Below are positions 1 to 64,000 of a stretch of 64,000 nucleotides of DNA, piece by piece. This DNA is from Naegleria gruberi. Taxonomy: Eukaryota. Each line of letters starts with the position of its first letter. Position 1 is the stretch's first letter. A program made the translations under genes and the position numbers. The notes beneath the pieces are model-generated. The model had not been told where the DNA came from and did not search any database. It worked only from the letters and a program-made list of their open reading frames with translations. The stretch lies in the NCBI GenBank assembly GCA_000004985.1, contig GG738852.1; one strand, written 5' to 3'.

Positions 1-491
1 AGGTCGATGCATCTCTTCTTCTTCTTGTACCTGGTTGAAACTCTGATAAATTCAAATATCCTTCATTTTCTCTAACTCGTTGAGAGGACGAAGAAGATTG
101 TGATGAGGATTGAGATGAATCAAGAGAATCTTGACCCATTCTTTTTGCCTTACATACAGGGCAGGGAAAATCACTTTTGAATCCTTTCCATGTTTTTAAA
201 CAATCCGAATGAACATTAATTCCACAATTGCAACAATAATCAGCATCAGCTTGATCTCTCCTCGTTGTAAATTTGTCACAACAAATTGGACAAGTTGTGT
301 GACTATTTAGTGGATGTCTTATTGATTCTCCTTTCAAATGTTTGTACTGAGATATCGCTTCAGTACTCGCAATATTTACAGAGGGAACTGTTGGGGGAGC
401 TCGTTGAAAGATGCATTGCAGCTCACCCCTTAGTAATGCGTTTTGATAGACTAGATATGAGGTTGCATCAACCCTGAGCACTTTTAACATG
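1..491 (-). CDS. RING-type zinc finger protein, 5' part only (C-terminus lies beyond window start)
   Basis: Minus-strand frame is open from ATG at 489-491 to position 1, with an in-frame TAG just upstream of the ATG. Translation reads MLKVLRVDATSYLVYQNALLRGELQ...CPICCDKF..YCCNCGINVHSDCLKTWKGFKSDFPCPVCKAK, a C3HC4/RING-H2-like Cys/His spacing, followed by a Ser/Gln-rich tail. Absent from the ORF track because it runs off the edge. Confidence 0.5.
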
Positions 492-507
492 ATAAAGAGC
501 TAGAGGA

Positions 508-1534
508 TTATATTTGTGTTGGTAGTTGACCATTAAAACTTACAATGTGTTTGCACAAGTTACCACCTTCAAAATCTGGACAAGAACACGATGGTTCCTC
601 ACAAATTGAAACTGAATAAACATTTCCAGTCGAGCCCAAAACTACAAAATGTTCTTCAAATTCACTCTTAATCGTTCTCTCCACAAGAAATAATCTAAGA
701 AAATTGAATATAGAGAAATAACATTGACAATTCTCAAACAATTTGAAAAACATACTTTTGTAAAAGTGCTCTTTCAATTCGTTGTTCAATTCTTGCTGGA
801 CATTTTGAAATAAATCTTCTCTTTCTCTTTTCTTCTGATTTTGGTGGACTGGTTGGCAGCTCAATTGGTCTTGATGTAATCTTTGGTGTAGATGCTCTTG
901 GTGGCGACAGATCCTGAGACGAACTTGCAATACGAGATTCTGCTTTTGCTCTAGGAGGTGTCACTATTCCCAAATTATCAAAAATAGATGAATTCAGTAT
1001 ATCATCATCACTATCCTCCACTATTTCCACAATTTCTCTTTTAACTGATGAAGAGTTTTCCAATTTTTCCTTCTTAGTTGGTGAAATATATTCCGACTTG
1101 CATTTTTCCTTCTTTGTTGGAGTATATTTCCTCTTCTTTTCCATTACTTCCTCAATATCAACACTTCCATCACTGGCATCCTCATTCTCATTCTCATCAT
1201 CATCATCACTGCCAGGTGCTGTTGTTGATTTAATGATGATGATTGGCTTATCTACTGTCACCATCTTCCGAAGAGAAGATTCAATATTAGCAGCAATTGC
1301 ACTATTACTAGTAGTGGTAGTAGTGGTAATATTACTAGTGGTTGTGCTAACTATTTTCCTGTGGTCATTATTTTCCAATTCTTCTTGATAATATTCCTTA
1401 ATCTTCTCAATAAGTTGTTCCTTTTTCAATGATGAACATTTTTTGTAAATTCCCAATTCCTTCATGTGTTCCTTCAGTTGATCCACTTTTAATCCCCACA
1501 AATCCAATTCGGAATGAAAATGGTGAGTTGACAT
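508..1534 (-). CDS. SAP-domain + SWIM zinc-finger protein, 2 exons: complement(join(508..694,756..1534)), ~321 aa
   Basis: ORF 734..1534 starts at an ATG (MSTHHFHSELDLWGLKVDQLKEHMKELGIYKK, SAP-like motif) and has an acidic/Ser-rich middle. A 61-nt intron (GTATGT...TTCTTAG, minus 755..695) joins in phase to the 508..930 frame. That exon ends ...CEEPSCSCPDFEGGNLCKHIV, a SWIM CxCxnCxH motif. Exon lengths sum to a multiple of 3. Confidence 0.6.
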
Positions 1535-1940
1535 GATGAATTTTTTTTTAATTTTTTAATTTCAATAAATTTCAGTAATATTTAAATATTAATCTGATAG
1601 AGAGTTGACATTTCAAGGAGCGAGTAAGATTTTTTGGTCTTATTACATTACCAACAATGAGATTCATTGAGAAACACAAAAGTTTGATTCCAAATAGATA
1701 GATATCAAGTCATCAACAGAAATAAACACAATAATACAGTGTACGAGTTTGACATTATAATAAATGTACTCCATTCTCCTCCCCTTACTGCTCAATAATA
1801 ACAACTGACTCTATAATTGCTCAAAAAACAATTTTCACAAGTGAAATAATCATCTCCCTCACTCCATACAAAAATGGCACGCTCACATCTTGCTTTTGTG
1901 ATCTGCAGTGTTGTTATCTTACTAATCTCCACATGTGTGA

Positions 1941-2495
1941 ATGGTGGTGCTTCTGGTTTGTGGTAACAACGTAAGAATAATCAATATAGAACTAATTCTA
2001 TTGGGTTCAATGGAAAACACCAGCCGTTTAGAAAAGTTCAGAGTAAGAGATGGTTTCAAATTCAATTCAAGTATTGAAATTACTCAAGGTCAACCCAGAA
2101 ATTTGGTTTCTATGGATAGAGAAAATATGGTTGCCATTACTAACACTAAGAATGACGATGAGGCAAGCTATCTTTCAGTTGTCATTTTCAAGAGTGGTTT
2201 ATTCGAAACTACTGAAATAATTCCGCCTAGATATCCACCAAACCTAGCAGGTTGTGATTTCCCATTGCTATCAGGCAGTACCACAAACTTCAAGATTGAT
2301 ACTTATGAAGTCGAAGTTTCCTGCACTGACAACATGGACAGAGTTTACAATGTTTTTACAACAAGTTATGTCGTTAATTACAATCAGGCACTTGCTGGCA
2401 CTCAAGTCAAAGCAATACCAAAAGATTTTAGATTGGGTTTGACAAAGCTTTCAAAATCTCATGCCTTAATTGCCAAGAATATTCAAAATGGATAG
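1941..2495 (+). CDS. Hypothetical protein, probably secreted; a signal-peptide exon may lie at 1874..1962
   Basis: ATG-initiated ORF of 184 aa with no recognised domain. Upstream, an ATG in AAAAATGG context at 1874 encodes MARSHLAFVICSVVILLISTCVNGGASG, a classic signal peptide. A 61-nt intron (GTAACA...CACCAG, 1963..2023) would join it in phase to RLEKFRVRDG..., but that donor is non-canonical. Confidence 0.4.
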   Translation: MVVLLVCGNNVRIINIELILLGSMENTSRLEKFRVRDGFKFNSSIEITQGQPRNLVSMDRENMVAITNTKNDDEASYLSVVIFKSGLFETTEIIPPRYPPNLAGCDFPLLSGSTTNFKIDTYEVEVSCTDNMDRVYNVFTTSYVVNYNQALAGTQVKAIPKDFRLGLTKLSKSHALIAKNIQNG

Positions 2496-2708
2496 GATAT
2501 CATGTCTGAAATGGGCGAAACTATTACAACCATTCAATCTTCAATGGCAGCAAAGAGTTGTGAAATTATCACCTCTTCCAATAATATATTTTATGCATTT
2601 TGTTGGGATGGAATGGATGTTGTGAAAATTGAATCAAAGCAATTACCTATTGTTTAACAAAATAAAGTTTAATCTTAAAGTTTAGTTTACAATAATATTC
2701 GAAAAAAA

Positions 2709-3965
2709 ATGAAAAGAAAACTTGAAAAGAAACAAGTGCTTGTGGGAAAGAAGATCAAAATGAAGAGCATTGAATTATTCCCTGATGATATTTGTTATGA
2801 AATATTAAAATATTTAAATTTTCAACAAGTGCTACTGAACGCATGTAAAATTTCAAAGCAATTTTACAGAATTTCCACCACAAGATATGAATTTACAATC
2901 AAATCGGAAGAAACTGCTGATGATTGGTTCAAATACAAAAGTATTTGGACTAAATTTGTTAAATATTGTGAAAAACACCATTGCCCCTATTTGAAGAATG
3001 TTAGAACATTGATAATTATTGACGTGTTGTTGGTTTTAGATGATGATGAATGGGAAATTGTTTGTGCAATGAAGGAATTGAGAGAATTGAGATTGGAAAT
3101 TTTTATTAAAACTTTGGAAAACAAGCAAATTCAAATGTTGGCTAAACATTTAACAAAACTGGAAAAGATTATATTAGGTGGTAATGTTAGTGATGAAAAT
3201 GTTCAACAATTTCAATTATTTCCAAATTTAACAAGTTTGAAAATACCACAGGGTCATATTACTAATTTGAAAAATATAGCCAAATTAGAAAAATTGACTG
3301 AATTGGATATTGGAGAATGTTGTGATATTGTGTTGGACGATGGTCTCAGTCCTCTGGCTTTAATGAAAAATCTGACAAGTTTGTCTCTTTCAAAAATTGT
3401 ATTCGCACCTGAAGAGTACAAGCCCATCACACAATTACCTCGCCTTGTCTCTTTGGATGTGTCCTCTTCAGATAATACTGTTGAATCAATCAAGATATTG
3501 ACAAGCTCACTAAAGCAGTTAACAATATTTAACATTAGCAACAATTTTCTGATTGGGGATGAAGCTGCTCGATTAATTGGAGAATCACTGAAACAATTAA
3601 CATTTTTAAACATCAGCAATACCAATTTACAACCACAAGGAGTTAAATATATTTGTGAATTGACAGAGTTGAGACATCTTGAAATGGGAGAAAATCAGAT
3701 TTTCGATCAGGAGGTGGTTTTCATTTGCAAATCAAAATTTTCATCCAAATTGACAAACTTGGATTTGAAAAATACTAGAATTTCAAAAGAATGTCTCAAA
3801 TCACTATCTACACTCGACAATCTTCAATATCTTAATTTGATGTTTACAGAAATAGACAAATCCAACATTACATTTCCATTCAAGAAATTGAGATTCCTCA
3901 CACTTAAGGAAAATAACCTAGATGGAGATGAATTGGAAGAATTGACCAATTTCAATCAACAATAA
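2709..3965 (+). CDS. F-box / leucine-rich-repeat protein
   Basis: ATG in A-rich context. The N-terminus LFPDDICYEILKYLNFQQVLLNACKISKQFYRI is an F-box. Repeated LxxLxxLxLxxN/C units follow (LTSLKIPQGHITNL, LTELDIGECCDI, LTSLSLSKI, LTFLNISNTNL, LRHLEMGENQI). Confidence 0.6.
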   Translation: MKRKLEKKQVLVGKKIKMKSIELFPDDICYEILKYLNFQQVLLNACKISKQFYRISTTRYEFTIKSEETADDWFKYKSIWTKFVKYCEKHHCPYLKNVRTLIIIDVLLVLDDDEWEIVCAMKELRELRLEIFIKTLENKQIQMLAKHLTKLEKIILGGNVSDENVQQFQLFPNLTSLKIPQGHITNLKNIAKLEKLTELDIGECCDIVLDDGLSPLALMKNLTSLSLSKIVFAPEEYKPITQLPRLVSLDVSSSDNTVESIKILTSSLKQLTIFNISNNFLIGDEAARLIGESLKQLTFLNISNTNLQPQGVKYICELTELRHLEMGENQIFDQEVVFICKSKFSSKLTNLDLKNTRISKECLKSLSTLDNLQYLNLMFTEIDKSNITFPFKKLRFLTLKENNLDGDELEELTNFNQQ

Positions 3966-4030
3966 TCCACACACATTTCAACAATTCAACAATTCATGGA
4001 TGAACTTGATTAATTTTCATTACAAAAAAA

Positions 4031-4978
4031 ATGGCGCAACATGAACTTGTTTCCTTACCCGATGAAATAATCATGGAAATTTTAACGATGGCCTCCGATA
4101 GCATTGGTAGTGTGATGAAGTTCGGAATGACCTGCACATCACTCTATGAAATAATAACTCAGAGAGGAACGCTGCTATGGACGAACGTTTTGGAGAGAAT
4201 GAAGAGAGAAGATGGTACTCGTTTCAAGAAAAATGTCTTGTCCATTTTGGATATTGATCAACGGCACATGCCAGATAAATGTCAGCGATTGATGAAAATT
4301 GTAAGGCATCAGTATCGTTTTCAAGTAAAGAAAAGAATTGTTTCAAAAGTGCGAAATGAAAGAATTGTGCAAGAAAAGAAGAAGTTCATTGAGAATGTGA
4401 AAGTGGAGGATGAAATAATCAAGAAAATAATCAATCCATTCAAGGGGTCTATATACCATTTCTACTCACCTGAAAATTTCATTTGTGCAAGATATGGAGG
4501 ATCTTTTGAACGATTTTTGTATTTTCTAATGTCTGACAAGTTGGCCCATTTTACAATGAAAGAGACTGTGGATCATTTATTCAAAAAGACAAATGCACAT
4601 CAAAAACTGACTTTGAAGAATAGATTTGGAGGAAAGAGTTCAGAATTTTATAGTTGGGTTATGCTAGCATATAATCGTGAATATTATGTGAACCAACTTA
4701 TTTCTCTATTGGAATTTGTAACCAATGTACAGGACGCTGTTTTTTTGATAACATTTATCTATTTTGAATGCCCGATTTATCATGAAAAGGTGAATTATCA
4801 ATTTATCAAATCGTGGACTGGACTAACAGTAGATCAGGAAAAGGACGGGAACTTTCTTAAACATTTGAAAAATATTCTCAAAGAAAATCAATCTATTCTC
4901 AATCAAAATTCAAACATTATTTCACAAGCTCTCACTGAGGTTAAGCTCCAACTTTATGGACCAAAATTAAAGCATTAA
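4031..4978 (+). CDS. F-box-like domain protein (hypothetical)
   Basis: ATG in AAAAATGG context. The N-terminus VSLPDEIIMEILTMASDS...CTSLYEI resembles an F-box. The rest has no recognisable domain. Confidence 0.4.
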   Translation: MAQHELVSLPDEIIMEILTMASDSIGSVMKFGMTCTSLYEIITQRGTLLWTNVLERMKREDGTRFKKNVLSILDIDQRHMPDKCQRLMKIVRHQYRFQVKKRIVSKVRNERIVQEKKKFIENVKVEDEIIKKIINPFKGSIYHFYSPENFICARYGGSFERFLYFLMSDKLAHFTMKETVDHLFKKTNAHQKLTLKNRFGGKSSEFYSWVMLAYNREYYVNQLISLLEFVTNVQDAVFLITFIYFECPIYHEKVNYQFIKSWTGLTVDQEKDGNFLKHLKNILKENQSILNQNSNIISQALTEVKLQLYGPKLKH

Positions 4979-4991
4979 AGAAATTATTTAA

Positions 4992-6800
4992 TTACTCAAT
5001 TGTACATGGAAGATTATTAATCTCGAAAACTCTCTTCATAATATCAAAGTGATATTGGATATTTGGATGTATATCATGAAAATACAAACCCTTATCAATG
5101 ATCATATGGATAAGGTTTTTGTCTTGTTTTAACCTTTCGCTGGCATATCTTATTGATCTTGGATTGTTCAACACTGCCTTGTATACAATTTCTCTATCAT
5201 CCCTTAATTCTGGATTCAAATACTCAAGCCATTCTCCCTGCTTACTCACCAATTCTAGTGCCAATAATCTTGGAATTCCATGTAAAGATTTTGCAGGAAA
5301 GTAAGTAGCGTCATCGATTGAAATTATCCTCAAAAGCTGGCCACATTTTAACATTTCATCTGAAACAAATACAATACTATATGGATCTATCTTAACAAGT
5401 TCTTTCATGAATTCCATATCGTTCCATAAATTTGGATCTATCATTTGTTGGAGTTTGTCATTGAGGATTAGTAATGGTTTTTTCTTTTTGAATAGTTCCT
5501 TAATAAGTTCTCTGTCCGATCTGTACTTTGCAGGTATTTCTTTGAAATGAATCAAGTATTGAAGAGCTGATTCTCTAGTGTCAACCTTTTCCAGATTTCT
5601 CTTTATAAATCCTTTGTAATTTTCAATGAATTCTTTAATTTCTTCTGCAGGATTGACTACTTGTTTACAGATGCTGTCAGCGAGAGATCCATTTCCAAAC
5701 AAATCTTTCACAATTCTTTTAAAGTACTTATTGGTAAATTGCTTATTTTCCAACAAATCCTTATCCGACATTGATAATGGAGCTTTGAGTCCCAATGAGA
5801 GAATCACATCTGGATCCCTGCTACAATAGCAACTATAAGAAAAACCGGGCTCAATTTTGAGAGCCTTAATCATGAATTCCTTATCCTTTAACAGTTCCTT
5901 TCCAACAAATTGCAAAATATATTGTGGATGATTACCCATGCCTGTTTCTATTAATCCATAATCTTGACCAGATTTAATGGCAGCCATGGCAATCTTTGGA
6001 TCATTCTTGAGATTATCAGTTGCATGTGCAATAGAATATGGATTTGAATTGACAGCTTGCATGACAATTTCTGGATCTGATTTAAAAGTATCGCTTGCAA
6101 ATTTCAAAGCAGCACCATTTAACTTTACAGCCTTTGAGACAATTGACTTGTCATTCTTGAATTTCTCTTCAACAAATTGCAAAGCGAGTGGATTACTTTT
6201 GACAGCCATTAATACTACTGCCTTTTTGTTTCTCAATTTTTCACTAGCAAATTTGATACATTCTCCTTGTTTTCTAATGGCCTTTAACATGAGTTCTTTA
6301 TCATCTTTAATCAAAGGTATCACCTTTGACCAGTCATGATCATGAATATGTGAATTCAAGTCTAATAATTTGTTAATGACATCTCTGTCATGTAGCAATT
6401 CTTCTGGAAGATGATCGAGAACCAATCTGTTCAATTTCATAATCACCTCCTTATCCTTCCTAAATTCCTCTGGCAAATGATCAATTTGAATAAATTCCGA
6501 TTTTGAATCGAGTAATTTCATAATAAAATCTCTATCCTTAGTGGTGGATAACCTTTCTCTGAAATCCAACAATCCAATCCTATACAATTCCCTCAGGCAT
6601 TCAATCTTGTTATTGGTGAATAAATAATTTTCGAGAGTTTTTTCCCTTTTATTACTTGTTGTGTTGAGAAATTGTGATGATGAGAAATTTCTAGTCATTG
6701 TAAATATTGACGATGATGATTTGAGAGTTTGAATGAATCCCGAAGATGGTGATGAACCCTGTAAGGAGAACAATCTAACCTTGTTAACAAGTTGTTTCAT
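4992..6800 (-). CDS. DUF4116-like repeat protein, possibly mitochondrial
   Basis: 602-aa ORF from an ATG. The N-terminus is S/T/R-rich and presequence-like. The body holds tandem ~37-aa repeats (D+E[IV]V[LM].AV+.N..AL.FAS..LKND+.I) typical of DUF4116, plus HLPEE.....D+.VI.KL repeats. Confidence 0.45.
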   Translation of the reverse strand: MKQLVNKVRLFSLQGSSPSSGFIQTLKSSSSIFTMTRNFSSSQFLNTTSNKREKTLENYLFTNNKIECLRELYRIGLLDFRERLSTTKDRDFIMKLLDSKSEFIQIDHLPEEFRKDKEVIMKLNRLVLDHLPEELLHDRDVINKLLDLNSHIHDHDWSKVIPLIKDDKELMLKAIRKQGECIKFASEKLRNKKAVVLMAVKSNPLALQFVEEKFKNDKSIVSKAVKLNGAALKFASDTFKSDPEIVMQAVNSNPYSIAHATDNLKNDPKIAMAAIKSGQDYGLIETGMGNHPQYILQFVGKELLKDKEFMIKALKIEPGFSYSCYCSRDPDVILSLGLKAPLSMSDKDLLENKQFTNKYFKRIVKDLFGNGSLADSICKQVVNPAEEIKEFIENYKGFIKRNLEKVDTRESALQYLIHFKEIPAKYRSDRELIKELFKKKKPLLILNDKLQQMIDPNLWNDMEFMKELVKIDPYSIVFVSDEMLKCGQLLRIISIDDATYFPAKSLHGIPRLLALELVSKQGEWLEYLNPELRDDREIVYKAVLNNPRSIRYASERLKQDKNLIHMIIDKGLYFHDIHPNIQYHFDIMKRVFEINNLPCTIE

Positions 6801-7014
6801 TTTTTTGTGTAATAAATTGATTGGTCAACTACAATGATAACAATAAGATAATCAAATTGATTATATCAGAATAATTTATTTAGCATGTGTATTGTTTCAT
6901 CAAGTTACGATCTTATCTAACATTAAACCTTATAAGAGTAGGTAGGGTTATTCCTTTTCAATTTTGACTAATATATTTTGAATCAAAGACTCTAGAACAA
7001 TAATATTAGAAGAT

Positions 7015-7425
7015 CTAATCATCTTCGTCTTCATCTAATTTTTCACCAGCTGCAATCTTTCTGTCCTCCTCAAATCTCTGTTCAAAATAATCGGAAGGTG
7101 TATCACCCTTGTTTCCTCTATAAAACTCAGCTTTGAGAGCCATTCTTTGGAAAAAGTTATGATTATTCTCAGTGTACTTTAACTTTTCTTCCAATAGACA
7201 ATGTTGATAATCTCTCCTCTCGGGAATGACACATCTATTATAACTCTTTATCTTGACGCATTCCTTAAATATTTCTTGTTTTGGTTGGCAAGCTTCACTA
7301 ATCTTTCTTTCCAATTCTTCATTATCATCCCAATAGAACTTTTCAATAAAATTCATTTTGGATTTAATGTGTTTCTCCGATGTTGTTGTTGATGATGATG
7401 GATTATTGTTCTGACTTGAGGACAT
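7015..7425 (-). CDS. CHCH-domain protein (Cx9C / Cx10C pair), probably a mitochondrial intermembrane-space protein (COA6/COX6B/NDUFB7-like)
   Basis: 136-aa ORF from an ATG. It contains CQPKQEIFKEC (Cx9C) and CVIPERRDYQHC (Cx10C), the helix-hairpin Cys pairs of CHCH proteins. The C-terminus is acidic. The exact family is not resolvable by eye. Confidence 0.45.
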   Translation of the reverse strand: MSSSQNNNPSSSTTTSEKHIKSKMNFIEKFYWDDNEELERKISEACQPKQEIFKECVKIKSYNRCVIPERRDYQHCLLEEKLKYTENNHNFFQRMALKAEFYRGNKGDTPSDYFEQRFEEDRKIAAGEKLDEDEDD

Positions 7426-7507
7426 TTTTTCAAATTAAAATTAATAATTTGAAAAACTCTTATGATATTATTATTATTAATATTAATTGTTGTTGATAAT
7501 ATAAAGA

Positions 7508-8044
7508 TTATAATTTTCTTCTCATGGCAACTGAAGCAATCAAATGAATAATTGGTAAAATACATAAACCACGATGAATTTGATACATTCTCGATGAGTA
7601 GAAAGTATCATCGAAGGGTTTGAACATATCACTCGGAAGAGGCTTATTATTCAGAGTGGCTTCATCATACATCCAAATATAATGTACCATCTTGGCTTTA
7701 AAAGAGGCCGATTGATGAGAGTTTGAACCATTACCAGCAACTCGTTGTCCATGCTCATTCAAGGCAATATTCACAGCATTACTAATTGGAAATTTGTTAT
7801 CAAAATCGAAGGAAACAGTGGCTTGTCCTTGTGATCCCTTGTTTTCTCTTTCGACAGAGTTTTGTTTAAAGACGACTGGAAAAGTTGAGGGAAAACGTTT
7901 TGCATTCGGACCTTGTTGTTTTAATTGATCGAGGAAATTCTCAGTCAATACATCCATTCTCTGTGGATGTTGATAGAGAAAGTAATAAGAAACGAGTGGT
8001 AAACTACACGAAAGAAGAAATGAAGCTGATTTCAATTTGGACAT
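7508..8044 (-). CDS. Hypothetical membrane protein (N-terminal signal/anchor, C-terminal hydrophobic segment)
   Basis: 178-aa ORF from an ATG. The N-terminus MSKLKSASFLLSCSLPLVSYYFLY is hydrophobic and the C-terminus GLCILPIIHLIASVAMRRKL looks like a TM segment with a basic tail. No family was assigned. Confidence 0.35.
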   Translation of the reverse strand: MSKLKSASFLLSCSLPLVSYYFLYQHPQRMDVLTENFLDQLKQQGPNAKRFPSTFPVVFKQNSVERENKGSQGQATVSFDFDNKFPISNAVNIALNEHGQRVAGNGSNSHQSASFKAKMVHYIWMYDEATLNNKPLPSDMFKPFDDTFYSSRMYQIHRGLCILPIIHLIASVAMRRKL

Positions 8045-8222
8045 TTTTTTACAATTTTAAGAATAATATTATTAAATACTTATCTATTAATATTTAACTT
8101 AATTAAACGAGTTGAATCTTGCTTAAAGTAATTCAGAGAGAAAACTTCCAGCTTTTGAAAGACTTCCAGAATTTTAAAGATTTGCTTGGCGCTAATTTTA
8201 ATCGTTTTTAAATCAAAAAAAA

Positions 8223-8591
8223 ATGAGCAACAACGATATTCAGCCATACCAACCAGTCTCTTACCCATACGTCAATGCACAAACCTTGAGAAATTATATC
8301 GGCAAGGAAGTAACCTTGATTGGTAGAGTTGTTTCACTTGTTAGCGATTCCGATGTTTTTGATGTTTTAACTCACGAAGGTACAGTCACAATTTACCACA
8401 ATAGTCCAGTCTCTTTTGATGAGAACGCATTTGTTATGATTAGAGGACAAGGTGAAGATTTGAATGGTTCTCCTTCTTTGCGATCAACATTTGCTCAACA
8501 ATTACACACAACCACTGATTTGGATATGGAAGTTTTTAACAATTTTATTCTCTTGGCCGAAGGAAAATTCAGAGATTTATTCTATGATTAG
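8223..8591 (+). CDS. rpa3: Replication protein A 14 kDa subunit-like (RPA3-like OB-fold protein)
   Basis: 122 aa from an ATG. VNAQTLRNYIGKEVTLIGRVVSL...THEGTVTIYHNSP matches the RPA3 pattern ([23 protein letters not shown]...) in size and motif order. Ten1 or another small OB-fold protein is not excluded. Confidence 0.45.
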   Translation: MSNNDIQPYQPVSYPYVNAQTLRNYIGKEVTLIGRVVSLVSDSDVFDVLTHEGTVTIYHNSPVSFDENAFVMIRGQGEDLNGSPSLRSTFAQQLHTTTDLDMEVFNNFILLAEGKFRDLFYD

Positions 8592-8984
8592 AGACTCTAG
8601 AACACTATTATTTAATTATATTGTAAATACACCAAACCATTTCAATGGACTAGGAGATACATTCAACATCAATTTGATATGCGAAAGTCTACCACAGAGA
8701 TGTTGTTTTTGTAATAATAAATTATTAAATAATTAATTAGAATACCAATGATGTCTTTACTGCACATTTGAATATTCTCTTCATTCCGAGAGAGATTACA
8801 CCATTTACATAATTGCGTTTCAATAATTCAATCGTAAATTTTAAGCAAGTTGAACAGCACAACAGAACTATCCGTTTTTTATTCAAACAAAAAAATCCTT
8901 AATTCCTTCAACAACCTTCTTCTCAAGTTGCTACTATTGCTGGAGAACGTATACGTTTGAATATTAGCATCAATTTTAAACAAA

Positions 8985-9539
8985 ATGTCTAGTGGAGCCT
9001 ATCATGTAAAGGTAAAAATTGGAAACTACAATGAGGAACAATGGGATCAACAATTTGCAAAGAAGGAGGCTCCTCCGAGATTATTAGGACTTCAACACAA
9101 TACCTACCAAACAACCTATTCGACAGAACATTCAATTCATAATTCCCTCGATAGAAGGAAGGTTGAAAATCTTACTCGAAGTGTCAATGTAAATTCTCTC
9201 AAATTAAGGGAAAGTTCAAAAGTTACAGATGATAATCAACAAGTATTTTCAAAGGCCTTCCCAGGGCATCAACCAGAATTGGACCACAACAATAAGCAAG
9301 TACTAAACCAGGAGAGGAGTAATGAAGAGGCCTACTATCGTAGCACTTCTGCTGCCACCTATTCAAATCCTAGAAATTCTCCAATACCTAAAGAAACCCT
9401 CACTTATTTACCTCCAAACCAATTGAATGAATATAGAAAAACATGGACCTCGAAACAAGCAAGAGATATGCACTCAGAGTATCAGAGAGAGCATGGATCA
9501 GTAGCTGACAAAAGAACAGCCGAATATAATAAACGTTAA
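8985..9539 (+). CDS. Hypothetical protein
   Basis: 184-aa ATG ORF, hydrophilic, with no recognised motif. The coding call rests on ORF length in AT-rich DNA and on the tight convergent arrangement with the PP2C gene. Confidence 0.35.
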   Translation: MSSGAYHVKVKIGNYNEEQWDQQFAKKEAPPRLLGLQHNTYQTTYSTEHSIHNSLDRRKVENLTRSVNVNSLKLRESSKVTDDNQQVFSKAFPGHQPELDHNNKQVLNQERSNEEAYYRSTSAATYSNPRNSPIPKETLTYLPPNQLNEYRKTWTSKQARDMHSEYQREHGSVADKRTAEYNKR

Positions 9540-9575
9540 ATGTAAAATAATAAATTGTAAAATATTTATTACAAT

Positions 9576-12500
9576 TTATTGATCTGGTTGTACATAATGC
9601 AAACTTGCAATAATGACACTTACGTTGTCACCACTATTTCTATTGAAAATAGAATGATTTACCAAGTTTTTGGCAATGATATTGAAATCTTTAACTCGAT
9701 GATGATAGTATTGTTTGTAAATATAATCAGCAACATCACTGTTGTTCATTACATCAAACAAACCATCACTAGCTATGACGATTAAGGTTGGTAAACTTGG
9801 AGTAACACTTGAAAACATTACATCCTTTCCATCTTTGTCATCCTTACGTTTTTCAACTACCTTTTTAGGTTTTTCCAAGTGAATCTTGTGCTTTACAACC
9901 TCAGGGAGAGCAACAACTGCTTGCTTTCTTAAATTAGTATTTTGAATTGGTTGAGTGAGACCAACATTGATTGCACCATTGGTACTTGTTGGATCTGGAT
10001 TATTCTTTGCATAATAATCTCCAAATGTTCTAGAAACAGCCAATCCACAAACACGATTATTTTCAACACGAGATCCAAACATTTCAATTCTTCTCTTTTC
10101 TTGTTCATAGGTTGGTTTATGATCACTGGAGAGAGGAATAATCTTTGACAAGTGAATCATAAAAGCACGACTATCACCAACGTTTGCGCAAGTTACATAG
10201 TATGTATTGGCTTCCTCCTCACTAGCAGTGATAAACACAGTGCAGCCTGTTGAACCAGCACATGCCATAATACCACTAGTTGTTCTTGGAGAAGGAACAC
10301 CCTTTTTAACAGAGAGATTGGTTCTATATTGGTCTATAACCTTTTCACGATATTGTTCATCAACCTTAATGAATGCATACTCAAGAAGATCTCTTCTGGA
10401 GAATATTGGCTCATGGATATTAAATACCAATGATTGATAATTTTCCAAGTGATAGATAAAGTTTTGATACAAATAGTCAGCACATTCAGCACCACCATGT
10501 CCATCAAATACACAAAGTACTGCAGCTTTTTGATTGTGGAAATTTTCAAATGACTTATTTACAAAATAAACACGATCTTCCATATAGTTTCTCTTTCCTC
10601 TTTCTTGAGCACAGCTGATAGCAAGTGGGAGTTGCTTCTTTTCAAAATCGAATATGGATTGTGATGGAGATTCTGTTGGATTTGCTGTGGTATTGTTATT
10701 GTTACCTGGAGTACTTCCTGGAGGAGGCATTGTATTTGGGGAAATGCCATGAGTCTTTTTCTTTGGTGTTACTTGAAGTGGGTCACGCCAAATAAAAGGA
10801 ATTACACTTGTAGAGGCATTTGATTCAGAATCTGATTGGGATTGTTGGACAGAGGTGACATGGTGATTAAGGAATTTAAAGATGGATTGTTCAGCTTGTC
10901 TATAATAGTCCATTTGGGATGGATGTTTGAGAAGATTGAGATCTTTGCAAAGGTCATTACATTGATGTTTGGAGAAGAATCTCTTCACTTCTGTATACTC
11001 GGAAAAGTTGTTGCTGTCGTTAGATTTTTTAGATTGAGGAGAACTTGGCTCGGTCAACTCGGTTGGTGATTTGATAGATTTCTTAGCTGAGGCACCTCCA
11101 CCATTATCAAATATTCTACAATCGAATTTTCCGAAAAGATAACTGCCATAACAGAACATTTCGTTTGCTTCAAAAACAAATGTTCCTTTAGATTCTAAAA
11201 AGATAAAATGGAAAAGAGATTCAGCAACAAAATTACTGGTATGTCTTGGAGGTAGGCAAGCCATCTTTTCACCATGTTTTTCATCAGTAGGATCGAGATA
11301 TGGATATTCTACAAAAGGATAGGCAATTAAGGTTACTTCTTCAACATCAGGGGATGGTGTTACAATACTTGGATTAGATACAGCACCAGTCTTTGGATCA
11401 TAATGTAATCTATATACATTGTAGAAAAGAGAAAAATTCTTTTGTACCTTAGAGTTATAAAGTTGTAAGTAATAGTTCAAATGTGTCAAAACATTGACTG
11501 GATCGTATTTTTGATGACGAGTGTTGATTCTTGTACCATGGAAAGTAAGTCCATTCATTGAAAGATCTTTGATAAAAACTGAATTAGGGAAGGAAGATGT
11601 CTTGGACGGTGTACCTGGTTGTTTTGTTTTAGAATCAGTACTCTTTTCAGTATTCTTACTCTTATCTCTATAATAGAGAACAATATCATGATAAAGTAAT
11701 GAGTTTGCATTTGAAGGATTGGTCATTCCTGAGCTACTGTTATTGGAAATGTAAGTCATTACTTCTGAAACATTGTACTTGTAAATGTAATGTGGGTCAT
11801 TACTAGTATTTTTCCAAAATGTATTATTCTTATTGGCTTCTGCTAATGAGGATGCAATTCCGCTATCTCTACTCTTACTTCTAGATAATCCAGATGGGAT
11901 GGAAGTGGAACTGGCCAATGTATTAATATTACTTCCACTGTTAGAGTGTGAAAGTGTTGGATTACTTGTGGAATGTGAAAGTGGTGTTCCATTTTGAATT
12001 TGTAAAGCACTTGGTAAATATCCAATTTGTTGAAGTGGACTTCCTTCATAGCAAGGAAAACATACAGCTTTGGATTTGTATTCTAAAAATCCTGAAGAGC
12101 TTGATGTTGAAGAAATGTTGTGAAGACTCATGGATGGTGAAATTGAAGGGATACTACTATCACTCTCAGAACCTCCATTTGATTCGCTTGTAATGGTTGA
12201 CAAATTACTATTTTCACTGGTGGATCGACTGATACGTTGCTCATCTTTAGCTTTTTTCTCTTGGTGAGCCATACATAAATGGTTTGTTAAAACACTAGGA
12301 ACATTTGAAAAGTTTGTAAAGGTAAATGCCAAATGTTTAGATTGATTATGTTGTTGAGAATTGCTTGGAGGTACTAGAGGGCTTGCATCAATTGTAGAAA
12401 TATTTGGAGTGGAGGTACTATTCGGAAGTGTCCCACTCGAAGAGGTTGGAATCAAAGGAGTTGAAGTACTTTTCACAATTGCAAATTGTGTAATATTATT

Positions 12501-12986
12501 TCCAGAAGTTGATGGAGGAAGGCTACTATTAACTTGATTTGATCCCGAATTTGTATTTGGGAAGGGTGATTGTGAGGAAGATGTAGTTGTTGGAGAAGCA
12601 GAAGAAATTGTCAATGATACTGGTTGATCCATCTTTAAACTACCTCTATTATTTGGAGTGGAAATAGTTCCCATAGAGGTTGTTGCAGTACCTCCAAAGC
12701 TTTTAGTTCTCGAGTGAAATATTGGCATTTTGTGCATAATCGTCTTGACCAAACCTTCAGATGATTGATTGGAACCTATTCCTTGACCTAATTGTATTGG
12801 AGGAGCTGTTGAGTTTGAAGAAGAAGAAGAAGGCGAAACAGATCCTTGGTTATTTCCCTTGTTCAAAATGATTGATGCCGTGCCTGACTTTAAAGAAGAA
12901 GTAATATTATTCATGTTTGGTGGAGGTGGCATTTTGAATTCTGAATTGTTATTTGATGATGTATTATTATTATTATTGTTACTCAT
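9576..12986 (-). CDS. Protein phosphatase 2C (PPM family) with a long low-complexity N-terminal region
   Basis: 1136-aa ORF from an ATG (MSNNNNNNTSSNNNSEF...). The N-terminal half is S/T/N/P-rich low complexity. The C-terminal ~330 aa carry PP2C motifs (ERGKRNYMEDRVYF, CVFDGHGGAECADY, GSTGCTVFIT, NVGDSRAF, IASDGLFDVM). Confidence 0.8.
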   Translation of the reverse strand: MSNNNNNNTSSNNNSEFKMPPPPNMNNITSSLKSGTASIILNKGNNQGSVSPSSSSSNSTAPPIQLGQGIGSNQSSEGLVKTIMHKMPIFHSRTKSFGGTATTSMGTISTPNNRGSLKMDQPVSLTISSASPTTTSSSQSPFPNTNSGSNQVNSSLPPSTSGNNITQFAIVKSTSTPLIPTSSSGTLPNSTSTPNISTIDASPLVPPSNSQQHNQSKHLAFTFTNFSNVPSVLTNHLCMAHQEKKAKDEQRISRSTSENSNLSTITSESNGGSESDSSIPSISPSMSLHNISSTSSSSGFLEYKSKAVCFPCYEGSPLQQIGYLPSALQIQNGTPLSHSTSNPTLSHSNSGSNINTLASSTSIPSGLSRSKSRDSGIASSLAEANKNNTFWKNTSNDPHYIYKYNVSEVMTYISNNSSSGMTNPSNANSLLYHDIVLYYRDKSKNTEKSTDSKTKQPGTPSKTSSFPNSVFIKDLSMNGLTFHGTRINTRHQKYDPVNVLTHLNYYLQLYNSKVQKNFSLFYNVYRLHYDPKTGAVSNPSIVTPSPDVEEVTLIAYPFVEYPYLDPTDEKHGEKMACLPPRHTSNFVAESLFHFIFLESKGTFVFEANEMFCYGSYLFGKFDCRIFDNGGGASAKKSIKSPTELTEPSSPQSKKSNDSNNFSEYTEVKRFFSKHQCNDLCKDLNLLKHPSQMDYYRQAEQSIFKFLNHHVTSVQQSQSDSESNASTSVIPFIWRDPLQVTPKKKTHGISPNTMPPPGSTPGNNNNTTANPTESPSQSIFDFEKKQLPLAISCAQERGKRNYMEDRVYFVNKSFENFHNQKAAVLCVFDGHGGAECADYLYQNFIYHLENYQSLVFNIHEPIFSRRDLLEYAFIKVDEQYREKVIDQYRTNLSVKKGVPSPRTTSGIMACAGSTGCTVFITASEEEANTYYVTCANVGDSRAFMIHLSKIIPLSSDHKPTYEQEKRRIEMFGSRVENNRVCGLAVSRTFGDYYAKNNPDPTSTNGAINVGLTQPIQNTNLRKQAVVALPEVVKHKIHLEKPKKVVEKRKDDKDGKDVMFSSVTPSLPTLIVIASDGLFDVMNNSDVADYIYKQYYHHRVKDFNIIAKNLVNHSIFNRNSGDNVSVIIASLHYVQPDQ

Positions 12987-13649
12987 GATGATACTATAAA
13001 ATTATTATTCTTTGTTGATGATGTATTTTCTTTGAAGTGTAATAGAAGCTTATGTGCTCTTTGGGATAATGAATATTTGTAAAAATAGCAAATATCTTAT
13101 TTCCGTACTTGTTAATTACAGAATATGATGATTACTCTAAAAACTCGGTAAATTGGTCTTCGATGATTAAATCATTCAATGTAAAAAGACCTGTAGGAAA
13201 GGTCCAGAAATGTACAAGTGTTTGGTGTTGGTGATTTTTTAAAAAAGAAAACTCCAACGGTAGAGTTTGCTGTATTTTTTATTCGAGTTGGATCTTTTAT
13301 GGTAGACGCACCTTATTTATTTTATTGAGAAAGCTGCATAATCTGTCTGTTGAGAGTATTGATTGATCTTTCAGAGTATTGATTATTGAGTGACGTATTG
13401 CATGAAAATCAGCAATGTAGATTGAACCTCTCATATCATCCTAAGAATACTCCCTAGTTAATGATTGAATAGGTTTGGAAATCGCAAAAGAACTGTATAA
13501 TACTATTATTACCCAAACATTATCTATTATGGTCGAATGATACTTAGGGAGAGTCAATGGTTTACTTTAAAATATCTATTAGCAAGATATTTTCTCTGAA
13601 CTGTCACTTGAAAGATATTCTGTTCATTCCTTGCCTTATTCTCAAAAAA

Positions 13650-14310
13650 ATGAAACCAAAGGATGAAATTAAGGCTGTTTTTGTTGGTAAGTTAATTTCC
13701 TGATCATGCTCTTGTGGCTAAAGGGAGGTTGATATTAGGTGATACTGTGAGTGGTAAAACATCACTCTTAATTGCATTGATGGGAGGAGTCATTTCCGAT
13801 AGCTATGTTACACCATTATTGGATCCTTTCGATTCTGTGGTTAACAATTTCACCCTTAGAGGCATGGGGGAAGGAAATGGATTACCAAAAGAAAACCTGC
13901 ATGTTAAATATATTGATACGAGAGGATCAGTAGATTATGATCCAATTAGATATCTCATCTATCCAGAGACCAATCTATTTGTTATTTGCTGCAGTCTTGC
14001 CAATGATGAGCCACTAAAAAGTGTTATAACTAGGTGGCTTCCTGTTATTAAAGACAAGTACAAAATGATTCCATTTGCCTCATTCTTGGTTGTTGGTACA
14101 AAGTCTGAAACCACATCCATTCCTAAAGGTTCTTTTATTACATCAGCAAACTCAATGTTCAAGAATGTTCCAGGATATGCAGGTGCAGTAGAAGTTTCAG
14201 CCATGGACCAAACGGGAATTAAAGAACTCCAACAAAAAATTATTGTTGTTGGAGCTGAAAATTTGAGAAAAAAGAATAAGGACTCGGAGGGATGTTGTAC
14301 AATTCAATAA
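13650..14310 (+). CDS. Atypical Rho/Rac-family small GTPase with CAAX box, 2 exons: join(13650..13686,13739..14310), ~202 aa
   Basis: Exon 1 runs from the ATG (AAAAAAATGAAACC) and encodes MKPKDEIKAVFVG. A 52-nt intron (GTAAGT...ATTAG) follows, then exon 2. The spliced P-loop KAVFVGGDTVSGKTSLLIAL aligns with Rho KCVVVGDGAVGKTCLLISY. DTRGSVDYDPIRYLIYPETNLFVICCSL aligns with Rho [28 protein letters not shown], but the catalytic Gln is replaced by Ser. VGTKSE is the NKxD-like motif. The C-terminus ends CCTIQ, a CAAX box. The ORF-track start at 13714 is a GTG. Confidence 0.65.
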
Positions 14311-14360
14311 ATATTCTTTTCATGATCTATTTTCTCAAATTGTGATTCATTTTTGTTTCA

Positions 14361-16739
14361 TCACTCCTCTATCCTATTCATTATGTTTCTGATTCTTTCA
14401 AAGTGATGCTGCTTTCTAAGCTTTAGAATATCAATAGTTTCACCCTTTTCATTCTTGTTATTGTCCTTAATTTCCATATTGAGTAGTTCCCTTTCATTTT
14501 TCAAATAATCTTCAATGGCAGCAATGACCTCTTCATAGCTTAACATTTTTTCATTATGTAATTTTCTCTTTCCAAAGGCGTGAAACGTAAGGAACTGAGC
14601 AAATTTTTTGGTGTCAATCTCTGAAAGCATAAAAGATGTGGCAATTAATGATGACCTGTCATTTGATTTGGTATGGATTGTAAATGGTCTATATTGATTT
14701 TCGATAGGATTATCCAATATATCTTCGCCTGTTCCATTCAATATTTCCATTGAATCTCCATTGGTAGGTAAGGAAGGCTCGACGGTACCTGTTGGTGGTG
14801 CTACTTGGAGAATACTGGAGGTTGTTTCTTCCTTTTTAGAGGATTTGACTTGTTCAAGCATACATTTGACTATCCTTTCAACTTGTTGTTCCTGATCCAA
14901 ACGATTTCCAATAGATTGCCCATGCTTGTAGACATATTGTAATTGCTGTTCTACAGTTTCAATAAATATTCCATCTGGTTCATTTCGAGTTTGGAGAGGC
15001 ATTTCAGTAAATTCGCTAGAAGATCCATGCCAATGAACGATAGGAGTTTCCAGAGATCTGATGTTGATTCCAGAATATTGATTGGAAAAGAACCTTCTTC
15101 GATGATCTTTGGAAGGCTCTGCCCTATCATATTGACTTGTCACAGTTCCATACTTGGAGGAATACTTGTTAATGGCTGTTTCTCTCTCTTTAAAATAGTA
15201 ATACTCATTATTTCCAATAATGGGTGTCTTCAAATAAGAGTTTCCTTTTCCACTGTAGCTTCTTGTTAAAATGCATTGATTTTGTTGGGAGGCATCAACC
15301 TCAATAGCATCCAATGGAATGTCATCATTTACCTCCTCGTAATTGATCTGTGGTCTCCTTCTTCTTGTTTTTGTGGAGGAGGCTTCATCTGTTGAGGAGG
15401 AGGATGAAGAGCGTGTAGATTTCCTCTTCTTGCTTGATTTACCTGTTCCTCTTTCGCTGTTATAATTGCTAATGATTTCAGATCGTTTGAGTTTTTTCAG
15501 TTTAACCTTCTTTGTATCTGCATCTTTGTGTATTGGAATTGTTGGTTGGTTTGAGAGTCTCACTAATCTGAATTTATAGACATAGGCACCGTTCTTTCCA
15601 TTGGGGAGAATTTGGCGTTCTTTCCAATAGTTGGTAACCCAATACAGTCCATCATATCTATATCCGCTTATTGGTGCATACTTTTCCTGCAATTGAAATC
15701 CTCTAACAACTCTTACTGGAGTTTTAGAGGTCATATTGATTGTTAAACTTTTGTTCACACTGTTAAGTGTTTGATCAGATGTTTCTGACCCACCCTGTCC
15801 TGTATAAATCATAATGTCTCCCATATCCTCATCACCATATCCACCCATAGAGGATGCAACAATTGATTCGGCAGCCTCTCCATTGTTACCATTTCCGAAA
15901 ATACCACACTGTGGTGGACGATGGGTCTTTGACTTGGAACATTGAATACGTTTTTCATATGTAGTGAAAACAGGTTCGACATGTCCATAAAGTTTTCCTG
16001 AATCATCTGGACTTTCATTGATATGAGTCCATTTAGTAGCATCTCCAATTGATTTCTTGTCTAGATCTGTAATATAATTTGCTCTCTTGTTTTTTTCGTC
16101 TTCATCAAGATCTGAATAGTTTACATCTTCTTCCTCCTCTTCTTCATCATCTTCCTGTTCTTCCATTGGAGTTGTGACTTGTGACTCTTCACTTGGTTCG
16201 AAAGAGAAGGTTACAGTTTTTGCAATTGGGCTAAAATGTGAATCACTTGTTTGATGAGAATTGGTTGACGAAATTGGAGAGAGGGGAGGAACTACCACTT
16301 CAACAGTTTGAGTACTAGGTTTTGAATCTCGAATAATTAATGGCCTTTCTAATGTAAGTGGTTTTTGAGGTGTCGTAGATTGCTTATTCTTCCTTCTGAC
16401 AGATCTTGTCCTTTTAGGTGGCTCATTAAAAGCCTCCTCAAGTGTTAAAAATTCATCCAGATCGTTCTCATCAGTTGGAATAAACCCTGTTGACGGATTC
16501 TGCTGAGCAGTCATGTTGAAAAGTGTTAAATTCGAAATTCCACTATTCTGAGGGGGAAGATCCTCTTCCGACAAATCACTCAAAGTAGTGGGAGATTCAA
16601 AAGAGTTATTCATTGATTTTCCAATATCCATAAAATGTGACGATGAGTCTTCATCATCGGGAAAGGGTGATTGATCACCTACGTCAATATAAATCGGCTG
16701 ATTTTCCAATTTTTCAAATAATGTTCTTTGTATCCGCAT
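14361..16739 (-). CDS. SRA (SET-and-RING-associated, YDG) domain protein
   Basis: 792 aa from an ATG. The central region GIFGNGNNGEAAESIVASSMGGYGDEDMGDIMIYTGQGG...PVRVVRGFQL...GYRYDGLYWVTNYWKERQILPNGKNGAYVYKFRLVRL has the SRA/YDG signature (YDGxY, VRVxRG, YTGxGG). It is flanked by an acidic N-terminus, basic NLS-like stretches (KKVKLKKLKRSE, KSSKKRKSTR, TRRRRPQ) and an unassigned C-terminal domain. Confidence 0.6.
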   Translation of the reverse strand: MRIQRTLFEKLENQPIYIDVGDQSPFPDDEDSSSHFMDIGKSMNNSFESPTTLSDLSEEDLPPQNSGISNLTLFNMTAQQNPSTGFIPTDENDLDEFLTLEEAFNEPPKRTRSVRRKNKQSTTPQKPLTLERPLIIRDSKPSTQTVEVVVPPLSPISSTNSHQTSDSHFSPIAKTVTFSFEPSEESQVTTPMEEQEDDEEEEEEDVNYSDLDEDEKNKRANYITDLDKKSIGDATKWTHINESPDDSGKLYGHVEPVFTTYEKRIQCSKSKTHRPPQCGIFGNGNNGEAAESIVASSMGGYGDEDMGDIMIYTGQGGSETSDQTLNSVNKSLTINMTSKTPVRVVRGFQLQEKYAPISGYRYDGLYWVTNYWKERQILPNGKNGAYVYKFRLVRLSNQPTIPIHKDADTKKVKLKKLKRSEIISNYNSERGTGKSSKKRKSTRSSSSSSTDEASSTKTRRRRPQINYEEVNDDIPLDAIEVDASQQNQCILTRSYSGKGNSYLKTPIIGNNEYYYFKERETAINKYSSKYGTVTSQYDRAEPSKDHRRRFFSNQYSGINIRSLETPIVHWHGSSSEFTEMPLQTRNEPDGIFIETVEQQLQYVYKHGQSIGNRLDQEQQVERIVKCMLEQVKSSKKEETTSSILQVAPPTGTVEPSLPTNGDSMEILNGTGEDILDNPIENQYRPFTIHTKSNDRSSLIATSFMLSEIDTKKFAQFLTFHAFGKRKLHNEKMLSYEEVIAAIEDYLKNERELLNMEIKDNNKNEKGETIDILKLRKQHHFERIRNIMNRIEE

Positions 16740-17004
16740 TTCTATTAATTTAATTTATGTTTTAATTATCTAATGATGGGTTTTACATGAAAATCTTCGC
16801 TACTATGTTGTGTTTCTGCCTTTTCAGAAAAGGAAGAAACGTTCTGTTGGATTCTTTTTATTTTTTTTTAATTAAAAATTTTGAGCAATTGTTGATGGCA
16901 CTATTAATCTTCTTTCCTAGCTTTAAAAGAACATTGTAATTTAACTGCAATTGTATTAATATTATTAAAATTTCCATCACAATATTAATTCTATTTATAA
17001 AAAA

Positions 17005-18453
17005 ATGCCATTGTTTGAATTCCACGATTTGCGTCAATTGCAAAAGGATGATGATGTAAGAACAGAATCCTCTCGAGAGCAAGCCAGTACTGAAGGAACC
17101 TTGAACAAATTCTATAATCCATACATTCAGAAACAAGCATTATTCTTTGATTCATTGGTTTTATTTATTGAAGAACATACAAAATTTGCTAAAAAAGGTC
17201 TCCGAACCCTTCCATCATATTTTGATTCATTGGATGCTAGTAGACCATGGTTTTGCTTTTGGTGTTGCAATGCATTGAGCATGCTCCCTAACTTGGGAAG
17301 TGATAATGTATTGTATCCTTCTCAATTGGATCTAATCAAGAGAGATGATCCAACACTTGTATCGGATTTTAGTAATTTTCTTGGAAATTTCTGTCAAGAC
17401 AAGGAAAAGGGTGGAATTGCAGGAGGTCCAGGACAATTATCACACGTTGCACCTACATTTTCTGGTACTATTGCATTGTGTGCTTTGAAAGCAAACCAAG
17501 GATTGGATTTAATTGACAAGCAAAAAATGTATTCTTTTTTATATAGTTTGAAAGATCCTGTCTCTAAAGGATTTAGAATGCATGTGGATGGTGAAGTTGA
17601 TACAAGAGGATGTTTTTGTGCATTAATTGTTGCTACTGTTTTGAATATTATGGATGATAAATTGACAGAAGGTGTAGCAGAATATATTGTCAATTGTCAA
17701 ACTTATGAAGGAGGTATTGGAGCTTATCCAGGAGTTGAAGCACACGGTGGATACACTTATTGTGGATTGGCAGCTATGATGTTCATGAAGAAAGCTCACC
17801 TTCTCGATTTAGATTCATTAACACACTGGCTTGCCAGAAGACAAATGTCATATGAAGGAGGATTCCAAGGAAGAACAAACAAGCTGGTAGATGCTTGTTA
17901 TTCGTTTTGGGTTGGTGCCTCTTTCCCTCTCTTAGAAGCTGCTTTAGTTTCCCTTAAGGATCCAAAAGACAGAACTGAATTAGATCAACAAATTCTCGAT
18001 TATCTTCAATGGCAACCTCCAACTTTGGACTCGGAAACCAGAATCAAATATACACCAAAGACATTCAGTTTGAAGGACACTTTGAAAAAAATCAAAACCC
18101 ACCACAATTCTGAGGAGTATTGCCAAATTGAGGAAATGGAGGCAACAGAACCATATTTGGATTTGCAAGATTCAGAATGGATGTTCAATCAAACAGCCTT
18201 ACAGGAATATCTTCTCTTGTGTTGCCAACAAGAGTCAGGAGGTCTTCGTGACAAACCAGTCAAACAACCAGACTTTTATCACACTTGTTACGCCTTGTTT
18301 GGTTTATCAATTTCTCAACACAATCCAAGTGGTTCTCTGGCTGTTTTGGGCGATTGCAAAAATCTTCTCAGACAAATCAATCCTCTCTTCCAAATGTGTA
18401 CAGATAGTGTTTCAAATGTTTTGAATTATTATGGAGGTAGAACGAGTGTGTAA
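17005..18453 (+). CDS. fntB: Protein farnesyltransferase beta subunit
   Basis: 482 aa from an ATG. Collinear strong matches to FNTB: LDASRPWFCFWCCNAL, GGPGQLSHVAPTFSG, MHVDGEVDTRGCFCALIVA, CQTYEGGIGAYPGVEAHGGYTYCGLAAMM, RQMSYEGGFQGRTNKLVDACYSFW, ALQEYLLLCCQQESGGLRDKPVKQPDFYHTCYALFGLSI. Confidence 0.85.
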   Translation: MPLFEFHDLRQLQKDDDVRTESSREQASTEGTLNKFYNPYIQKQALFFDSLVLFIEEHTKFAKKGLRTLPSYFDSLDASRPWFCFWCCNALSMLPNLGSDNVLYPSQLDLIKRDDPTLVSDFSNFLGNFCQDKEKGGIAGGPGQLSHVAPTFSGTIALCALKANQGLDLIDKQKMYSFLYSLKDPVSKGFRMHVDGEVDTRGCFCALIVATVLNIMDDKLTEGVAEYIVNCQTYEGGIGAYPGVEAHGGYTYCGLAAMMFMKKAHLLDLDSLTHWLARRQMSYEGGFQGRTNKLVDACYSFWVGASFPLLEAALVSLKDPKDRTELDQQILDYLQWQPPTLDSETRIKYTPKTFSLKDTLKKIKTHHNSEEYCQIEEMEATEPYLDLQDSEWMFNQTALQEYLLLCCQQESGGLRDKPVKQPDFYHTCYALFGLSISQHNPSGSLAVLGDCKNLLRQINPLFQMCTDSVSNVLNYYGGRTSV

Positions 18454-18575
18454 ACTCAATATGAAAGCAAATCTTATTCCCGCCAAAATTAAATAACAGC
18501 AATAAAATAAATTTAAAAAAAATAGAGCAGTTGTTGTACCAACTATTTTTCTAACATCACAACGATTATTTCTTC

Positions 18576-19343
18576 ATGATGAATAGTAGCTTTAGCACAA
18601 CCAGCAACCCTGCAATGGAAGAGGTTGAAAAAATGTTTCAGGAAGTAATCGAAATTCACGATCGGGTTGCTCAAAAAACAAACCAATTCGAACAAAACTT
18701 TAAAGGTTTCATTAATAGTCAAATTAACGACAATAATAAGAAAAGACACGATTTTGAACAAAATTGTCAAAATTTTCAATCAGAATTTCAATCACTCACT
18801 ACCCGTGTAGAGAGAGGAATTAATGAAAGACAACATGTGGAAGAAATTAGAAAAAGATACTGTGAGGATGAAGGTGAGCTGGATCAAAGAATAACCGATA
18901 TGAAAGTCAGAGCCGACGAACAACCTAAAATTATTGAAGAATCCAAGCAAAAATTGCTACAACTCAAATCAGAACATGAAGAAAAATCCAACATGCTCAA
19001 TAGAGTTGAATCGGATTTTGTTGACCATGCCACAAAGAAATTTATTGAAAAAGAAAAGTATAGAACTCTTCTTGGAATGACATTCGAAGCAAGACAAGAT
19101 GGTGACATTGCTTACCTTTTAATTTCCTTCTCCATTCAAAATATGCAAGCTTTAGGGTTGACCAGTTGTCAAATTGCTTTGAGAATTGATGGAGGACTAT
19201 ATTCTGTAGCAGGATGTCAACCAGCAATTCAATATGATGATTTAATTGCTTCACTCAATGACAATAAGAACTTTGGATCGTTCATTATCTTGGTCAGAAA
19301 TCGTTTCAAGAACCTTATCAACCAACACAAACCAAGAAAATAG
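18576..19343 (+). CDS. spc25: Kinetochore protein Spc25-like (NDC80 complex)
   Basis: 255 aa from an ATG. An N-terminal coiled-coil region is followed by a C-terminal RWD-like domain. YLLISFSIQNMQALGLTSCQIALRIDGGLYSV...DNKNFGSFIILVRNRF is collinear with human SPC25 [23 protein letters not shown]...TNNFSAFLANVRKAF. Confidence 0.5.
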   Translation: MMNSSFSTTSNPAMEEVEKMFQEVIEIHDRVAQKTNQFEQNFKGFINSQINDNNKKRHDFEQNCQNFQSEFQSLTTRVERGINERQHVEEIRKRYCEDEGELDQRITDMKVRADEQPKIIEESKQKLLQLKSEHEEKSNMLNRVESDFVDHATKKFIEKEKYRTLLGMTFEARQDGDIAYLLISFSIQNMQALGLTSCQIALRIDGGLYSVAGCQPAIQYDDLIASLNDNKNFGSFIILVRNRFKNLINQHKPRK

Positions 19344-19753
19344 TAGTACCAATTATTTAGTGAAATATCGATAGAAATTTAATGCTCTACAGCTTCATCG
19401 TAATATGTTTGAAAATGATTTTCAAAATCAGAATAATAAATTGACAGCAGAAGCACCTTACTTGAGAAATAATTCTTTTTCAACTTTTACCGCTATGAAT
19501 ATATGCAAGCATAAAAATGTTGTTGTAATCTCGCAAAAAAATATCCCCATCAAAAATGAGAGTTTGGCCTAGTGTATGTTTATTTAGTGTTAGAGGACAA
19601 GTTTTCTAATTATTATTTGCGTGTGATGATGTATTCCTTGTTGTGCGATTACTATTACAACAACAACAAATAATGATACAATTATTGTGGATGATAATTT
19701 GTGTGGATAATAATTTTTATTGTTGGGAATTAAAATAGTTCTTGTTGACCGCA

Positions 19754-20058
19754 ATGTTCGTTGCTGGTGTTGTTCACGGAAAGGACAAGCAAGCTTCCTT
19801 GTACAGACTTGCTAAGGGTAATCAACAAAAGGAAGAAGAATTGGTTGAAAAATACGTTAAGGAAATGATTGAAGAAGATGAAAAGAAGGCTGCCACTGGT
19901 ATGTATCATGATGATAATATTAAATTTATTTACTAATTTTAATAGAAAGAGGTGAAGATGCTTCCTTGTACAATGTCCCACCAGGATTGCGTCAAATGGC
20001 CAAGACCATCAAGCAACAAAGAGCTAAGAATGTTCAACCAGCTGCTGCTCAACAATAA
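19754..20058 (+). CDS. Small conserved-looking hydrophilic protein (~85 aa), 2 exons: join(19754..19898,19946..20058)
   Basis: The first ATG (MFVAGVVHGKDKQASLYRLAKG...) lies 12 nt inside the TTG-initiated track ORF. A 47-nt intron (GTATGT...TTTAATAG) joins in phase to ...RGEDASLYNVPPGLRQMAKTIKQQRAKNVQPAAAQQ*. There is an internal repeat ASLYRLAKG / ASLYNVPPG. No family was assigned. Confidence 0.45.
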
Positions 20059-20258
20059 TTTAATTTTAAAATTGTGGGAAGATGTACATAAATTCCGTTT
20101 TTCATATCTTTGGACTGTTTCAATAAATCGTTATGACAACCCAATAAGAGGGTTTTATAATTCAAAAATACAATTTAATAATAGTATTTTAATGTAATGA
20201 TTGTTTCGAATGGATTAGTTATATTATTGTAAGTAATATGTTGTTGCTACCATAAAGG

Positions 20259-21716
20259 ATGAAGAGAAATGGATTAATGGGATTCTCATGGAATAAATCA
20301 AAAAAAATGTTAGGAAACAATACTAAGAGCATGTTGAAGATATCTAACAAGATGAGAGGAATGAATCATTCCCTTCGCAACACTTCTTGTTTATTTAATC
20401 AACAATTTAAAAGACAATTTTTGGTAAGTACATTTACATCATTGCTGGTCTGACTAGGAGCCGATCATCAATCGGAATGATGATAGACCTCATCAATTAA
20501 TGGTCAACAATGCAGAAATGCAAGCACATCAGATATTGCATCAACATCATTGAAAAAGAAGAAGGACAGCAAGTTTTATTCATTTTGTCAAACACAATTT
20601 CCAAACAAGTTTAAGGTTGGAGAGTGTAATATTGTGGAGGAATTATTTTCTGCAGAAAGTCAAAAGTTGTGTTTCAGTGAAATTTCAAAGAGAAGTGTCG
20701 TTACAGTGGAGGGAGAACATTCTGATTCATTCATTCATTCACTCGTAACAAGTGATGTTTCTAAAAAACTCATTGTTCGAGATGAAACAAAGAAAAATCT
20801 TCCAACACATAGCTCTCAACCTTCCTTGTTCCTTTCTCCAAAGGGAAGAGTTCTCTTTGATGCAATTTTGAGTGTGGAATTTGAAAGTGATGGATCTTTG
20901 AAAAATAATCGTAAAATTTATATTGAACATGAGGCATCTCAAACTGAACATTTGTATAATTATTTAAAGAGTCACGTATTGAGAAAAAAGGTTAAAATTG
21001 AGAAATTTTCAAATAATTTCCAATCTACTACTACTACAACTTCAGAAGGCCCAATTGTTAAAGTTTTTGCCTTGTTTGGAAATAAGATTTTGAAATCTAG
21101 AAAACCTGACTTGCAATACAAGTGGAAAGATTCTGTGGTTTGTGTCAAGGATCCAAGAATTCCAACTCTCGGTTACAGAATTTATGGATTCTTTTCAAAT
21201 CAAGAACAATACGAACAATTTAAACATGATGTGAGTGCAGAACTCTCTAAAAAACTCTTGGTTGACACTGAAAGTGCTGAATATTATGAAAGAATTCGTT
21301 TATTATCTGGAATTGCTGAAAACTCTGTAGATATTCCATCAGATAGTGCATTCCCAATGGAATCAGGATTTGAACAAATTGGTGGTATTCATTTTGGTAA
21401 GGGATGTTATGTTGGACAAGAGCTCACAAATAGAACCTTTCACAGAGGAGAAATCAGAAAGAGAATAGTTATCATTAAGGGAGATAAATTACCAGAAGCT
21501 GGTTCTGATCTCCAATTTACTGGATCAAATACTGAAGAGCTCAGAAGTGATAAGGCTGGTAGAATGTGCTCTCGTGATGAACAAGTTGGCTTGGCCACTG
21601 TTAAATTTGAACCTCTCTTGGAGAAGGACTCCACTTTGGAATTGTCATTTACCAATAGTCAAGATGGAAGTACAAATACTCTCAAAATTGTACCTCCATA
21701 TTGGTTAGCCCTCTAA
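20259..21716 (+). CDS. iba57: IBA57/YgfZ-family protein (mitochondrial Fe-S cluster assembly factor CAF17 homolog), 2 exons: join(20259..20423,20487..21716)
   Basis: Exon 1 from an ATG encodes a basic presequence, MKRNGLMGFSWNKSKKMLGNNTKSMLKISNKMRGMNHSLRNTSCLFNQQFKRQFL, mitochondrial-like. A 63-nt intron (GTAAGT...GATGATAG) follows. Exon 2 continues in phase with TSSINGQQCRN... and contains the family signature KGCYVGQELTNRTFHRGEIRKRI. The ORF-track start at 20550 is a TTG. Exon lengths sum to a multiple of 3. Confidence 0.7.
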
Positions 21717-21717
21717 C

Positions 21718-21903
21718 TTATCGATTTTGCGTGCAATACTCGAGAAAATGATTACATTCATCCAATAAATTAACCTTGCTTCTCCTTCTATTCTGATCAT
21801 TATTTGGGAAGGTATATCTCGATAGTGCAAATTGTTGAAACTTCCACTCAAATTCCTCTTCCAATTCTTTATACGGTCTGTTGATATGTCTAAAATAGTA
21901 CAT
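21718..21903 (-). CDS. Small ORF (61 aa) of uncertain status
   Basis: ATG in AAAAATG context (MYYFRHINRPYKELEEEFEWKFQQFALSRY...), not low-complexity. It begins only 4 nt after the stop of the upstream same-strand gene. It could be a 3'-UTR artefact, a separate mini-gene, or a mis-resolved terminal exon. Confidence 0.2.
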   Translation of the reverse strand: MYYFRHINRPYKELEEEFEWKFQQFALSRYTFPNNDQNRRRSKVNLLDECNHFLEYCTQNR

Positions 21904-21906
21904 TTT

Positions 21907-22563
21907 TCAAAAATTACAAATAAATATTGAGGCGATAAGGATAATGAAAATTAAAATATCAATAACATACTCGAAATAATAATCATAAAATTCATCACAC
22001 TCTGATGGAAATTTGTACAATGTCAAGTGATATTGCAATACATATTGTTGATACATGATTTTTGTTATCTCCTCATCGGAAGGTGTTTTGGTATTGTCCT
22101 CCAAATTATCTGACTCCTCCACCAGCTCCTCTCTGATCATTTCATTGTTTTGAGGTGTAAGCTGACTGCAACTTGAATCAAAACTTGAGGAAAATCTAGA
22201 ATGAGGACTAGCATTAATTGTGGTAGGAGAACGAGGTTTTACACTCTTGATATACCCATTCTCTACTTCAAAATCATCACTATAAAAATGTCTTTCTATT
22301 TCATATTGTGAGGAATTCCATTCCATATTGTTGAAACTAGTATCAGTAACAATTTTAAAGGTGGGAGACTTGAAATTATCACTGCCAATTATTTCTCCAA
22401 ATAAACCTCCAACCATTCCTCTCGAGTGAGAACTTGATCCACTAGAAAAACAGTTGAATGAATATGTATCATCATACTCAGTTCTTGCAATTCCTAAATC
22501 CGAGAGAGAATCTGCAACTGTGTTTTCTTCCTTGTTGATGTTAGTAGAAAATTCCGAACCCAT
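21907..22563 (-). CDS. Hypothetical tail-anchored membrane protein
   Basis: The track ORF starts at a TTG (22626). The first ATG gives MGSEFSTNINKEEN..., a Ser-rich region, then acidic ...EFYDYYFEYVIDILIFIILIASIFICNF* with a C-terminal TM. Confidence 0.35.
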   Translation of the reverse strand: MGSEFSTNINKEENTVADSLSDLGIARTEYDDTYSFNCFSSGSSSHSRGMVGGLFGEIIGSDNFKSPTFKIVTDTSFNNMEWNSSQYEIERHFYSDDFEVENGYIKSVKPRSPTTINASPHSRFSSSFDSSCSQLTPQNNEMIREELVEESDNLEDNTKTPSDEEITKIMYQQYVLQYHLTLYKFPSECDEFYDYYFEYVIDILIFIILIASIFICNF

Positions 22564-22957
22564 TATCCTTTCTGGTATTAATAAATTGGAGCTGCAACAA
22601 TGTTTTACTCCGCGTTTTAATGGCAATCAAAGGATTTGATTAACTGATGACTTCTTGCTTTTTTTTTAAATGGAAAAAAGTATGAAGTTGGCCAAACACT
22701 GATTTGAGAGCAATCCAGATAACTCTTTTTAAATGAAATGTAATTTCAAATAACATTGTAATTTCTCTCTCAACACTGTCTAGGATGTTAGACACAAATG
22801 TCAGTTATGGAGCGAGCATAATAATTGAAAATATTTTACAAAACATTAATATTTATACATAAAGTTTTTAATTTTTTGAATGCCCTGATGGAGGTGGGAT
22901 GGCCCGGGTTTTTAGGAACAGTTTGTTTGGAAACAATGAAAAATCCAATTATATAAA

Positions 22958-24232
22958 TTATTGTGAGATGAATGACTTGTTAATAACCTTAACCTTATCG
23001 ACTGGAACTAATCTGTAAACTGGATTTGGTAATAAAGCTTCAACAATCTTCTTTTCATCAATGAGTTCCTTAACACTGACGTTAATTCTATCAGCAGAGA
23101 AAGAGTTAATTGGCAAACCTTCAATAACACCGTATTGACCAGCACCGAAACATTGCACTGGCATAGAACTCCAAATACCTCTTGGAATACCATATTGACC
23201 TTTGCTTGGAATGGCCATAGAAACCCATTCACTGTTACCCAAAACCCAATCACGCATGTGTTTAACAGCAGCATCAGCGGCAGAAGCAGCAGATGACTTT
23301 CCTCTAGCACCAATAATAGCAGCACCTCTTTGTTGAACCTTTGGAATGAAATCTTCGGTTATCCACTTTTCGTCATTGATCAAGTTCATGGCCCATTGTC
23401 CGTTGACAGTGGTGAATGAAAGATCTGGGTATTGAGTAGCAGAGTGGTTACCCCAAATAGCAAATCGTGAAATATCGGAAACGGTACATCCAAGCTTATT
23501 AGAAATTTGTGCCAAGGCTCTATCATGGTCAAGTCTAGTCAAGGCAGTAATATTTTCTTGTGGAATATCAGGAGCATTGAGAGATGTGATCATGGCATTA
23601 GTGTTGGCTGGGTTAGCAACAATCAAGACCAAAACATCACCATTAGCATTAGAGTTCAAAGCTTCACCTTGCTTCTTGAAGATGGCAGCATTATCCTTCA
23701 TAACATCAGCTCTTTCCATACCTGGACCTCTTGGCTTACCTCCGAGCAAAACAGCATAGTCTGTACCTCTGAAAGCTTCAGATTCACTATCGGTAATGAA
23801 AATTTCTTCAAGGAGTGGGAAAGCACCATCTTCCAATTCCATTTTAACACCTTCCAAAGCCTTCATGGATTGTGGGACGTCCAACAATCTCAATCTGACT
23901 GGTTGATTTTCACCCAACATTTCACCAGTGGCAACTCTGAACAACAAGCTATAGGCAATTTGACCAGCAGCACCTGAAACGGTAACTGTAACTGGAGGAG
24001 CAAGTTGATCGACATCCTTGGTCATGACTCTTGGGCCTTCTCTGGCACTCTTGTTGATCCACTTACCAACAGTCTTGATATCCTTTACATCAACACCAGC
24101 AAAGTCAGCCTTGGTTTGCTTACCGAGCAACATACGTTCAAGAGGTGTCTTGGTGAGGGACATTTCTTGGTCCATTTGAGCACCACGTTGCTTCAAAGTG
24201 CTATAATTACGACCTAAAATGTTGTTTTTCAT
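22958..24232 (-). CDS. mdh: NAD-dependent malate dehydrogenase, cytosolic type, with ~85-aa N-terminal extension
   Basis: Collinear match to MDH1: VTVSGAAGQIAYSLLF, IVANPANTNA, LTRLDHDRALAQ, AIWGNHSATQYPD, QQRGAAIIGARGKSSAASAA. The first ATG is one codon inside the TTG track start. Confidence 0.85.
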   Translation of the reverse strand: MKNNILGRNYSTLKQRGAQMDQEMSLTKTPLERMLLGKQTKADFAGVDVKDIKTVGKWINKSAREGPRVMTKDVDQLAPPVTVTVSGAAGQIAYSLLFRVATGEMLGENQPVRLRLLDVPQSMKALEGVKMELEDGAFPLLEEIFITDSESEAFRGTDYAVLLGGKPRGPGMERADVMKDNAAIFKKQGEALNSNANGDVLVLIVANPANTNAMITSLNAPDIPQENITALTRLDHDRALAQISNKLGCTVSDISRFAIWGNHSATQYPDLSFTTVNGQWAMNLINDEKWITEDFIPKVQQRGAAIIGARGKSSAASAADAAVKHMRDWVLGNSEWVSMAIPSKGQYGIPRGIWSSMPVQCFGAGQYGVIEGLPINSFSADRINVSVKELIDEKKIVEALLPNPVYRLVPVDKVKVINKSFISQ

Positions 24233-24467
24233 CAAATAAAATTATATGTGTTCAATATATTCAACATCAAATAATTATCATCATTAATTTTTATAATTTT
24301 TAAAAGTCGGTTCGTTAAAAACATCAATTATTCAATTATTGGTAAAAATTAGAAAGTGTAAATCAAATTAATAATAATAAATAGATATCGTACGTGTTGT
24401 CTTGGACAATTGTTGAGTAAGTCTCTTCATTTGTTTCGATATTTTTTTTAGGAATTTACAATATTTA

Positions 24468-24502
24468 TTTTTTGCTGCTGAGTTGACTCTCCCAGCAAAA
24501 AA
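24468..24502. repeat. Perfect 10-bp inverted repeat (hairpin) with 15-nt loop in divergent intergenic region
   Basis: TTTTTTGCTG ctgagttgactctcc CAGCAAAAAA. It lies ~235 bp upstream of the MDH start (minus strand) and ~355 bp upstream of the ICMT start (plus strand). Confidence 0.3.
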
Positions 24503-24857
24503 TGCCTTGTCGCACTTCTTTGCTCAGTTATTAAAATCTTCCTCTGATATGTTGTGAATTGGATTAGAGATGATGATTTAATTACCAAGTTATTTGAAGT
24601 AGTAATAGTGAAAGAATATTTGAGTCTCTAATGACAATTCTTTCATGGAAGGGGATGGAAATTTTTTTTGTTCCGATTCAAAATTTCCTTCATTTTAATC
24701 TTCTCTTATGGATTGATTAATTATCAAAAGTTAAAGTATCACTACAATCACAAGAAGAAGAACTATTTGATGATAAAAGCTTCTGGTGACCCTGATGACA
24801 TGTAAACGGACTGAACTTTGATTTCATTGTTCCTGTTGATTATCAAAAATCAAAAAA

Positions 24858-25523
24858 ATGGATTTAGTCTGGTTTGCATTCCTTCTCTTCGTTGTGATTA
24901 TTATTGTTTTCCATGGAGGAGAATGGTTGACACAATATTTATACAATAGAGAATTATGTTCAATTGAGTGTAGGTTTTGTGAGGAAGTTTTGATTATTTA
25001 ATATGATGATGACTTTATATTCCGATTATTGGAAAAAGCTCTTGCTATTCAACAACATTACGTGATTGCTATGGGATGTGCTGTTTTGGAGTTCTTTATT
25101 GAGGCCTTCTTCTTTCCATCCTTGAAGGAACATCCAATTATCTGTTATTTGGGATTGATTCTTGTTATTATCGGAGAGGTCATCAGAAAGGTTGGCATGG
25201 TTACAGCCAAGAAGGCCTTCACTCACTACATTCAAGAGAATAGAAGACCTGGTCACAATTTGATCAAGCACGGAATTTATGCTTACATTCGTCATCCAGG
25301 TTATTTGGGTTGGTTTATTTGGGCTCCAGCAACTCAATTGGTTCTCATGAATCCTATTTGTACTGTCTTGTTCTTGTATGTGGCTTGGTACTTCTTTTAT
25401 GATAGAATTCCATATGAAGAGGAAACACTTATTGATTTGTTTGGAAAGGAATATGAAGATTATAGAAGAGCAGTTCCATCCTATATTCCATTCATTGATG
25501 GCATCGTTTTAAAGAAGCATTAA
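24858..25523 (+). CDS. icmt: Protein-S-isoprenylcysteine O-methyltransferase (ICMT/Ste14), 2 exons: join(24858..24969,25039..25523), ~198 aa
   Basis: Exon 1 from an ATG (AAAAAAATGG) encodes the hydrophobic MDLVWFAFLLFVVIIIVFHGG.... A 69-nt intron (GTAGGT...GGAAAAAG) follows. Exon 2 carries the ICMT signature HNLIKHGIYAYIRHPGYLGWF...EEETLIDLFGKEYEDYRRAVPSYIPF. The track start at 25029 is a TTG. Confidence 0.7.
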
Positions 25524-25600
25524 TATTTTAAAAACCAATTAAAAAAGATTTAATTTATTCTAATAATTTAAATAATTGGATGAAAAATTAAAAAATAGAT

Positions 25601-27028
25601 TTATAATTTATAATGTTCCATAATTGGAACAGCAATATAGTTAATTAAGGTATTGAGTAAAGACCATGGTAATCTTCTATAAAATGGTAAGTGTTTGATA
25701 TAAATTGAGGAATACTCAACTGCAGGTGAGCAACCTCTATTCATTTTGAATATTGAGGCACCAGATGATTGATTGAAAAACACATTGAAATGAATGGCAT
25801 CTTGTAATAGAATGCTTGATAACATTCTGTAAAGGGGAGCTGAGACAGATGTATTATATCCCAATACTGGACATGTCATTACTCTTGTATTGTTGAATGT
25901 TTTGATGAAATATCCAATCACTCCATCAATTTCATCTCTCTCATTATTCAGAATGCATTTGTAGTTGATAATATTATTTTTCAAGGTTTCATAAACAAAC
26001 AATTTTGAGAATTGAATGTTACACTCTGAGTATTTTCCAATATATAACATGTTATAGACATTTACCATTTGTTCAATATATTTGTGATTCATATCATTAA
26101 TTTTCTCTCTCAATTCATTATTTCCAATAATAGTATATGAGTTTTTATACTTGTTGAGAAGTTTCTTATCATCCTTAACATCCCTCTTTTTTAATGTGCT
26201 TTGAATAGTGTCTTTATCGAGTGTATTGAGTGTGTAAATCATTCTGGAAGGGATTGGACAATATCCTATTTTAGATAGAGTATTCAAAATTGGGGAGTAA
26301 ATTTTATCATTCAAAGATCTCATCATGACTGAATGCTGTGGAAATTTGGATGTTAAAAATTTGGTCAACTCTGAATATAATTCATTATCTTCAATTTGGT
26401 TTAAAGATTCTAATGTATAATTGGTATTCATTAATTTTAATTGACTATCTATATTGCCTGAATTGTATAATATGCTTTGAGTTCCATTATTTAGGAAATC
26501 ATCCTGGTTCATAGTGGATCCAGAATTTTCCAATAAATTGTTTTTAATATTATACAAGTTATTGTATAAATTGGTCGAAAGCATTAAATTACCAATAATT
26601 AGAGTCTTGTCTAATTTTGTCCAAATGAAAAAGTAGCTAAATAAATCAATAATTAAATTCGTAAATTGTACAATCCACTTGTTAATATTATTAATTTCCA
26701 ATTCTACTCTTCCATATGAAATATAGTGATGATAGGGCGATAATGTAAATATATTATAATTTCCATTGTGTTTAACATTTCCTGTATTGATAGTAATCGG
26801 AACATAACCAATGGTAACATTCTTACTGTCCACTTGTTTTGAAATTCGAATAAATTGCATTTGTGATGATTCAACATCAATATTAGAAATTAATTGATTC
26901 AATGGATATTTAGAGTACAATTCAAAGAAATCTAAAATCCTATCAGCAGCACCCTTCATCACTACGAGTTGAGCAATTTGATTCAACGGAATTAACAATA
27001 TCAAAGTGGAACATTTTTTTTGGACCAT
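25601..27028 (-). CDS. Hypothetical protein (475 aa), possible acyltransferase-like fold
   Basis: Long ATG ORF, N/I/Y-rich, with no signature I can assign. The C-terminal part (GYNTSVSAPLYRMLSSILLQDAIHFNVFFNQSSGASIFKMNRG) is vaguely GNAT/FemAB-like. Confidence 0.35.
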   Translation of the reverse strand: MVQKKCSTLILLIPLNQIAQLVVMKGAADRILDFFELYSKYPLNQLISNIDVESSQMQFIRISKQVDSKNVTIGYVPITINTGNVKHNGNYNIFTLSPYHHYISYGRVELEINNINKWIVQFTNLIIDLFSYFFIWTKLDKTLIIGNLMLSTNLYNNLYNIKNNLLENSGSTMNQDDFLNNGTQSILYNSGNIDSQLKLMNTNYTLESLNQIEDNELYSELTKFLTSKFPQHSVMMRSLNDKIYSPILNTLSKIGYCPIPSRMIYTLNTLDKDTIQSTLKKRDVKDDKKLLNKYKNSYTIIGNNELREKINDMNHKYIEQMVNVYNMLYIGKYSECNIQFSKLFVYETLKNNIINYKCILNNERDEIDGVIGYFIKTFNNTRVMTCPVLGYNTSVSAPLYRMLSSILLQDAIHFNVFFNQSSGASIFKMNRGCSPAVEYSSIYIKHLPFYRRLPWSLLNTLINYIAVPIMEHYKL

Positions 27029-27163
27029 TCCATCCGGAAATTATGTGAAAATCAATCAAGATACTATCTACGGCAGCTTTTGAAGTGAAATAAGCAATAA
27101 ATTTTACTATTCTTAAATATTTTTAAATATATAAGAATAAAATCTGAATAATAATTTTTAAAA

Positions 27164-28123
27164 ATGAATGATTTTATTAAGGTGGAACAACAGTTGGAAG
27201 CTCAGAGTAACAATAGTCAAACTCTGCCGTTGGAATTATCAAATGAGGAGGAAAAAGTGAAAGAAAATAACGAGGAACAGACAACGAATACGGAGGACAA
27301 TCAAGACCTTATCAAAAATCACTCTGATAATTCATATTCCTCTTCTGATGAAGAAAATGTTAAATTATTTAGAAGTGAGGATTTGGAATCATATGTACCA
27401 TCAAGGCCATCCACTTTATTGGCTTTTCAAAAAAAGGAGGAAACATCAGAGGAGGAGGAAGATGATCATCACATTCTCTCACCAGTAGTGAGAAAACATA
27501 TTAAGGATAATCACATCACACCAATCGGTCTTACTAAGAATAAGAAACTATTCATGGAATTGTTTCATCAAACCATGCCAAAGTCAATAACCACAACAGA
27601 AGACCCTGAAGAAAAACAATCACTTGCTGCAACCATGTTGCAAAAAGTTGTACGTGGTTGGGTTGTGAGAAAGAGGTATGCAAAGAGGAGAATTGATAAT
27701 GCAAGACTGTCGGCAGAGTTTACTGATGAGCAAGGTCTTATTCAGGGATTCAAGTTGAAAAAGAAGAAACTCACTGAAAGTGAAGTTAAGGAACAATGTA
27801 AAAAGATCGAACACGCAATAGGAGCTACCATATTTAGAATGAAAGAGAAAGAAAGAGTAATGAATGAAAGTGCTAAAATCGTTCAGAAAGCTTGGAGAAA
27901 TTACTATCGAGTAAAGAAGGAACAAATTAGACAACAGCCAATACTTCCAAATGAATGTGCCCAACTTATTAACAGAATATCAAATTCAAAATACCTTAAA
28001 AACAGAGAATCATTTGATGATATAATTGAAAGTGTTTCCATTAACCAAATTTATGGAATTCCAAGTTATGAAATGATGGATAGACCTGCAAGATCTTACA
28101 CTTTCAAAATTACAATATTTTAA
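27164..28123 (+). CDS. IQ-motif (calmodulin-binding) protein
   Basis: 319 aa from an ATG with an acidic N-terminus. There are two IQ motifs: AATMLQKVVRGWVVRKRYAKRR and AKIVQKAWRNYYRVKKE. Confidence 0.45.
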   Translation: MNDFIKVEQQLEAQSNNSQTLPLELSNEEEKVKENNEEQTTNTEDNQDLIKNHSDNSYSSSDEENVKLFRSEDLESYVPSRPSTLLAFQKKEETSEEEEDDHHILSPVVRKHIKDNHITPIGLTKNKKLFMELFHQTMPKSITTTEDPEEKQSLAATMLQKVVRGWVVRKRYAKRRIDNARLSAEFTDEQGLIQGFKLKKKKLTESEVKEQCKKIEHAIGATIFRMKEKERVMNESAKIVQKAWRNYYRVKKEQIRQQPILPNECAQLINRISNSKYLKNRESFDDIIESVSINQIYGIPSYEMMDRPARSYTFKITIF

Positions 28124-28251
28124 TTATTTGAAAACCTAAGTTTGTATTAATAGGATAATCCACATTTTTGAAAAAGTTAATTAGCTATTCAACATTTCAA
28201 ATTATCCAATCTCTCTTGTAACTTTATTTTGTAATTTAAACACTTTAAAAA

Positions 28252-30165
28252 ATGAATGAACGTTGGCTTCTATTCTTCCTATGTGGTTTAATACTGTTTT
28301 TTTCCTTGTTTTGCTTTTACCCAAACCTAGTGGAAAGATTAAGAGAATTATCCTCTCTAGATAGTATATCGGAAATTATTGATCAAGTAGTGTGGAAATC
28401 AAAACATCGGAATTTTCACTTCTTCATGGAAATGTGTATGTTCGTAGTGTGTGTCATTCTGGTGCCACACTTGTACATTGGAAGGAGTCAAAATGATGCT
28501 AGGGAAGGAAAATTAATTGGATACGGATTATTTCCTCTGCTGAGTTATTGTATCGGAATGTATTTTGATTTAGGTGCTGGGTTTACTGATGGTTTTGTGG
28601 TTGTGAGATCGATAGCCCAGCAGGAGAAACAAGTACAAGCACTTTTTACAGATTCCCGACAACATATTCTAACATTTTCAAAACCATTTTCAATATTTCA
28701 TACCAGCTTGATTACAAATATACTTGCACTATTGATGGAGGATCGAATGCAATTCTTGAAACTCTATATTTATGGCTCGTATGCAGCCATATTGAGTATT
28801 TATTGGCCAATCTCCTCAAAAATAGCATCTGGCACACTCAAAGTTGGTTATATTAAGAAAGCTCTATTGTCAATGAATTTGAATGTTGATTGGATAACTA
28901 GTACGGAATTTATTTCTCTAATGAGTGTGATTATTATTGGATTTTTGGTATTTGAATTAACATTTTCAATTTGTAGGAAATTTTCCCCTTCATCCTTTAC
29001 ATTTGGAGAAAGTGTTATTATGAGTAACATTACGAGTGTTTGTTTTTTGAGATTAGTAGACTTGTCGAGGAATGCACATCTATTGGTGGCTGACGATGTA
29101 TCAATGGTTGAAGCATTGATAGAACTCATGATTCTATCTACAGTTTTCTTTGGAATATCATGCTATTTTATATTTGTTAAATTGACTGGAAGGAGGTACA
29201 ATACCATTCTCAATTATATGGCCTATGCTATTTTCTATTACTCTATTGTACTTATTTATGTATTGCCAAAGGTATTACTTCCTAATGAGGCAGTGTCAAT
29301 TGAGAATATTAAGAATCCAATTATTTGGATTGTTGAATTTATATTTATCAAAGATGCCATGCACTTGAAAATATTAGTTTATTGGCTAATGTGTATGTCA
29401 TTCATGTTTATTGTAATGAGCTTTTCAAAGGAGAAAACAATAGAAGTTTCAAAAACAAAAAAGAAGGATTTGATATACCTTTTTGGAGGAAGAATAAGTG
29501 TCCCAAAAATCATTTATAGAAAATTCTTTCATATTATGGCTGTCATTATGTTTGTACCTGTTACTATTCAAAGACCTCTATTCATGTGCCTGAGTTATGC
29601 TGTGGCAATTTGTTTATTCTTACTAATTGAGAGTTTCAGAGTTCAATTCATCACAGAGCATGAAGTCAACTCGCTAGCAAGAGCTCTCCATTTTTATATT
29701 AAGCAATTTACAGATTCAAGAGATTCTGGCACTTTTATATTGACACATATTTATCTTTTAATTGGATGCATGATACCTACCTGTGTGGAAATTTTCAGTC
29801 ATGAAAAGACAATTAATTATCATAGAATTTTATCAGGAGTCATGATTTTAGGAATTGGAGATACCATGGCATCAGTTGTTGGTTTCAATTTTGGAAAAAC
29901 CAAGTGGAATTATCCTATTGATACCAAAAAATCAGTTGAGGGTACGTTTGCCTCATTCCTCAGTGTTTGTTTCATTTCCTATCTTGTCGTGCCAATTCAT
30001 TTCACTTCCAACTTGGAATTGTGTAGTTATATATTTTGTACACTTGCTGCCAGTATGTTGGAGGCTTACACTGTACAAATTGATAATTTGATACTTCCAG
30101 TATTCTTCTACACCCTATTGTGTGCCTTCTCAACCATTCAAAGTCATTTGTTTACTATTCTGTAA
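28252..30165 (+). CDS. dolk: Dolichol kinase (SEC59/DOLK family), polytopic membrane protein
   Basis: 637 aa from an ATG with more than 10 predicted TM segments. The C-terminal CTP-transferase-like signature is ILGIGDTMASVVGFNFGKTKWNYPIDTKKSVEGTFASFLSV, cf. DOLK LGDTAASIFG...KKTVEGT. Confidence 0.65.
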   Translation: MNERWLLFFLCGLILFFSLFCFYPNLVERLRELSSLDSISEIIDQVVWKSKHRNFHFFMEMCMFVVCVILVPHLYIGRSQNDAREGKLIGYGLFPLLSYCIGMYFDLGAGFTDGFVVVRSIAQQEKQVQALFTDSRQHILTFSKPFSIFHTSLITNILALLMEDRMQFLKLYIYGSYAAILSIYWPISSKIASGTLKVGYIKKALLSMNLNVDWITSTEFISLMSVIIIGFLVFELTFSICRKFSPSSFTFGESVIMSNITSVCFLRLVDLSRNAHLLVADDVSMVEALIELMILSTVFFGISCYFIFVKLTGRRYNTILNYMAYAIFYYSIVLIYVLPKVLLPNEAVSIENIKNPIIWIVEFIFIKDAMHLKILVYWLMCMSFMFIVMSFSKEKTIEVSKTKKKDLIYLFGGRISVPKIIYRKFFHIMAVIMFVPVTIQRPLFMCLSYAVAICLFLLIESFRVQFITEHEVNSLARALHFYIKQFTDSRDSGTFILTHIYLLIGCMIPTCVEIFSHEKTINYHRILSGVMILGIGDTMASVVGFNFGKTKWNYPIDTKKSVEGTFASFLSVCFISYLVVPIHFTSNLELCSYIFCTLAASMLEAYTVQIDNLILPVFFYTLLCAFSTIQSHLFTIL

Positions 30166-30227
30166 TTCTCAACACAATTAAACATTTATTTGTGAGTGCA
30201 ATTTCAAATAAACTTTTTTAAAAAAAA

Positions 30228-30479
30228 ATGGAAAAATCATATTCAAAGGCAACACCTGCTTCCATGATGCCTTCCGTTAAACCATTCAACCACAACTCAT
30301 CAAGTAATCCGTTCGTTGTGGAAAATAAAAAGAGAGAAGAAAAATTAAAACCTATTGTTTTGTATAGGTGTGGATCATGCGGAATGGAAAGTTACAATTT
30401 CAGAGCCTGTGCTTCATGTCAAAGTAAATTAATGTACAAGAAGAGAACCCCTAAATTTATCCATCACGAAACTAATTAA
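30228..30479 (+). CDS. rpb12: DNA-directed RNA polymerases I/II/III subunit RPABC4 (Rpb12)
   Basis: 83 aa from an ATG. The zinc ribbon YRCGSCGMESYNFRACASCQSKLMYKKRTPKF matches POLR2K [37 protein letters not shown]. Confidence 0.65.
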   Translation: MEKSYSKATPASMMPSVKPFNHNSSSNPFVVENKKREEKLKPIVLYRCGSCGMESYNFRACASCQSKLMYKKRTPKFIHHETN

Positions 30480-30844
30480 CTTATTATTATTCGGAATGTA
30501 TTTTACTGCAATGTGATGGTAAAATAACCAGCTAGGAGAGTCGCAAATTATTGATACGAAATTTACCAATTGGTTTCTGCAATAATTACTTTGTGATGAA
30601 CAAATAAATAGTAATTTATTTTAATGGAGATGAAGTAAAGCTATTCTGATAACTTGTAACTGAGGAACGAGAGACTGTATCTGTAATTTCCATTTGTTAA
30701 AGGAATTTCTTGAACTTGTCTACAATAATCAATGTGATTCAATTAACAAAATTGAAATAGTAATTTACATCACCTAATTGATGATGTGAGTTTGAGATTG
30801 TGAAGTGAACGAATGTTGATATGTTATTCAAAAGTATCTGAATC

Positions 30845-32390
30845 TTAAACATTATCTTGTGAAGTAAAGTTTGGCTTTGTGTCATCTGCCATATGATATT
30901 TGAAAAGATAATATTGACTAGTAACAGAAACAAGTAATAGCCCACAACAAACTTCAAATTGAGAAATAGAATTAACATAATACAATGATAATACAACCAG
31001 AAAATTGGTAGGAATTCTAATATAGTTCATAACAGTAGATCTGACATCTTCTGGTATGTACATGCTCTTCATGGTAGAGATGGCAGGCCAGAATACTCCA
31101 ACACATGCTTCAAACACTAAAAAGCTCAATAAAATTGGTGTGAATGAAGAGAAAAAAATTGGAATGATGAATGAAACTATTGCAGTAATAAATACAATCA
31201 AGAGAATGAATTCCACACTTGAGAAACGGCTAGCATTTGTAAAACTCTTCTGAGAGCTAGCATTGGAATAAAAGATTTTGAAAATTGAACTTCCAATCAT
31301 GACAGAAATCATAAAGGCGGCAAATACATAACCAATGTCCAATTGTTTAACACCATCCCAGTATGCTTGTTGCAAAGTTGGAGTCCACATTAAAACAAAA
31401 ATATACATTGCAGCTTCAAAGAAACTTTGTGAAATTGCAACACACAAAACTTTCTTATCAGTCCTAATAACTTCATATCCTCTAATGAAATTCTTTTTCC
31501 AATCACCAGTGGTGTCACCATAATTTTCATTCCAATTATAGTAAATTATTGCACCTCCAATAACGAGGAAGATAATGGCACCTAATATTTATCAGTAAAA
31601 ACAGTAAAATTAGATTATTGTAAATTATTAATAATTTTACAATCAAAAACTTACAATCAAATGGAGCTACAGGACTTCCTATAATATCATATAAAAAGTT
31701 TGAAACAAATCCTGACAAGATTGCAATAATTCCATTTGCAAAAGTCTGCTGATAAAAAGTATCTCCAATCCAAGAAGGATCGAATTTGGCATTGTTATGC
31801 TCGTAAATCATCCAAGATTCGAATACAGAACTCAAAATACTAGTAGCTATTCCACTGAAAAATCGTCCAATCATTAATACCACCAAGTTGGAGCTGTGTT
31901 TTGTCAAGCAAGCCAAAGCATATAAAACTACAAATGTCAAACAAATTTTCTTTCTCCCTCTAAAATGAAAATATTCATAAAATCACATGAGAATGAAAAA
32001 ACTCACAACTTGTCAGAAAGAGATCCAATAATCGTTCCAAAAATCATACTACTAAAGAATCCAAATATAAACAACCTAGATATTGTCTCAATTTCATATC
32101 CGTACGATTCATAGAGAACATATACATAGGCTCCTATTTTCATCACACACAATAATTTTGACAATTATTCAAAAAGTCGTCATCTTACCTTGAAGCCAAT
32201 CACTAAAAGTCATACACAAATACACAACCAAATAATTATTTTGAAATTTTGCAAATGTATTCAATGTGCTCTGAGTGAGATTTGTTGTTGTTGACGATAA
32301 AGTAGTAGTAGTAACATTCCGATTATAATAGCCAACACAATTCAGTAGTAAACAAATGACCAATAAAATACCATTGATGAGGAGAAGCAT
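30845..32390 (-). CDS. MFSD5-like molybdate-anion transporter (MFS), 4 exons: complement(join(30845..31581,31655..31959,32007..32133,32189..32390)), ~456 aa
   Basis: Three track ORFs are linked by introns of 55 nt (GTAAGA..AAAATAG), 47 nt (GTGAGT..TTTTAG) and 73 nt (GTAAGT..ATTAG). The spliced protein matches MFSD5 landmarks: DWLQG, LSDKLGRKKICLTFVVLYALACLTK (cf. VDWLGRKNSCVLF), SVFESWMIYEHN (cf. SAFEAWYIHEH). Exon lengths sum to 1371, a multiple of 3. Confidence 0.65.
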
Positions 32391-32486
32391 TTTTTGAAAG
32401 TGAGGAAAATAAGAAATTGTGGCGGGAAATATGAAACTCTTTGGAATAATTATTAAATGTGATTAAAAATCAAACAATTGCTTATT

Positions 32487-33593
32487 ATGAAAAGGTGGAA
32501 AATTGAATTAGTTGGGAAATTATTGAAAAAAATGATAAGTGGACAAGCTGTTGAAACTTTTTCTGATTCAATCGGAGTGAATTTTCTTCCCAGAGAAATT
32601 GTCTTTGAAATTTTACAGTATTGCAATTGTATTGATATGATTCTTGCGTGCAGTAAAGTTTGTTGTGAGTGGAGAGAAGTGTCATTTGTATTGATTTCGG
32701 ATCAGTGTAAAGATTTGATCAAGAAATTCAAGATTAAATTATTGAATGATTCTGATAGAAGTAATTTAGTCAGATATTTAATAAGAAGGGAGGTATTGAA
32801 TCTTGCTCGCAAGACTATTTCAAAATTCAACCAAAATTCAATTGGAAATTATTTTGAAAATAGAGAGACGGAAATTACACAATTGAAAGGTTACTTTTCA
32901 CAATTTACAGATTTGCCAAACAAGCTGGAAAATTCAACTATCAAACCAGAAAAACAAGAGAAGGTAGAATCTGATAGTAGTAATCAATTATTTGGGGCCT
33001 TCTCTCGATTTGTTTCAAGTTTCTTTTCAGATTCCAGAATTGATTCATCTACAAATGAGATACCTTTTAAAAGGAGAATTGTAAAAGTTTTAATGAAAGG
33101 AGCTCTCCTATCTGGAAAGACATCATTTATTAAGTGTTCAATAATGAAAAGACCTGTCGATGGAACTATTCGAAATTCAATTCTGCCAGATTTTGGCATG
33201 GTAGAGAGGCAGCTGGACAATGATTTGAGAATTACAACTCAATTATGGGATGAACATCGATACAACAAACCAACAGAATTTTCCAACGTGTTTGCTGTCA
33301 TATTAACCATCGATCCATATAATGTTATAACCCTTAATGAATTGAAAACTTTTATTGAGCCAATCAAAGAGAAACTGAATTCGACCATTGAAGTAATACT
33401 AGTACAGACCAAGAAGGATTTACAAAATGAACGAAATGAAAGAGTAAGATATCTTTCAGAAGAACCATTCGAACAATTTTCCTTTAGAAATTTCAGAGGT
33501 GGTTTATCACACAATATTTCCAACACTAACATTGAAGAACCATCTCTGATTCTTTGGTATTGTACCCTATTGAATTATCTCATGATGCCATAA
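32487..33593 (+). CDS. F-box protein fused to a degenerate Ras-like small-GTPase domain
   Basis: The first ATG (MKRWKIELVG...) lies 9 nt inside the TTG track start. The F-box is LPREIVFEILQYCNCIDMILACSKVCCEWREV. The C-terminal domain has a P-loop KVLMKGALLSGKTSFIK, a degenerate switch II (LWDEHRYN in place of WDTAGQE) and an NKxD-like ILVQTKKDL. Confidence 0.5.
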   Translation: MKRWKIELVGKLLKKMISGQAVETFSDSIGVNFLPREIVFEILQYCNCIDMILACSKVCCEWREVSFVLISDQCKDLIKKFKIKLLNDSDRSNLVRYLIRREVLNLARKTISKFNQNSIGNYFENRETEITQLKGYFSQFTDLPNKLENSTIKPEKQEKVESDSSNQLFGAFSRFVSSFFSDSRIDSSTNEIPFKRRIVKVLMKGALLSGKTSFIKCSIMKRPVDGTIRNSILPDFGMVERQLDNDLRITTQLWDEHRYNKPTEFSNVFAVILTIDPYNVITLNELKTFIEPIKEKLNSTIEVILVQTKKDLQNERNERVRYLSEEPFEQFSFRNFRGGLSHNISNTNIEEPSLILWYCTLLNYLMMP

Positions 33594-33725
33594 CTTTTTC
33601 TCATTTCATTAATTAATTTATTCTCAATTAACTACGTATTTATATTATCAAAACAGAATCTTTGCTTTGAAAAAATGTAATAATTTTTGGCGGGAAACAA
33701 GTCATTTAAAATTAGCCTTAAAAAA

Positions 33726-35777
33726 ATGCCTGAGGAATCCATCTACAAGAACAACTCATCTGGCATTGCTTCGATATTCTCAGCACATGCGGGTGGTAGT
33801 AATAATGTACAATCCATTCAACCAACGAGGGTTGCTTCGAGAGTAGGCTCTGCAAAAGCACCAACATCATCAGCGAATAGAACTCATACAACAACAACAT
33901 CGTCATCAGCAAGACAACCAGTAAAATCAAATAGAATCGGATCGACCTATGATAAGACCTTTCATAACAAGGTAGATAAGTTGGTGTCGGATCCAATTAG
34001 ACAAGTAACAGGGAGGAAGAATATTCTTGCTAAGGAAGGTGTAATGCCTACAAAACCAACTGATATTGAGAATAATGCTGTGCGAGGAACGGTGGCAAAA
34101 AAACTAGGAGTACAACCTAGTAGGAATAATAATCAAGCAAAACTTACAAGACCTGTTAATGGTGCTTTTGGAAAGGATCAGTGGGAAATTGAATGGGATG
34201 ATAAGGATGAGAAATCTGAAAACATTATACCAAAACAATCAAAACCTTCAAACAATTTATCTGGTGACATTAATAGTATAAATTGGATCGAGAGACTTGG
34301 AAGAGGTAAATGTTCTTCCATTTGTGATGTGAATGGAAGACCAGTTACTAGTATTGAATCGAGCTCTTCTCATTGGTATATTTTAACTTATGAGGAAAAA
34401 TCATTCTTAGACATTGAAACCGAGGATTTTAACATTACCACTTCAATCAAAATTCAAAAAGGAAATGAAAACAGTTTATTTACTATCGTCCTTGACTATG
34501 GAATCAACAAGAGGTGCAAGGATGAGTACATTGCCATTGTAATGAACGTAGCCCAGAAATATTGGAAGATTGAACGAGTGGAAAATAAGAAAGTGGTACC
34601 AGTGCAACAGGCAATAGATAAGAGCTTGGCTCCTCTCAAATATATGGATATTTCTATATCTTTATCTGAGAGAAAGCTCACACTCAAAAACGATAATACT
34701 GAAATATTTACTGATGTTATTCTTCCAATATCTTCGGAAGGCTCTAAGGAGAGACGAGTTGGTCTTGGAGTCATGTCAGCCAAAGTTTCAATTTATGATT
34801 GGACAGTATTTGATCCAAAGACTCAAGAAAAGGAGGAAGATCTTCCGATTGCAGAGAGACCCCTACCTGATTACATTGACAAACACTTGGCTGAAATGAT
34901 AAAGAGAGATATTATAGAATTCAATCCAAATGTGACTTGGGAAAGTATTGCAGAATTGCACGATGCAAAGAGGCTTTTGAAGGAGGCAGTTGTACTTCCT
35001 CTCCTTATGCCTGACATTTTTGCTGGTTTACGATCTCCTTGGAAGGGAGTTCTGCTGTTTGGTCCACCTGGAACTGGTAAGACGATGGTTGCAAGGGCTG
35101 TGGCAACAGAAGGAAAGACCACTTTTTTCAATTGTAGTGCTTCCACTCTGGTTTCGAAATACCACGGAGAGTCTGAAAGATTGGTCAAGACACTTTTCCA
35201 AATGGCCAGATTGTTTAGTCCGAGTACAATTTTCTTTGATGAAATTGATGCCTTAATGATGACAAGAGGAAGCTCTTCAGAGCATGAAGCATCCAGAAGA
35301 CTTAAAAGCGAGATTTTGACCCAAATTGATGGTATCAATAGTCAAAGCAGTAGGGTCATGGTATTGGCAACGACGAACAAACCTTGGGATTTGGATGAGG
35401 CTATGAGAAGAAGACTAGAAAAGAGAATTTACATCCCTCTACCATATGAAAAAACAAGAGTATCCCTCTTTAATATTTTTTTAAAAGATCAAGAGATGGA
35501 AAGTGATGTTTCCACTGAGAGTCTTGCTGTCTTAACAGATGGATACAGTGGTGCAGACATTCATTTATTGTGTAGAGAGGCTGCTCTCAGACCACTGAGG
35601 AAGGAGCTTGATCATAGGTCAACTGAGGAAATTATGAAGTTGAAAGAACGAGGAGAGTTGAAACTCAGTCTCTGTATGGAAGATTTCTCAGAGTCAGTCA
35701 AAACAATGAAACCAAGCGTTTCTCAAAACGAAATTGAAAAGTATCAACAGTGGATGAAGGAATTCCAAAGTGTATAG
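33726..35777 (+). CDS. katna1: Katanin p60 ATPase catalytic subunit (meiotic-clade AAA+)
   Basis: The first ATG (AAAAAAATGCC) lies 39 nt inside the TTG track start. The AAA module is near-identical in pattern to KATNA1: AKRLLKEAVVLPLLMPDIFAGLRSPWKGVLLFGPPGTGKTMVARAVATE, STIFFDEIDAL, EHEASRRLKSEILTQIDG, RRRLEKRIYIPLP, SGADIHLLCREAAL. The N-terminal ~400 aa are divergent. Confidence 0.8.
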   Translation: MPEESIYKNNSSGIASIFSAHAGGSNNVQSIQPTRVASRVGSAKAPTSSANRTHTTTTSSSARQPVKSNRIGSTYDKTFHNKVDKLVSDPIRQVTGRKNILAKEGVMPTKPTDIENNAVRGTVAKKLGVQPSRNNNQAKLTRPVNGAFGKDQWEIEWDDKDEKSENIIPKQSKPSNNLSGDINSINWIERLGRGKCSSICDVNGRPVTSIESSSSHWYILTYEEKSFLDIETEDFNITTSIKIQKGNENSLFTIVLDYGINKRCKDEYIAIVMNVAQKYWKIERVENKKVVPVQQAIDKSLAPLKYMDISISLSERKLTLKNDNTEIFTDVILPISSEGSKERRVGLGVMSAKVSIYDWTVFDPKTQEKEEDLPIAERPLPDYIDKHLAEMIKRDIIEFNPNVTWESIAELHDAKRLLKEAVVLPLLMPDIFAGLRSPWKGVLLFGPPGTGKTMVARAVATEGKTTFFNCSASTLVSKYHGESERLVKTLFQMARLFSPSTIFFDEIDALMMTRGSSSEHEASRRLKSEILTQIDGINSQSSRVMVLATTNKPWDLDEAMRRRLEKRIYIPLPYEKTRVSLFNIFLKDQEMESDVSTESLAVLTDGYSGADIHLLCREAALRPLRKELDHRSTEEIMKLKERGELKLSLCMEDFSESVKTMKPSVSQNEIEKYQQWMKEFQSV

Positions 35778-35790
35778 AATGAATAAATTA

Positions 35791-37242
35791 TTAAAATGTT
35801 TTCAATTCGAGATCAAAATATCCAGCTTCATCATTTTGATTTCTAACATCTTCATCATTGATACTGACAATGATTATAGAATGGCCATCGCAAAATACGC
35901 CTCTCACAGAACTATGTGGGAATGTGGCTTTTCCTGGAACTAATTTTTTGATCCATTTTGAAACTTCACCTATTTTAGAAGTGGTTTGAGCTTGTTCTTT
36001 GGTTTCGGTTGGTTCAGGTTTTTCTTCAATGATATCCTGATGTTCTATAATTTCAAAACTGTCTGCCCCATCAATGGTTTCTCTTAAATTGTCGGCTGGA
36101 ATGGTTTCATTTTCTGAAATGTTGTAATTAGAAGTGGTATTTAAAGTTTCCTTCTCCTTAGCTTCCAATTTGTTACCATTCTTCTTATTTACAACACTGG
36201 CTACACTTGCTATTGCTGGAGCAGAAGCTATTGTAGCTGTTGATAATCCACCTCCAACAACCAATGCTGCTCCACCTCCAATCAATCCCACACCTGTCAA
36301 AACTCCAGAAGCAATTCCAACACCAACAGCAACACTACCACAAACAGTTCCAATAATTGGTAGTGCTTTATCCCATGTTGTCAGTTGCTTGTGTTTGGAT
36401 GTATGCAATTTTCCAACTTCAACAGTGAAATGAACTCGTCCAACACCCTCGAATATCCCCATTCTATTTGGTGGTATAAGTAATTGATAGAGAGGACCTA
36501 CTTGAGACAATATTACATTGATGGGATGTTGTGTCCTATTGTCAATTAAAAGTGATCCTCCAAGAGCACCATTCATATAGAGCTTTCTAATAATGAGTGG
36601 TGTATGTATTATATTTGTTGAGAAATGAGGATATGTTTTTAATAATCGAGTCCAATAGATAAAATCCTGATTATTCATGTTGATAATTTCTTCCTCTTCC
36701 TCCGTTAAATTATTTACATCGAGCACCGAATCAGATACTTGAAATATTTGATGGTGTTCAAAATCATCATCGTTAGCAGTTGACACTGGCAAGCTTTCAA
36801 CAGTCACAATTTCAATATCATCATCATCATCCGAATCATCAATATCATTCATATTTACAATATAATTAGATCGTGGATCAAATATTTTGTGATTCTTTCC
36901 ATCCAAATAGTGTTTCCTCACATGTTCTCTACATAGAGCCAACTCACAATCTCCACAATAATAATTCGTTGGTATAATAGCATTCTGTTCATGAAGACAA
37001 ACATCACACGTTGGAAAGGCAAACCTTGCTGGAGCAATTGTTGTGGGCGATAGAGATTCTGTCATTGGACGAAAGGCTATTGTTGTCTGTTCTCCATCAC
37101 CATCACCAATTAATTCATGATTCGGATCGTTGGGTAAATGATTATCATCCGTATTGTCACCTCCCATCAATGTATTGGTTGCATTCTTGATGCTCCCGAA
37201 AAAACTTCCAACAAATGAATTGTTCAAGGTTGAAAAGACCAT
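35791..37242 (-). CDS. B-box zinc-finger protein with Gly/Ala-rich hydrophobic region (hypothetical)
   Basis: 483 aa from an ATG. The B-box-like motif is CDVCLHEQNAIIPTNYYCGDCELALCREHVRKHYLDGKNH. There is an acidic DDSDDDDD tract and a G/A/V-rich putative membrane segment (GTVCGSVAVGVGIASGVLTGVGLIGGGAALVVGGG). Confidence 0.4.
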   Translation of the reverse strand: MVFSTLNNSFVGSFFGSIKNATNTLMGGDNTDDNHLPNDPNHELIGDGDGEQTTIAFRPMTESLSPTTIAPARFAFPTCDVCLHEQNAIIPTNYYCGDCELALCREHVRKHYLDGKNHKIFDPRSNYIVNMNDIDDSDDDDDIEIVTVESLPVSTANDDDFEHHQIFQVSDSVLDVNNLTEEEEEIINMNNQDFIYWTRLLKTYPHFSTNIIHTPLIIRKLYMNGALGGSLLIDNRTQHPINVILSQVGPLYQLLIPPNRMGIFEGVGRVHFTVEVGKLHTSKHKQLTTWDKALPIIGTVCGSVAVGVGIASGVLTGVGLIGGGAALVVGGGLSTATIASAPAIASVASVVNKKNGNKLEAKEKETLNTTSNYNISENETIPADNLRETIDGADSFEIIEHQDIIEEKPEPTETKEQAQTTSKIGEVSKWIKKLVPGKATFPHSSVRGVFCDGHSIIIVSINDEDVRNQNDEAGYFDLELKTF

Positions 37243-37352
37243 TTTTTTGATTTTTTTTTAAAAATAGAGCTAATAATGTTGGCGCCAAAATTTTGTTCCA
37301 ACAAGCATTCGAATTCATTTTTTAAAAAAACCGTTTAATATTATTTAAAAAA

Positions 37353-39062
37353 ATGAGTGAATTGAAGGGAGTGCTTTCTTTTGCTTTTGATCGAATATTT
37401 GGATTGGGAGCAGAACCTTCCGAATCAAACTCTATCGGAGGTGATGGTGATGAATTAATGGAAGGAAGGGATGGTGTACAAAATGGAATTTTAAAGGCAA
37501 CATCACCCATTCATAAAATTCTCACCATTGATGCTGGTTCTTCTAAATTCAAGACTTGTTTTTTCGATTTGGAGAAGAAGGATGCATTTAGATGTGATGA
37601 AGCTAGTTCGGATAGGAAGGCCATGTATACTACGGTGGCTTTGATATTTAGCTTACTGGATTCGTCTGTGAAGAGGATACAAGTTGTTAATCAGGCCTAT
37701 CCTCTTTCGCATCATGTTTCGTTGAATAGAGGAGAGGCATATGTATTCTTTTATAATTGGAAAAATTTAGTCTTTCCAATATCTGATATGATAAATGAAC
37801 GAAAGTCACCCTCTCCTTCTAAAAAGGATTTGACCTATTGTGATGAAAAGACACTATTAATTGGATCAGAGAATATAGAAATTTCTGCAGAGGGAGTTTA
37901 TGTACGAGTTAACAAGGCACATGTGGAAAAAGCAAGATTATTTACTGGAAATTTGCCATTTGTTCTCGAGACTGGGGATAAGATTCTCTTCTCTAAGGAG
38001 GACATTGTTAGGGAACTGTTTCAATATTGTATATATTCACATGCACAATTACCTAATGGTGTGTCAGTTAGCGATTGCTATATATTTGCTTCGATACCTT
38101 CTAAGGTTTTATTTAGAGAAAGAGAAATGCTTCGTGATATTATTAAGAATGTATCCAAGACTGAAAATGTACATTTAGTGAAAGAAGCTGTAGCTCTTTG
38201 TTATTATTTCTACTATTCCTATAATAGAAATGAACAGTTTGAGATAAAGAAGGAAAATGCACCTAAAGCAGTCGCAATTGATATTGGACATTACAGCTCT
38301 GATATTGCTGTTATGGAACTTGTTGATGAGAATAGTATTCGCATGAATAGTGCTTATTGTCTTTATCATGGTGGGCATAAGTTAACCATAGATTTGCTTA
38401 ACATAATGAAGACCCAAGAGCAAGTTGGTACATTGAAGAATAATGAGGAGGAATTCTGGAAGGAAGTCTCAAAAACCAATGAATGTAAAGAAACCATATT
38501 CAATTTAGATACAAAGTGGAACAAGGAGGGAAACTATGAATCTGGTCAGGATGGATGTATTATTGACAATATTTTCCTACCAATTGACTCTATCAAATTA
38601 ATGATGGAAATGAATTTTTCAGATGTCATAGAGACAGCCAAGAAATTAGTGGTGGAGAACTCCAGTCAATATTTAATTTTAGGAGGACCTGTTTCAAAAA
38701 CAAAGCTATTCAGAAATTATATTAGAGGAGTTTTAGGATCAATGTGTGAAATTGTATTCACCAAGAACTTGTTTGATATTTGTATTGGAACTTTTCTGTA
38801 TGCTTGCAATAGAATTTCTCAACCTTTGAATTTTATTTCCTCTCAATCAACCACCTCAGATACTAGTGTACTTTCATCACCCTCATCTGTCAAGTTCACT
38901 AACCTTTCTCCAATTGACCATGTATTTCTTTTCACTGCTAAAGCAATTGTTTGTACAAAAGTTCCAGAGTATATCAACAAGAGATTTAGAGGAATAAGTC
39001 GTGAAATGTACAATCAAATGATTGAAGATAGTAGGTATTTGTTTTTATTTAATAGATTATAA
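37353..39062 (+). CDS. Atypical Hsp70/actin-superfamily ATPase-like protein (NBD only)
   Basis: 569 aa from an ATG. Hsp70 NBD phosphate and connect motifs are recognisable but divergent: ILTIDAGSSKFKTCFF (cf. IDLGTTYS), AVAIDIGHYSSDIAVMEL (cf. DLGGGTFD), YLILGGPVSKTKLFRNYI (cf. LVGGSTRIPKV). There is no canonical substrate-binding domain. Confidence 0.4.
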   Translation: MSELKGVLSFAFDRIFGLGAEPSESNSIGGDGDELMEGRDGVQNGILKATSPIHKILTIDAGSSKFKTCFFDLEKKDAFRCDEASSDRKAMYTTVALIFSLLDSSVKRIQVVNQAYPLSHHVSLNRGEAYVFFYNWKNLVFPISDMINERKSPSPSKKDLTYCDEKTLLIGSENIEISAEGVYVRVNKAHVEKARLFTGNLPFVLETGDKILFSKEDIVRELFQYCIYSHAQLPNGVSVSDCYIFASIPSKVLFREREMLRDIIKNVSKTENVHLVKEAVALCYYFYYSYNRNEQFEIKKENAPKAVAIDIGHYSSDIAVMELVDENSIRMNSAYCLYHGGHKLTIDLLNIMKTQEQVGTLKNNEEEFWKEVSKTNECKETIFNLDTKWNKEGNYESGQDGCIIDNIFLPIDSIKLMMEMNFSDVIETAKKLVVENSSQYLILGGPVSKTKLFRNYIRGVLGSMCEIVFTKNLFDICIGTFLYACNRISQPLNFISSQSTTSDTSVLSSPSSVKFTNLSPIDHVFLFTAKAIVCTKVPEYINKRFRGISREMYNQMIEDSRYLFLFNRL

Positions 39063-39107
39063 TGAATCATTAAAGTATATGGATTGGAAAAGACTAAACG
39101 ATTGAAC

Positions 39108-40037
39108 ATGTACAATCTCGAAGACAAGAATGTTCTTGATATTGATACAAGACAAGAAAGACCAACACGCCCAATAGTTTCTTACTTTTCACTTGAGGGA
39201 GATCAGGAGTATATCGACATTGAGATTTACAATGCCACTCTTGAAGAGAGCTCAATTCTCAAATACAAACGGGATATGGCTGTTAAAGGATTTTATTTCG
39301 ATCCAAAATATCAACGTAATTACAGGAGAATTTACACAGAGAGAGGAGCAGAAATATTCGGTTTACAAGAAATGAATTTTGTGAGGAGAGTTAAAATTGT
39401 TGGATTTCCAAAATTCAATCAAAAGAAGAGAAAAATCAAGAAACTAATGGAAACTTGGGGTCATAGTAAGGATGAAATTGATTTTTGTTTGGCAAGTTGC
39501 CGATTCGATTATCAAATTGATAGTGATGACAACCTGATAATACAAGTTTCAAATTTGATTGAAGCGATCAATTTTAATCCAATTGAAATTCACACCAGTT
39601 CAATGATCCCTTGTAACATTTCAGATGCACTCTCAGAGGAAGTTCAGGATAAATTCGAACAAATAGAAGAATTAGTTGTCAATATTGATTTAAAGGATGA
39701 TGTTATTGAATATTTGGAAAAATCCAAGTCAGTCTCTGCTTTGAGATTTTCTGGAAGAGCAAATGGGAAAACACTCAGAACCAGAGGTTTGGATATTCTT
39801 GCCCTGTTGAATGATATGAGTTCTACGACAAGTGAAGCTCCAGGAGAACCCCAACTCGACGAAGCAGAATCAGATCATCAAGACAATAAGAGAGGTCGAG
39901 ATGAATTTGAAGATGAAGATGTTTACAATACATCTCCACCAAGGAAGTGTAGTCCTCCACAAAAGCCCTCTCCACCACTCATTACAAAATCAGTAACATT
40001 TCGAACACAAGAGCAAATAGAAGAGTATTTTGACTGA
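39108..40037 (+). CDS. Hypothetical protein
   Basis: The track ORF starts at a TTG (39084). The first ATG gives MYNLEDKNVLD.... It is hydrophilic with an acidic/Pro-rich C-terminus and no recognised domain. Confidence 0.3.
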   Translation: MYNLEDKNVLDIDTRQERPTRPIVSYFSLEGDQEYIDIEIYNATLEESSILKYKRDMAVKGFYFDPKYQRNYRRIYTERGAEIFGLQEMNFVRRVKIVGFPKFNQKKRKIKKLMETWGHSKDEIDFCLASCRFDYQIDSDDNLIIQVSNLIEAINFNPIEIHTSSMIPCNISDALSEEVQDKFEQIEELVVNIDLKDDVIEYLEKSKSVSALRFSGRANGKTLRTRGLDILALLNDMSSTTSEAPGEPQLDEAESDHQDNKRGRDEFEDEDVYNTSPPRKCSPPQKPSPPLITKSVTFRTQEQIEEYFD

Positions 40038-40170
40038 TTGAACGTCTAAATTTGGAAAATTACCATTGCATATAATCTCAAAATGTTAAATTCCAAATCT
40101 GTCCGAGGGAACATATAACCATGCTAACCTTGTCAGAATATGGAAAATAAGCAAAAACAAAAAGAAAGAC

Positions 40171-41979
40171 ATGAAACGAATCAATAACAAGGTTATCTTT
40201 CTAATAGCTACTGTAATTGTAGCTTTGCTTGCATTAGGAGTTTCCGTCTCCTTGCAACAACAAGTATCTGCTCAAGCAGGTGCCCAAGCTAGTAGTAGTG
40301 GTGCTTCTGTTAATGCTGGAGGCCAAGCCAGTGCTGGAAATCAGAATAACACTCAAGGTGGTGGACAAGGGCAAGGACAAGGACAGCAACAAGGTGGCAC
40401 ACAAGGACAGAACAATACATCTACTCAAGAGTTGAACAAGTTTTTGAATCGTATTGATACTGATTTGAGAATGATTGGAAGCTTTATTGATAGATGTGCA
40501 GGTTTGCAGCAACAAGGCCCAGGTGGTCAACAAGGTGGTCAACCAGGTGGTCCTGGACAAGGACAATTTGGTCAACCAGGCGGACAAGGTGGAATGCCAC
40601 AACAACCTCAACCAATTCAAGACCAAGGACCTCCAACTCAACAACAACAACCTGAATCTATGTGGTATTCAATGTTGGGAATGATTGGCTTACAACAATC
40701 TCCTCAACCACAACTTTCTGCCCAACAACAATTCCCACAACCTTCTCCTCAACCACAGCAATCACCAGCTCAAGCTCAGCAATCACCACAACCTCAACAA
40801 TCACCGGTTCAAGCCCAACCATCTCCACAACCACAGCAATCACCAGCCCAACCTCAACAATCACCACAACCTCAACAATCACCAGTTCAAGCCCAACCTT
40901 CTCCACAACCTTCTACAGTTGGAGCTGGTGCTGGTAGTCAAGAAACTAGACAACAAATTGCTTGTGGAATTGTTACCAAGGCTGCCACTAACTTGTTGAA
41001 TAATACCATGAGTTTAGTTTCCACTGTTAGTAACAATACCCAAATCAGCTCATCACTCAAGCAAGCTGTTGCTCAATTGCTTATTAAGGCAAATTTATTG
41101 TCTTCCAATGCCAAGAATTCAAGTTGGACCAATTTCCTTACCTCATTTGATCAATATGCTGTTAGTTTCTCAGCCTTGCAACAATCTCTCTCCAGACGTC
41201 AACAACAAGGCGGCCAACAAGGAGGACAAGGACAACAAGGCGGCCAACAAGGTGGCCAACAACAAGGTGGTCAAGGACAGCAAGGTGGTCAATTCGGTCC
41301 TCCACAACAAGGTGGTCAACAAGGACAATTTGTGCCACCTCAACAACAAGGTGGTCAACAAGGTCAATTCGGTCAGGGACAACAACAAGGCGGTCAACAA
41401 GGCCAATTCCCTCCACAACAAGGTCAAGATCAACAACAATATTCCTATCCACAACAAGGTGGTCAACAAGGTCAACAATATCCACAACAGCCTTATCAAG
41501 GACAATATGGTCAAGGACAACAAGGAGGTCAACAACAATATCCACAACAGCCTTATCAAGGGCAACAACAATATGGTCAAGCAGGCCAATATGGTCAACA
41601 AGATCAATATGGTCAAGGTCAACAAGGTGGACAACAATATGGTCAACAGTATCCTTACCAAGGACAACAAGGAGGTCAACAACAATATGGCCAAGGTGGA
41701 CAACAATATGGTCAACAAGATCAATACGGTCAAGGACAAAGTCAATACGGTCAACAATATCCACAACAGCCTTATCAAGGTCAACAAGGACAAAGTCAAT
41801 ACGGTCAAGGACAACAAGGAGGTCAACAACAATATCAACCACAGTATCCAACACCTTTCTACCAAAATCCATACCAATACAGAAATCCATACTTTTACCA
41901 AAGCCCAAGTTATCAATACTATCAACCACCACAACAACAACAACAATATGAAGGCTATTATCCAGAATATTATTACTAA
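40171..41979 (+). CDS. Secreted Gln/Gly/Pro/Tyr-rich low-complexity repeat protein (prion-like / glutenin-like composition)
   Basis: From an ATG, with the signal peptide MKRINNKVIFLIATVIVALLALGVSVS. Repeat families are QQSPQPQQSPVQAQPSPQP, GGQQGGQGQQGG and YGQGQQGGQQQYPQQPYQGQ, with a Tyr-rich C-terminus. A non-repetitive core lies at ~aa 250-330. Both strands are open across the repeats. Confidence 0.6.
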   Translation: MKRINNKVIFLIATVIVALLALGVSVSLQQQVSAQAGAQASSSGASVNAGGQASAGNQNNTQGGGQGQGQGQQQGGTQGQNNTSTQELNKFLNRIDTDLRMIGSFIDRCAGLQQQGPGGQQGGQPGGPGQGQFGQPGGQGGMPQQPQPIQDQGPPTQQQQPESMWYSMLGMIGLQQSPQPQLSAQQQFPQPSPQPQQSPAQAQQSPQPQQSPVQAQPSPQPQQSPAQPQQSPQPQQSPVQAQPSPQPSTVGAGAGSQETRQQIACGIVTKAATNLLNNTMSLVSTVSNNTQISSSLKQAVAQLLIKANLLSSNAKNSSWTNFLTSFDQYAVSFSALQQSLSRRQQQGGQQGGQGQQGGQQGGQQQGGQGQQGGQFGPPQQGGQQGQFVPPQQQGGQQGQFGQGQQQGGQQGQFPPQQGQDQQQYSYPQQGGQQGQQYPQQPYQGQYGQGQQGGQQQYPQQPYQGQQQYGQAGQYGQQDQYGQGQQGGQQYGQQYPYQGQQGGQQQYGQGGQQYGQQDQYGQGQSQYGQQYPQQPYQGQQGQSQYGQGQQGGQQQYQPQYPTPFYQNPYQYRNPYFYQSPSYQYYQPPQQQQQYEGYYPEYYY

Positions 41980-42047
41980 ACTAATTGTGAGAAACTAACT
42001 GTACATATTATATACATCTCGTGAGATTAATAAAACTATTTATATAT

Positions 42048-44441
42048 TTACAAATGTCTAAGCTCGTTTGCTTTGATTCTATCATTAGGCTGACACCTTA
42101 ACATTAGGAGAATCATATCAATTGTGTAATTGTCGCATTTATGTCGCTTTGAACGTTTCAAATTCTTCTCTAGCAATTCATGAACACTTTCTTCCAAAGC
42201 AATCTGCACAGAACCATCCCTTACCAACATGGATGCAATTTGAGTTTTCTAATATAATGTCAAACGAAATGATTAAAAAAAAACACTTACAAAATCACCA
42301 GTCAATACTTGATAAAGAGTACAACCTAATGACCAAATATCTGTTGCTTGTGACAATTCTCCCTTTCCACACAATAACTCAGGAGCAAGGAAAAGTTCAG
42401 TTCCTCTCAATCCAGCTTTCGTATTCAATTGAGAATTGGTTTGTTTTGATTGTTGAATAGAGGACGAATTTGGTGAATGCTTGGTAGATTCTCCAAAATC
42501 ACCAATAATTACATGAACCCAATCATTCGCCAAATTGATTTCATCTAGGAATATATTAGTTGGCTTCAAATCATTATGAGTAATAAACTTGACTTCATGC
42601 AAATGGAAGAGAGCATCAGCCAACTGTTGAATTAGAGTTAACATGAGCTTTTTCGAGAAGACAAATTCAGGATGTTTCTCCACAAATGACTTTAAATCGC
42701 CATGTTTGTAATACTGCATTACAAAACAAACTGATTGCAGTAGTGGACTTGGGAAAACATCAAGAACTTGAATAATATGTGGATGTTTGCATTCAATCAT
42801 TCTCATACCTTCCTCTCTAACAGCAGCAACTCTCTGCTCATCAATGTAATGCTCAATCCTAATTGACTTGATGGCTACTTGTGTATTGCTCTTCTCATCG
42901 AGAGCCAAGTAGACATTAGCAAAAGAACCTCTACCAATTAACTTTTCAACCACGTAACGATCTTTAAGTCTGTGATCTGCCTGAAGAGTATAATCTTCAT
43001 CCTCATAACAATCATTATCTGTTCCATCTTCACAAATGGAATCCCTTCGAATGACATTATTCTCAAGTGCTTGAGACTTGTAACTCTCTATTATACTACT
43101 GGCAACATATTCTACTTCACTGGCTCTTCTTAGATGATCATTCTGATCGGTCATATATGGCATTGCATCCACATTTTTCAGATCTTCTCTCTTCTCTGGT
43201 ATGACCACTGTTGGTCGATTTGCAGTCTTGAAACTTGTCTTGATAACTGAAGTATTTTCCTGGAGTGGTGAGGTCATTTGGAGAGATCTCTGTAAAAAGC
43301 TTGATTTGAGTGAGGTAATTTTATCCTCAATGTGTGGACTCTTCTTATCGAAATTAGAGTGCATATTGAATGTACTTGTACTGGATTGAGCAAGTTGTTG
43401 TGGTGGCTTTGGATTTTCAATGTCTTCCTCAATGGAAATCAGAGTTGGATTGTTGCTCAATGTTTGTTGTTGTTCGCTGTGATCCATCATGACAACTGGT
43501 GCATAGGTATTGGAAGGCTCCTTATCCTTCTTTTGCTTCTTTCTAAAACATGACATGACGATCAACAATATGGCTATGATAAGAATGGAAGCCAGAATGA
43601 AAAGTCCAACACCAATCATTCCTGCAATGAGTGCTGATTGATCGACAGTACTTGCCTTGGAGTTTCTCAAAATTTGAACAGAGTATGTGCATGATTCACT
43701 CAGACAACCACTCATCAAGACGACCACATAAATTGTTGCCTGTGGATAGTTAGCATTCTCAATTGGGAGAGTAAAGTTAGATTCCTTCTGAGTAAAGATC
43801 AATCTTTTCTGATAATCATAATTGCCGTTTGGTGTTGCCTTCTTGTTAATACCCACAAACACATCGACATATTCGGTTTTATCAGAGGGAGGTCTTGCAA
43901 TTTGTAAGGTAAATGTATCAGTGGCAAAATTAATACTCGAATCGGAGAAACAATTTGGACAAAAGTAATAATCAGAAAGGAGAGCAGGTGTGGTATAATT
44001 ATTTCCAACTCCCAAACTCAAATACTTGTACAATTGTAAAATGTTGAATTTTGTAAACTCCAAGCTAGAAGCAAGAGGATTGTGAATGACGAGAGAATAA
44101 TCAGTATCATGCTTTGAGAAAGCATAATCTGATTTTGAATAATCTGTTGTACCTGTATCGATAAGGGAAATGATAGAAGTATCTCTTGTTCTATTGAATG
44201 TTGTCAAATTATTCGAAGGCATGTAGCCAATCAAGTATCCTGCAAGGTTGGTTTGAAATTCAAACTTCCAATTACCGTAACCAAAGGGAAATGAAAAATA
44301 ATTATTCGAAGAGAGGCCATAAATTGTGTTTTGTTGTTGAAAACTTGGGTTGACCAAAAGTAATAGACAACCAAGCAAAACAAGAGCCAACAGTGAAGAA
44401 TTGACGATTTGGTGGCGATGAGGATTGATTCTCTTGATCAT
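42048..44441 (-). CDS. Receptor-like transmembrane protein kinase, 2 exons: complement(join(42048..42248,42291..44441)), ~783 aa
   Basis: From an ATG, with a signal peptide, a ~250-aa extracellular domain of unknown type, and the TM LIAGMIGVGLFILASILIIAILLIVM. The kinase domain shows LIGRGSFANVYLALD, VAIKSI, HNDLKPTNIFLD, IGDFGES. A 42-nt intron (GTAAGTG T9 ...TATTAG) separates subdomains X and XI. The second exon restores ...DMILLMLRCQPNDRIKANELRHL*. Confidence 0.7.
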
Positions 44442-44648
44442 TGAAACAATTTTTTGAAATAAAGTATTTCCAATTTCATCAACTACCCATATTTCATATT
44501 AATTAATTGTTTGGTATGAAAGAGAACACAACCAAAGTCCATATATAGAAATTTTCAAAATCTTTCCATTTTCCCTAAAGGAATGATTTATAAATTTCAA
44601 AATTATTGTAAATTGAGACCAATAGATATACTCACCATTTTAGATTTA

Positions 44649-45829
44649 TTAGTCCTCCTTGGTATCATCCACATCTACTTTCATTGTTACTAATGTAATA
44701 ATTAAATTAGTTATGGAACCAAATATTAAACCAACTGTGGTGCATATTGGGAAATATTGCCAGTCCTTTTCCCAATCGAGAGGAATGACAAATCCACTAA
44801 TCCAAATACAAATTAAATGCACCAAAAGGAAGGTTCTTAATGGGCTAACTGGTTTCAAATTGAATGAAATTGATCTGACTCGAGCAGTTTTTTCCAATAC
44901 AACCAAATTAATATATTCCTTAATATTATTCCACTGCAATAAAGTTGCCATTGGTTGAACAAATATAACCAAACTCGAGAGAATGCACCACACAATGCAA
45001 CACTTGATTTCATCAATTGAGAATATGTGACATTTGGAAAATAATGAAAAGACATAATGATCCTCCGAGTTCAAAATACTTGCTGGAATATTCTTTGCAC
45101 AAATCCAATTATTGTTCAATTGCTGATTATTCATTGGTGTTTGTTCAACATCACTCCTTGCCGATTGGAAATTATTCGACGAAGGTATTCTCATGAATGG
45201 TGTAAATCCAAAGAGAGTGACTCCCACGTAGATTAAACAAGCTCCTCCAAACAACACTCCAAAATATCGGACCATCATTTGCACAAGCAACCCTGAAGGA
45301 GACAATTGCTCATCACCATCATTCCTTTTGTTAGATTCTCTTCCTTTAAATATATTACTACTAAATGTAAAGAGAAGATAGATGGGAATTAATATGAAAA
45401 TTAATAGGAGCATGATTTCAAAGTAGAAGGCTCGCACAAGGAAGGATTCAACAATTTCTTCTCCCATCATCATTAAAACTCCATAAATTATAAAAACAAG
45501 ACACGTAATGATTTGACCAATTAAAAATCGATAATTGGCATTTCCTATAAAACTCTTCAAGGCTGATGATGATTCTGTATTTGTTGTGCTACTAGATTGT
45601 GTATTGTTTACCAAATTTCTTTTTCTTTCCGATAGAGTTTGATTGAGTTGATGTGGATGCATTTTCTTTGAAAATTTAAACAACAAAATTCCTGCAAGAT
45701 GGATAATAACATTTGCTGTTGTTAAAATAATATTTTCATTATTATTTTGTCTCATATTATAATACTCCTGTAAGTATTGTCTGATTACTATTTCCAAGCA
45801 CAAGTTGAAATTACCCAAGTTGGCGCCAT
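44649..45829 (-). CDS. pigF: PIG-F-like GPI-anchor biosynthesis protein, 2 exons: complement(join(44649..45767,45815..45829))
   Basis: The C-terminal motif VIPLDWEKDWQYFPICTTVGLIFGSITNLI matches PIG-F [30 protein letters not shown]. The protein is polytopic. A 15-nt first exon (AAAAAATGGCGCCAACTTGG encoding MAPTW) plus a 47-nt intron (GTAATT...CTTACAG) joins in phase. The track start is a TTG. Exon lengths sum to a multiple of 3. Confidence 0.5.
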
Positions 45830-45912
45830 TTTTTATTCCGCCAAACAACTCTTTTCAAATTTAAAAAAAATGTTTTCTGGTAATGATGATGAATCGGTGT
45901 TAGATTCTTTCG

Positions 45913-47991
45913 ATGGAAGACTTTCAGGTAATCGATGATGATGAGGATGGTGAAAGACAAAGTGCACACCAACCTCAACCTCACAGAAGTTCTATTGGGG
46001 GTGGGCAGATAGCGACACTTTCTTCTTCATCAAATTCTATTGTGGATCCCGCAGCCATCAAGACATCATTTTCTCTCTTTTTACAGAACAATGTATTTCC
46101 TTCACAACAAATAACGGAAAGTATTGATTTGACAAATACATTTAGATTGGACGCAGCTCTCTTGAAACAACATGATGTTAAATTGTACAATATTTTGGTA
46201 CAATTTCCAGAGACTGTCATTTCTATTTTCGACGTTGTTATGGCCGAAGAGTGGCATAAACTCAAAGGAGATGAAGCTCAAATTTCTATTACTGTTAATT
46301 TGGATACACTTAAACCAATGAGAGCTTTGAATCCTTGCGATATCGATAGACTTGTTGGAATTCAAGGAATGGTGACTAGATTGAGTGAAATTATTCCAGA
46401 TATGAGAGGAGCTTATTTCAAGTGTTCTGGTTGCAGTGCCTCAAAATATGTCCCTCTTCAACAGGGAAGAGTTAAAGAACCACCAAAATGTACAAGTGAC
46501 ACTTGTTCTGGTTCCACTTGGATTTTAATACACAACAGATGTCAATACTATGATAAACAAGTTATCAAATTGCAAGAAACTCCAGAAAGCATTCCTGAAG
46601 GTGAAACTCCACATACTGTCAATTTGTGTGTTTTTGATAGTCTTACCGATAGTGTTAAACCTGGTGACAGAGTTAAAGTAACTGCAATTTATAGAGCCAT
46701 CCCAATCAGAATCAGTTCCAAACAAAGAAAAGTTAAGAATATTTTCAAAACATATCTAGACGTGTTGGGTTTCGAAAAGATTGGTATCAGTGTTATGAAT
46801 GCAGAACTAACTACTGCGGCAGCCAAAAGTTCATCCTCTCTGGATGATGCCAACGAAGATGAACAACTCTCCAAATTAATGAATATTACTCCATTAGAAG
46901 AAGCAGAAATCAAGCTTCTCTCTGAAAATCCTAATATTTATCAAATGTTACAAGACTCTATTGCACCTGGTGTGTTTGAAATGACCAGTGTTAAAAAGGG
47001 AATACTTTGTCAATTATTTGGAGGTACCAATAAGAAAATACCGAATGGTCAACTGAGAGGAGAAATTCACATTTTACTTTGTGGTGATCCTGGTGTGAGT
47101 AAGTCGCAACTTTTGATACAGGTACACAAAATTGCACCAAGAGGAATTTATACATCAGGTAAAGGAAGTTCAGCTGTTGGTTTGACAGCCTATGTCACTA
47201 AAGATCCTGATTCAGGTGATATGGTTTTAGAATCAGGGGCCCTTGTATTGTCTGATCTTGGTATTTGTTGTATTGACGAATTTGACAAAATGTCTGATCA
47301 AACTAGATCTGTTCTCCACGAAGTCATGGAACAATGTACAGTATCAGTAGCCAAAGCTGGTATTATTTGTACCCTTAATGCTAGAACCTCAATTTTGGCA
47401 GCTGCCAACCCTAAAGAATCTAGATACAACTCCAATCTTTCAATTGTTGAAAATATCCAACTTCCACCTACCCTTTTATCCCGTTTTGATTTAATCTTCC
47501 TTCTTCATGATACTCCAGATAGAGATAGTGACGAAAAGCTAGCCAAACACATTATTTCGCTTCACTTTGATGTTCCAGAACACGACACCTCAACACTGAT
47601 ACCAAAGGAATTATTAGCAAAATATATTGCCTATGCCAGAAATCGTATACATCCTGTCATTACAGATGATGTGAAACACTATTTAGTTGAAGGTTATTTG
47701 GGTCTAAGAAAGTTTGGATCACATAAGAAGAATATCACAGCAACAACCCGTCAGCTCGAATCTCTTATTCGTTTATCTGAAAGTCTTGCCCGTATGAAAC
47801 TGAAACAAAAAGTAGAAAGAGATGACGTAGAAGAGGCAATGAGGCTTGTGAGAGAGTCCATTTTCAAAGCTGCCTTTGATCCAAAGACAGGAACAATTGA
47901 TATAGATCTGTTGCAAACTGGTCGTTCTGCTGCAGACAGAGAATTAAACGATGATGACACTATGGGACTCGACAGAGAAGATGATATGTAA
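45913..47991 (+). CDS. mcm7: DNA replication licensing factor MCM7
   Basis: 692 aa. The Walker A GDPGVSKSQLLIQV is closest to the MCM7 form GDPGVAKSQLLSYI. The MCM box LVLSDLGICCIDEFDKM, LHEVMEQCTVSVAKAGIICTLNARTSILAAANP, LLSRFDLIFLLHDTPDRDSDEKLAKHI and the N-terminal Zn motif CSGCS...CTSDTCSG are collinear with MCM7. An alternative upstream ATG (AAAAAAAATGTTTTCTGG, ~45869) might form a short first exon. Confidence 0.8.
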   Translation: MEDFQVIDDDEDGERQSAHQPQPHRSSIGGGQIATLSSSSNSIVDPAAIKTSFSLFLQNNVFPSQQITESIDLTNTFRLDAALLKQHDVKLYNILVQFPETVISIFDVVMAEEWHKLKGDEAQISITVNLDTLKPMRALNPCDIDRLVGIQGMVTRLSEIIPDMRGAYFKCSGCSASKYVPLQQGRVKEPPKCTSDTCSGSTWILIHNRCQYYDKQVIKLQETPESIPEGETPHTVNLCVFDSLTDSVKPGDRVKVTAIYRAIPIRISSKQRKVKNIFKTYLDVLGFEKIGISVMNAELTTAAAKSSSSLDDANEDEQLSKLMNITPLEEAEIKLLSENPNIYQMLQDSIAPGVFEMTSVKKGILCQLFGGTNKKIPNGQLRGEIHILLCGDPGVSKSQLLIQVHKIAPRGIYTSGKGSSAVGLTAYVTKDPDSGDMVLESGALVLSDLGICCIDEFDKMSDQTRSVLHEVMEQCTVSVAKAGIICTLNARTSILAAANPKESRYNSNLSIVENIQLPPTLLSRFDLIFLLHDTPDRDSDEKLAKHIISLHFDVPEHDTSTLIPKELLAKYIAYARNRIHPVITDDVKHYLVEGYLGLRKFGSHKKNITATTRQLESLIRLSESLARMKLKQKVERDDVEEAMRLVRESIFKAAFDPKTGTIDIDLLQTGRSAADRELNDDDTMGLDREDDM

Positions 47992-48212
47992 ATAAAATAT
48001 TAAATTATTTTTTAAAACTCTAATCTCCAACATCAATCCATTTAGATTACCTTACCAGACCATTCAAAGAAACAGAATCAGAGCTAGAATCACCCAGACC
48101 AAGATAAAAATAATGTGTTTGAGATTTTTAAGATTTGGACTATTAATAAAATAATCAACAACGTCATCAACAAAGATATGAAATAGTTTCCAAATTGTTG
48201 TTTATGAAGAAG

Positions 48213-49160
48213 TTAATACTTGGAGAAATTACAAATATTAATTTTACAAGATGTTCTCAAGCTATTTTGTTTTCTAAAAAGTTGATACTTAATTTTCCAC
48301 ATGAGCCCCAATTGAGTTAAATATTTTCTGAATCCTTGTTCTTCCAGCCACCCTCCACCAATCTGAACCACAAATGAATACACAACCCCACATTTTTCAG
48401 GGATTATTGAATCCTCCTCACAACGTTTTCTATACAAATCCACCAGTAAATGATACAGAGCACACCTCATGACTGAAATCAGGCCTCCAACAAATACATC
48501 CACTGAATAATGTTCCTTTGCAAATAGAATACACATACATCCAATCACAACCAAACAAATCAGAAGGACATTCATCAATTTGATAAAGGCTGATGATGAT
48601 CTAGATGATGATAGGGATGAAATTATTGAAATACTCCTTCTGTAATACCACACAAACCAAACAGCAACAATGAGTGTGGTGGCATGTCCAGAAAAGACGT
48701 AATCTCCACATGTTTCACTAAACTCGAAAAGGTTAATAGATTTCCACAACTTTTCTTGAGTCAGCTCTTGAAGATTCGAACATTGTTGAGAGAGTACCCT
48801 TGTTGGGATACTGAAGGTTGTAAAACTAATACAGAGAGTTCTGAGATTGATTAAAGTTGCCCTGATGAATAGAAATCGAGGAAGTATGTAAACCCTTTCC
48901 CTTCCATGCGCCAAACTAATGACCAAAAGAATGAAGACCAGAACGCCTGTCATGATTTCTGTTACTTTGAAGGCACTGGGGTTTGTATGCTTAAATGCGT
49001 TGAGTAGAACATCAGAGGAAGGGGGAGCATGTACATCAACTCTTGGAACAACAAATACCATTGTAACTATCTTTCCAATATTCTCTCCCATACTATCTTT
49101 CTTACATGTACTATAGCTTGAAGAAACTGCTGGTGAAATGAGTGATAAGTCAGCTGACAT
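48213..49160 (-). CDS. Sphingomyelin-synthase-family (SMS/LPP-like) membrane enzyme, possible IPC/CPE synthase
   Basis: 315 aa from an ATG (AAAAAATG) and polytopic. The SMS D3/D4 motifs are CGDYVFSGHATTL and EHYSVDVFVGGLISVMRCALYH (cf. CGDxxFSGHT, HYTxDV). Confidence 0.5.
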   Translation of the reverse strand: MSADLSLISPAVSSSYSTCKKDSMGENIGKIVTMVFVVPRVDVHAPPSSDVLLNAFKHTNPSAFKVTEIMTGVLVFILLVISLAHGRERVYILPRFLFIRATLINLRTLCISFTTFSIPTRVLSQQCSNLQELTQEKLWKSINLFEFSETCGDYVFSGHATTLIVAVWFVWYYRRSISIISSLSSSRSSSAFIKLMNVLLICLVVIGCMCILFAKEHYSVDVFVGGLISVMRCALYHLLVDLYRKRCEEDSIIPEKCGVVYSFVVQIGGGWLEEQGFRKYLTQLGLMWKIKYQLFRKQNSLRTSCKINICNFSKY

Positions 49161-49434
49161 TTTTTAAGGCATAACTATCTCATTCAGATGACTTTTCATC
49201 CATTAAATCTTTCATATCCTTAATGGTAACGTTCCAAATTGTGTAGGGGAATTTAAAGAGCGCTCTGAATCCTATTCAGCATAGTTAAAGCAGATCAATG
49301 AAGGATTTGATGCTTGCCGATATCAACATTATAATTTGCAACTTTTTGAACTCTTTTGTTTCAATCAAATTCCGTCCTACCTTTAGATTTATTAATTCAA
49401 TCAACTTGAAAGAAATCAAGATCACAGTAAAAAA

Positions 49435-49841
49435 ATGTTCAAACGACTTTTAACTCAACCATTAAAAGTAAGTTTAGTAGTAGAGAAGTTTGGGTCGCTC
49501 ATTTTCAACAGAAGACTTCACAACGATTCTTTTCAACATCATTCCGAAACAATCAACAAAATAATGGATCGAGAGCTCCAAGAAATTTCTTCAATATTGA
49601 TTTGAGAACCTTGATGATTTCTTTGGCTGTGATTAGTATGGGTGTTGGAGCATATTATAATCACAAGACGAAGGAAAGACAATTAGAATACAAGGAAAAG
49701 AGACGAGAGGAAAGGAAGGAAGCCATTCATGAAACAAAAGAAGTTGTGGGTGAGAAAATTAACAAGGCAAAGAATTGGATAAACTCTAAGAGAAATAAGT
49801 CAGTAAATGTGGAAACCAACAATGAAGAGGATAAGAAATAA
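49435..49841 (+). CDS. Small mitochondrial single-TM protein (COX16-like?), 2 exons: join(49435..49467,49512..49841), ~120 aa
   Basis: Exon 1 from an ATG (AAAAAATG) encodes MFKRLLTQPLK. A 44-nt intron (GTAAGT...CAACAG) follows. Exon 2 encodes KTSQRFFSTSFRNN... (presequence-like), one TM LMISLAVISMGVGAYY, and then a charged KERQLEYKEKRREERKEA tail. The track start is a TTG. Confidence 0.4.
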
Positions 49842-49863
49842 AAAACTTATCGAGGTAAAATGA

Positions 49864-49950
49864 TCCGATGAGACGGAATCGAACCGCCGACCACAGGATG
49901 ACAGTTTTTCTTGCTACAGTCCCATGCTCTACCAGCTGAGCTATCATCGG
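49864..49950 (-). tRNA. tRNA-Tyr: tRNA-Tyr (GTA) with 14-nt intron
   Basis: Minus strand reads CCGATGA TA GCTCAGCTGGTAGAGC A TGGGA CTGTAG [CAAGAAAAACTGTC] A TCCTG TGGTC GGCGG TTCGATT CCGTC TCATCGG A. The 7-bp acceptor stem is perfect, with canonical D and T arms and the anticodon loop CTGTAGA (G37). The intron sits between positions 37 and 38, as is typical for eukaryotic tRNA-Tyr. Confidence 0.85.
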
Positions 49951-50247
49951 TTACACTATTTTTATTAAATGGGCTTAATATATTACTCAACCTTAATGAC
50001 ACTGAAACATAAAAATAACTGAACTCTTGAAAATATAAGAAGCAATGAGAGGAATTATAAGTGCTTTGCTCTTAGAACAGATTCATAAAATGATAGAGAA
50101 AGCAGTATATCTAACATTTGGCTGATCTTAATAAGTTTCTTGCTTATTGGTAGAACTCTCTAATATCCATAACCATTTACCTTTTACGGATCTCTTCACA
50201 GTGATGAGAATGGCCATCAACTCATTAAAAGTTCAAGCCACATAAAA

Positions 50248-50922
50248 ATGTCGTGCACAGTTTTAGCTCAGCCTTACTATCAATCTTCCTCATCAAACAC
50301 AACAGTACACAACAATAATTACCGACAAGTGGATGAAGAGTCTGGTTATTTTCCCTCTGGAAGGAATCAAGACTTTGAAAGGTTCAAACGCTACTTTGGC
50401 TCCTCGATACTCTTCCTCATCATTTCTGTTGTATTGACGATGGTGGTGTTTTTCTTGTATATGGCTGATTGTGTTTTTCAAGGTTTGGATGGAGAGGGTA
50501 ATTGTGAAGGAGGAAGTATGATTGCACTGATAATTTCCTCACTATTGGTGATTAGTGGTGCTTTGATTTCAATTGGGTTGTGTTTAAGATATAGGAGAGA
50601 GGCTATAGAGTTTTGGAATGATTTGAAGAGTGCTTCGGTATTGAGGGGAACACTGATATCCAATGCTTATCATCAGCATAAGATTGGTGAAAATGTGAAT
50701 AGTAATAATTCGTCGATGGTACAAGATCAATCAGAGGCTCATTTGGAAACTTCACTTACCTTACCAATTTCTCCAATTAAATTGAGACAATCACAAATGT
50801 ATGATGATAGACCAATAAGGAGCTTTGAGTTTCCTCCTGAATTGGCACTTCCACCCCGAAAATCAAAACAAGATGATGATGATGATGATGATGAAATAGA
50901 TGAGAGTTCAAATTTACTTTAA
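50248..50922 (+). CDS. Hypothetical 2-TM membrane protein with poly-Asp C-terminus
   Basis: 224 aa from an ATG (AAAAATG). The two hydrophobic segments are ILFLIISVVLTMVVFFLYM and MIALIISSLLVISGALISIGL. The C-terminus is DDDDDDDEIDE. Confidence 0.35.
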   Translation: MSCTVLAQPYYQSSSSNTTVHNNNYRQVDEESGYFPSGRNQDFERFKRYFGSSILFLIISVVLTMVVFFLYMADCVFQGLDGEGNCEGGSMIALIISSLLVISGALISIGLCLRYRREAIEFWNDLKSASVLRGTLISNAYHQHKIGENVNSNNSSMVQDQSEAHLETSLTLPISPIKLRQSQMYDDRPIRSFEFPPELALPPRKSKQDDDDDDDEIDESSNLL

Positions 50923-51032
50923 AATTTAACAAAACAGAAATTGAATACTTATTATTTAATGATGACAGGTGTAATTATCTATTAATCTAAACACAATTGA
51001 ATTACTATGTTAAATAAATAAATTAATAAAAA

Positions 51033-51717
51033 ATGTCAAAAGATCAACAACAGGAAGGATCAGCTCAACCACCATCGGATTTTTTCAAATATCTTCTCGG
51101 AAAATGGAAACGTAATTTAGAGTGGAGAGAATTTGGAGGAATTTGTATGTAATTGTCAAACATTGACGACAATGTTAAATAATTATTATTTATTGAAATG
51201 TTAAATATCTAACAATTTAAATAATATATTGGAATTAATCAAATTGGAATATAAATTAGATCAACACCTATCGACGAGTAATACATTTGTTCAATATGAA
51301 GAAAATTCAAAATATGAAAGTAGTTATGTATCGGATTTGTCAGCAGCAAATGCTGGAAATAGATATGCAAGATTTTCATTCGGAAATTCATTACACGATT
51401 TGAAATTTGCCTATGAAATGATTTTTAGCAATACTAGTACAACACCTTCATCTTCACCTCTATTTTCCAAGTCTAGTTTGAGTTCTCAACAACCAGAATG
51501 TCAAACATTCCAGTGGAAATATCTAGGAGTTGTGTGTAAGGGTGAATATTATTCATCACCTGGTGTGGCAACTTTTAACGTTGTTCTGCCAACAGCTTTT
51601 GTGACAACCACTTATAAAATTGTCGATCAAAATACCATGTCAGTAGTCATTGTAGAAGTTGACGAAAAACAGCAACCAACCATTCAGTATGGTAACATGT
51701 ACAGATTAACTCAATAA
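51033..51717 (+). CDS. Nitrobindin/THAP4-like (DUF1794 calycin) protein?, 2 exons approx join(51033..51144,51260..51717)
   Basis: The upstream ATG (AAAAAATGTC) encodes MSKDQQQEGSAQPPSDFFKYLLGKWKRNLEWREFGGI, and FLLGKW+GEG resembles nitrobindin. A ~115-nt intron (GTATGT...AAATTAG) joins in phase to the track ORF 51229.. (TTG start). The family call is weak. Confidence 0.3.
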
Positions 51718-51887
51718 ATTATTTATGAAATTTAAATGTATTTATTTGTAAGAGTGAAACTAGTAGGTTACTTAGGGTTTGAATGCATGTTCTGGAAATC
51801 ATTCGTTACCAGAAAGCTCGCATCAACACTCGATTTAATTGTTATAATTGTTGTTGTTGTTGGATAAATTTACACAAAGAGAGAAGC

Positions 51888-53204
51888 TTATTGTTGTTCA
51901 CGACCTCTCTTCTTTTGTTCAAAGACTTGCTTAATGCTTTCTGAAATCTTCAAGTGTTCTGGCTTGGAGAATTTGACAAGCAAGTAATTCTTATCAGCAG
52001 TCTTTCTACCACTTTCAAAGGTTGGTGTACTGCAGAAACATTTCATAAAGTAGTAAACTTGTTTAGCACATGGTAAAATATCATCTTCAGTCTTTCCAGA
52101 GTAATAGACCAAGTTGGAATTCCACTTGTCACCACCACATTTTCTGAGTGATCTGGCAACATAAATGGCAGCACAAGCAATGGTACTTGGTGTATAATTC
52201 AACATGGCTGTATCGTAGAGGGACATTTCAGCAACAAAGGTTGCAATTTGGACTTGAACATTATCAAAGTTACCACTACACTTCAAGTATCTCTTCAAAA
52301 AGACATAGACACTAGCAATAGTCAAGTTAAAGTCGAGAGTCTTCAAGATGAGTCTTTCCATAATGAGGATATCTTCCTTGGTATAGGCCTTACGAGTCAT
52401 CTTGATAAGATGAGAAGTATTGAGTGGTTTGATTTCTTCATACTTTGAAGCAATGAACAATGAGGTAATGGCAACCAAGTGAATCTTATCCAAAGCCATA
52501 TCTGGATGGGAGCTCAAGAATCTATCAAAAATGTTAACACAGAGATACATAGTTTCAGGTGAGAATTCATAATAACCATGAATGGTCATCAACCAATTGA
52601 TAGTCAACAATCTGGTTTGATCATTAAAGTTTGGATGTCTGGACATGTAGGTTGGATCCGGCAAATACTTGGACTCAATTGACTTGTAGTGAGCAAAAAT
52701 ATCCTTAACATATTCAGTACAGGCAAGTGAATTGTTAGTATCATTGGCATCAATCTTTGGACTCATCATCATGGATTCAGAGTTAGTCTTCCTCACTGGA
52801 GAGGTATATAAAGTTTCCTTTTGTGTCTTTTGATTAGTTTGCAAGACGACTGAATTATTAGTTGTAGTTGTGGTGGTTGATGGAGCAGTTGATCTAGCAC
52901 TCAATGGTTGCTTTTGAGTCATAAGACCAGTTGTAGTATTTTGAATGCTACTAGTCTTGATATTAGAAATATCACCCAAAGCACGTCTATTAGCAGCTGT
53001 ATTCATGGTTGAGGTTGGTGCTTGGAATTGCTTGGCAGAAAAGGCAGTCGATGTGGTTGTTGTCTGTTGACCATAGGAAACCAAATTTCTCTTATGACCA
53101 TCGATGGCCATATTATTCAAGGAGGTTGAGAGTTGATTCTCTGTATCAATCATCATGGAATTTTGATTGTACATATCGGATTGGAAAGTATTGGAGCCGA
53201 ACAT
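51888..53204 (-). CDS. cycB: B-type (mitotic) cyclin
   Basis: 438 aa from an ATG. The destruction box is NRRALGDISNIKT. The cyclin boxes are MRAILIDWL-type (RLLTINWLMTIHGYYEFSPETMYLCVNIFDRFLS...HLVAITSLFIASKYEEIKP). The N-terminus is S/T-rich. Confidence 0.8.
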   Translation of the reverse strand: MFGSNTFQSDMYNQNSMMIDTENQLSTSLNNMAIDGHKRNLVSYGQQTTTTSTAFSAKQFQAPTSTMNTAANRRALGDISNIKTSSIQNTTTGLMTQKQPLSARSTAPSTTTTTTNNSVVLQTNQKTQKETLYTSPVRKTNSESMMMSPKIDANDTNNSLACTEYVKDIFAHYKSIESKYLPDPTYMSRHPNFNDQTRLLTINWLMTIHGYYEFSPETMYLCVNIFDRFLSSHPDMALDKIHLVAITSLFIASKYEEIKPLNTSHLIKMTRKAYTKEDILIMERLILKTLDFNLTIASVYVFLKRYLKCSGNFDNVQVQIATFVAEMSLYDTAMLNYTPSTIACAAIYVARSLRKCGGDKWNSNLVYYSGKTEDDILPCAKQVYYFMKCFCSTPTFESGRKTADKNYLLVKFSKPEHLKISESIKQVFEQKKRGREQQ

Positions 53205-53645
53205 TTTAGGTTAGGAACAATGTATTCTTCTTGTTGATTATGTAATTTGTTGGCAACAATATTATCTACGGAAGATTGTTGTCGAGATAATTTTTTAAAG
53301 ATGATTTTTTGAAAATTTGGCTGTTATTTTGCTTTTAATTAATTTTTAAAAAATTTGTGTAACGGCTATGATTTCTCTTTTCGTTACAGATTGTTTACAA
53401 AACGTAACTGTTTTTGGATCCTATTTAGGCGAGTGCTTGGTGATTGAAGAAGATGATGAGAACCTTGTTGAAGTTGCACTAACGTCGTTATTCAAAGATG
53501 AAGATTTTATTAAATTGTCTTTTTTCACATTTTCAATTATTCTTGAAACCAGACGCTACGTGTCTTATCTTTGCACAGAGTAGTGCTTGAAATTTTACAT
53601 GTTTGATTTGATCTTTCTAATAGACTCGACTTGTAGAAACCTCAC

Positions 53646-54551
53646 TTAAACAAAAATCGAAGAGGGAGAGACTGGATGTGGTACTTGATTCTTGTGACTC
53701 ATTGTTTGGACATAGTGTTGGAAATCCTTCTCTTGTCTGGCTTCTCTCACCTTTTCATCAAAGGTGGTCTTGGTTTCAATTTGGGATGTAAAGGAAAGCT
53801 GCTGCAAGAGTTGTTCAATAATGTGGGATTGTTGGGAGGTATCCTCCATTGTTTCACAAGGTTCCATTTCAAAATATTGACACTGACTCTTAAAGTTTCT
53901 GCTCAATAGTGAGAATAATTGATTGTAAGCTGCTTGAAATTCCTCCTCAAATATTGCCTTGCTTTGGAATGAATCTATTGGTGGTGTCACTTTAAAATTG
54001 ATTGCAACAATGAGAATTGGTATCGAATGGAGGAATGCTAAAAATTTCAATTTGATTTCATAAAAATTCCAAATATTGTTTGATGAAACCTACAATTTTG
54101 TTTGACAATATTCAACAATGCCTCCAAACTGTAATGCAATGAAATATAATCCTTTCTATTAATGACATAGATCAATCCCTTGACTCCAATTAAATTCCTT
54201 CCCTTAAGTAGATTTTCCTTATCCATTTCTACAAAATCCAATTTTTTACCTTCCTTTAATTTAAATTGTTTGAAATCAGAAAAGTTCGGAATGGTCAAAT
54301 AATCCAAAATCTTTTCAATAAGAAATGTTTTTCCACTCATCTTTAATCCCGAAACCACTCTGATGATGTCATCAACATATTCCAATAAGATGTGTTGCCA
54401 TTATTCCATTTTCATTATTAACCGATTCATTTCCAATTTAAAAAACCTACATTTTCTCAACAATCATCCTACTCTTACTCTCTTGTTTAGGCAGTGTTGA
54501 AGAGGAAGATTTGTTTGGTGAATCCTTCTTCTTTGATGAATTTCCTCCCAT
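53646..54551 (-). CDS. Divergent Arf-like small GTPase (likely pseudo-GTPase) with N-myristoylation signal, 3 exons: complement(join(53646..54037,54094..54359,54451..54551)), ~252 aa
   Basis: Exon 1 encodes MGGNSSKKKDSPNK... (MGxxxS). A ~91-nt intron (GTAGGT..CATCAG) follows. Exon 2 has the P-loop IVVSGLKMSGKTFLIEKIL, FVEMDKENLLKG in place of WDVGGQ, and LIYVINRKD. A 56-nt intron (GTAGGT..TTTTTAG) follows. Exon 3 has PILIVAINFK in place of LVFANKQD and a ~100-aa C-terminal extension. Exon lengths sum to 759, a multiple of 3. Confidence 0.5.
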
Positions 54552-55037
54552 TTTTTTAATTGTAGAGAGGTTGGCTTCAACTGAGGTGTATAATTGTGGA
54601 GGGAAAGTTTGCGCATCAAGATGCAGTTATAATGCTCAATAAATAATACGAAATTCAGTTAATTAAAATTAATTGTATGATAATATGTCCAATCTCTAGA
54701 ATATGAATTTTATGAATTAATGGTGGGTGTCTATACGCTCAAATGATGATAATTTGCAAGAATACAAAAAGCCTCCGATATTAAGGCTTGCTCATTACAA
54801 AAATTTCTTCCCTCCAAGAATTTTTCTCTCTACAAACACACGAGCCTGTGTAAAGTTCTGCCTATCCTTAAAAAACCATACGAAATAAAAATAATCCACT
54901 GATTCGTATTGCAGCAGTAGTCAAGCTAAAATATTCGCCTTCTCTCGCTGCTCGCAATTTAAGGCTAATTTCATCATCAAGAAAATTAATTCTACCTAAT
55001 ATATTCACAACCACTAACAAGACCAACAACTATAAGG

Positions 55038-56588
55038 ATGGATACTACCGCATCAGACTCTGAAATAGCACATTCAATTATTAATCTTTCATCATCATCA
55101 GCATTAATTGGTTCTTCTAGCAGTCAAATAAGCGATCAACAAGCACTTCAAGACTTTTCCCTCTTCGTCCAGAGAACTGACCAGGAAACTGCATCAACTC
55201 TTCCTATCAATGATCATGAGAGTCCTGTTGAGGGTGAAAAACCTGCCCTTAGAAAGGGAAGACCAAGTAGAAAGAAGGGTAGACTCTACAAACAAACAGA
55301 AAACTTGGAAGACTTTCCAGAACCAATGCCAATTCCAACAGTAGGTTCATCACGAAGAGGTAAAAAGGTTAAGAGTCAATCTCCATCCTCTCCACCTTCC
55401 TATCAGCCTGTATTTTCACAAGCTGTTGTTTCACCTCCACCTTTCTTGCAACCTCCATCAAGCAGCAATCCACAATCAAGCCAATATCCACAACCTTATT
55501 CACCATATATACTTTCATCTCCACCATCATCATCAAAGAAAAGATCTAAATCCAATGCTTCTGACGATGAATATGAAGAAGGAAGAATTACCTTTTCCCA
55601 TACATTACCTCCACTTACTATTCCTCAAGTGAGAGTTCCTCCAGGAACACAACCTGTTTATATTGTTGTTCCAGTCCCAATGTATCATCCTCATCCAACA
55701 AACTATTCTCAACAGCAACAACAACAACAGCAACAGCAATATCAAGAACAAGATAATAGTAGTGATAGTGATTACCAAGCATCAATTATTGAAGATGAAA
55801 TTGAAGAAAGAACCCCTACCAAGAGAAATTATGAAAAGAAGAGAAAGATTGATGAAGAGGAAAAGATAGAAGAAATGAAGAGAAAGAGAATTGAAATTGA
55901 TGATAATAACGATTCTCTCTTTGATAGACTTGTTCCTGGTGAAGGTATTCTCTATAGAAGAAGAAGAAAGTTGAATACCAAGCATAAGGCTGATGAGGCT
56001 AATGGTTGTAGTGATAGAATGTACTCTCTCTTCCCAAAGATTTCAACATGTTGTGGAAAGACAAAGAGTTTAGCCTACAATGGATCTCAAGCAGGTAAAG
56101 GATACCATTACATTCTCAAATACAAACCAACTCAAGTAGAATCAGATAGATTCAATCAAATTATTAAGGATGGTGCTGATTTGTCACTCTTTGTTGAATC
56201 AAGTGATAGTACCAAGTCTCCATTTGCATGTTACTCAACTCTTGGAAAGAGAACTGATAATAGTCCACCAGTTATTGCTTTCCGTGGTGCATCTCAATAC
56301 TTGGAATGTTGCTTTAGAGTTGAAAAGGAAGGTGAAAAGAGACATGGAATTTCTGATTCTTCCAGCTATACTTTGGCTATCAAGTCTGGTGATGAAAAGA
56401 TTGTCTCCTCTCAACCATTCAAATTAATCTCCAAGGAAAAGCCAGAGGAACCATGTGGCAAAGCTCCAACTTGCATTAGAAATAGGCCAAAAATTGAAGA
56501 AACCAAGCTCAAAGTTGAAGAAACCAAGCCAAAAGCAGCTGATGAGCAATCAGCTCTTCAACCAAAACCTGAAGAGAAGCAACAATAA
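55038..56588 (+). CDS. Putative nuclear protein with AT-hook-like motif, poly-Q tract and Cys-containing C-terminal domain
   Basis: 516 aa from an ATG. It has KGRPSRKKGR (AT-hook-like), Pro/Ser-rich linkers, Q9 encoded by CAA/CAG, and KRKIDEEEKIEEMKRKR (NLS-like). The conserved-looking C-terminal domain is GILYRRRRKLN...CCGKTKSLAYNG...GYHYILKYKP...FACYSTLGKR...ECCFRVEKEG, of unknown type. Confidence 0.4.
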   Translation: MDTTASDSEIAHSIINLSSSSALIGSSSSQISDQQALQDFSLFVQRTDQETASTLPINDHESPVEGEKPALRKGRPSRKKGRLYKQTENLEDFPEPMPIPTVGSSRRGKKVKSQSPSSPPSYQPVFSQAVVSPPPFLQPPSSSNPQSSQYPQPYSPYILSSPPSSSKKRSKSNASDDEYEEGRITFSHTLPPLTIPQVRVPPGTQPVYIVVPVPMYHPHPTNYSQQQQQQQQQQYQEQDNSSDSDYQASIIEDEIEERTPTKRNYEKKRKIDEEEKIEEMKRKRIEIDDNNDSLFDRLVPGEGILYRRRRKLNTKHKADEANGCSDRMYSLFPKISTCCGKTKSLAYNGSQAGKGYHYILKYKPTQVESDRFNQIIKDGADLSLFVESSDSTKSPFACYSTLGKRTDNSPPVIAFRGASQYLECCFRVEKEGEKRHGISDSSSYTLAIKSGDEKIVSSQPFKLISKEKPEEPCGKAPTCIRNRPKIEETKLKVEETKPKAADEQSALQPKPEEKQQ

Positions 56589-57004
56589 TGTACAAATAAA
56601 TCAAACATGTAAAACAATAGTTGTGCTGATTTGTCACTCTTTGTGAAATGATGGCATTTAGCACCACTGAATATCTCACATTTTGTTGATACTGTTGTAG
56701 ATGAAGTATTCCTTCGAGATATCATCATTAATATTACCCATGTTGATTATTTTCATGATTCCTTTATGGAAACCGATAGAGTTTCGTTTTTCAACACAAG
56801 GTTTCTGTCCTGTCATTCATCATCCAATCAAACAAGAGAGTCAACAACAAACCACTGTTGAACCTTCATCATTCACACTATCATCCATAATGGTACCCTG
56901 AAAGTCATTCTAATTAGAGAAAATTACATTCACTAGCTTTTCGTATCGCTATTGGATTTTTCTGTTGAAAACGTTTTTTTTTTGAATTGAAAAATCAAAC
57001 AAAA

Positions 57005-59920
57005 ATGAGTGGTTTGCCCTCAACTTTAGAATCTCCCTCCAAAATTTCTTCAACAGAAGCTACTCCCTTCATCATGCAACAACAACAGGAACCAACAACA
57101 ACATTTTCAGTTACTACAACAACAACAACACCAGTGGACACTAATAGTGACGAGTATATAGATAACACTAATCCTAACCATACAATAATAGATCATCATT
57201 CTCTTTCGTCGGAATCAATGACAGAAAAAACACTTGTAAATAATTCTTTATTCTCCTCACCAGCATTGGTTACTAACGATGCAATTGATCATCATGATGA
57301 AAATAATAGTGATGGAATGACCAAATTAACTTCTCCACAAACTCCTCAACAACAATCACAACAACAACCAATATCATCATCGTCGGCGATGGAAACAGGT
57401 TCAGACAGTTCTTCTCCATGCTCCTCTCCAACAAGTCCAACCATGATGATCACCGATACGAGCCCACCAACAAGTCCTACCGATAATCTTCTTCAAAGTA
57501 ATATTAAGAGAAAGAAATCAGTAACATTTCATCCGAAAATTGTTACCTCTTCGAGACTTCTCTCTCCAGCAACACCACACATCCAAGATGAAGAAACTGA
57601 TGATGCAGTAACAACTCCAGAAAATGATCCATCCAATCATGGCACTAATTCATCAATCTTTTTCAAACATCCATTCTGGTTAGTGAATGCATTTCAAAAA
57701 TCTTGGAGAGCCAAATTACAGGACATGGATGAAGAGGATGAAAATTCTCCCAATTCTCTCACATTGGAGAAGGTTATGAGTCGTTCCATTGATATTGAAA
57801 GCCCTATTTGGTACTTTATTCCAAAGAAATTAATTACCAAATACTCCTCATCACCATTGAATGAAAAACTTGTTGCCGATTCACAAACTACCATCATTGA
57901 TTCGTATGATATTGAGGAGAGTGTACTGGATCCTAAATATGAAGTCTACTTTAATTATTGGGCTCAATTGAGGGATACACTATTCTTAAAGCTGAGGAAG
58001 GAAAATAGGAAAAAGTCTGAAAAGAATTCTTCAAATATTCAATTGTGGCATGGATATCATAATGCTGCCATTCTTTCATTCTTTATTGAGACACAGAGAG
58101 AAAGTTTATGTGATTTGCAGAAGGCTATTCACTTTCGTATTTTTGACCTCTTATTTGAATCAATAGCTCAAAATACAGCTGAAAAGGAGGATAATGTTAC
58201 AGTTATTTCAGATCAAGAATTAACATTGATGAAAACAGTTTGTTTTCTCTATATAGAAACCGACCATTTATTCCATGCTTCGAGTGTGCTCTACCATATT
58301 ATTAGAAATTACTGTTTCACTCCAGAGATTTATCAGAAACTTGTTCAGAAATGGAATAAGGCTTCTGGTACCTCTTCTTCACCTAGTAGTAGTACTGCTA
58401 ATGGCAATAACGAAAACAAGGCCGAGGCTTTCCCTGCTGTCAATATGGACTGGAAGGTCATTTATTTGGTCCTTCGACTAATTTCAAAATATATCGAACA
58501 CAAACAAAATAACTCACAAAGAGAAAATTTCACTTCCCTTTCTCAATATGAAGAATATTGTAAGGTTGGAAAAGGATTTTCTCAACTTTCCATAGATGAT
58601 TTGACTTTCTTCAGAAGTGCAATCATTGAAATAATATGTAAATTCAAGCCAAATCATGATCTCTATAGTTTATGGAAAGGAAAATGGGAAATTCCAGAAA
58701 GTGCTGCTGCTATGAACCCATTAAAGTTTCCAAAACTCGAATCTGAGCAAGAAATCTTGGAAAATTGCTTTTACATTTTACATTTGGTTATTTCCAAAGA
58801 ACGAGAAAGAATGGTCTCTGAAAAGGAATCTCCAGCCACAAATCTGGAAAAGGATTCCATTAAGGATTTCATTCGTGGAAAACCATCAGAAAACAAATCA
58901 TCACTAACTCTAATGGGGCGATTACGAAATTGGTTACACAACCTCAAATCATCATTGAGGAGAACTAATTGGCGTCGTTTGATCATGTACATTGCTGGAA
59001 TTGTTGGAATTGGTATTATAACCAAGATGATTTACCAATTCTTCTCTCCTAGAAGTACTTTCATTGATGAGAGGAATGATTTTAGTTTGAGTAGGAATGA
59101 ATTACATCTTCCTTACTTGACCAATACAACCAGCCAAACTTTCTTACCATCTCCATCACTGCATCAAAGAACTGATTTTGCAGATACTAACAACTTTGGC
59201 TTACCTAAAACCCTCGGAGGTCAAGTCACCAAATCGACAACATCATCAATTATTCCACCACCTATTTCAACACTTGGAACTAATAGCAAGCAACATCCTG
59301 AAAATCTCAATCTCTCCAAAGATAATATTCAAACCATTTTAAAGCCAAGTACATTCAAAGAAGATTTTTACAAAAAGATTGAGTCACCAAATAAGCAACC
59401 AACTGATATTATTGTTGAAAGAGATTTCAATTATATTACCTCATTGAGAAATGAAATGGATCACGTATTTGATGTTACAGAAAGGATGAAAAAGCCAACT
59501 CAACCAAACAAAGTGGAACAACCAAGTAGTACAAACAAGAAACCAATTGTTACCTTCCAGGTAGGCGAGCAACATGATAGAATAGACGATGATGATCTTT
59601 CTCTATCTCATAATAAGAAGCAATCTTCAACAAAACTTTCGCACGACGAGGATCCATCAAACTACACACCAAAGAGTATTGGAGATGAGCTTCCTCCATT
59701 CACTGGAGGTACAAATTCTAATTTGGCTTCCTTTATTGGAACAGAACAACCAGTTCTTACTAACAAGGCAGCAGCCACTGCCAATAACAGACTCAACAAC
59801 CTTAACAGAACTGTCAATGCAACTGCCAACAGAGTGCCAAGACAAACACCAAGAAAGACAACAAATACACCAAATACCACTGGACCAAAGGTGTTCGGCA
59901 AAAGAAAGCAAAACTTGTGA
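57005..59920 (+). CDS. Large hypothetical protein with S/T/N/Q-rich regions and C-terminal-proximal TM segment
   Basis: The first ATG (AAAAATGAGTGG) lies 18 nt inside the TTG track start. The ORF gives ~972 aa. A conserved-looking central region lies at ~aa 330-600. One TM is LIMYIAGIVGIGIITKMIY. The C-terminus is Thr/Asn-rich. Confidence 0.4.
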   Translation: MSGLPSTLESPSKISSTEATPFIMQQQQEPTTTFSVTTTTTTPVDTNSDEYIDNTNPNHTIIDHHSLSSESMTEKTLVNNSLFSSPALVTNDAIDHHDENNSDGMTKLTSPQTPQQQSQQQPISSSSAMETGSDSSSPCSSPTSPTMMITDTSPPTSPTDNLLQSNIKRKKSVTFHPKIVTSSRLLSPATPHIQDEETDDAVTTPENDPSNHGTNSSIFFKHPFWLVNAFQKSWRAKLQDMDEEDENSPNSLTLEKVMSRSIDIESPIWYFIPKKLITKYSSSPLNEKLVADSQTTIIDSYDIEESVLDPKYEVYFNYWAQLRDTLFLKLRKENRKKSEKNSSNIQLWHGYHNAAILSFFIETQRESLCDLQKAIHFRIFDLLFESIAQNTAEKEDNVTVISDQELTLMKTVCFLYIETDHLFHASSVLYHIIRNYCFTPEIYQKLVQKWNKASGTSSSPSSSTANGNNENKAEAFPAVNMDWKVIYLVLRLISKYIEHKQNNSQRENFTSLSQYEEYCKVGKGFSQLSIDDLTFFRSAIIEIICKFKPNHDLYSLWKGKWEIPESAAAMNPLKFPKLESEQEILENCFYILHLVISKERERMVSEKESPATNLEKDSIKDFIRGKPSENKSSLTLMGRLRNWLHNLKSSLRRTNWRRLIMYIAGIVGIGIITKMIYQFFSPRSTFIDERNDFSLSRNELHLPYLTNTTSQTFLPSPSLHQRTDFADTNNFGLPKTLGGQVTKSTTSSIIPPPISTLGTNSKQHPENLNLSKDNIQTILKPSTFKEDFYKKIESPNKQPTDIIVERDFNYITSLRNEMDHVFDVTERMKKPTQPNKVEQPSSTNKKPIVTFQVGEQHDRIDDDDLSLSHNKKQSSTKLSHDEDPSNYTPKSIGDELPPFTGGTNSNLASFIGTEQPVLTNKAAATANNRLNNLNRTVNATANRVPRQTPRKTTNTPNTTGPKVFGKRKQNL

Positions 59921-59933
59921 GAATAAATATTTT

Positions 59934-60823
59934 TTAATTTGCCTTGTAGAGAATTTCATAATGACCTGGTCTGAAGAGGAGGTGAATAATTGGTTCTTCA
60001 CTTGAACCATCTTCAGGAATGGTATAACCAAATATTGATACATCAGATCTTGTTTGAGCATCCAAAACTTCAATTCTAACCTTAACTCCAAATGCTGCTG
60101 CGAGGGCAGTAATATGAATGTTGTCACTGTCCTTTCCCATAATTTCAATTTCTCTCGAACAGAAATCTTTTGCAGTAGCATATTGATCCAAAAAGAATGG
60201 TAAAAAGTCATCAGAGTTCAATTGAATATAACAAGAAAGCAAAAATCTGAAAAAGCAAATGAGAGCATCTGATTCCATCATGGTATCAGGTGTCTTGTCA
60301 CTGAAATAGTTCTCAATAAGAGTATTCACATCAGCAATAGATCCATCCCTTACTAGCTCAAATACTCTCTTGGTTGATTCATAGAAATCTTCAAGACAAT
60401 ACTCTGGATATTTCAAATCATTAATCAATGCATGATAATACTTGTCAATACGTGAAATTATACTTTTTGTCAATTCAGGATTTTTCTGATCAATCAAATA
60501 TTCCAGCAATTCAAACACAAATCCTCTCAAGAAACAATTGCCATCACCTCTAATTCCTCTAATCTTTTTATATTCCTTCATAAATGAAGATTTTTTAATC
60601 TTTTCCTGAACACTTTGATCATGCATGTTGTATGACAATGTTTCAACAGTTAAATTTGAAGCTTCCGGATCAACGATCGGATACTTTTTAATTTCACTCT
60701 CGATATTCTTTTGTTGATTTTCGAATTGTTCATAAGAATAACCAGCAGCTGCAGCAGAGGAACTACACCATTATTATTTTGAGAATTACCAGTGGCGGCA
60801 GCAGGTGGTAGATGTTGACTCAT
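59934..60823 (-). CDS. otub1: Ubiquitin thioesterase OTUB1 (otubain), 2 exons: complement(join(59934..60748,60790..60823)), ~282 aa
   Basis: The OTU core has the catalytic GDGNCFLRGF and ...RPGHYEILYK*. The N-terminal region AAGYSYEQFENQQKNIESEIKKYPIVDPEASNL is collinear with human OTUB1 LAYDEAIMAQQDRIQQEIAVQNPLVSERLEL but has no ATG in that frame. An upstream ATG (MSQHLPPAAAT) joins through a 41-nt intron (GTAATT...CTGCAG) in phase. Exon lengths sum to 849, a multiple of 3. Confidence 0.7.
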
Positions 60824-60925
60824 TTTTTCTTCTATTATTAGAAGAGGTGAAACTTTACAATAATGAAATGTTCCACAAAATCCAATTCAATTCATTCAGC
60901 AACAATGATCAGTGGAGAAGAAAAT

Positions 60926-63900
60926 TTATTGGTTATGTGGTGTTTGTTTCTCCAAATGGTCAAGAATGGCTTTGGCTGATGGTCTTGATTGATAATCTTT
61001 GGCCAACATGGAAATTGTTAAATCAATCAAGTCTTGAGAGTATTTTCCAGCGTTTGTTAATTTTTCTTTTAGGAATTCTTTAACAGTTTCTGTTTCTTTC
61101 ATCATGTAGAGTTGACTGATTGAGGTATCTGTATCTTTACTCATAATTTGGTATATAGTCACACCTAAACTGTATATATCAGTTGTTGAATTGTATTTTC
61201 CACCGACTGACATTTCAGGAGACATGAAAAGAGGTGTACCACAGTAAGAAACATTTACAGATCCTTGATTTTGACGAGCTAAACCAAAGTCAGCAACAAT
61301 GATGTGGACATCATTTTCATCGATTGATTTGATAAAAATGTTATTTGGTTTGATATCTCTGTGAATTAATGACATGCTTGAGTGAATGTAATCCAAAGCT
61401 TGACATGATTGATCCAAAATCTTTCTAACTATTATTTCTGAACAGTATCCCTCACACTTGATAAGATTGGTTAAATCTCCCTTTTCATAATAATCCATAT
61501 CAATACACAATAATTGATCATTGTCAACAAAGAATTCATTGACTTTGAGAATGTAAGGGTGATTGATATTCATCAATTGAGCCCCTTCTTTCATAATTGA
61601 ATTCAAATCTTCAAAGGATGTGAATTTCATAACTTTGAGCGCCTTTTCATGGTTGTTTCTACTGTCTGTTGCTCTAAAAACTGATCCAAATCCGCCTTGA
61701 CCAATCTTTGACATGTTTTTATATCTTTGTGAAATTGGATCAGACGAGGTGGATGTATTTGAACCTGCAGAATTGTTGTGGAGTGGAGCAAATGACATAC
61801 TGTTGTTTGATGGGAAATCCAAGGAAGCTGATGTTTGCAATTCAATATAAAAACTATTGTTAGGGAAGTTGGCAGTGTTTTGAGAACTTTGTAACTGTTC
61901 TTTTTGGTGTAATCTTTGTGATTCTTGATCTAATTGTTCCTTCTTTCTCTTTGCCTTGATTCTCAATAAGACAACTATTATTACAATCACAACAATAATA
62001 ATTATCAATAGGAGAATGCCTAGAGAGAGGCCAACACCTAGTCCTATACCAAGAGATTGATCGTCTGTTGTGATTCTCTTTGATACTGTTGGTACTGTCG
62101 GTGTTGATGAAGATGTAGCTTGGCTATCAATTACACCAAAAGAAGTAAGGTGAGTCGTATAACAGTTAATATTGAAATATAAAGTATTAGACTCATTCTT
62201 GGTTAAAACAAAGTTAGTAGTTAATCCATCATAGGCCCACTTATTATTGGTTGTATCATAATATGTACAGGTAATGTTACTAGTAGAATTGGCCTTATAC
62301 ACCAAGTTATTGAAATTGATTACAATCTTATTGTTAAGCTTGTTAACTTTAACTAAAGCACCACTCAATTGAACAGAAATATCAATCAGAGGACTAATCA
62401 GGTCAGAAGATACGTATGAAGAGTAGCTAATATCATAAGAAAGAGTATTGTCGAAACCAAGAGCAGATAATTGACTTGAAAAATCAGATGGGAATACTAC
62501 ATTGGTTCCAATCATGGAAACAGCCTTTCCATCCAATTGGTTTAGCAACAATCCTGTTTGCATGTTTGTTTCTCCTTGAGGCAAATCTGTGTGAATAATA
62601 GAGTTGCCAGTAGTATTAGAACTTTGAGAAATTAACAACTTATTCAAGTTGGCCATATTATTGACGAATGGAGCAGGGGAAGAAACGGTGCTCATAATAT
62701 TGAACAAATCTACAATCTCATTGTAATGTTCATTGTCAATAATGAAAGGAAGAACTGAAGGGGAGTAAATATTTGAGGATGCACTAATACTCGAAAAGAT
62801 GTAAGTCATCCAAGATGAAAGACTTGAACTTTGAGTGGAAACAGTGCTTGGTGATAGCGTATTCAATAATACATAGATTGTTCTCAAGGGTGGAACGACC
62901 AAGGCAATAATCTTCTCATCGACGTTATAACCTGTGTTCTTCATTTGATACAGAACTGAACTCATATCAACCAATAATACTACTATTTGATTGGAGGTTG
63001 TTGAATCAAGTAAAGAAGGCAATAGGGCTATTGGAGTGTCTTGAATAAATAAGGACAACAAGGATGAGATATAATTTGCTGTATAAATAGAAATTTGCTT
63101 TTGAGATTTCAACAGTTGATATTGAGTATTGAGATAGTTATATCTGGAAGTGAATGAATTATCAGCAGCAAGACCAGAGGGCAATTTTACAACAATGTTG
63201 TACTTAGCAATTGCTAAAGAACCACTTGTTGTTACAAGCTTGACAATTACATTTAAATTTCCACCATTAACAAATGGAAGTGGTGTTACAGTTACTGATT
63301 TTGGAGTGTTTGAAAGAATTCCAACTCTTGAAGTACCATTATTAACTTGCATAATGAAACCAGATATCTTCTCCTTATTATTCACACACGAAATGACAAA
63401 TGAAGTTTCATAGGCAACATTTGAATTCAAAGGATCATATAATTGGCAACTGAATCTTGGCATCAAATCAACAGTTGTGATCACATTTGCAGATGATTGA
63501 CCTTGCCCATTTGTTACCTTCAATTGAATCTTGTAGTTCTCTCCCTGAATCAATCTAGAACTATCTATCAACAAGTTACTTTGAATGTTGGTTGAAAATG
63601 CAGTATTCCTTGCCGATTGTTGTATAACAGCTGAAACACTATTCTCACCATTGAAAAGTTTGATTGTTCCTTGAATCAATTCCCATTTCAATTCAGAAAT
63701 AGTTGATGCAGAGGTTATAGTGGCCTGAATTAACAAACTCTTTCCGTAAGGATAAACGTCTGGAATGGTATTTAGTTTAATGGCGGGAACATTCTGAGGT
63801 ACATTTACAACACTGATTGTTCCGCTCAGAGTCTGACTAGCTATACCAGAAACCGAAGCAGTTAAACTGATAGTGTAATCTCCTACAGGTAAATTACCAG

Positions 63901-64000
63901 CACCAATTGTCAATGTGTTTGTTGTTCCACTGCAAATGCTTGCAGAAATTTGCTGCTTGGTCTGCTTATCAAAACATGACCAGGAGTATTGAAGTGGAGT
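60926..64000 (-). CDS. Receptor-like transmembrane protein kinase with large extracellular region and GPS(GAIN)-like motif; N-terminus beyond window end
   Basis: The frame is open from the window end (the track start at 63913 is a TTG). The extracellular part exceeds 640 aa, is beta-rich and repetitive, and is followed by CTYYDTTNNKWAYDGL...NCYTTHLTSFGVI (GPS-like HLT/S motif). The TM is GLGVGLSLGILLLIIIIVVIVIIVVLL. The kinase domain has IGQGGFGSVFRA, ALKVM, HRDIKPNNIFI, VADFGLAR and ends at a stop at 60926. Confidence 0.7.
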   Translation of the reverse strand, partial: TPLQYSWSCFDKQTKQQISASICSGTTNTLTIGAGNLPVGDYTISLTASVSGIASQTLSGTISVVNVPQNVPAIKLNTIPDVYPYGKSLLIQATITSASTISELKWELIQGTIKLFNGENSVSAVIQQSARNTAFSTNIQSNLLIDSSRLIQGENYKIQLKVTNGQGQSSANVITTVDLMPRFSCQLYDPLNSNVAYETSFVISCVNNKEKISGFIMQVNNGTSRVGILSNTPKSVTVTPLPFVNGGNLNVIVKLVTTSGSLAIAKYNIVVKLPSGLAADNSFTSRYNYLNTQYQLLKSQKQISIYTANYISSLLSLFIQDTPIALLPSLLDSTTSNQIVVLLVDMSSVLYQMKNTGYNVDEKIIALVVPPLRTIYVLLNTLSPSTVSTQSSSLSSWMTYIFSSISASSNIYSPSVLPFIIDNEHYNEIVDLFNIMSTVSSPAPFVNNMANLNKLLISQSSNTTGNSIIHTDLPQGETNMQTGLLLNQLDGKAVSMIGTNVVFPSDFSSQLSALGFDNTLSYDISYSSYVSSDLISPLIDISVQLSGALVKVNKLNNKIVINFNNLVYKANSTSNITCTYYDTTNNKWAYDGLTTNFVLTKNESNTLYFNINCYTTHLTSFGVIDSQATSSSTPTVPTVSKRITTDDQSLGIGLGVGLSLGILLLIIIIVVIVIIVVLLRIKAKRKKEQLDQESQRLHQKEQLQSSQNTANFPNNSFYIELQTSASLDFPSNNSMSFAPLHNNSAGSNTSTSSDPISQRYKNMSKIGQGGFGSVFRATDSRNNHEKALKVMKFTSFEDLNSIMKEGAQLMNINHPYILKVNEFFVDNDQLLCIDMDYYEKGDLTNLIKCEGYCSEIIVRKILDQSCQALDYIHSSMSLIHRDIKPNNIFIKSIDENDVHIIVADFGLARQNQGSVNVSYCGTPLFMSPEMSVGGKYNSTTDIYSLGVTIYQIMSKDTDTSISQLYMMKETETVKEFLKEKLTNAGKYSQDLIDLTISMLAKDYQSRPSAKAILDHLEKQTPHNQ

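What the first reader, a model, noticed from the sequence alone, without database searches (positions are those of the whole stretch)
14361..16739. SRA/YDG (methyl-cytosine-reader type) domain protein in a dictyostelid-like genome
A clear SRA signature (YTGQGG...VRVVRG...YRYDGLYWV...YVYKFRLVRL) is present. SRA domains normally partner with SET or RING/PHD modules and read hemi-methylated CpG. Here it sits alone, between acidic and NLS-rich regions plus an unassigned ~350-aa C-terminal domain. Dictyostelids have at most trace DNA methylation (Dnmt2 only).
Basis: partly seen in the sequence, partly recalled or inferred. Interest (0 to 1): 0.5.

Follow-up and report, generated by a model that had tools for sequence, protein, structure and literature searches.

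The report
Naegleria SRA-only methylcytosine reader gene
The stretch is a real, intact gene for a protein with a methyl-cytosine-binding SRA domain, but it belongs to the amoeboflagellate Naegleria gruberi (which does methylate its DNA), not to a slime mould, and it is already listed in the literature as that organism's "UHRF1-like" protein, so the supposed paradox disappears.

Summary
Window 14361..16739 (-) is one uninterrupted 792-aa ORF with a strong SAD/SRA domain (Pfam PF02182, E 1.4e-33, aa 256-398) and no other recognisable domain.

The protein is 100% identical to Naegleria gruberi XP_002680882 (NAEGRDRAFT_46701), so the genome is heterolobosean, not dictyostelid. Published work shows that N. 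gruberi has 5mC in all CX contexts on repeats and heterochromatin. It also has DNMT1-type enzymes, Tet-like enzymes, CDCA7 and HELLS. An SRA reader there is expected. The same accession sits in the UHRF1 column of the Funabiki et al. survey table, whose text credits N. gruberi with a "UHRF1-like protein".

The 5mC pocket and thumb are intact: Y301, D303/E304, Y312, T313 and Gln277, which aligns with SUVH5 Gln392 and TagI Gln35. The NKR finger is missing; that loop is 10 aa shorter than in UHRF1. This predicts a thumb-only reader that does not depend on context or hemi-methylation, in line with the non-CG methylome.

The C-terminal ~320 aa are conserved only in Naegleria and Willaertia. They have no detectable relative in Pfam, in PDB, or in a profile search of 1.84 billion proteins. 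Both structure predictions failed (pLDDT about 35).

Verdict: a known, catalogued but uncharacterised gene, of low to moderate interest.

The parts
14361..16739 (-). Complete intronless CDS (792 aa plus stop) of N. gruberi XP_002680882 / NAEGRDRAFT_46701, an SRA-only 'UHRF1-like' protein
   Evidence: ORF list. 100% identity to the N. gruberi predicted protein. The orthologue from a metagenome contig (P0003) and a paralogue (P0006) also start with MRI.
16110..16739 (-). aa 1-210: acidic, S/T/P-rich, poorly conserved N-terminal region, probably disordered
   Evidence: 42 D+E against 16 K+R. Only 13-26% identity to homologues. No secondary structure in the AF2 model, which is of low confidence.
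15990..16109 (-). aa 211-250: short pre-SRA block (consensus R-S-x-I-T-E-x-D-K-x-x-G-D-A-x-x-W) shared by all full-length heterolobosean family members
   Evidence: Alignment A1.
15546..15974 (-). aa 256-398: SAD/SRA (YDG) domain
   Evidence: Pfam PF02182, E 1.4e-33. PDB hits SUVH5, TagI and UHRF1. 79-83% identical among Naegleria orthologues.
15909..15911 (-). Gln277, the thumb-loop residue aligned with SUVH5 Gln392 and TagI Gln35 (UHRF1 Val446). It is predicted to fill the gap left by the flipped base.
   Evidence: Alignments. Roles of the equivalent residues are taken from PMC4740795 and PMC6212794.
15801..15839 (-). aa 301-313 (YGDEDMGDIMIYT): walls of the flipped-base pocket. Tyr301 and Tyr312 stack on the base, Asp303/Glu304 supply the carboxylate for the Watson-Crick edge, and Thr313 follows.
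   Evidence: These align with SUVH5 Y416/D418/Y428/T429, UHRF1 Y466/D468-D469/Y478/T479 and TagI Y55/D58/Y67. Y301, D303 and Y312 are invariant in 8 heterolobosean homologues.
15774..15794 (-). aa 316-322 (GGSETSD): vestigial 'finger' loop. It is 10 aa shorter than the UHRF1 NKR finger, 8 shorter than SUVH5 and 6 shorter than TagI.
   Evidence: Alignment A3.
15324..15539 (-). aa 401-472: basic, Ser-rich linker with NLS-like clusters (KKVKLKKLKR, KSSKKRKSTR, KTRRRRP)
   Evidence: Sequence and composition. Poorly conserved in sequence, but basic in the orthologues.
15120..15323 (-). aa 473-540: conserved block C1 (C-I-L-x-R...GKGNSxLKxP...YYYFxERExAI...YGxVTSQYDR), specific to the orthologue group
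   Evidence: 52-54% identity among Naegleria orthologues and 24% to Willaertia.
14865..15029 (-). aa 571-625: conserved block C2 (HWHGSSSEFxExPLxxRNEPDGxFxExxExQLxYVYKxG), specific to the orthologue group and rich in invariant polar residues
   Evidence: 55-69% identity among Naegleria orthologues. Invariant H, W, H, SSSE, E, P, N, D, G, E.
14364..14708 (-). aa 678-792: C-terminal, mostly helical module (LIxTSxMLSEI ... YLxxERE ... RKxxHFxRIRxIxxKL) shared with the heterolobosean paralogue group
   Evidence: hhalign of the orthologue C-terminal profile against the paralogue C-terminal profile gives probability 96% and E 4.7e-9 over 98 columns. Helices are predicted in both AF2 runs, at low confidence.

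Best explanation
This is the Naegleria gruberi gene NAEGRDRAFT_46701 (XP_002680882). It encodes a probably nuclear protein whose only recognisable domain is an SRA domain.

Proposed mechanism. The SRA domain binds duplex DNA and flips a 5-methylcytosine out of the helix. The flipped base sits in a pocket walled by Tyr301 and Tyr312 and is hydrogen-bonded by the Asp303/Glu304 carboxylate. [quoted passage not shown] The finger loop is almost deleted, so there is no NKR finger. That would suit the N. gruberi methylome, which is methylated in all CX contexts with weak strand symmetry.

Inferred role of the other regions. The basic linker would target the protein to the nucleus. The lineage-specific C-terminal region (blocks C1 and C2, plus a helical C-terminal module shared with paralogues) would be the effector or interaction part. 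It would tie methylated repeats and heterochromatin to downstream factors such as DNMT1-type methyltransferase, CDCA7-HELLS or H3K9/H3K27 silencing machinery. This would be functionally analogous to the SRA-only Uhrf1 of Cryptococcus or to catalytically inert plant SUVH adaptors.

What is shown and what is inferred. Shown: gene identity, domain identity, conservation of pocket and thumb residues, loss of the finger, and lineage restriction of the C-terminus. Inferred: actual 5mC binding, context independence, nuclear localisation and the identity of partners.
For: - Intact ORF.
- SRA HMM match at E 1.4e-33 with full profile coverage.
- 100% identity to the N. gruberi protein.
- Pocket and thumb residues align with experimentally defined residues of SUVH5, UHRF1 and TagI. 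They are invariant or nearly so in 8 heterolobosean homologues.
- The SRA domain is 79-83% identical between Naegleria species, while the flanks diverge to about 20%. This indicates strong purifying selection on the reader domain.
- The finger loop is 10 aa shorter than in UHRF1.
- The literature links finger engagement to hemi-status selectivity, and thumb-only binding to recognition of both statuses (PMC4740795).
- N. gruberi has 5mC in all dinucleotide contexts with low symmetry (r = 0.25). It lies on repeats and silent genes marked by H3K9me3 and H3K27me3, and the species has two DNMT1 enzymes (PMC12344493).
- Funabiki et al. list this accession in the UHRF1 column for N. gruberi, next to CDCA7, HELLS and an orphan DNMT, and describe a 'UHRF1-like protein' in the text.
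- There is a precedent for an SRA-only Uhrf1-like protein that binds methylated DNA and promotes maintenance: C. neoformans CNAG_00677 (bioRxiv 10.1101/149385).
- The C-terminal blocks are conserved across Naegleria and Willaertia, and the last ~110 aa are shared with paralogues.
Against: - There is no experimental or structural evidence for this protein. Both AlphaFold runs were unusable (pLDDT 36 and 35), so pocket geometry was judged from sequence alignment only.
- The Tyr-to-Tyr wall segment is one residue shorter than in SUVH5, UHRF1 and TagI. It is unclear whether Asp303 or Glu304 is the functional carboxylate, and the pocket specificity (5mC, 5hmC or other) cannot be fixed.
- The C-terminal region has no detectable homologue of known function, so the effector role is pure inference.
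- 5mC is sparse in N. gruberi (0.28%). The fungal SRA-only Uhrf1 knockout alone had almost no effect on 5mC, so the biological weight of such a reader may be small.
- The SRA domain does not nest within the UHRF1 clade in a rough NJ tree, so orthology to UHRF1 is not established.
Confidence: 0.7

Rival explanations
1. The SRA domain reads an oxidised or otherwise modified pyrimidine rather than 5mC. Candidates are 5hmC, 5fC/5caC, or 5hmU made by the Naegleria Tet-like enzymes. The protein would then belong to a Tet-linked turnover or repair pathway rather than to silencing.
For: - N. gruberi encodes Tet-like dioxygenases that are active on 5mC in vitro and possibly on thymine.
- SUVH5, the best PDB match, binds 5hmC and 5mC equally. 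UHRF2 and TagI prefer 5hmC.
- Subtle loop-length changes in the Tyr-Tyr wall shift specificity in known SRA domains, and this protein has a unique one-residue deletion there.
Against: - No 5hmC was detected in N. gruberi hypermethylated regions by Nanopore.
- In UHRF2 it is an insertion, meaning a larger pocket, that favours 5hmC. Here the segment is shorter, which if anything argues for a tighter pocket.
- The carboxylate that selects cytosine over thymine is kept.
Confidence: 0.12
2. It is a domesticated, bacterial-type modification-dependent nuclease. An SRA module of SRA-HNH restriction-enzyme ancestry would be fused to a novel catalytic C-terminal domain that cuts or nicks methylated (for example viral or transposon) DNA.
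For: - The strongest non-heterolobosean sequence matches are bacterial SRA or SRA-HNH 'putative restriction endonucleases' (up to 105 bits and 47% identity). The best eukaryotic hits reach at most 73 bits.
- Gln277 and the GYRYDGLY motif match TagI.
- Block C2 has a cluster of invariant His/Ser/Glu/Asn/Asp residues that could be catalytic.
Against: - Profile-profile comparison of the C-terminal region with the HNH domains of the bacterial relatives shows no relationship (probability 0.1%).
- There are no Pfam, NCBIfam, PADLOC or PDB nuclease hits.
- In the NJ tree the heterolobosean SRA domains form their own clade and are not nested in bacterial sequences. A HET+BAC grouping had 0% bootstrap support. 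Mean identity to bacterial versus eukaryotic SRA domains differs only slightly, 43.5% against 40.1%.
- The C2 motif is not conserved in the paralogues P0006, P0007 and P0008.
Confidence: 0.05
3. The SRA fold is retained but no longer reads modified bases. It would serve as a generic DNA- or chromatin-binding or scaffold module, as suspected for some divergent SRA-only proteins.
For: - SRA-only proteins of unknown function exist in rust fungi and parasitoid wasps.
- N. gruberi methylation is very sparse.
- No structural model was obtained.
Against: - All base-flipping and pocket residues are conserved. Y301, D303 and Y312 are invariant, and Gln277 is kept in all but the most divergent homologue, P0008, which has the UHRF1-type Val. 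This holds across Naegleria, Willaertia and the paralogues, despite about 20% identity elsewhere. A pattern like that is hard to explain without selection for base recognition.
Confidence: 0.1

Closest known systems
Arabidopsis SUVH5 SRA domain (PDB 3Q0B and related entries)
   Same: Best solved-structure match (E 1.4e-18). It shares the thumb glutamine (Q392 = Q277), the stacking tyrosines (Y416/Y428 = Y301/Y312), the carboxylate (D418 = D303), the TGQGG motif, and reliance on the thumb rather than the finger.
   Different: The Naegleria protein has no pre-SET/SET methyltransferase module. Its finger loop is 8 aa shorter still, and its Tyr-Tyr wall segment is one residue shorter. Its C-terminal region is unrelated.
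UHRF1 (animal and plant VIM/ORTH E3 ligases)
   Same: It has an SRA domain with the same pocket residues. The organism also has the partners that co-occur with UHRF1 (a DNMT1-type enzyme, CDCA7, HELLS). The accession is in the UHRF1 column of Funabiki et al., whose text calls it a 'UHRF1-like protein'.
   Different: It has no UBL, tandem Tudor, PHD or RING domain. The NKR finger and the 21-aa UHRF1 insertion are absent, and the thumb residue is Gln, not Val. Its SRA domain does not cluster with the UHRF1 clade.
Cryptococcus neoformans Uhrf1-like protein CNAG_00677 (SRA-only)
   Same: It has an SRA domain without Tudor or RING. It acts as a methyl-DNA reader that supports maintenance methylation in parallel with H3K9me. 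This is the best functional analogy for a stand-alone SRA reader in a microbial eukaryote.
   Different: The fungal protein selectively binds hemimethylated CG and works with DNMT5. Naegleria has DNMT1-type enzymes and non-CG methylation. No sequence comparison with CNAG_00677 was made here.
Bacterial SRA-HNH modification-dependent endonucleases (TagI, ScoA3IV, TbiR51I)
   Same: Highest raw sequence similarity of the SRA domain (42-47% identity). It shares the thumb Gln (TagI Q35), the GYRYDGLY motif and a short finger.
   Different: There is no HNH domain, and the C-terminal region is unrelated to HNH. It is a eukaryotic nuclear-type protein with NLS-like linkers, and it forms a separate clade.

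Membership tests
SAD/SRA (YDG) domain superfamily, Pfam PF02182 | Significant match to the SRA profile over its full length | tested here: met
   E 1.4e-33, 116 bits against a gathering cut-off of 30.7, profile positions 9-148 of 148.
SAD/SRA (YDG) domain superfamily, Pfam PF02182 | Flipped-base pocket: two stacking aromatic residues plus a carboxylate that contacts the Watson-Crick edge | tested here: met
   Y301, Y312 and D303/E304 align with SUVH5 Y416/Y428/D418, UHRF1 Y466/Y478/D469 and TagI Y55/Y67/D58. Judged by sequence alignment only, without a 3D model.
SAD/SRA (YDG) domain superfamily, Pfam PF02182 | Thumb (base-flipping promotion) loop with a residue that replaces the flipped base | tested here: met
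   HRPPQCGI aligns with SUVH5 HRPSQSGI (Q392) and TagI HAHLQAGI (Q35).
SAD/SRA (YDG) domain superfamily, Pfam PF02182 | Preferential binding of 5mC-containing DNA | not testable with these tools
   This needs EMSA or ITC with recombinant protein.
UHRF1/UHRF2 (ICBP90/Np95) family | Multi-domain architecture UBL - tandem Tudor - PHD - SRA - RING | tested here: not met
   Only SRA is detected by Pfam at E <= 1. Funabiki et al. have a separate class for UHRF1 entries that keep the SRA domain but lack the RING. Whether they place this entry in that class could not be checked, because the held text carries no colour coding.
UHRF1/UHRF2 (ICBP90/Np95) family | NKR finger loop that reads the CpG and hemi-methylated state from the major groove | tested here: not met
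   The loop between GQGG and DQ is 10 residues shorter than in UHRF1, and no N-K-R motif is present.
UHRF1/UHRF2 (ICBP90/Np95) family | SRA domain groups phylogenetically with UHRF1 SRA domains | tested here: not met
   In the NJ tree with 200 bootstraps the UHRF1 clade (92%) excludes the heterolobosean sequences, which form their own clade (58%). Deep nodes are unresolved. This is a rough, distance-based test.
SUVH (Su(var)3-9 homologue) H3K9 methyltransferases | SRA followed by pre-SET, SET and post-SET domains | tested here: not met
   No PF05033 or PF00856 match. The plant SUVH clade (100% bootstrap) excludes it.
Bacterial SRA-HNH modification-dependent restriction endonucleases | C-terminal HNH (beta-beta-alpha-Me) nuclease domain | tested here: not met
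   No PF13391 match. hhalign of the C-terminal profile against the HNH profile gives probability 0.1%. No PADLOC or NCBIfam hit.
Heterolobosean SRA family (defined here: Naegleria and Willaertia proteins P0001-P0008) | Pre-SRA motif, finger-less SRA with thumb Gln or Val, basic linker, and a C-terminal helical module ending RKxxxFxRxRxxxxKL | tested here: met
   Alignment A1. C-terminal module shared between orthologue and paralogue groups (hhalign 96%, E 4.7e-9). The C-terminal profile finds only Naegleria and Willaertia proteins among 1.84 billion representatives.

The most novel reading that the evidence does not exclude
The Naegleria and Willaertia proteins would represent a third, independent eukaryotic lineage of SRA readers beside UHRF and SUVH. 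It would combine a finger-less, thumb-only SRA with an orphan effector region (blocks C1 and C2, with an invariant H-W-H-G-S-S-S-E...N-E-P-D-G signature). This adaptor would let a DNMT1-type enzyme perpetuate context-independent (CX) methylation on heterochromatin in a deep-branching eukaryote, without ubiquitin signalling. The C-terminal region might also carry a new enzymatic or histone-binding activity.
Probability: 0.15. Interest if true: 0.6.

Novelty: already known. Interest (0 to 1): 0.27.

Why it matters
As first framed, a methyl-cytosine reader in an organism that lacks DNA methylation, the finding would have been a real puzzle. That framing rests on a wrong guess about the organism. 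In Naegleria gruberi an SRA reader is expected, and this one is already catalogued.

A narrower interest remains. Naegleria is one of the few discobans with a 5mC system. Its DNMT1-type enzymes somehow sustain non-CG, weakly symmetric methylation, and this SRA-only protein is the only UHRF1-like candidate listed for the species. It has a nearly deleted finger loop and an orphan C-terminal region. Characterising it could show how 5mC was read and propagated before the UHRF1 RING/ubiquitin pathway, or independently of it.

Tried and rejected
1. AlphaFold2 of the full-length protein with the 8-sequence heterolobosean alignment gave mean pLDDT 36.2. AlphaFold2 of the C-terminal 323 aa with a 5-sequence alignment gave pLDDT 35.2. 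Both are unusable, so no fold search was attempted and the pocket could not be modelled in 3D.

2. Remote homology of the C-terminal region:
- The word-indexed search found only N. fowleri.
- An exhaustive hmmsearch of the C-terminal profile against 1.84 billion representatives found only the four Naegleria and Willaertia orthologues.
- A Pfam scan of all five members at E <= 10 gave only inconsistent single-member noise.
- A PDB profile search at E <= 10 gave nothing.
- A weak full-length hit to TIPIN (E 0.022) was not reproduced with the profile and was dismissed.

3. The hypothesis that the C-terminus is a degenerate HNH nuclease was rejected by hhalign.

4. The hypothesis of recent bacterial horizontal transfer of the SRA domain is not supported. 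Bacterial hits score higher, but the NJ tree does not nest the heterolobosean clade within bacteria, and the identity difference is marginal. The tree is crude (distance-based, 156 columns) and leaves deep nodes unresolved.

5. Looking up the N. gruberi contig by exact protein gave no record. The N. lovaniensis orthologue locus shows no conserved synteny.

6. A search for the protein's accessions in paper main texts gave none. The accession appears only in a supplementary table.

7. The third homologue search, with the SRA domain alone, returned only 29 candidates because of the word index. It did not give a broad eukaryotic sample.
Full report

Yes. The window carries one uninterrupted ORF of 792 codons at exactly 14361..16739 on the minus strand.

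- Pfam's SAD_SRA model (PF02182) matches residues 256-398. The E-value is 1.4e-33 and the score 116 bits against a curated cut-off of 30.7, covering essentially the whole profile. No other Pfam family matches even at E <= 1.
- Against solved structures, the best sequence matches are the SRA domains of Arabidopsis SUVH5 (1.4e-18), the bacterial SRA-HNH endonuclease TagI (3.2e-17) and UHRF1/UHRF2 (about 4e-15).
- The regional composition is as described. The N-terminal 210 aa are acidic and poorly conserved. After the SRA domain comes a basic, serine-rich linker with NLS-like clusters.

**2. Whose gene is it?**

It is not a dictyostelid gene. The protein is 100% identical over its full length to the Naegleria gruberi 'predicted protein' XP_002680882.1 / EFC48138.1 / D2V4P2_NAEGR / NAEGRDRAFT_46701, which lies on a 939-kb scaffold.

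- Orthologues occur in N. lovaniensis (47% identity), N. fowleri, an environmental Naegleria-like contig, and Willaertia magna (32%).
- A second, paralogous group exists in N. lovaniensis and in metagenomes (P0006, P0007). A more divergent member is P0008.
- The neighbouring genes are ordinary housekeeping genes: PP2C, a Ras-like GTPase, a prenyltransferase beta subunit and Spc25. None is a DNMT or Tet gene.

**3. The 'paradox' dissolves.**

N. gruberi is different.

- EM-seq, WGBS and Nanopore data show low but real 5mC, 0.28% genome-wide.
- There are 447 hypermethylated regions. They are enriched on repeats, young transposons and silent genes, and they coincide with H3K9me3 and H3K27me3.
- Methylation occurs equally in all four CX dinucleotide contexts, with weak CpG symmetry (r = 0.25).
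- The species has two DNMT1 enzymes and the well-known Tet-like dioxygenases. No 5hmC was detected (PMC12344493; also PMC12695648).
- Funabiki and colleagues' survey of 180 eukaryotes lists exactly this accession, XP_002680882, in the UHRF1 column for N. gruberi. The same row holds CDCA7 (XP_002678720), HELLS (XP_002674368), an orphan DNMT (XP_002682263) and DNMT2. Their text says N. gruberi encodes 'a UHRF1-like protein'. They mark entries that have SRA but no RING as a separate class.

The gene is therefore already catalogued, although nobody has characterised it. No paper's main text names its accessions.

**4. Anatomy of the SRA domain.**

I aligned the domain with SUVH5, TagI and UHRF1. 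Residue roles are taken from the structural papers (PMC4740795; PMC6212794).

| Feature | This protein | SUVH5 | UHRF1 | TagI |
|---|---|---|---|---|
| Stacking tyrosines | Tyr301, Tyr312 | Y416, Y428 | Y466, Y478 | Y55, Y67 |
| Carboxylate at the Watson-Crick edge | Asp303 / Glu304 | D418 | D469 | D58 |
| Residue after the second Tyr | Thr313 | T429 | T479 | not assigned |
| Thumb residue replacing the flipped base | Gln277 | Gln392 | Val446 | Gln35 |

- Y301, D303 and Y312 are invariant in all eight heterolobosean homologues. Gln277 is also kept, except in P0008, which has the UHRF1-type Val.
- The finger is different. Between GQGG and DQ there are only four residues (SETS). That is 10 fewer than in UHRF1, 8 fewer than in SUVH5 and 6 fewer than in TagI. 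There is no NKR motif, and the 21-aa UHRF1 insertion is absent.
- The wall segment between the two tyrosines is one residue shorter than in all three reference structures. I therefore cannot say from sequence which of D303 and E304 is the functional carboxylate.
- Published comparisons link finger engagement to hemi-status selectivity (UHRF1, SUVH4). They link thumb-only binding to recognition of both statuses (SUVH5, UHRF2).
- My inference is that the Naegleria SRA is a thumb-only reader, insensitive to context and to methylation status. This would fit the CX, weakly symmetric methylome, but it is an inference and not a result.
- Within Naegleria the SRA domain is 79-83% identical, while the flanking regions fall to about 20-30%. 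That argues for purifying selection on base recognition.

**5. The rest of the protein.**

C-terminal to the linker, three blocks are conserved in Naegleria and Willaertia.

- C1 covers aa 473-540: CILxR...GKGNSxLKxP...YYYFxERExAI...YGxVTSQYDR.
- C2 covers aa 571-625: HWHGSSSEFxExPLxxRNEPDGxFxE...YVYKxG. It has many invariant polar residues.
- C3 is a helical C-terminal module covering aa ~678-792.
- Only C3 is shared with the paralogue group (hhalign probability 96%, E 4.7e-9).

Nothing else in sequence space resembles this region.

- A profile of it searched against 1.84 billion representative proteins returned only the four orthologues.
- Pfam at E <= 10 and a PDB profile search gave nothing consistent.
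- NCBIfam and PADLOC gave nothing for the whole protein.
I ran no fold search and built no 3D pocket model.

**6. Evolutionary placement.**

- The highest-scoring SRA relatives outside Heterolobosea are bacterial SRA or SRA-HNH proteins, at up to 105 bits and 47% identity. The best eukaryotic hits reach at most 73 bits.
- That raised the idea of a domesticated restriction-type module. I tested it in two ways.
- First, the C-terminal profile has no relationship to the HNH domains of those bacterial proteins (hhalign probability 0.1%).
- Second, I built an NJ tree of 40 SRA domains with 200 bootstraps. The heterolobosean sequences form their own clade (58%). That clade sits outside the UHRF1 clade (92%) and the plant SUVH clade (100%), and it is not nested among bacterial sequences. 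A heterolobosean-plus-bacterial grouping had 0% bootstrap support.
- Mean identity to bacterial SRA domains is 43.5%, against 40.1% for eukaryotic ones.
- The tree is crude and its deep nodes are unresolved. I conclude only that neither UHRF1 orthology nor bacterial origin is demonstrated.

**7. Most likely function, and rivals.**

- Best explanation (about 0.7): a nuclear, base-flipping 5mC reader of the SUVH5/TagI thumb-Gln type. It lacks a finger, and its lineage-specific C-terminal region recruits or organises downstream factors at methylated heterochromatin. The closest functional analogue is the SRA-only Uhrf1 of Cryptococcus neoformans. That protein binds methylated DNA and supports maintenance methylation in parallel with H3K9me.
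- Rival: a reader of Tet products (about 0.12).
- Rival: an SRA fold that no longer reads modified bases (about 0.1).
- Rival: a methyl-directed nuclease (about 0.05).
- Each rival's evidence and refutation test are given in the structured fields.

**8. Verdict.**

The domain call, the solitary architecture and the unassigned C-terminus are right. The organism, and therefore the claimed oddity, are wrong.
- The gene is annotated, and its accession is already listed in the UHRF1 column for N. gruberi, so I rate it 'already known'.
- The residual interest is moderate to low. It concerns how a finger-less, RING-less SRA protein with an orphan C-terminal region works alongside DNMT1-type enzymes in a deep-branching eukaryote with non-CG methylation.

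Noticed in passing
window 40171-41979 (+), repeats at 40724-40911 and 41202-41790: A 602-aa ORF made largely of imperfect Gln/Gly/Pro-rich tandem repeats, with periods of 18, 39 and 78 nt, and of 30-48 and 117 nt. GC is locally elevated (0.42) and AT skew is strong (0.265). Several long overlapping ORFs in other frames and on the other strand (41069-41998, 41162-41932, 41170-41946) are probably by-products of the repeat. No Pfam hit.
   Followed up: partly
L001 (N. lovaniensis PYSW02000036.1), gene at 10001-12622: The N. lovaniensis orthologue (P0002) has entirely different neighbours (PQ-loop protein, UCH deubiquitinase, Sec61-beta, TFIIIC subunit), so there is no conserved synteny with the N. 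gruberi locus. Its gene span (2622 nt for 854 aa) implies a short intron, whereas the N. gruberi gene is intronless.
   Followed up: partly
P0005 (Willaertia magna) in alignments A1 and A2 and in the NJ tree: The Willaertia protein's SRA domain groups with the paralogue clade P0006/P0007 (63% bootstrap). Its C-terminal region, however, clearly matches the orthologue-type profile (E 4e-79). This may reflect poor tree resolution, or a duplication that happened after Naegleria and Willaertia split. It is unresolved.
   Followed up: no
window 1-64000: The general gene content is typical of a gene-dense protist chromosome:
- F-box/LRR protein, 2709-3965 (+)
- DUF4116 repeat protein, 4992-6800 (-)
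- PP2C, 9576-12986 (-)
- Ras-like GTPase, 13714-14310 (+)
- prenyltransferase beta subunit, 17005-18453 (+)
- Spc25, 18576-19343 (+)
- malate/lactate dehydrogenase, 22958-24235 (-)
- Vps4-like AAA ATPase, 33687-35777 (+)
- MCM helicase subunit, 45913-47991 (+)
- two protein kinases, 42273-44441 (-) and 60926-63913 (-)

No tRNA genes were found. Several long ORFs (25601-27028, 28252-30165, 37353-39062, 55038-56588, 56987-59920) have no Pfam match.
   Followed up: partly
window 14865-15029 (-), aa 571-625 of the SRA protein: Block C2 carries a striking invariant polar signature, H-W-H-G-S-S-S-E-F-x-E-x-P...N-E-P-D-G...E, in Naegleria and Willaertia orthologues but not in the paralogues. It looks like a possible metal-binding or catalytic motif, but it matches no known family.
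   Followed up: partly

What the first reader, a model, noticed from the sequence alone, without database searches (positions are those of the whole stretch)
32487..33593. F-box fused to a degenerate Ras-like GTPase domain
A canonical N-terminal F-box (LPREIVFEILQYCNC...CCEWREV) is followed by a C-terminal domain with an intact P-loop (GALLSGKTS) and NKxD-like TKKD, but a degenerate switch II (LWDEHRY). This suggests an SCF substrate adaptor that uses a nucleotide-binding or pseudo-GTPase module, an uncommon combination.
Basis: seen in the sequence. Interest (0 to 1): 0.5.

Follow-up and report, generated by a model that had tools for sequence, protein, structure and literature searches.

The report
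Naegleria F-box protein with broken Rab domain
This is a real single-exon Naegleria gruberi gene that joins an F-box (a ubiquitin-ligase docking motif) to a Rab-type GTPase domain whose molecular switch is broken, but both this gene and its large Naegleria-specific family were already catalogued in 2021.

Summary
Window 32487-33593 (+) is one uninterrupted 368-codon ORF, identical to N. gruberi XP_002680716.1 ("rab subfamily member").

- **F-box:** residues 33-66 score above Pfam's cut-off.
- **G domain:** residues 193-368 fall just under Pfam's Ras cut-off as a single sequence. A profile of its relatives hits Rab1A/Rab8A at about 1e-35, and an AlphaFold2 model matches Rab structures (TM 0.66-0.81).
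- **G motifs:** the P-loop is intact. The switch-I Thr is Ser. Switch II has a 5-residue deletion that removes the DxxG glycine and the catalytic position. G4 is TKKD, G5 is SNT, and there is no prenylation cysteine.

TKxD, a Pro in place of the catalytic Gln, and TNT in G5 are family traits. The switch II deletion is a further decay in this gene.

The fusion is not new. Herman et al. 2021 (BMC Biol 19:142) list this accession as "Rab + F-box". They describe three Naegleria-specific, birth-and-death clades of F-box/Rab-like genes and propose GTPase-linked ubiquitination.

The most likely function is an SCF substrate receptor whose Rab-derived domain is a non-switching binding module; this is inferred, not shown. 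It shows no specific affinity to trypanosome FRP. Interest is low.

The parts
32487..33593 (+). Complete single-exon CDS (368 aa plus stop) of the F-box/Rab-like protein. It equals N. gruberi XP_002680716.1 / EFC47972.1 / D2V4Q3, whose annotated start is the second Met at 32532.
32583..32684 (+). F-box, aa 33-66 (FLPREIVFEILQYCNCIDMILACSKVCCEWREVS).
   Evidence: Pfam PF00646, 25.3 bits against cut-off 20.5. This is the best-conserved segment versus relatives, with mean identity 35%. Modelled as three short helices, 36-43, 48-55 and 60-73.
32685..32918 (+). Family-specific helical linker, aa 67-144, ending in the conserved L-K-x-Y-F-x-x-F-x-D motif (LKGYFSQFTD).
   Evidence: Alignment A1 consensus. 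AF2 helices 75-81, 88-115, 120-125 and 127-138, with pLDDT 63-91 in 10-residue blocks. No Pfam family matches.
32919..33062 (+). Low-confidence, probably disordered spacer, aa 145-192, containing one conserved amphipathic helix (LFGAFSRFVSSFF, about aa 168-180).
   Evidence: pLDDT below 50 for 145-174 and 181-192, with a helix at 168-180. The G-x-F...SFF motif is conserved in A1 and in XP_002677810.1.
33063..33590 (+). Rab-derived G domain, aa 193-368, with no C-terminal prenylation cysteine motif (it ends ...WYCTLLNYLMMP).
   Evidence: Pfam Ras 20.7 bits. PDB Rabs. Family profile hits Rab1A/Rab8A at 1e-35. Foldseek finds Rabs at E about 1e-9, TMt 0.66-0.81.
33099..33122 (+). G1 / P-loop GALLSGKT, aa 205-212. 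It fits GxxxxGK[ST] and is intact.
   Evidence: G205 is invariant in A1
33177..33179 (+). Switch I position: Ser231 sits where Rabs and most relatives have the Mg2+/gamma-phosphate Thr (TIGxDF becomes SILPDF).
33246..33263 (+). Switch II remnant WDEHRY, aa 254-259. A 5-residue deletion relative to the family's WDQCGPERF removes the DxxG glycine and the position of the catalytic Gln.
   Evidence: The switch II/alpha2/beta4 segment is the least conserved part of the protein, with 16% mean identity.
33408..33419 (+). G4 TKKD, aa 308-311. The Asn of NKxD is replaced by Thr, as in most relatives. Asp311 is invariant in the family alignment.
33516..33590 (+). G5-equivalent ISNT (SAK is lost; the family consensus is ITNT) followed by the conserved C-terminal helix NIEEPSLILWYCTLLNYL.
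   Evidence: The segment aa 314-368, which contains this feature (aa 344-368), is 55% identical to the closest paralogue P0002.

Best explanation
Identity (shown): this gene is a divergent, lineage-specific member of the Naegleria-restricted F-box/Rab-like family. Its order is N-terminal F-box, family-specific helical linker, then a Rab-derived G domain without a lipid anchor.

Mechanism (inferred): the F-box docks the protein onto Skp1-Cul1-Rbx1. The Rab-derived domain sits where WD40 or LRR domains sit in classical F-box proteins, so it would present bound partners for ubiquitination. That makes the protein a substrate receptor of an SCF ligase. It would be the CRL1 counterpart of metazoan Rab40 (Rab + SOCS box, Cul5) and RhoBTB (Rho + BTB, Cul3).

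In this copy the P-loop and the guanine-specifying Asp are kept, so nucleotide binding is still plausible. The switch-I Thr is Ser, and switch II has lost five residues including the gamma-phosphate-sensing Gly and the catalytic position. The domain therefore cannot run a canonical GTP/GDP switch or hydrolysis cycle. It most likely works as a constitutive protein-binding scaffold, i.e. a pseudoGTPase.
For: - Domain identity.
- Collinear full-length homology to paralogues in N. gruberi, N. fowleri and N. lovaniensis, and to unnamed metagenome sequences.
- Motif states.
- Selective retention: the F-box (35% mean identity) and the C-terminal G5/alpha5 region (33% mean, 55% to P0002) are kept, while switch II has decayed to 16%. 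This pattern argues for a protein still under constraint for docking and scaffolding but not for switching.
- Intact 368-codon ORF.
- Published catalogue entry and the authors' own proposal of 'GTPase-dependent ubiquitination' (PMC8296547 supplements).
- Precedent that a Rab fused to a cullin-adaptor box is a substrate receptor: Rab40-CRL5 (PMC8129794, PMC9070665).
Against: - There is no experimental or expression evidence for this gene.
- Skp1 binding, nucleotide binding and substrates are all untested.
- As a single sequence it misses Pfam's Ras gathering score (20.7 against 21.6).
- It is the long branch of its clade: 127 and 111 bits to P0002 and P0003, which score 233 bits to each other.
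- No orthologue was found in other Naegleria species.
- The family is reported to undergo birth-and-death evolution with pseudogenes, so relaxed selection or incipient loss of function is a live alternative.
- For trypanosome FRP, its authors linked the F-box to rapid turnover of the protein itself.
Confidence: 0.55

Rival explanations
1. Self-turnover model. The G domain is the functional unit, a Rab-like regulator or scaffold. The F-box serves mainly to tie its own abundance to SCF-dependent ubiquitination, giving a short-lived signalling protein rather than a substrate receptor.
For: The authors of the only experimentally studied F-box-GTPase fusion, trypanosome FRP, linked its F-box to the rapid proteolysis they observed for that protein (PMC3593210). 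F-box proteins are commonly auto-ubiquitinated (general knowledge).
Against: The G domain here has lost the switch that would make it a regulator. It also has no membrane anchor. The conserved helical linker between the F-box and the G domain resembles the rigid linkers of substrate-receptor F-box proteins. The two models are not mutually exclusive.
Confidence: 0.2
2. Decaying paralogue. The gene is a recent casualty of birth-and-death turnover. It is still open-reading but no longer under selection, and the switch lesions are neutral decay.
For: The family is reported to contain disrupted copies in both species. Several relatives have independently lost G1 or G3: P0012, P0029, P0026 and P0010. 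This copy is the long branch with no detectable orthologue. Its accession appears only once in Table S8, so it does not appear among the one-to-one orthologues listed for N. fowleri in the stored text.
Against: There is no stop or frameshift in 368 codons of AT-rich DNA. Decay is not uniform. F-box key residues, the P-loop, Asp311 and the C-terminal helix are retained while switch II is not. The published table does not flag it as a putative pseudogene.
Confidence: 0.18
3. Rab-mimic decoy. The non-switching Rab-like domain imitates host Rabs so that Rab-binding effectors of intracellular bacteria (for example Legionella) are captured and ubiquitinated by SCF. This would be an 'integrated decoy' form of amoebal immunity.
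For: Evidence is circumstantial only. The expansion is lineage-specific and fast-evolving, with birth-and-death dynamics, and the family's authors suggest roles 'at the organism-environment interface'. The family profile is closest to Rab1/Rab8, which are favoured Legionella targets (general knowledge). Naegleria is a Legionella host (papers listed).
Against: There is no direct evidence at all. Switch regions, which most effectors read, are exactly what is degraded in this copy.
Confidence: 0.05
4. Artefact. The F-box and the G domain belong to different genes, or the motif matches are chance.
For: Single-sequence Pfam scores are modest: 25.3 bits and 20.7 bits.
Against: There is one continuous ORF with neighbouring genes tight on both sides. 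The divergent MFS_5 gene has its ATG at 32390, and the AAA ATPase has its ATG at 33726. The same collinear architecture occurs in more than 10 relatives from three species.
Confidence: 0.02

Closest known systems
Naegleria-specific F-box/Rab-like GTPase clades (Herman et al. 2021, BMC Biol 19:142, Additional files 4 and 10)
   Same: It is a listed member: XP_002680716.1 is annotated 'Rab ... F-box' in Table S8. It has the same N-terminal F-box extension plus a divergent Rab-like domain, and the family has no close relatives outside Naegleria.
   Different: The switch II deletion and the Ser in switch I go beyond the family norm. The paper's text does not discuss G-motif states. This copy lacks the CaaX motif reported for one of the three clades.
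Rab40 (Rab + C-terminal SOCS box; Cullin5 substrate receptor, metazoa)
   Same: A Rab-type domain is fused to a cullin-RING adaptor box, and the Rab domain recruits substrates (PMC8129794, PMC9070665). This is the best functional analogue.
   Different: The box type and position differ: an N-terminal F-box for Cul1 versus a C-terminal SOCS box for Cul5. Rab40 has canonical G motifs and prenylation, which this protein lacks. No SOCS match was found. The two fusions are independent.
RhoBTB (Rho-like domain + BTB domains; Cullin3 adaptor)
   Same: An atypical, poorly or non-hydrolysing small-GTPase domain is joined to a cullin adaptor module. It is also present in Naegleria.
   Different: The GTPase subfamily differs (Rho versus Rab), and the adaptor differs (BTB/Cul3 versus F-box/Cul1). 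Details of RhoBTB biochemistry are from general knowledge and were not tested here.
Euglenozoan FRP (FYVE - F-box - GTPase; TbFRP Tb927.7.3790)
   Same: It is the only experimentally studied F-box + Ras-like GTPase fusion. It occurs in Discoba, the supergroup that also contains Naegleria, and its G domain is also atypical (PMC3593210).
   Different: This protein has no FYVE domain, and there is no room for one, since only 96 bp separate its ATG from the neighbouring gene's ATG. The Naegleria family profile scores TbFRP at only 22.6 bits, over the G domain alone, against 125 bits for human Rab1A. FRP lacks NKxD altogether, whereas this family keeps TKxD. The FRP authors found no N. gruberi orthologue.
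PseudoGTPases (e.g. p190RhoGAP pG1/pG2, AAGAB)
   Same: It has a G-domain fold with lost catalytic and switch motifs, presumably used as a protein-interaction module (PMC5593906, PMC12490416).
   Different: Those examples have lost nucleotide binding. Here the P-loop and the guanine-specifying Asp persist, so the class (nucleotide-binding or not) is undetermined.

Membership tests
F-box (Pfam PF00646) | Profile match above the curated gathering score | tested here: met
   25.3 bits against 20.5, E=1.4e-5, aa 34-65. Relatives score 1e-5 to 3e-7.
F-box (Pfam PF00646) | LP...hydrophobic heptad...VCxxW signature forming a three-helix bundle | tested here: met
   LPREIVFEILQYCNCIDMILACSKVCCEWREV. 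AF2 helices 36-43, 48-55 and 60-73.
F-box (Pfam PF00646) | Binds Skp1 and assembles into SCF | not testable with these tools
   This needs co-immunoprecipitation or yeast two-hybrid with N. gruberi Skp1.
Ras superfamily / Rab small GTPase | Pfam Ras (PF00071) at or above the gathering score | tested here: not met
   20.7 bits against 21.6 for the single sequence. The family profile, however, hits Rab1A at 1.6e-35, and relatives score 75-103 bits.
Ras superfamily / Rab small GTPase | G-domain fold (six-stranded sheet with five helices) | tested here: met
   The AF2 model has pLDDT 72 and pTM 0.72. The top 50 Foldseek PDB hits are nearly all Rabs, with TMt 0.66-0.81.
Ras superfamily / Rab small GTPase | G1 GxxxxGK[ST] | tested here: met
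   GALLSGKT
Ras superfamily / Rab small GTPase | G2 switch-I Thr | tested here: not met
   Ser231 aligns with the Thr of TIGxDF. Whether Ser can substitute is untested.
Ras superfamily / Rab small GTPase | G3 DxxG followed by the catalytic Gln (WDTAGQE) | tested here: not met
   WDE-----HRY, with Gly and Gln positions deleted.
Ras superfamily / Rab small GTPase | G4 [NT]KxD and G5 SAK | tested here: inconclusive
   TKKD keeps Lys and Asp but not Asn. G5 is SNT rather than SAK. Both states are family-wide.
Ras superfamily / Rab small GTPase | C-terminal Cys prenylation motif (CC, CxC or CaaX) | tested here: not met
   The protein ends ...WYCTLLNYLMMP.
Naegleria F-box/Rab-like clades (Herman et al. 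2021) | Conserved N-terminal extension with an F-box upstream of a divergent Rab-like domain; listed in Table S8 | tested here: met
   The accession is listed as Rab + F-box. It aligns full-length to XP_002677004.1, XP_002677810.1, XP_002676638.1 and others.
Naegleria F-box/Rab-like clades (Herman et al. 2021) | No close relatives outside Naegleria | tested here: met
   phmmer was run against 1.84 billion representatives. All full-length relatives whose source was looked up are N. gruberi, N. fowleri or N. lovaniensis (one further relative is N. lovaniensis). The rest are unnamed metagenome sequences.
Euglenozoan FRP | N-terminal FYVE domain | tested here: not met
   No FYVE hit. The ATG lies 96 bp from the divergent neighbour's ATG.
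Euglenozoan FRP | G domain, F-box and linker specifically related to FRP | tested here: not met
   The family HMM scores TbFRP 22.6 bits (G domain only), B. saltans 12.8, Euglena 6.8, and Rab1A 125. Caveat: the FRP sequences were retyped from an OCR'd alignment.
Rab40 | C-terminal SOCS box | tested here: not met
   No SOCS-box match in Pfam at E up to 10.
PseudoGTPase | G-domain fold lacking motifs required for hydrolysis or switching | tested here: met
PseudoGTPase | Demonstrated absence of GTPase activity, and defined nucleotide-binding class | not testable with these tools
   This needs recombinant protein with MANT-GTP binding, thermal shift and hydrolysis assays.

The most novel reading that the evidence does not exclude
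The Naegleria F-box/Rab-like expansion, including this non-switching copy, could be a family of 'Rab decoys'. In this reading, Rab look-alikes wired to an SCF ubiquitin ligase capture and destroy Rab-targeting effectors of intracellular bacteria. That would be an amoebal innate-immunity device analogous to the integrated decoys of plant NLRs. A weaker variant: the family is a new class of Rab-derived pseudoGTPase substrate receptors with family-wide non-canonical G3, G4 and G5 motifs.
Probability: 0.06. Interest if true: 0.75.

Novelty: already known. Interest (0 to 1): 0.2.

Why it matters
[quoted passage not shown] This gene would then show that the GTPase module can persist as a pure binding scaffold after its switch is lost. 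That is a modest addition to an already published catalogue. It gives a concrete, easily cloned candidate (single exon, 1.1 kb) for testing whether these fusions bind Skp1 and whether nucleotide binding still matters. It does not open a new question by itself.

Tried and rejected
1. Word-indexed homologue search with the single protein found only the protein itself. With the family alignment it found only two proteins. These searches were unhelpful, and the exhaustive phmmer search was needed.
2. NCBIfam gave only a spurious weak PtuB hit, 16 bits against a cut-off of 150. Rejected.
3. The weak Pfam hits Nod1 and DUF2115 are far below cut-off. Rejected.
4. No paralogue exists elsewhere in the window: tblastn found only the gene itself.
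5. Orthology with euglenozoan FRP was tested and not supported.
6. The multi-stretch hits P0018, P0020, P0023, P0025 and P0030 were checked as possible FRP-like multidomain proteins. They are tandem-Rab proteins or gene models without an F-box.
7. A Foldseek search of AFDB50 for full-architecture matches in other taxa could not be run because the library was unavailable.
8. dN/dS could not be estimated. The closest relative is only 34% identical, so synonymous sites are saturated.
9. A literature search for 'F-box domain' + 'Rab-like' + 'domain architecture' returned nothing. The relevant description sits in supplementary files of PMC8296547.

Full report
**What is in the sequence**

Window 32478-33593 (+) is one uninterrupted ORF. 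Its first ATG is at 32487, giving 368 codons plus a stop. The gene is tightly bracketed by neighbours:
- A multi-exon MFS_5 transporter gene on the minus strand has its ATG at 32390.
- An AAA ATPase with AAA, AAA_lid_3 and Vps4_C domains on the plus strand has its ATG at 33726.

There is therefore no room for further 5' exons short of jumping a neighbouring gene. The translation is 100% identical to N. gruberi NEG-M XP_002680716.1 / EFC47972.1 / D2V4Q3, annotated 'rab subfamily member'. That model starts at the second Met and is 353 aa. The window is thus Naegleria gruberi nuclear DNA, about 34% GC and gene-dense.

**Checking the two domain calls**

The F-box is solid. Pfam PF00646 gives E=1.4e-5 and 25.3 bits against a gathering score of 20.5, over aa 34-65.

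The G domain is marginal as a single sequence:
- Pfam Ras gives E=3.3e-4 and 20.7 bits against a cut-off of 21.6.
- phmmer against PDB chains finds Rab33B, Rab3C and Rab6 at 6e-4 to 3e-3.

I therefore looked for relatives. An exhaustive phmmer scan of 1.84 billion representative proteins found only 30 hits at E<=1e-3. About fifteen of them are collinear over nearly the whole length, at 350-450 aa. Every such relative that carries a name comes from N. gruberi, N. fowleri or N. lovaniensis. The rest are unnamed metagenome proteins, one of which lies on a compact eukaryotic contig.

These relatives score Pfam F-box plus Ras at 1e-21 to 1e-29. A profile built from 14 of them (A1) hits Rab1A and Rab8A structures at about 1e-35.

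An AlphaFold2 model built on A1 has mean pLDDT 72 and pTM 0.72. It shows this layout:
- F-box helices at 36-73.
- A helical linker at 75-138.
- A low-confidence spacer at 145-192, with one conserved helix at 168-180.
- A Rab-type alpha/beta domain at 195-365.

Foldseek against the PDB returns Rabs at E of about 1e-9 with target-normalised TM 0.66-0.81. The honest caveat is that the lone sequence sits 0.9 bit under Pfam's curated threshold.

**Motif anatomy**

I aligned the protein with Rab1A and 15 relatives. The family norm is:

| Motif | Family norm | This gene |
|---|---|---|
| G1 | GxxxxGKT | GALLSGKT, intact |
| G2 | TIGxDF | Ser231 in place of the Thr (SILPDF) |
| G3 | WDQCGPE (DxxG kept, catalytic Gln replaced by Pro) | WDE-----HRY |
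| G4 | TKxD (Asn to Thr) | TKKD |
| G5 | ITNT in place of SAK | ISNT |

The G3 state is a five-residue deletion that removes the DxxG glycine and the catalytic position. There is no C-terminal cysteine motif.

So TKKD is a family trait, while the switch II lesion is an extra loss in this copy. Other members have independently lost G1 or G3: P0012, P0029, P0026 and P0010.

Region-by-region identity to relatives is highest in the F-box (35%) and in the alpha4-beta6-G5-alpha5 end (33% mean, 55% to the closest paralogue). It is lowest across switch II/alpha2/beta4, at 16%. The protein is the long branch of its clade. It scores 127 and 111 bits to P0002 (N. gruberi) and P0003 (N. fowleri), which score 233 bits to each other.

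**What is already known**

The literature search led to Herman et al. 2021 (BMC Biol 19:142; PMC8296547). Their Additional file 10 (Table S8) lists XP_002680716.1 as 'Rab' with additional domain 'F-box' and no pseudogene flag. Their Supplementary Material 4 makes these points:
- N. gruberi has nearly 90 Rab(-like) loci, against at least 55 in N. fowleri.
- The difference is due to three Naegleria-specific clades of divergent Rab-like genes, each with a conserved N-terminal extension identifiable as an F-box.
- The clades show signs of birth-and-death evolution, including disrupted copies.
- One clade has CaaX.
- The F-box is the most frequent extra domain on Naegleria Ras-superfamily GTPases (Rab, Rho, Ran, G-alpha), 'pointing to GTPase-dependent ubiquitination'.
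- No specific function could be predicted.

'F-box' occurs 72 times in that table. The architecture, the family and this very gene are therefore already catalogued. The G-motif states and the switch II deletion are not discussed in the text I could read.

**Relation to the other known F-box-GTPase**

Trypanosome FRP has the order FYVE, F-box, GTPase. It is restricted to Euglenozoa, and its authors found no N. gruberi orthologue (PMC3593210). I retyped the T. brucei, Bodo saltans and Euglena sequences from the paper's OCR'd supplementary alignment and scored them with the Naegleria family HMM. The scores were:
- TbFRP: 22.6 bits, G domain only.
- Bodo saltans: 12.8 bits.
- Euglena: 6.8 bits.
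- Human Rab1A: 125 bits.

FRP also lacks NKxD entirely. I conclude there is no specific affinity and that the fusions are probably independent. The caveats are the OCR noise and the absence of a proper phylogeny.

**Mechanism**

Shown:
- The domain order.
- An intact F-box signature.
- A Rab fold.
- A retained P-loop and guanine-specifying Asp.
- Loss of switch II, of the catalytic position and of the lipid anchor.
- Uneven conservation that favours the F-box and the C-terminal helix.

Inferred:
- The F-box docks to Skp1-Cul1.
- The rigid helical linker positions the Rab-derived domain as the substrate-binding module.
- Because this copy cannot sense the gamma-phosphate, it acts constitutively as a pseudoGTPase scaffold rather than a GTP-gated receptor.

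The best functional analogues are Rab40-SOCS-Cul5 (PMC8129794, PMC9070665) and RhoBTB-Cul3. The pseudoGTPase precedents are p190RhoGAP and AAGAB.

Three rivals remain:
- The F-box controls the protein's own turnover, as suggested for FRP.
- The copy is drifting towards pseudogenisation.
- Speculatively, it is a Rab decoy for bacterial effectors.

The artefact reading, two genes or chance motifs, is excluded.

**Verdict**

The function remains an inference. Novelty: already known. The residual new detail is the 5-aa switch II deletion on top of the family-wide Gln-to-Pro, Asn-to-Thr and SAK-to-TNT states. It is of interest mainly to specialists in GTPase evolution. Interest 0.2.

Noticed in passing
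window 32420-32429 (+) and 33688-33697 (+): The 10-mer TGGCGGGAAA, which looks like a canonical E2F site, occurs exactly twice in the 64 kb window (0.05 expected; 0 of 100 shuffles reach 2). One copy lies 58 bp upstream of the F-box/Rab-like ATG, inside the 96-bp divergent promoter shared with the MFS_5 gene. The other lies 29 bp upstream of the AAA ATPase ATG at 33726. This may be a shared promoter element or cell-cycle regulation.
   Followed up: partly
window 33726-35777 (+): The immediate downstream neighbour is a 683-aa AAA ATPase with AAA, AAA_lid_3 and Vps4_C domains and a long low-complexity N-terminus. This resembles the katanin/fidgetin/spastin 'meiotic clade'.
   Followed up: partly
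window 30845-32390 (-): The upstream divergent neighbour is a multi-exon MFS_5 (PF05631) transporter. It is split over at least four ORF pieces by short introns.
   Followed up: partly
window 40171-41979 (+): This is a 602-aa ORF with an N-terminal hydrophobic, signal-like segment followed by extreme Q/G/P/Y-rich low complexity (QQGGQQGQ, SPQPQQ and QYGQ repeats). It explains the local GC rise to 42%, the strong AT skew and the overlapping long ORFs on both strands. There are many degenerate tandem repeats with periods of 12-117 bp.
   Followed up: partly
L001 2130-3212 (JGI metagenome 3300002220 contig MLSBCLC_10245333): A 360-aa F-box/Rab-like relative (P0005, 28% identical) lies on a compact, seemingly intron-poor eukaryotic metagenome contig beside PH-domain and rhomboid genes. 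This suggests the family extends to unsequenced Naegleria-like organisms in the environment.
   Followed up: no
window 35791-37242 (-) and 28252-30165 (+): Two long ORFs near the finding, 483 aa and 637 aa, have no Pfam match at E<=1e-3.
   Followed up: no

Follow-up and report, generated by a model that had tools for sequence, protein, structure and literature searches.

The window analysed here, a 64,000-nucleotide stretch of DNA from Naegleria gruberi, carries at one end a partial coding sequence for a receptor kinase (60926..64000, minus strand), which consists of 1024 codons translated without interruption and a stop codon at 60926-60928. The open reading frame crosses the 5′ limit of the window, in the sense of the gene, and its N-terminus lies beyond position 64000, as the earlier note had recognized in stating that the gene runs off the window. 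All feature coordinates below refer to the minus strand. From the N- to the C-terminus, the visible protein comprises three Ig/PKD/REJ-like beta-sandwich modules, a GAIN-like domain, a stalk, one transmembrane (TM) helix and a Ser/Thr kinase domain. The window also contains an MCM4 gene, the product of which is 100% identical to the N. gruberi protein, 85% to that of N. lovaniensis, 84% to that of N. fowleri and 74% to that of Willaertia.

Layout of the partial receptor kinase

The single TM helix (aa 651-679; 61964..62050) was assigned by hydropathy. With Kyte-Doolittle values of up to 3.98 it is the sole strongly hydrophobic stretch in the 1024 residues, and it is followed directly by a basic stop-transfer sequence, RIKAKRKK. 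A second 19-residue hydropathy window, at aa 364 within the helical subdomain described below, scores 1.74, barely over the cut-off of 1.6. No Pfam match to a 7tm domain is present in the visible protein. Furthermore, the GPS motif is followed by one TM helix and then a kinase rather than by a PLAT domain and an 11TM channel-like region. The helix is preceded by a Ser/Thr/Pro-rich extracellular stalk, DSQATSSSTPTVPTVSKRITTDDQSL (aa 626-650; 62051..62125), which was identified from the sequence and has a pLDDT below 50. Since only 31 residues separate T619 from the start of the helix at residue 651, the GAIN-like domain lies immediately N-terminal to the membrane helix, and this GAIN-stalk-TM arrangement is the same in all aligned homologues. 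The visible part of the ectodomain contains six Cys residues that form three local pairs (9/23, 185/205 and 578/613), as expected of an extracellular, disulfide-bonded region.

The cytoplasmic Ser/Thr protein kinase domain (aa 760-1016; 60953..61723) is matched by Pfam Pkinase with an E-value of 4.2e-52, which together with the one TM segment confirms the earlier claim of a single-pass protein with a protein kinase behind the GPS motif. The kinase appears intact and active, judging from the presence of all catalytic motifs, namely: GQGGFGSV at 767, ALK/VMK at 787-792, HRDIKPNN at 880, DFG at 904 and SPE at 927. It had been described as a Ser/Thr (TKL)-type kinase. The Ser/Thr part of this description stands, but the TKL part does not: Pkinase scores 177.6 bits against 107.9 bits for PK_Tyr_Ser-Thr, and the 60 best PDB matches listed include STE20 (MST3/MST4/HPK1), CDPK/CAMK, NEK1 and PKA/AGC kinases and no TKL kinase. 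MST3, CDPK1 and NEK1 are the best relatives among the matches listed. The domain is thus probably closest to STE20/CAMK/NEK kinases and not to TKL, a placement drawn from PDB matches and Pfam scores rather than from a kinome phylogeny. An NCBIfam scan returned only generic kinase matches, all under their cut-offs.

At the other end of the visible protein, aa 1-270 (63191..64000) are predicted to form three tandem beta-sandwich modules of Ig/FnIII/PKD type with a likeness to REJ regions. Fold comparison with the PDB gave generic Ig/FnIII/PKD matches, and a profile search matched the PKD domains of KIAA0319L with an E-value of 2.5e-7. In addition, the alignments of aa 1-277 with two more distant relatives, P0014 and P0017, fall inside the REJ domains that Pfam defines in them (library-wide E-values of 2.7e-5 and 7.9e-4). 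Pfam REJ has no direct match to the visible protein, so that the REJ homology is transitive only, through these two relatives. The 270 residues upstream of the GAIN-like domain are therefore best described as REJ/PKD-like modules of a putatively polycystin-like ectodomain. The earlier note had overlooked these modules, as well as the fact that, of the canonical pair of GPS disulfides, just one is retained.

The homologues are 2142-2807 aa long and their match to the visible part begins at residues ~1110-1880; therefore, ~1100-1250 N-terminal residues are probably missing from the window. Extrapolation from the paralogues suggests that this unseen N-terminus consists of NHL and EGF repeats.

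The GPS motif and the GAIN-like domain

A GAIN domain spans ~320 aa and is made up of two parts, a helical subdomain A followed by subdomain B, a twisted beta-sandwich at the C-terminal end (PMC3321182). Counterparts of both were identified here, namely: a helical subdomain (aa 275-460; 62621..63178), delimited using the AF2 model and profile alignment, and a beta-sandwich subdomain (aa 479-625; 62126..62566), the last strands of which make up the GPS. The motif itself, CTYYD..W..DG..C(613)YTTHL/TSFGVI, where the slash marks the predicted cut, was located by Pfam GPS and the family alignment (peptide CTYYDTTNNKWAYDGLTTNFVLTKNESNTLYFNINCYTTHLTSFGVI; aa 578-624; 62129..62269). The predicted autoproteolytic scissile site, H617-L618/T619, is encoded by the codons CAC CTT ACT (62144..62152).

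Pfam GPS (PF01825) scores 13.5 bits against the whole protein (E = 0.11). Against the isolated segment it is the top Pfam match, spanning profile positions 2-45 of 45, but at 18.0 bits (E = 0.0043) it is still under the cut-off of 22.5 bits. Pfam GPS is also the top Pfam match in the corresponding segments of four kinase-linked homologues, with 15-20.9 bits. The Pfam GAIN model has no match to the visible protein. The HMM comparison proposed earlier thus points to the GPS family without reaching its threshold. Several relatives do exceed that threshold: P0009 and P0011, which are shorter, score 32.1 and 25.0 bits, while the more distant P0014 and P0017, which carry REJ and GPS, score 38.6 and 30.0 bits.

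A stronger signal came from a family profile built from 13 Naegleria-type sequences, none of which has a canonical four-Cys GPS. When this profile was used to search the PDB, the first five matches were all GAIN domains of adhesion GPCRs: ADGRG6 (E = 3.1e-4), ADGRG1 (2.7e-3), ADGRG3 (6.9e-3) and ADGRL3 (0.016 and 0.035). In the alignments with these PDB GAIN domains, the Cys, aromatic, Trp, Gly, Cys and HL/T.F positions are in register, and H617-L618/T619 is aligned to the HL/T of ADGRG1, ADGRG3 and ADGRL3. The ADGRG6 alignment spans profile positions 57-326 and hence reaches into the helical subdomain.

The predicted structure agrees with these alignments. A template-free AF2 model (pLDDT 77) has a helical subdomain and a beta-sandwich, and HL/T occupies the turn that joins the final two strands, E337-346 and E351-356 (269 is added to alignment or model numbers to obtain protein residue numbers). 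The helical subdomain contains about ten helices at model residues 6-191, mostly with pLDDT values of 80-97. A Foldseek search with the model gave the GAIN domain of CD97 as the best match, so that the structural check proposed in the earlier note came out in favour of a GAIN-like fold; it should be noted that GAIN structures were included in the training of AF2. The model indicates a two-subdomain GAIN-like fold with an enlarged subdomain A. The significance of the GPS rests on the family profile match to the PDB (E = 3e-4) and on those relatives whose scores exceed the Pfam cut-off. The motif belongs to a complete GAIN-like domain and is a genuine GPS, in line with the earlier claim of a GPS motif before the TM helix; its Cys, His, Leu and Thr/Ser residues are conserved in the homologues.

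Self-cleavage and its alternatives

We consider it reasonably probable that the visible ~1000 residues are the C-terminal part of a large type I receptor Ser/Thr kinase, the membrane-proximal ectodomain of which is a polycystin-like, self-cleaving unit of REJ-like modules and GAIN domain. In the family alignment, the His and Leu of the scissile site are invariant and the +1 residue is Thr or Ser in 14 of the 14 members; Phe at +3 is likewise invariant, among sequences that are 23-34% identical. Across the 391 residues of the GAIN alignment, conservation reaches 90% or more only at I559, C578, Y580, W588, G592, C613, H617, L618 and F621. Two of these correspond to an aromatic residue at S10.49 and a Gly at S12.49, which are cleavage determinants beyond HxS/T (PMC13062082): Y580 is aligned with the Phe of CSFW in ADGRL3, while G592, which precedes a lost Cys, is aligned with the Gly of GC. 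From this conservation, we infer that the GAIN domain would cleave itself between L618 and T619, leaving a predicted neo-N-terminus of TSFGVIDSQ... here and TSFSVMNIPQPEQSQR in N. fowleri FDP41_013523.

The main competing explanation is a genuine but silent GAIN fold, without catalytic activity, that serves only as a rigid membrane-proximal spacer in an ordinary ligand-dimerised receptor kinase that is not split into fragments. ADGRB2 and ADGRB3, whose GAIN domains have a perfect HLS/HLT, can nonetheless be uncleaved (PMC13062082), and the Naegleria domain departs from the canonical one in several respects. The GPS of CL1 has two disulfides, C801-C832 and C820-C834 (PMC3321182). The first is kept here as C578/C613. 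The equivalents of C820/C834, which as the C2-C4 disulfide hold the scissile turn in place, are replaced by L593 and T615 and are lost as a pair throughout the Naegleria family, although they are retained in the relatives P0014 and P0017. Of the canonical GPS Trp pair, the second is kept as W588 and the first (S10.50) is Tyr (Y581); subdomain A is also atypically large. Against a silent domain, however, His -2, Leu -1, Thr/Ser +1, Phe +3, S10.49 and S12.49 are the best-conserved positions of the whole region, which is hard to square with irrelevant catalysis, and the +1 residue is always one of the two that can provide a hydroxyl nucleophile. We therefore regard a silent GAIN domain as rather unlikely.

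That a chance Cys/Trp/HLT pattern arose in an unrelated Ser/Asn/Thr-rich ectodomain with no GAIN domain is very improbable and has effectively been refuted. Such an origin would fit the sub-threshold whole-protein Pfam score, the presence of only two of the four canonical Cys and the failure of a phmmer search of the PDB with the single ectodomain sequence to find any GAIN domain (its lone match, METTL21C at E = 0.8, was judged spurious). It does not fit the retention of the motif in every homologue aligned, which is a stronger argument than the shuffles mentioned below, the five adhesion-GPCR domains at the head of the PDB search, the relatives that exceed the Pfam threshold or bear REJ and GPS, or the fact that the two missing Cys are exactly the pair bonded together in CL1 (PMC3321182). 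The pattern C..[WYF]..W..G..C...HL[ST].F is found a single time when the window is translated in all six frames, and never in 200 shuffles (0.0 per shuffle). A tblastn match of the GPS region at 13244-13342 (E = 0.8), outside any ORF of at least 60 aa, was set aside as chance. Least credible of all is an error of assembly or gene modelling, or a pseudogene, such that ectodomain and kinase do not form one functional protein: the N-terminus is outside the window and the exact protein was not found in protein collections, but the 1024 codons form one open frame in a genome of 33-35% GC, the domain order is identical in an N. fowleri protein and three N. gruberi paralogues, and the kinase has all of its catalytic motifs.

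Returning to the self-cleaving receptor kinase, the GAIN domain would cut itself between L618 and T619 during biosynthesis, with H617 as the base, T619 as the nucleophile, and Y580 (S10.49) and G592 (S12.49) positioning the histidine. The large adhesive N-terminal fragment would stay bound non-covalently to the last beta-strand (TSFGVID) of the C-terminal fragment, which would consist of stalk, TM helix and kinase. More speculatively, and as pure conjecture on how the receptor is activated, a ligand or a mechanical pull on the NHL/EGF part might remove or shift the N-terminal fragment and so relieve a steric restraint on the stalk and TM helix, such that kinase domains associate and trans-activate. 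As the protein has no 7TM pocket that could accept a tethered agonist, the GAIN domain would not hold an agonist but act as a mechanical fuse or as an autoinhibitory cap. We advance only tentatively the possibility that this 'mechanical fuse' works by autoproteolysis and links the shedding of the NHL/EGF fragment to activation of the Ser/Thr kinase.

The Naegleria family and comparison with known systems

GAIN is a self-cleaving module that has been described so far mainly in adhesion GPCRs and polycystin-1. That a heterolobosean amoeba has a small family of paralogues in which a conserved GAIN domain precedes one TM helix and a kinase shows this module to be more portable than the holozoan GAIN-7TM link implies. 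It also bears out the earlier view of GPS/GAIN-kinase as an unusual architecture, distinct from the 7TM and 11TM proteins from which GAIN is usually known. In the literature searched, coverage of which is short on subscription papers, we found no description of a GAIN-kinase fusion, which is weak evidence, and no paper that brings together Naegleria and 'GAIN domain'. If the fuse reading is correct, kinases would be a further class of GAIN effector, besides 7TM receptors (adhesion GPCRs and Naegleria 7TM-RGS proteins) and 11TM polycystins. The occurrence in a discoban lineage (Heterolobosea) would then also make GAIN a free-standing, shuffled signalling module early in eukaryotes, prior to the holozoan GAIN-7TM fusion. 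The family would also offer a natural test of GAIN cleavage where no tethered-agonist pocket exists, distinguishing mechanical release, autoinhibition and agonist presentation.

In an exhaustive representative search, homologues with NHL, EGF, REJ-like/GAIN, TM and kinase parts were found in N. fowleri and N. gruberi with E-values of 1e-58 to 3e-87. At least four other Naegleria proteins have this layout, with N-termini made up of NHL repeats (of beta-propeller type) and teneurin-like EGF repeats: N. fowleri FDP41_013523 / A0A6A5C4P6 and N. gruberi NAEGRDRAFT_49308, NAEGRDRAFT_70916 and NAEGRDRAFT_70317. Three of the four start with a hydrophobic stretch, taken without a predictor as a signal peptide. 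They share with the window protein the module order, the two-Cys GPS, 30-36% identity in the ectodomain and 40-59% in the kinase. They are unstudied, unnamed or called 'predicted protein', and the family was missed by routine annotation because every kinase-linked member scores under the Pfam GPS threshold. FDP41_013523, with a kinase 59% identical to the one here, is the closest of these and probably the orthologue; it is 2266 aa long, in a cluster whose representative has 2142 aa. Given this probable orthologue, the family may supply N. fowleri, a lethal pathogen, with a surface sensor or adhesion kinase.

The N. lovaniensis NHL/EGF-GPS-TM proteins (such as C9374_007198 and C9374_013475) likewise combine a two-Cys GPS and TM helix with NHL and EGF upstream. 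However, these kinase-less proteins have short cytoplasmic tails, and in alignments neither the helical subdomain nor the REJ-like part is present in them; one of the group, C9374_007585, is named 'GAIN-B domain-containing'. The 7TM-RGS proteins of N. fowleri (PMC9283941) share the genus, a GPS with an EGF-rich ectodomain and a non-canonical cytoplasmic effector, but have seven TM helices and an RGS box instead of one helix and a kinase.

The dictyostelid setting assumed in the earlier note was not upheld: the DNA is from N. gruberi, its MCM4 is identical to that of this species, and all named matches to the ectodomain in the full-library search are from Naegleria, while none of the other matches could be tied to a dictyostelid. 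For these reasons, identity as a dictyostelid GDT/DRK receptor kinase was dropped. The GDT/DRK kinases are TKL kinases, whereas the kinase here appears not to be. What is shared with Dictyostelium GDT/DRK, Entamoeba TMKs and plant RLKs is the general plan of signal peptide, ectodomain, one TM helix and kinase (PMC1420674); GPS, REJ and polycystin each have 0 occurrences in that kinome paper.

Polycystin-1, PKDREJ and the sea-urchin REJ proteins have a REJ module before GAIN, to which the predicted REJ/PKD-like beta-sandwich modules immediately upstream of GAIN would correspond here, and the large subdomain A is reminiscent of PKD1-type GAIN models, for which as many as eight helices are reported (PMC11697300). 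The window protein differs in having a kinase in place of PLAT and the 11TM or channel-like region. With the adhesion GPCRs (such as ADGRL1/latrophilin, ADGRG1, ADGRG6 and CD97), it shares a two-subdomain GAIN-like fold directly before the membrane, an HL/T site in the turn ahead of the final strand, an aromatic residue at S10.49, Gly at S12.49 and, in its homologues, an EGF-rich adhesive N-terminus. Furthermore, the strand after the site, T-x-F-[AG]-V-[IL] (here TSFGVI), resembles the TxFAVLM tethered-agonist consensus (PMC12716839). The differences are that one rather than two GPS disulfides is present, S10.50 Trp is changed to Tyr, the helical subdomain is larger, and one TM helix and a cytoplasmic kinase take the place of a 7TM G-protein coupler. 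Finally, the GAIN-7TM link is inferred to have originated in stem holozoans (PMC12716839), whereas the host here is a heterolobosean.

Layout and Naegleria relatives of the receptor kinase

The reading frame at 60926-64000 (minus strand) comprises 1024 codons followed by a stop, is translated without interruption and has no upstream end within the window, in line with the earlier note, which had the gene running past the window with its N-terminus unseen. The visible ectodomain contains six cysteines, in three local pairs (9/23, 185/205 and 578/613), and ends in a GPS peptide (aa 578-624; 62129-62269) that includes H617-L618-T619 (62144-62152, minus strand; codons CAC CTT ACT). Downstream of the GPS motif are a Ser/Thr/Pro-rich stalk of 31 residues, a TM segment (aa 651-679), which is the protein's only strongly hydrophobic segment and is followed by RIKAKRKK, a low-complexity stretch of about 80 residues, and the kinase (aa 760-1016; E 4e-52 for Pfam Pkinase), in which GQGGFGSV, HRDIKPNN, DFG and SPE are present. 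The observation of a GPS-type motif before the TM helix of a kinase protein is thus confirmed. The assignment of the kinase to the TKL type, on the other hand, is not supported. None of the 60 best PDB matches listed is a TKL kinase; they are of the STE20 (MST3/STK24, 1.2e-29; MST4; STK25; HPK1), CDPK/CAMK, NEK1 and PKA types, and in Pfam the Pkinase model exceeds PK_Tyr_Ser-Thr by 70 bits.

With aa 1-640 as query, HMMER was run exhaustively against 1.84 billion representative proteins and gave 17 matches. The four best (E 3e-87 to 5e-58; 30-36% identity) cover nearly the whole query and are proteins of 2142-2807 aa. One is from N. fowleri, in a cluster that also contains FDP41_013523 / A0A6A5C4P6, and the rest are from N. 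gruberi, namely: the NAEGRDRAFT_49308 cluster, NAEGRDRAFT_70916 and NAEGRDRAFT_70317. In all four, the Pfam order is teneurin-type NHL repeats, 6-10 EGF repeats, an unannotated region of ~650 aa, a TM helix and Pkinase, the unannotated region being the part matched by the query. Read by eye, the hydrophobic start of three of the four resembles a signal peptide. In the kinase domain, identity to the window gene is 59% for the N. fowleri protein and 55-56% and 40% for the others. Given this shared layout and similarity, the window gene is a member of a small family of giant type I receptor kinases in Naegleria, and an estimated 1100-1250 of its N-terminal residues, probably made up of NHL and EGF repeats, lie beyond the window. 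The kinase-linked Naegleria homologues are public, unnamed and all sub-threshold for Pfam GPS.

The GAIN assignment and the predicted cleavage residues

The Pfam GPS model (PF01825) aligns with the window protein over positions 2-45 of its 45; the score is 13.5 bits (E 0.11) with the full protein as query and 18.0 bits (E 0.0043) with the GPS segment alone. The HMM check proposed earlier is thus only partly favourable: GPS is the best Pfam match of the segment and the whole model is covered, but the score is below the cut-off of 22.5 bits. GPS is also the best Pfam match in the segments of the four kinase-linked homologues (15.0-20.9 bits). Two shorter, kinase-less Naegleria relatives with an NHL/EGF-GPS-TM layout exceed the cut-off, namely: P0009 (32.1 bits), named ‘GAIN-B domain-containing’ in UniProt, and P0011 (25.0 bits). 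In the distant relatives P0014 and P0017, Pfam detects both REJ (1.7e-47 and 9e-19, respectively) and GPS (38.6 and 30.0 bits).

All PDB sequences were searched with a profile of the window sequence and 12 sequences of Naegleria type; no member of the profile has the canonical four-Cys GPS. The first five matches are all aGPCR GAIN domains: ADGRG6 (E 3.1e-4), ADGRG1 (2.7e-3), ADGRG3 (6.9e-3) and ADGRL3 (0.016 and 0.035). These alignments bring into register the first Cys and the aromatic after it, Trp, Gly, the -6 Cys and HL|T.F, and the ADGRG6 alignment reaches into the helical part. A template-free AlphaFold2 model from the 13 sequences of this profile (pLDDT 77) consists of a helical subdomain (residues 6-191, model numbering) and a beta-sandwich (210-356), with HL|T in a tight turn joining the last two strands. 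Foldseek against the PDB returned the CD97 GAIN domain as its sole significant match (E 4.8e-4, prob 1.00), with low TM-scores (0.26/0.38); helical-repeat proteins are interleaved in the list, evidently matched through subdomain A. The predicted fold is therefore GAIN-like, as the earlier note required, and we consider the GAIN assignment close to secure.

In a 391-residue alignment of sequences 23-34% identical to the window protein, conservation of 90% or above is limited to I559, C578, Y580, W588, G592, C613, H617, L618 and F621, all within or beside the GPS. All 14 aligned sequences have Thr or Ser at position +1; the expected conservation of the Cys and HLT/S residues is found. Rat latrophilin-1 has two disulfides, C801-C832 and C820-C834, and its HL|T is at 836-838 (PMC3321182). 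The window protein retains the equivalents of C801 and C832 as C578 and C613 (at -6), whereas L593 and T615 stand in place of C820 and C834. This loss is common to the whole Naegleria family, while P0014 and P0017 have all four Cys. Since the lost residues are exactly the mutually bonded pair, and were lost together, homology is supported.

A 2026 study names two further determinants of cleavage, the S10.49 aromatic, which positions the catalytic His, and the S12.49 Gly, and reports that cleavage may fail even where HLS is intact (PMC13062082). The window equivalents, Y580 and G592, are both conserved. As these positions are kept, yet HLS is insufficient elsewhere, we rate self-cleavage of the window domain, judged from its sequence, at somewhat better than even. 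The main rival, a silent, uncleaved GAIN domain that serves as a structural stalk in an otherwise conventional receptor kinase working by dimerisation, is appreciably less probable. Chance resemblance is very improbable, the sub-threshold Pfam score notwithstanding: the GPS pattern occurs once in the six-frame translation of the window and in none of 200 shuffles. A gene-model artefact, set against the uninterrupted frame and the homologues' common layout, is likewise very improbable.

Other genes in the window

The window comes from N. gruberi and not from a dictyostelid, as its MCM4 gene shows; its gene density, its long, intron-poor ORFs and its GC of 32-37% agree with this origin. The MCM4 orthologue (45913-47991, plus strand) matches, at 100% identity and over 87% of its own length, a ‘partial’ 602-aa N. 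gruberi model, and is 85%, 84% and 74% identical to MCM4 of N. lovaniensis, N. fowleri and Willaertia magna, respectively. The window ORF is 692 aa long, and the public model is apparently truncated at its N-terminus. An NHL-EGF-GPS family member and MCM4 are carried on equal-sized contigs in N. fowleri (P0018 and P0024; 840,394 bp) and in N. lovaniensis (P0008 and P0023; 778,173 bp), with locus tags about 65-170 apart. The two genes are thus probably on one contig in each species, a loose echo of the linkage in the window.

A second protein kinase gene (42273-44441, minus strand) has a 722-aa ORF whose Pkinase match (aa 496-717) covers only profile positions 1-195 of 263; its product has no similarity to the receptor-kinase ectodomain. 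By tblastn, the remainder of this domain lies further downstream (42051-42968; 28% identity to the kinase domain of the receptor), pointing to an intron or a change of frame near 42270. An otubain (Peptidase_C65) gene (59934-60823, minus strand) lies ~100 bp downstream of the receptor-kinase stop codon. Its main ORF (59934-60638) and an ATG-initiated 57-aa ORF (60650-60823) are in different frames, implying a short intron, or else a change of frame, at about 60640-60780.

The remaining genes are ordinary: cyclin, PAP2-family, Vps4-like AAA ATPase, malate/lactate dehydrogenase, prenyltransferase, a 602-aa DUF4116-repeat protein (4992-6800, minus strand; E 2.6e-71, 5 stretches), a 1136-aa PP2C phosphatase (9576-12986, minus strand), whose ~790-residue Ser/Asn/Thr-rich N-terminal extension has no recognised domain, and a 792-aa SAD/SRA-domain protein (14361-16739, minus strand; Pfam E 1.4e-33). 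The SAD/SRA family binds methylated cytosine in DNA. GC peaks locally in the segment 40001-42000 (0.42 vs ~0.33 elsewhere), where AT skew is strong and four ORFs of >250 aa overlap (plus strand, 40171-41979 and 41069-41998; minus strand, 41162-41932 and 41170-41946). A Pfam scan of its 602-aa ORF found no domain, and the segment is probably coding sequence that is repeat-rich or of low complexity.

Proposed working and comparison with known systems

Beyond the demonstrated module order, GAIN-like fold and conserved catalytic residues, a self-cleaving domain would be cut between L618 and T619 within the secretory pathway, and the large adhesive N-terminal fragment (NTF) would be held by the last strand, TSFGVID, on the C-terminal fragment, which comprises the stalk, the TM helix and the kinase. 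The expected neo-N-terminal peptides are TSFGVIDSQATSSSTPTVPTVSK for the window gene and TSFSVMNIPQPEQSQR for N. fowleri FDP41_013523. Since there is no 7TM pocket, the last strand would not be able to act like the tethered agonist of aGPCRs. It is more plausible, if speculative, that a ligand or force on the NHL/EGF region might displace the NTF, which might let kinase domains associate and trans-activate.

According to PMC11697300, GAIN is found in aGPCRs and PKD1-like proteins only. It was noted beyond holozoans in Dictyostelium and Tetrahymena (PMC3321182), and GPS motifs were noted on N. fowleri 7TM-RGS proteins (PMC9283941). Our literature search, of incomplete coverage, found no description of GAIN/GPS ahead of a single TM helix and kinase; an entry for such an architecture may already exist in domain databases. 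The novelty lies in joining an autoproteolytic module and an effector, both already known, in a new combination and lineage.

Upstream of the GAIN domain, aa 1-277 align within the Pfam-defined REJ domains of P0014 (library-wide E 2.7e-5) and P0017 (7.9e-4), and a nine-sequence profile of this region matches the KIAA0319L PKD domains in the PDB (E 2.5e-7); a Pfam scan of the window protein gave no direct REJ match. P0014 (Logan assembly, 1938 aa) carries TIG, REJ, GPS and an IQ motif, and P0017 (EukProt transcriptome, 2601 aa) carries REJ, GPS and PDZ. Each is a further GPS protein of non-canonical build, and by domain content the REJ-GAIN unit appears to be joined to several different cytoplasmic parts outside animals. 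Given the REJ alignments and the KIAA0319L match, the membrane-proximal ectodomain, with its putative REJ-like part, bears more resemblance to the REJ + GAIN unit of polycystin-1-type proteins than to the HormR + GAIN of many aGPCRs.
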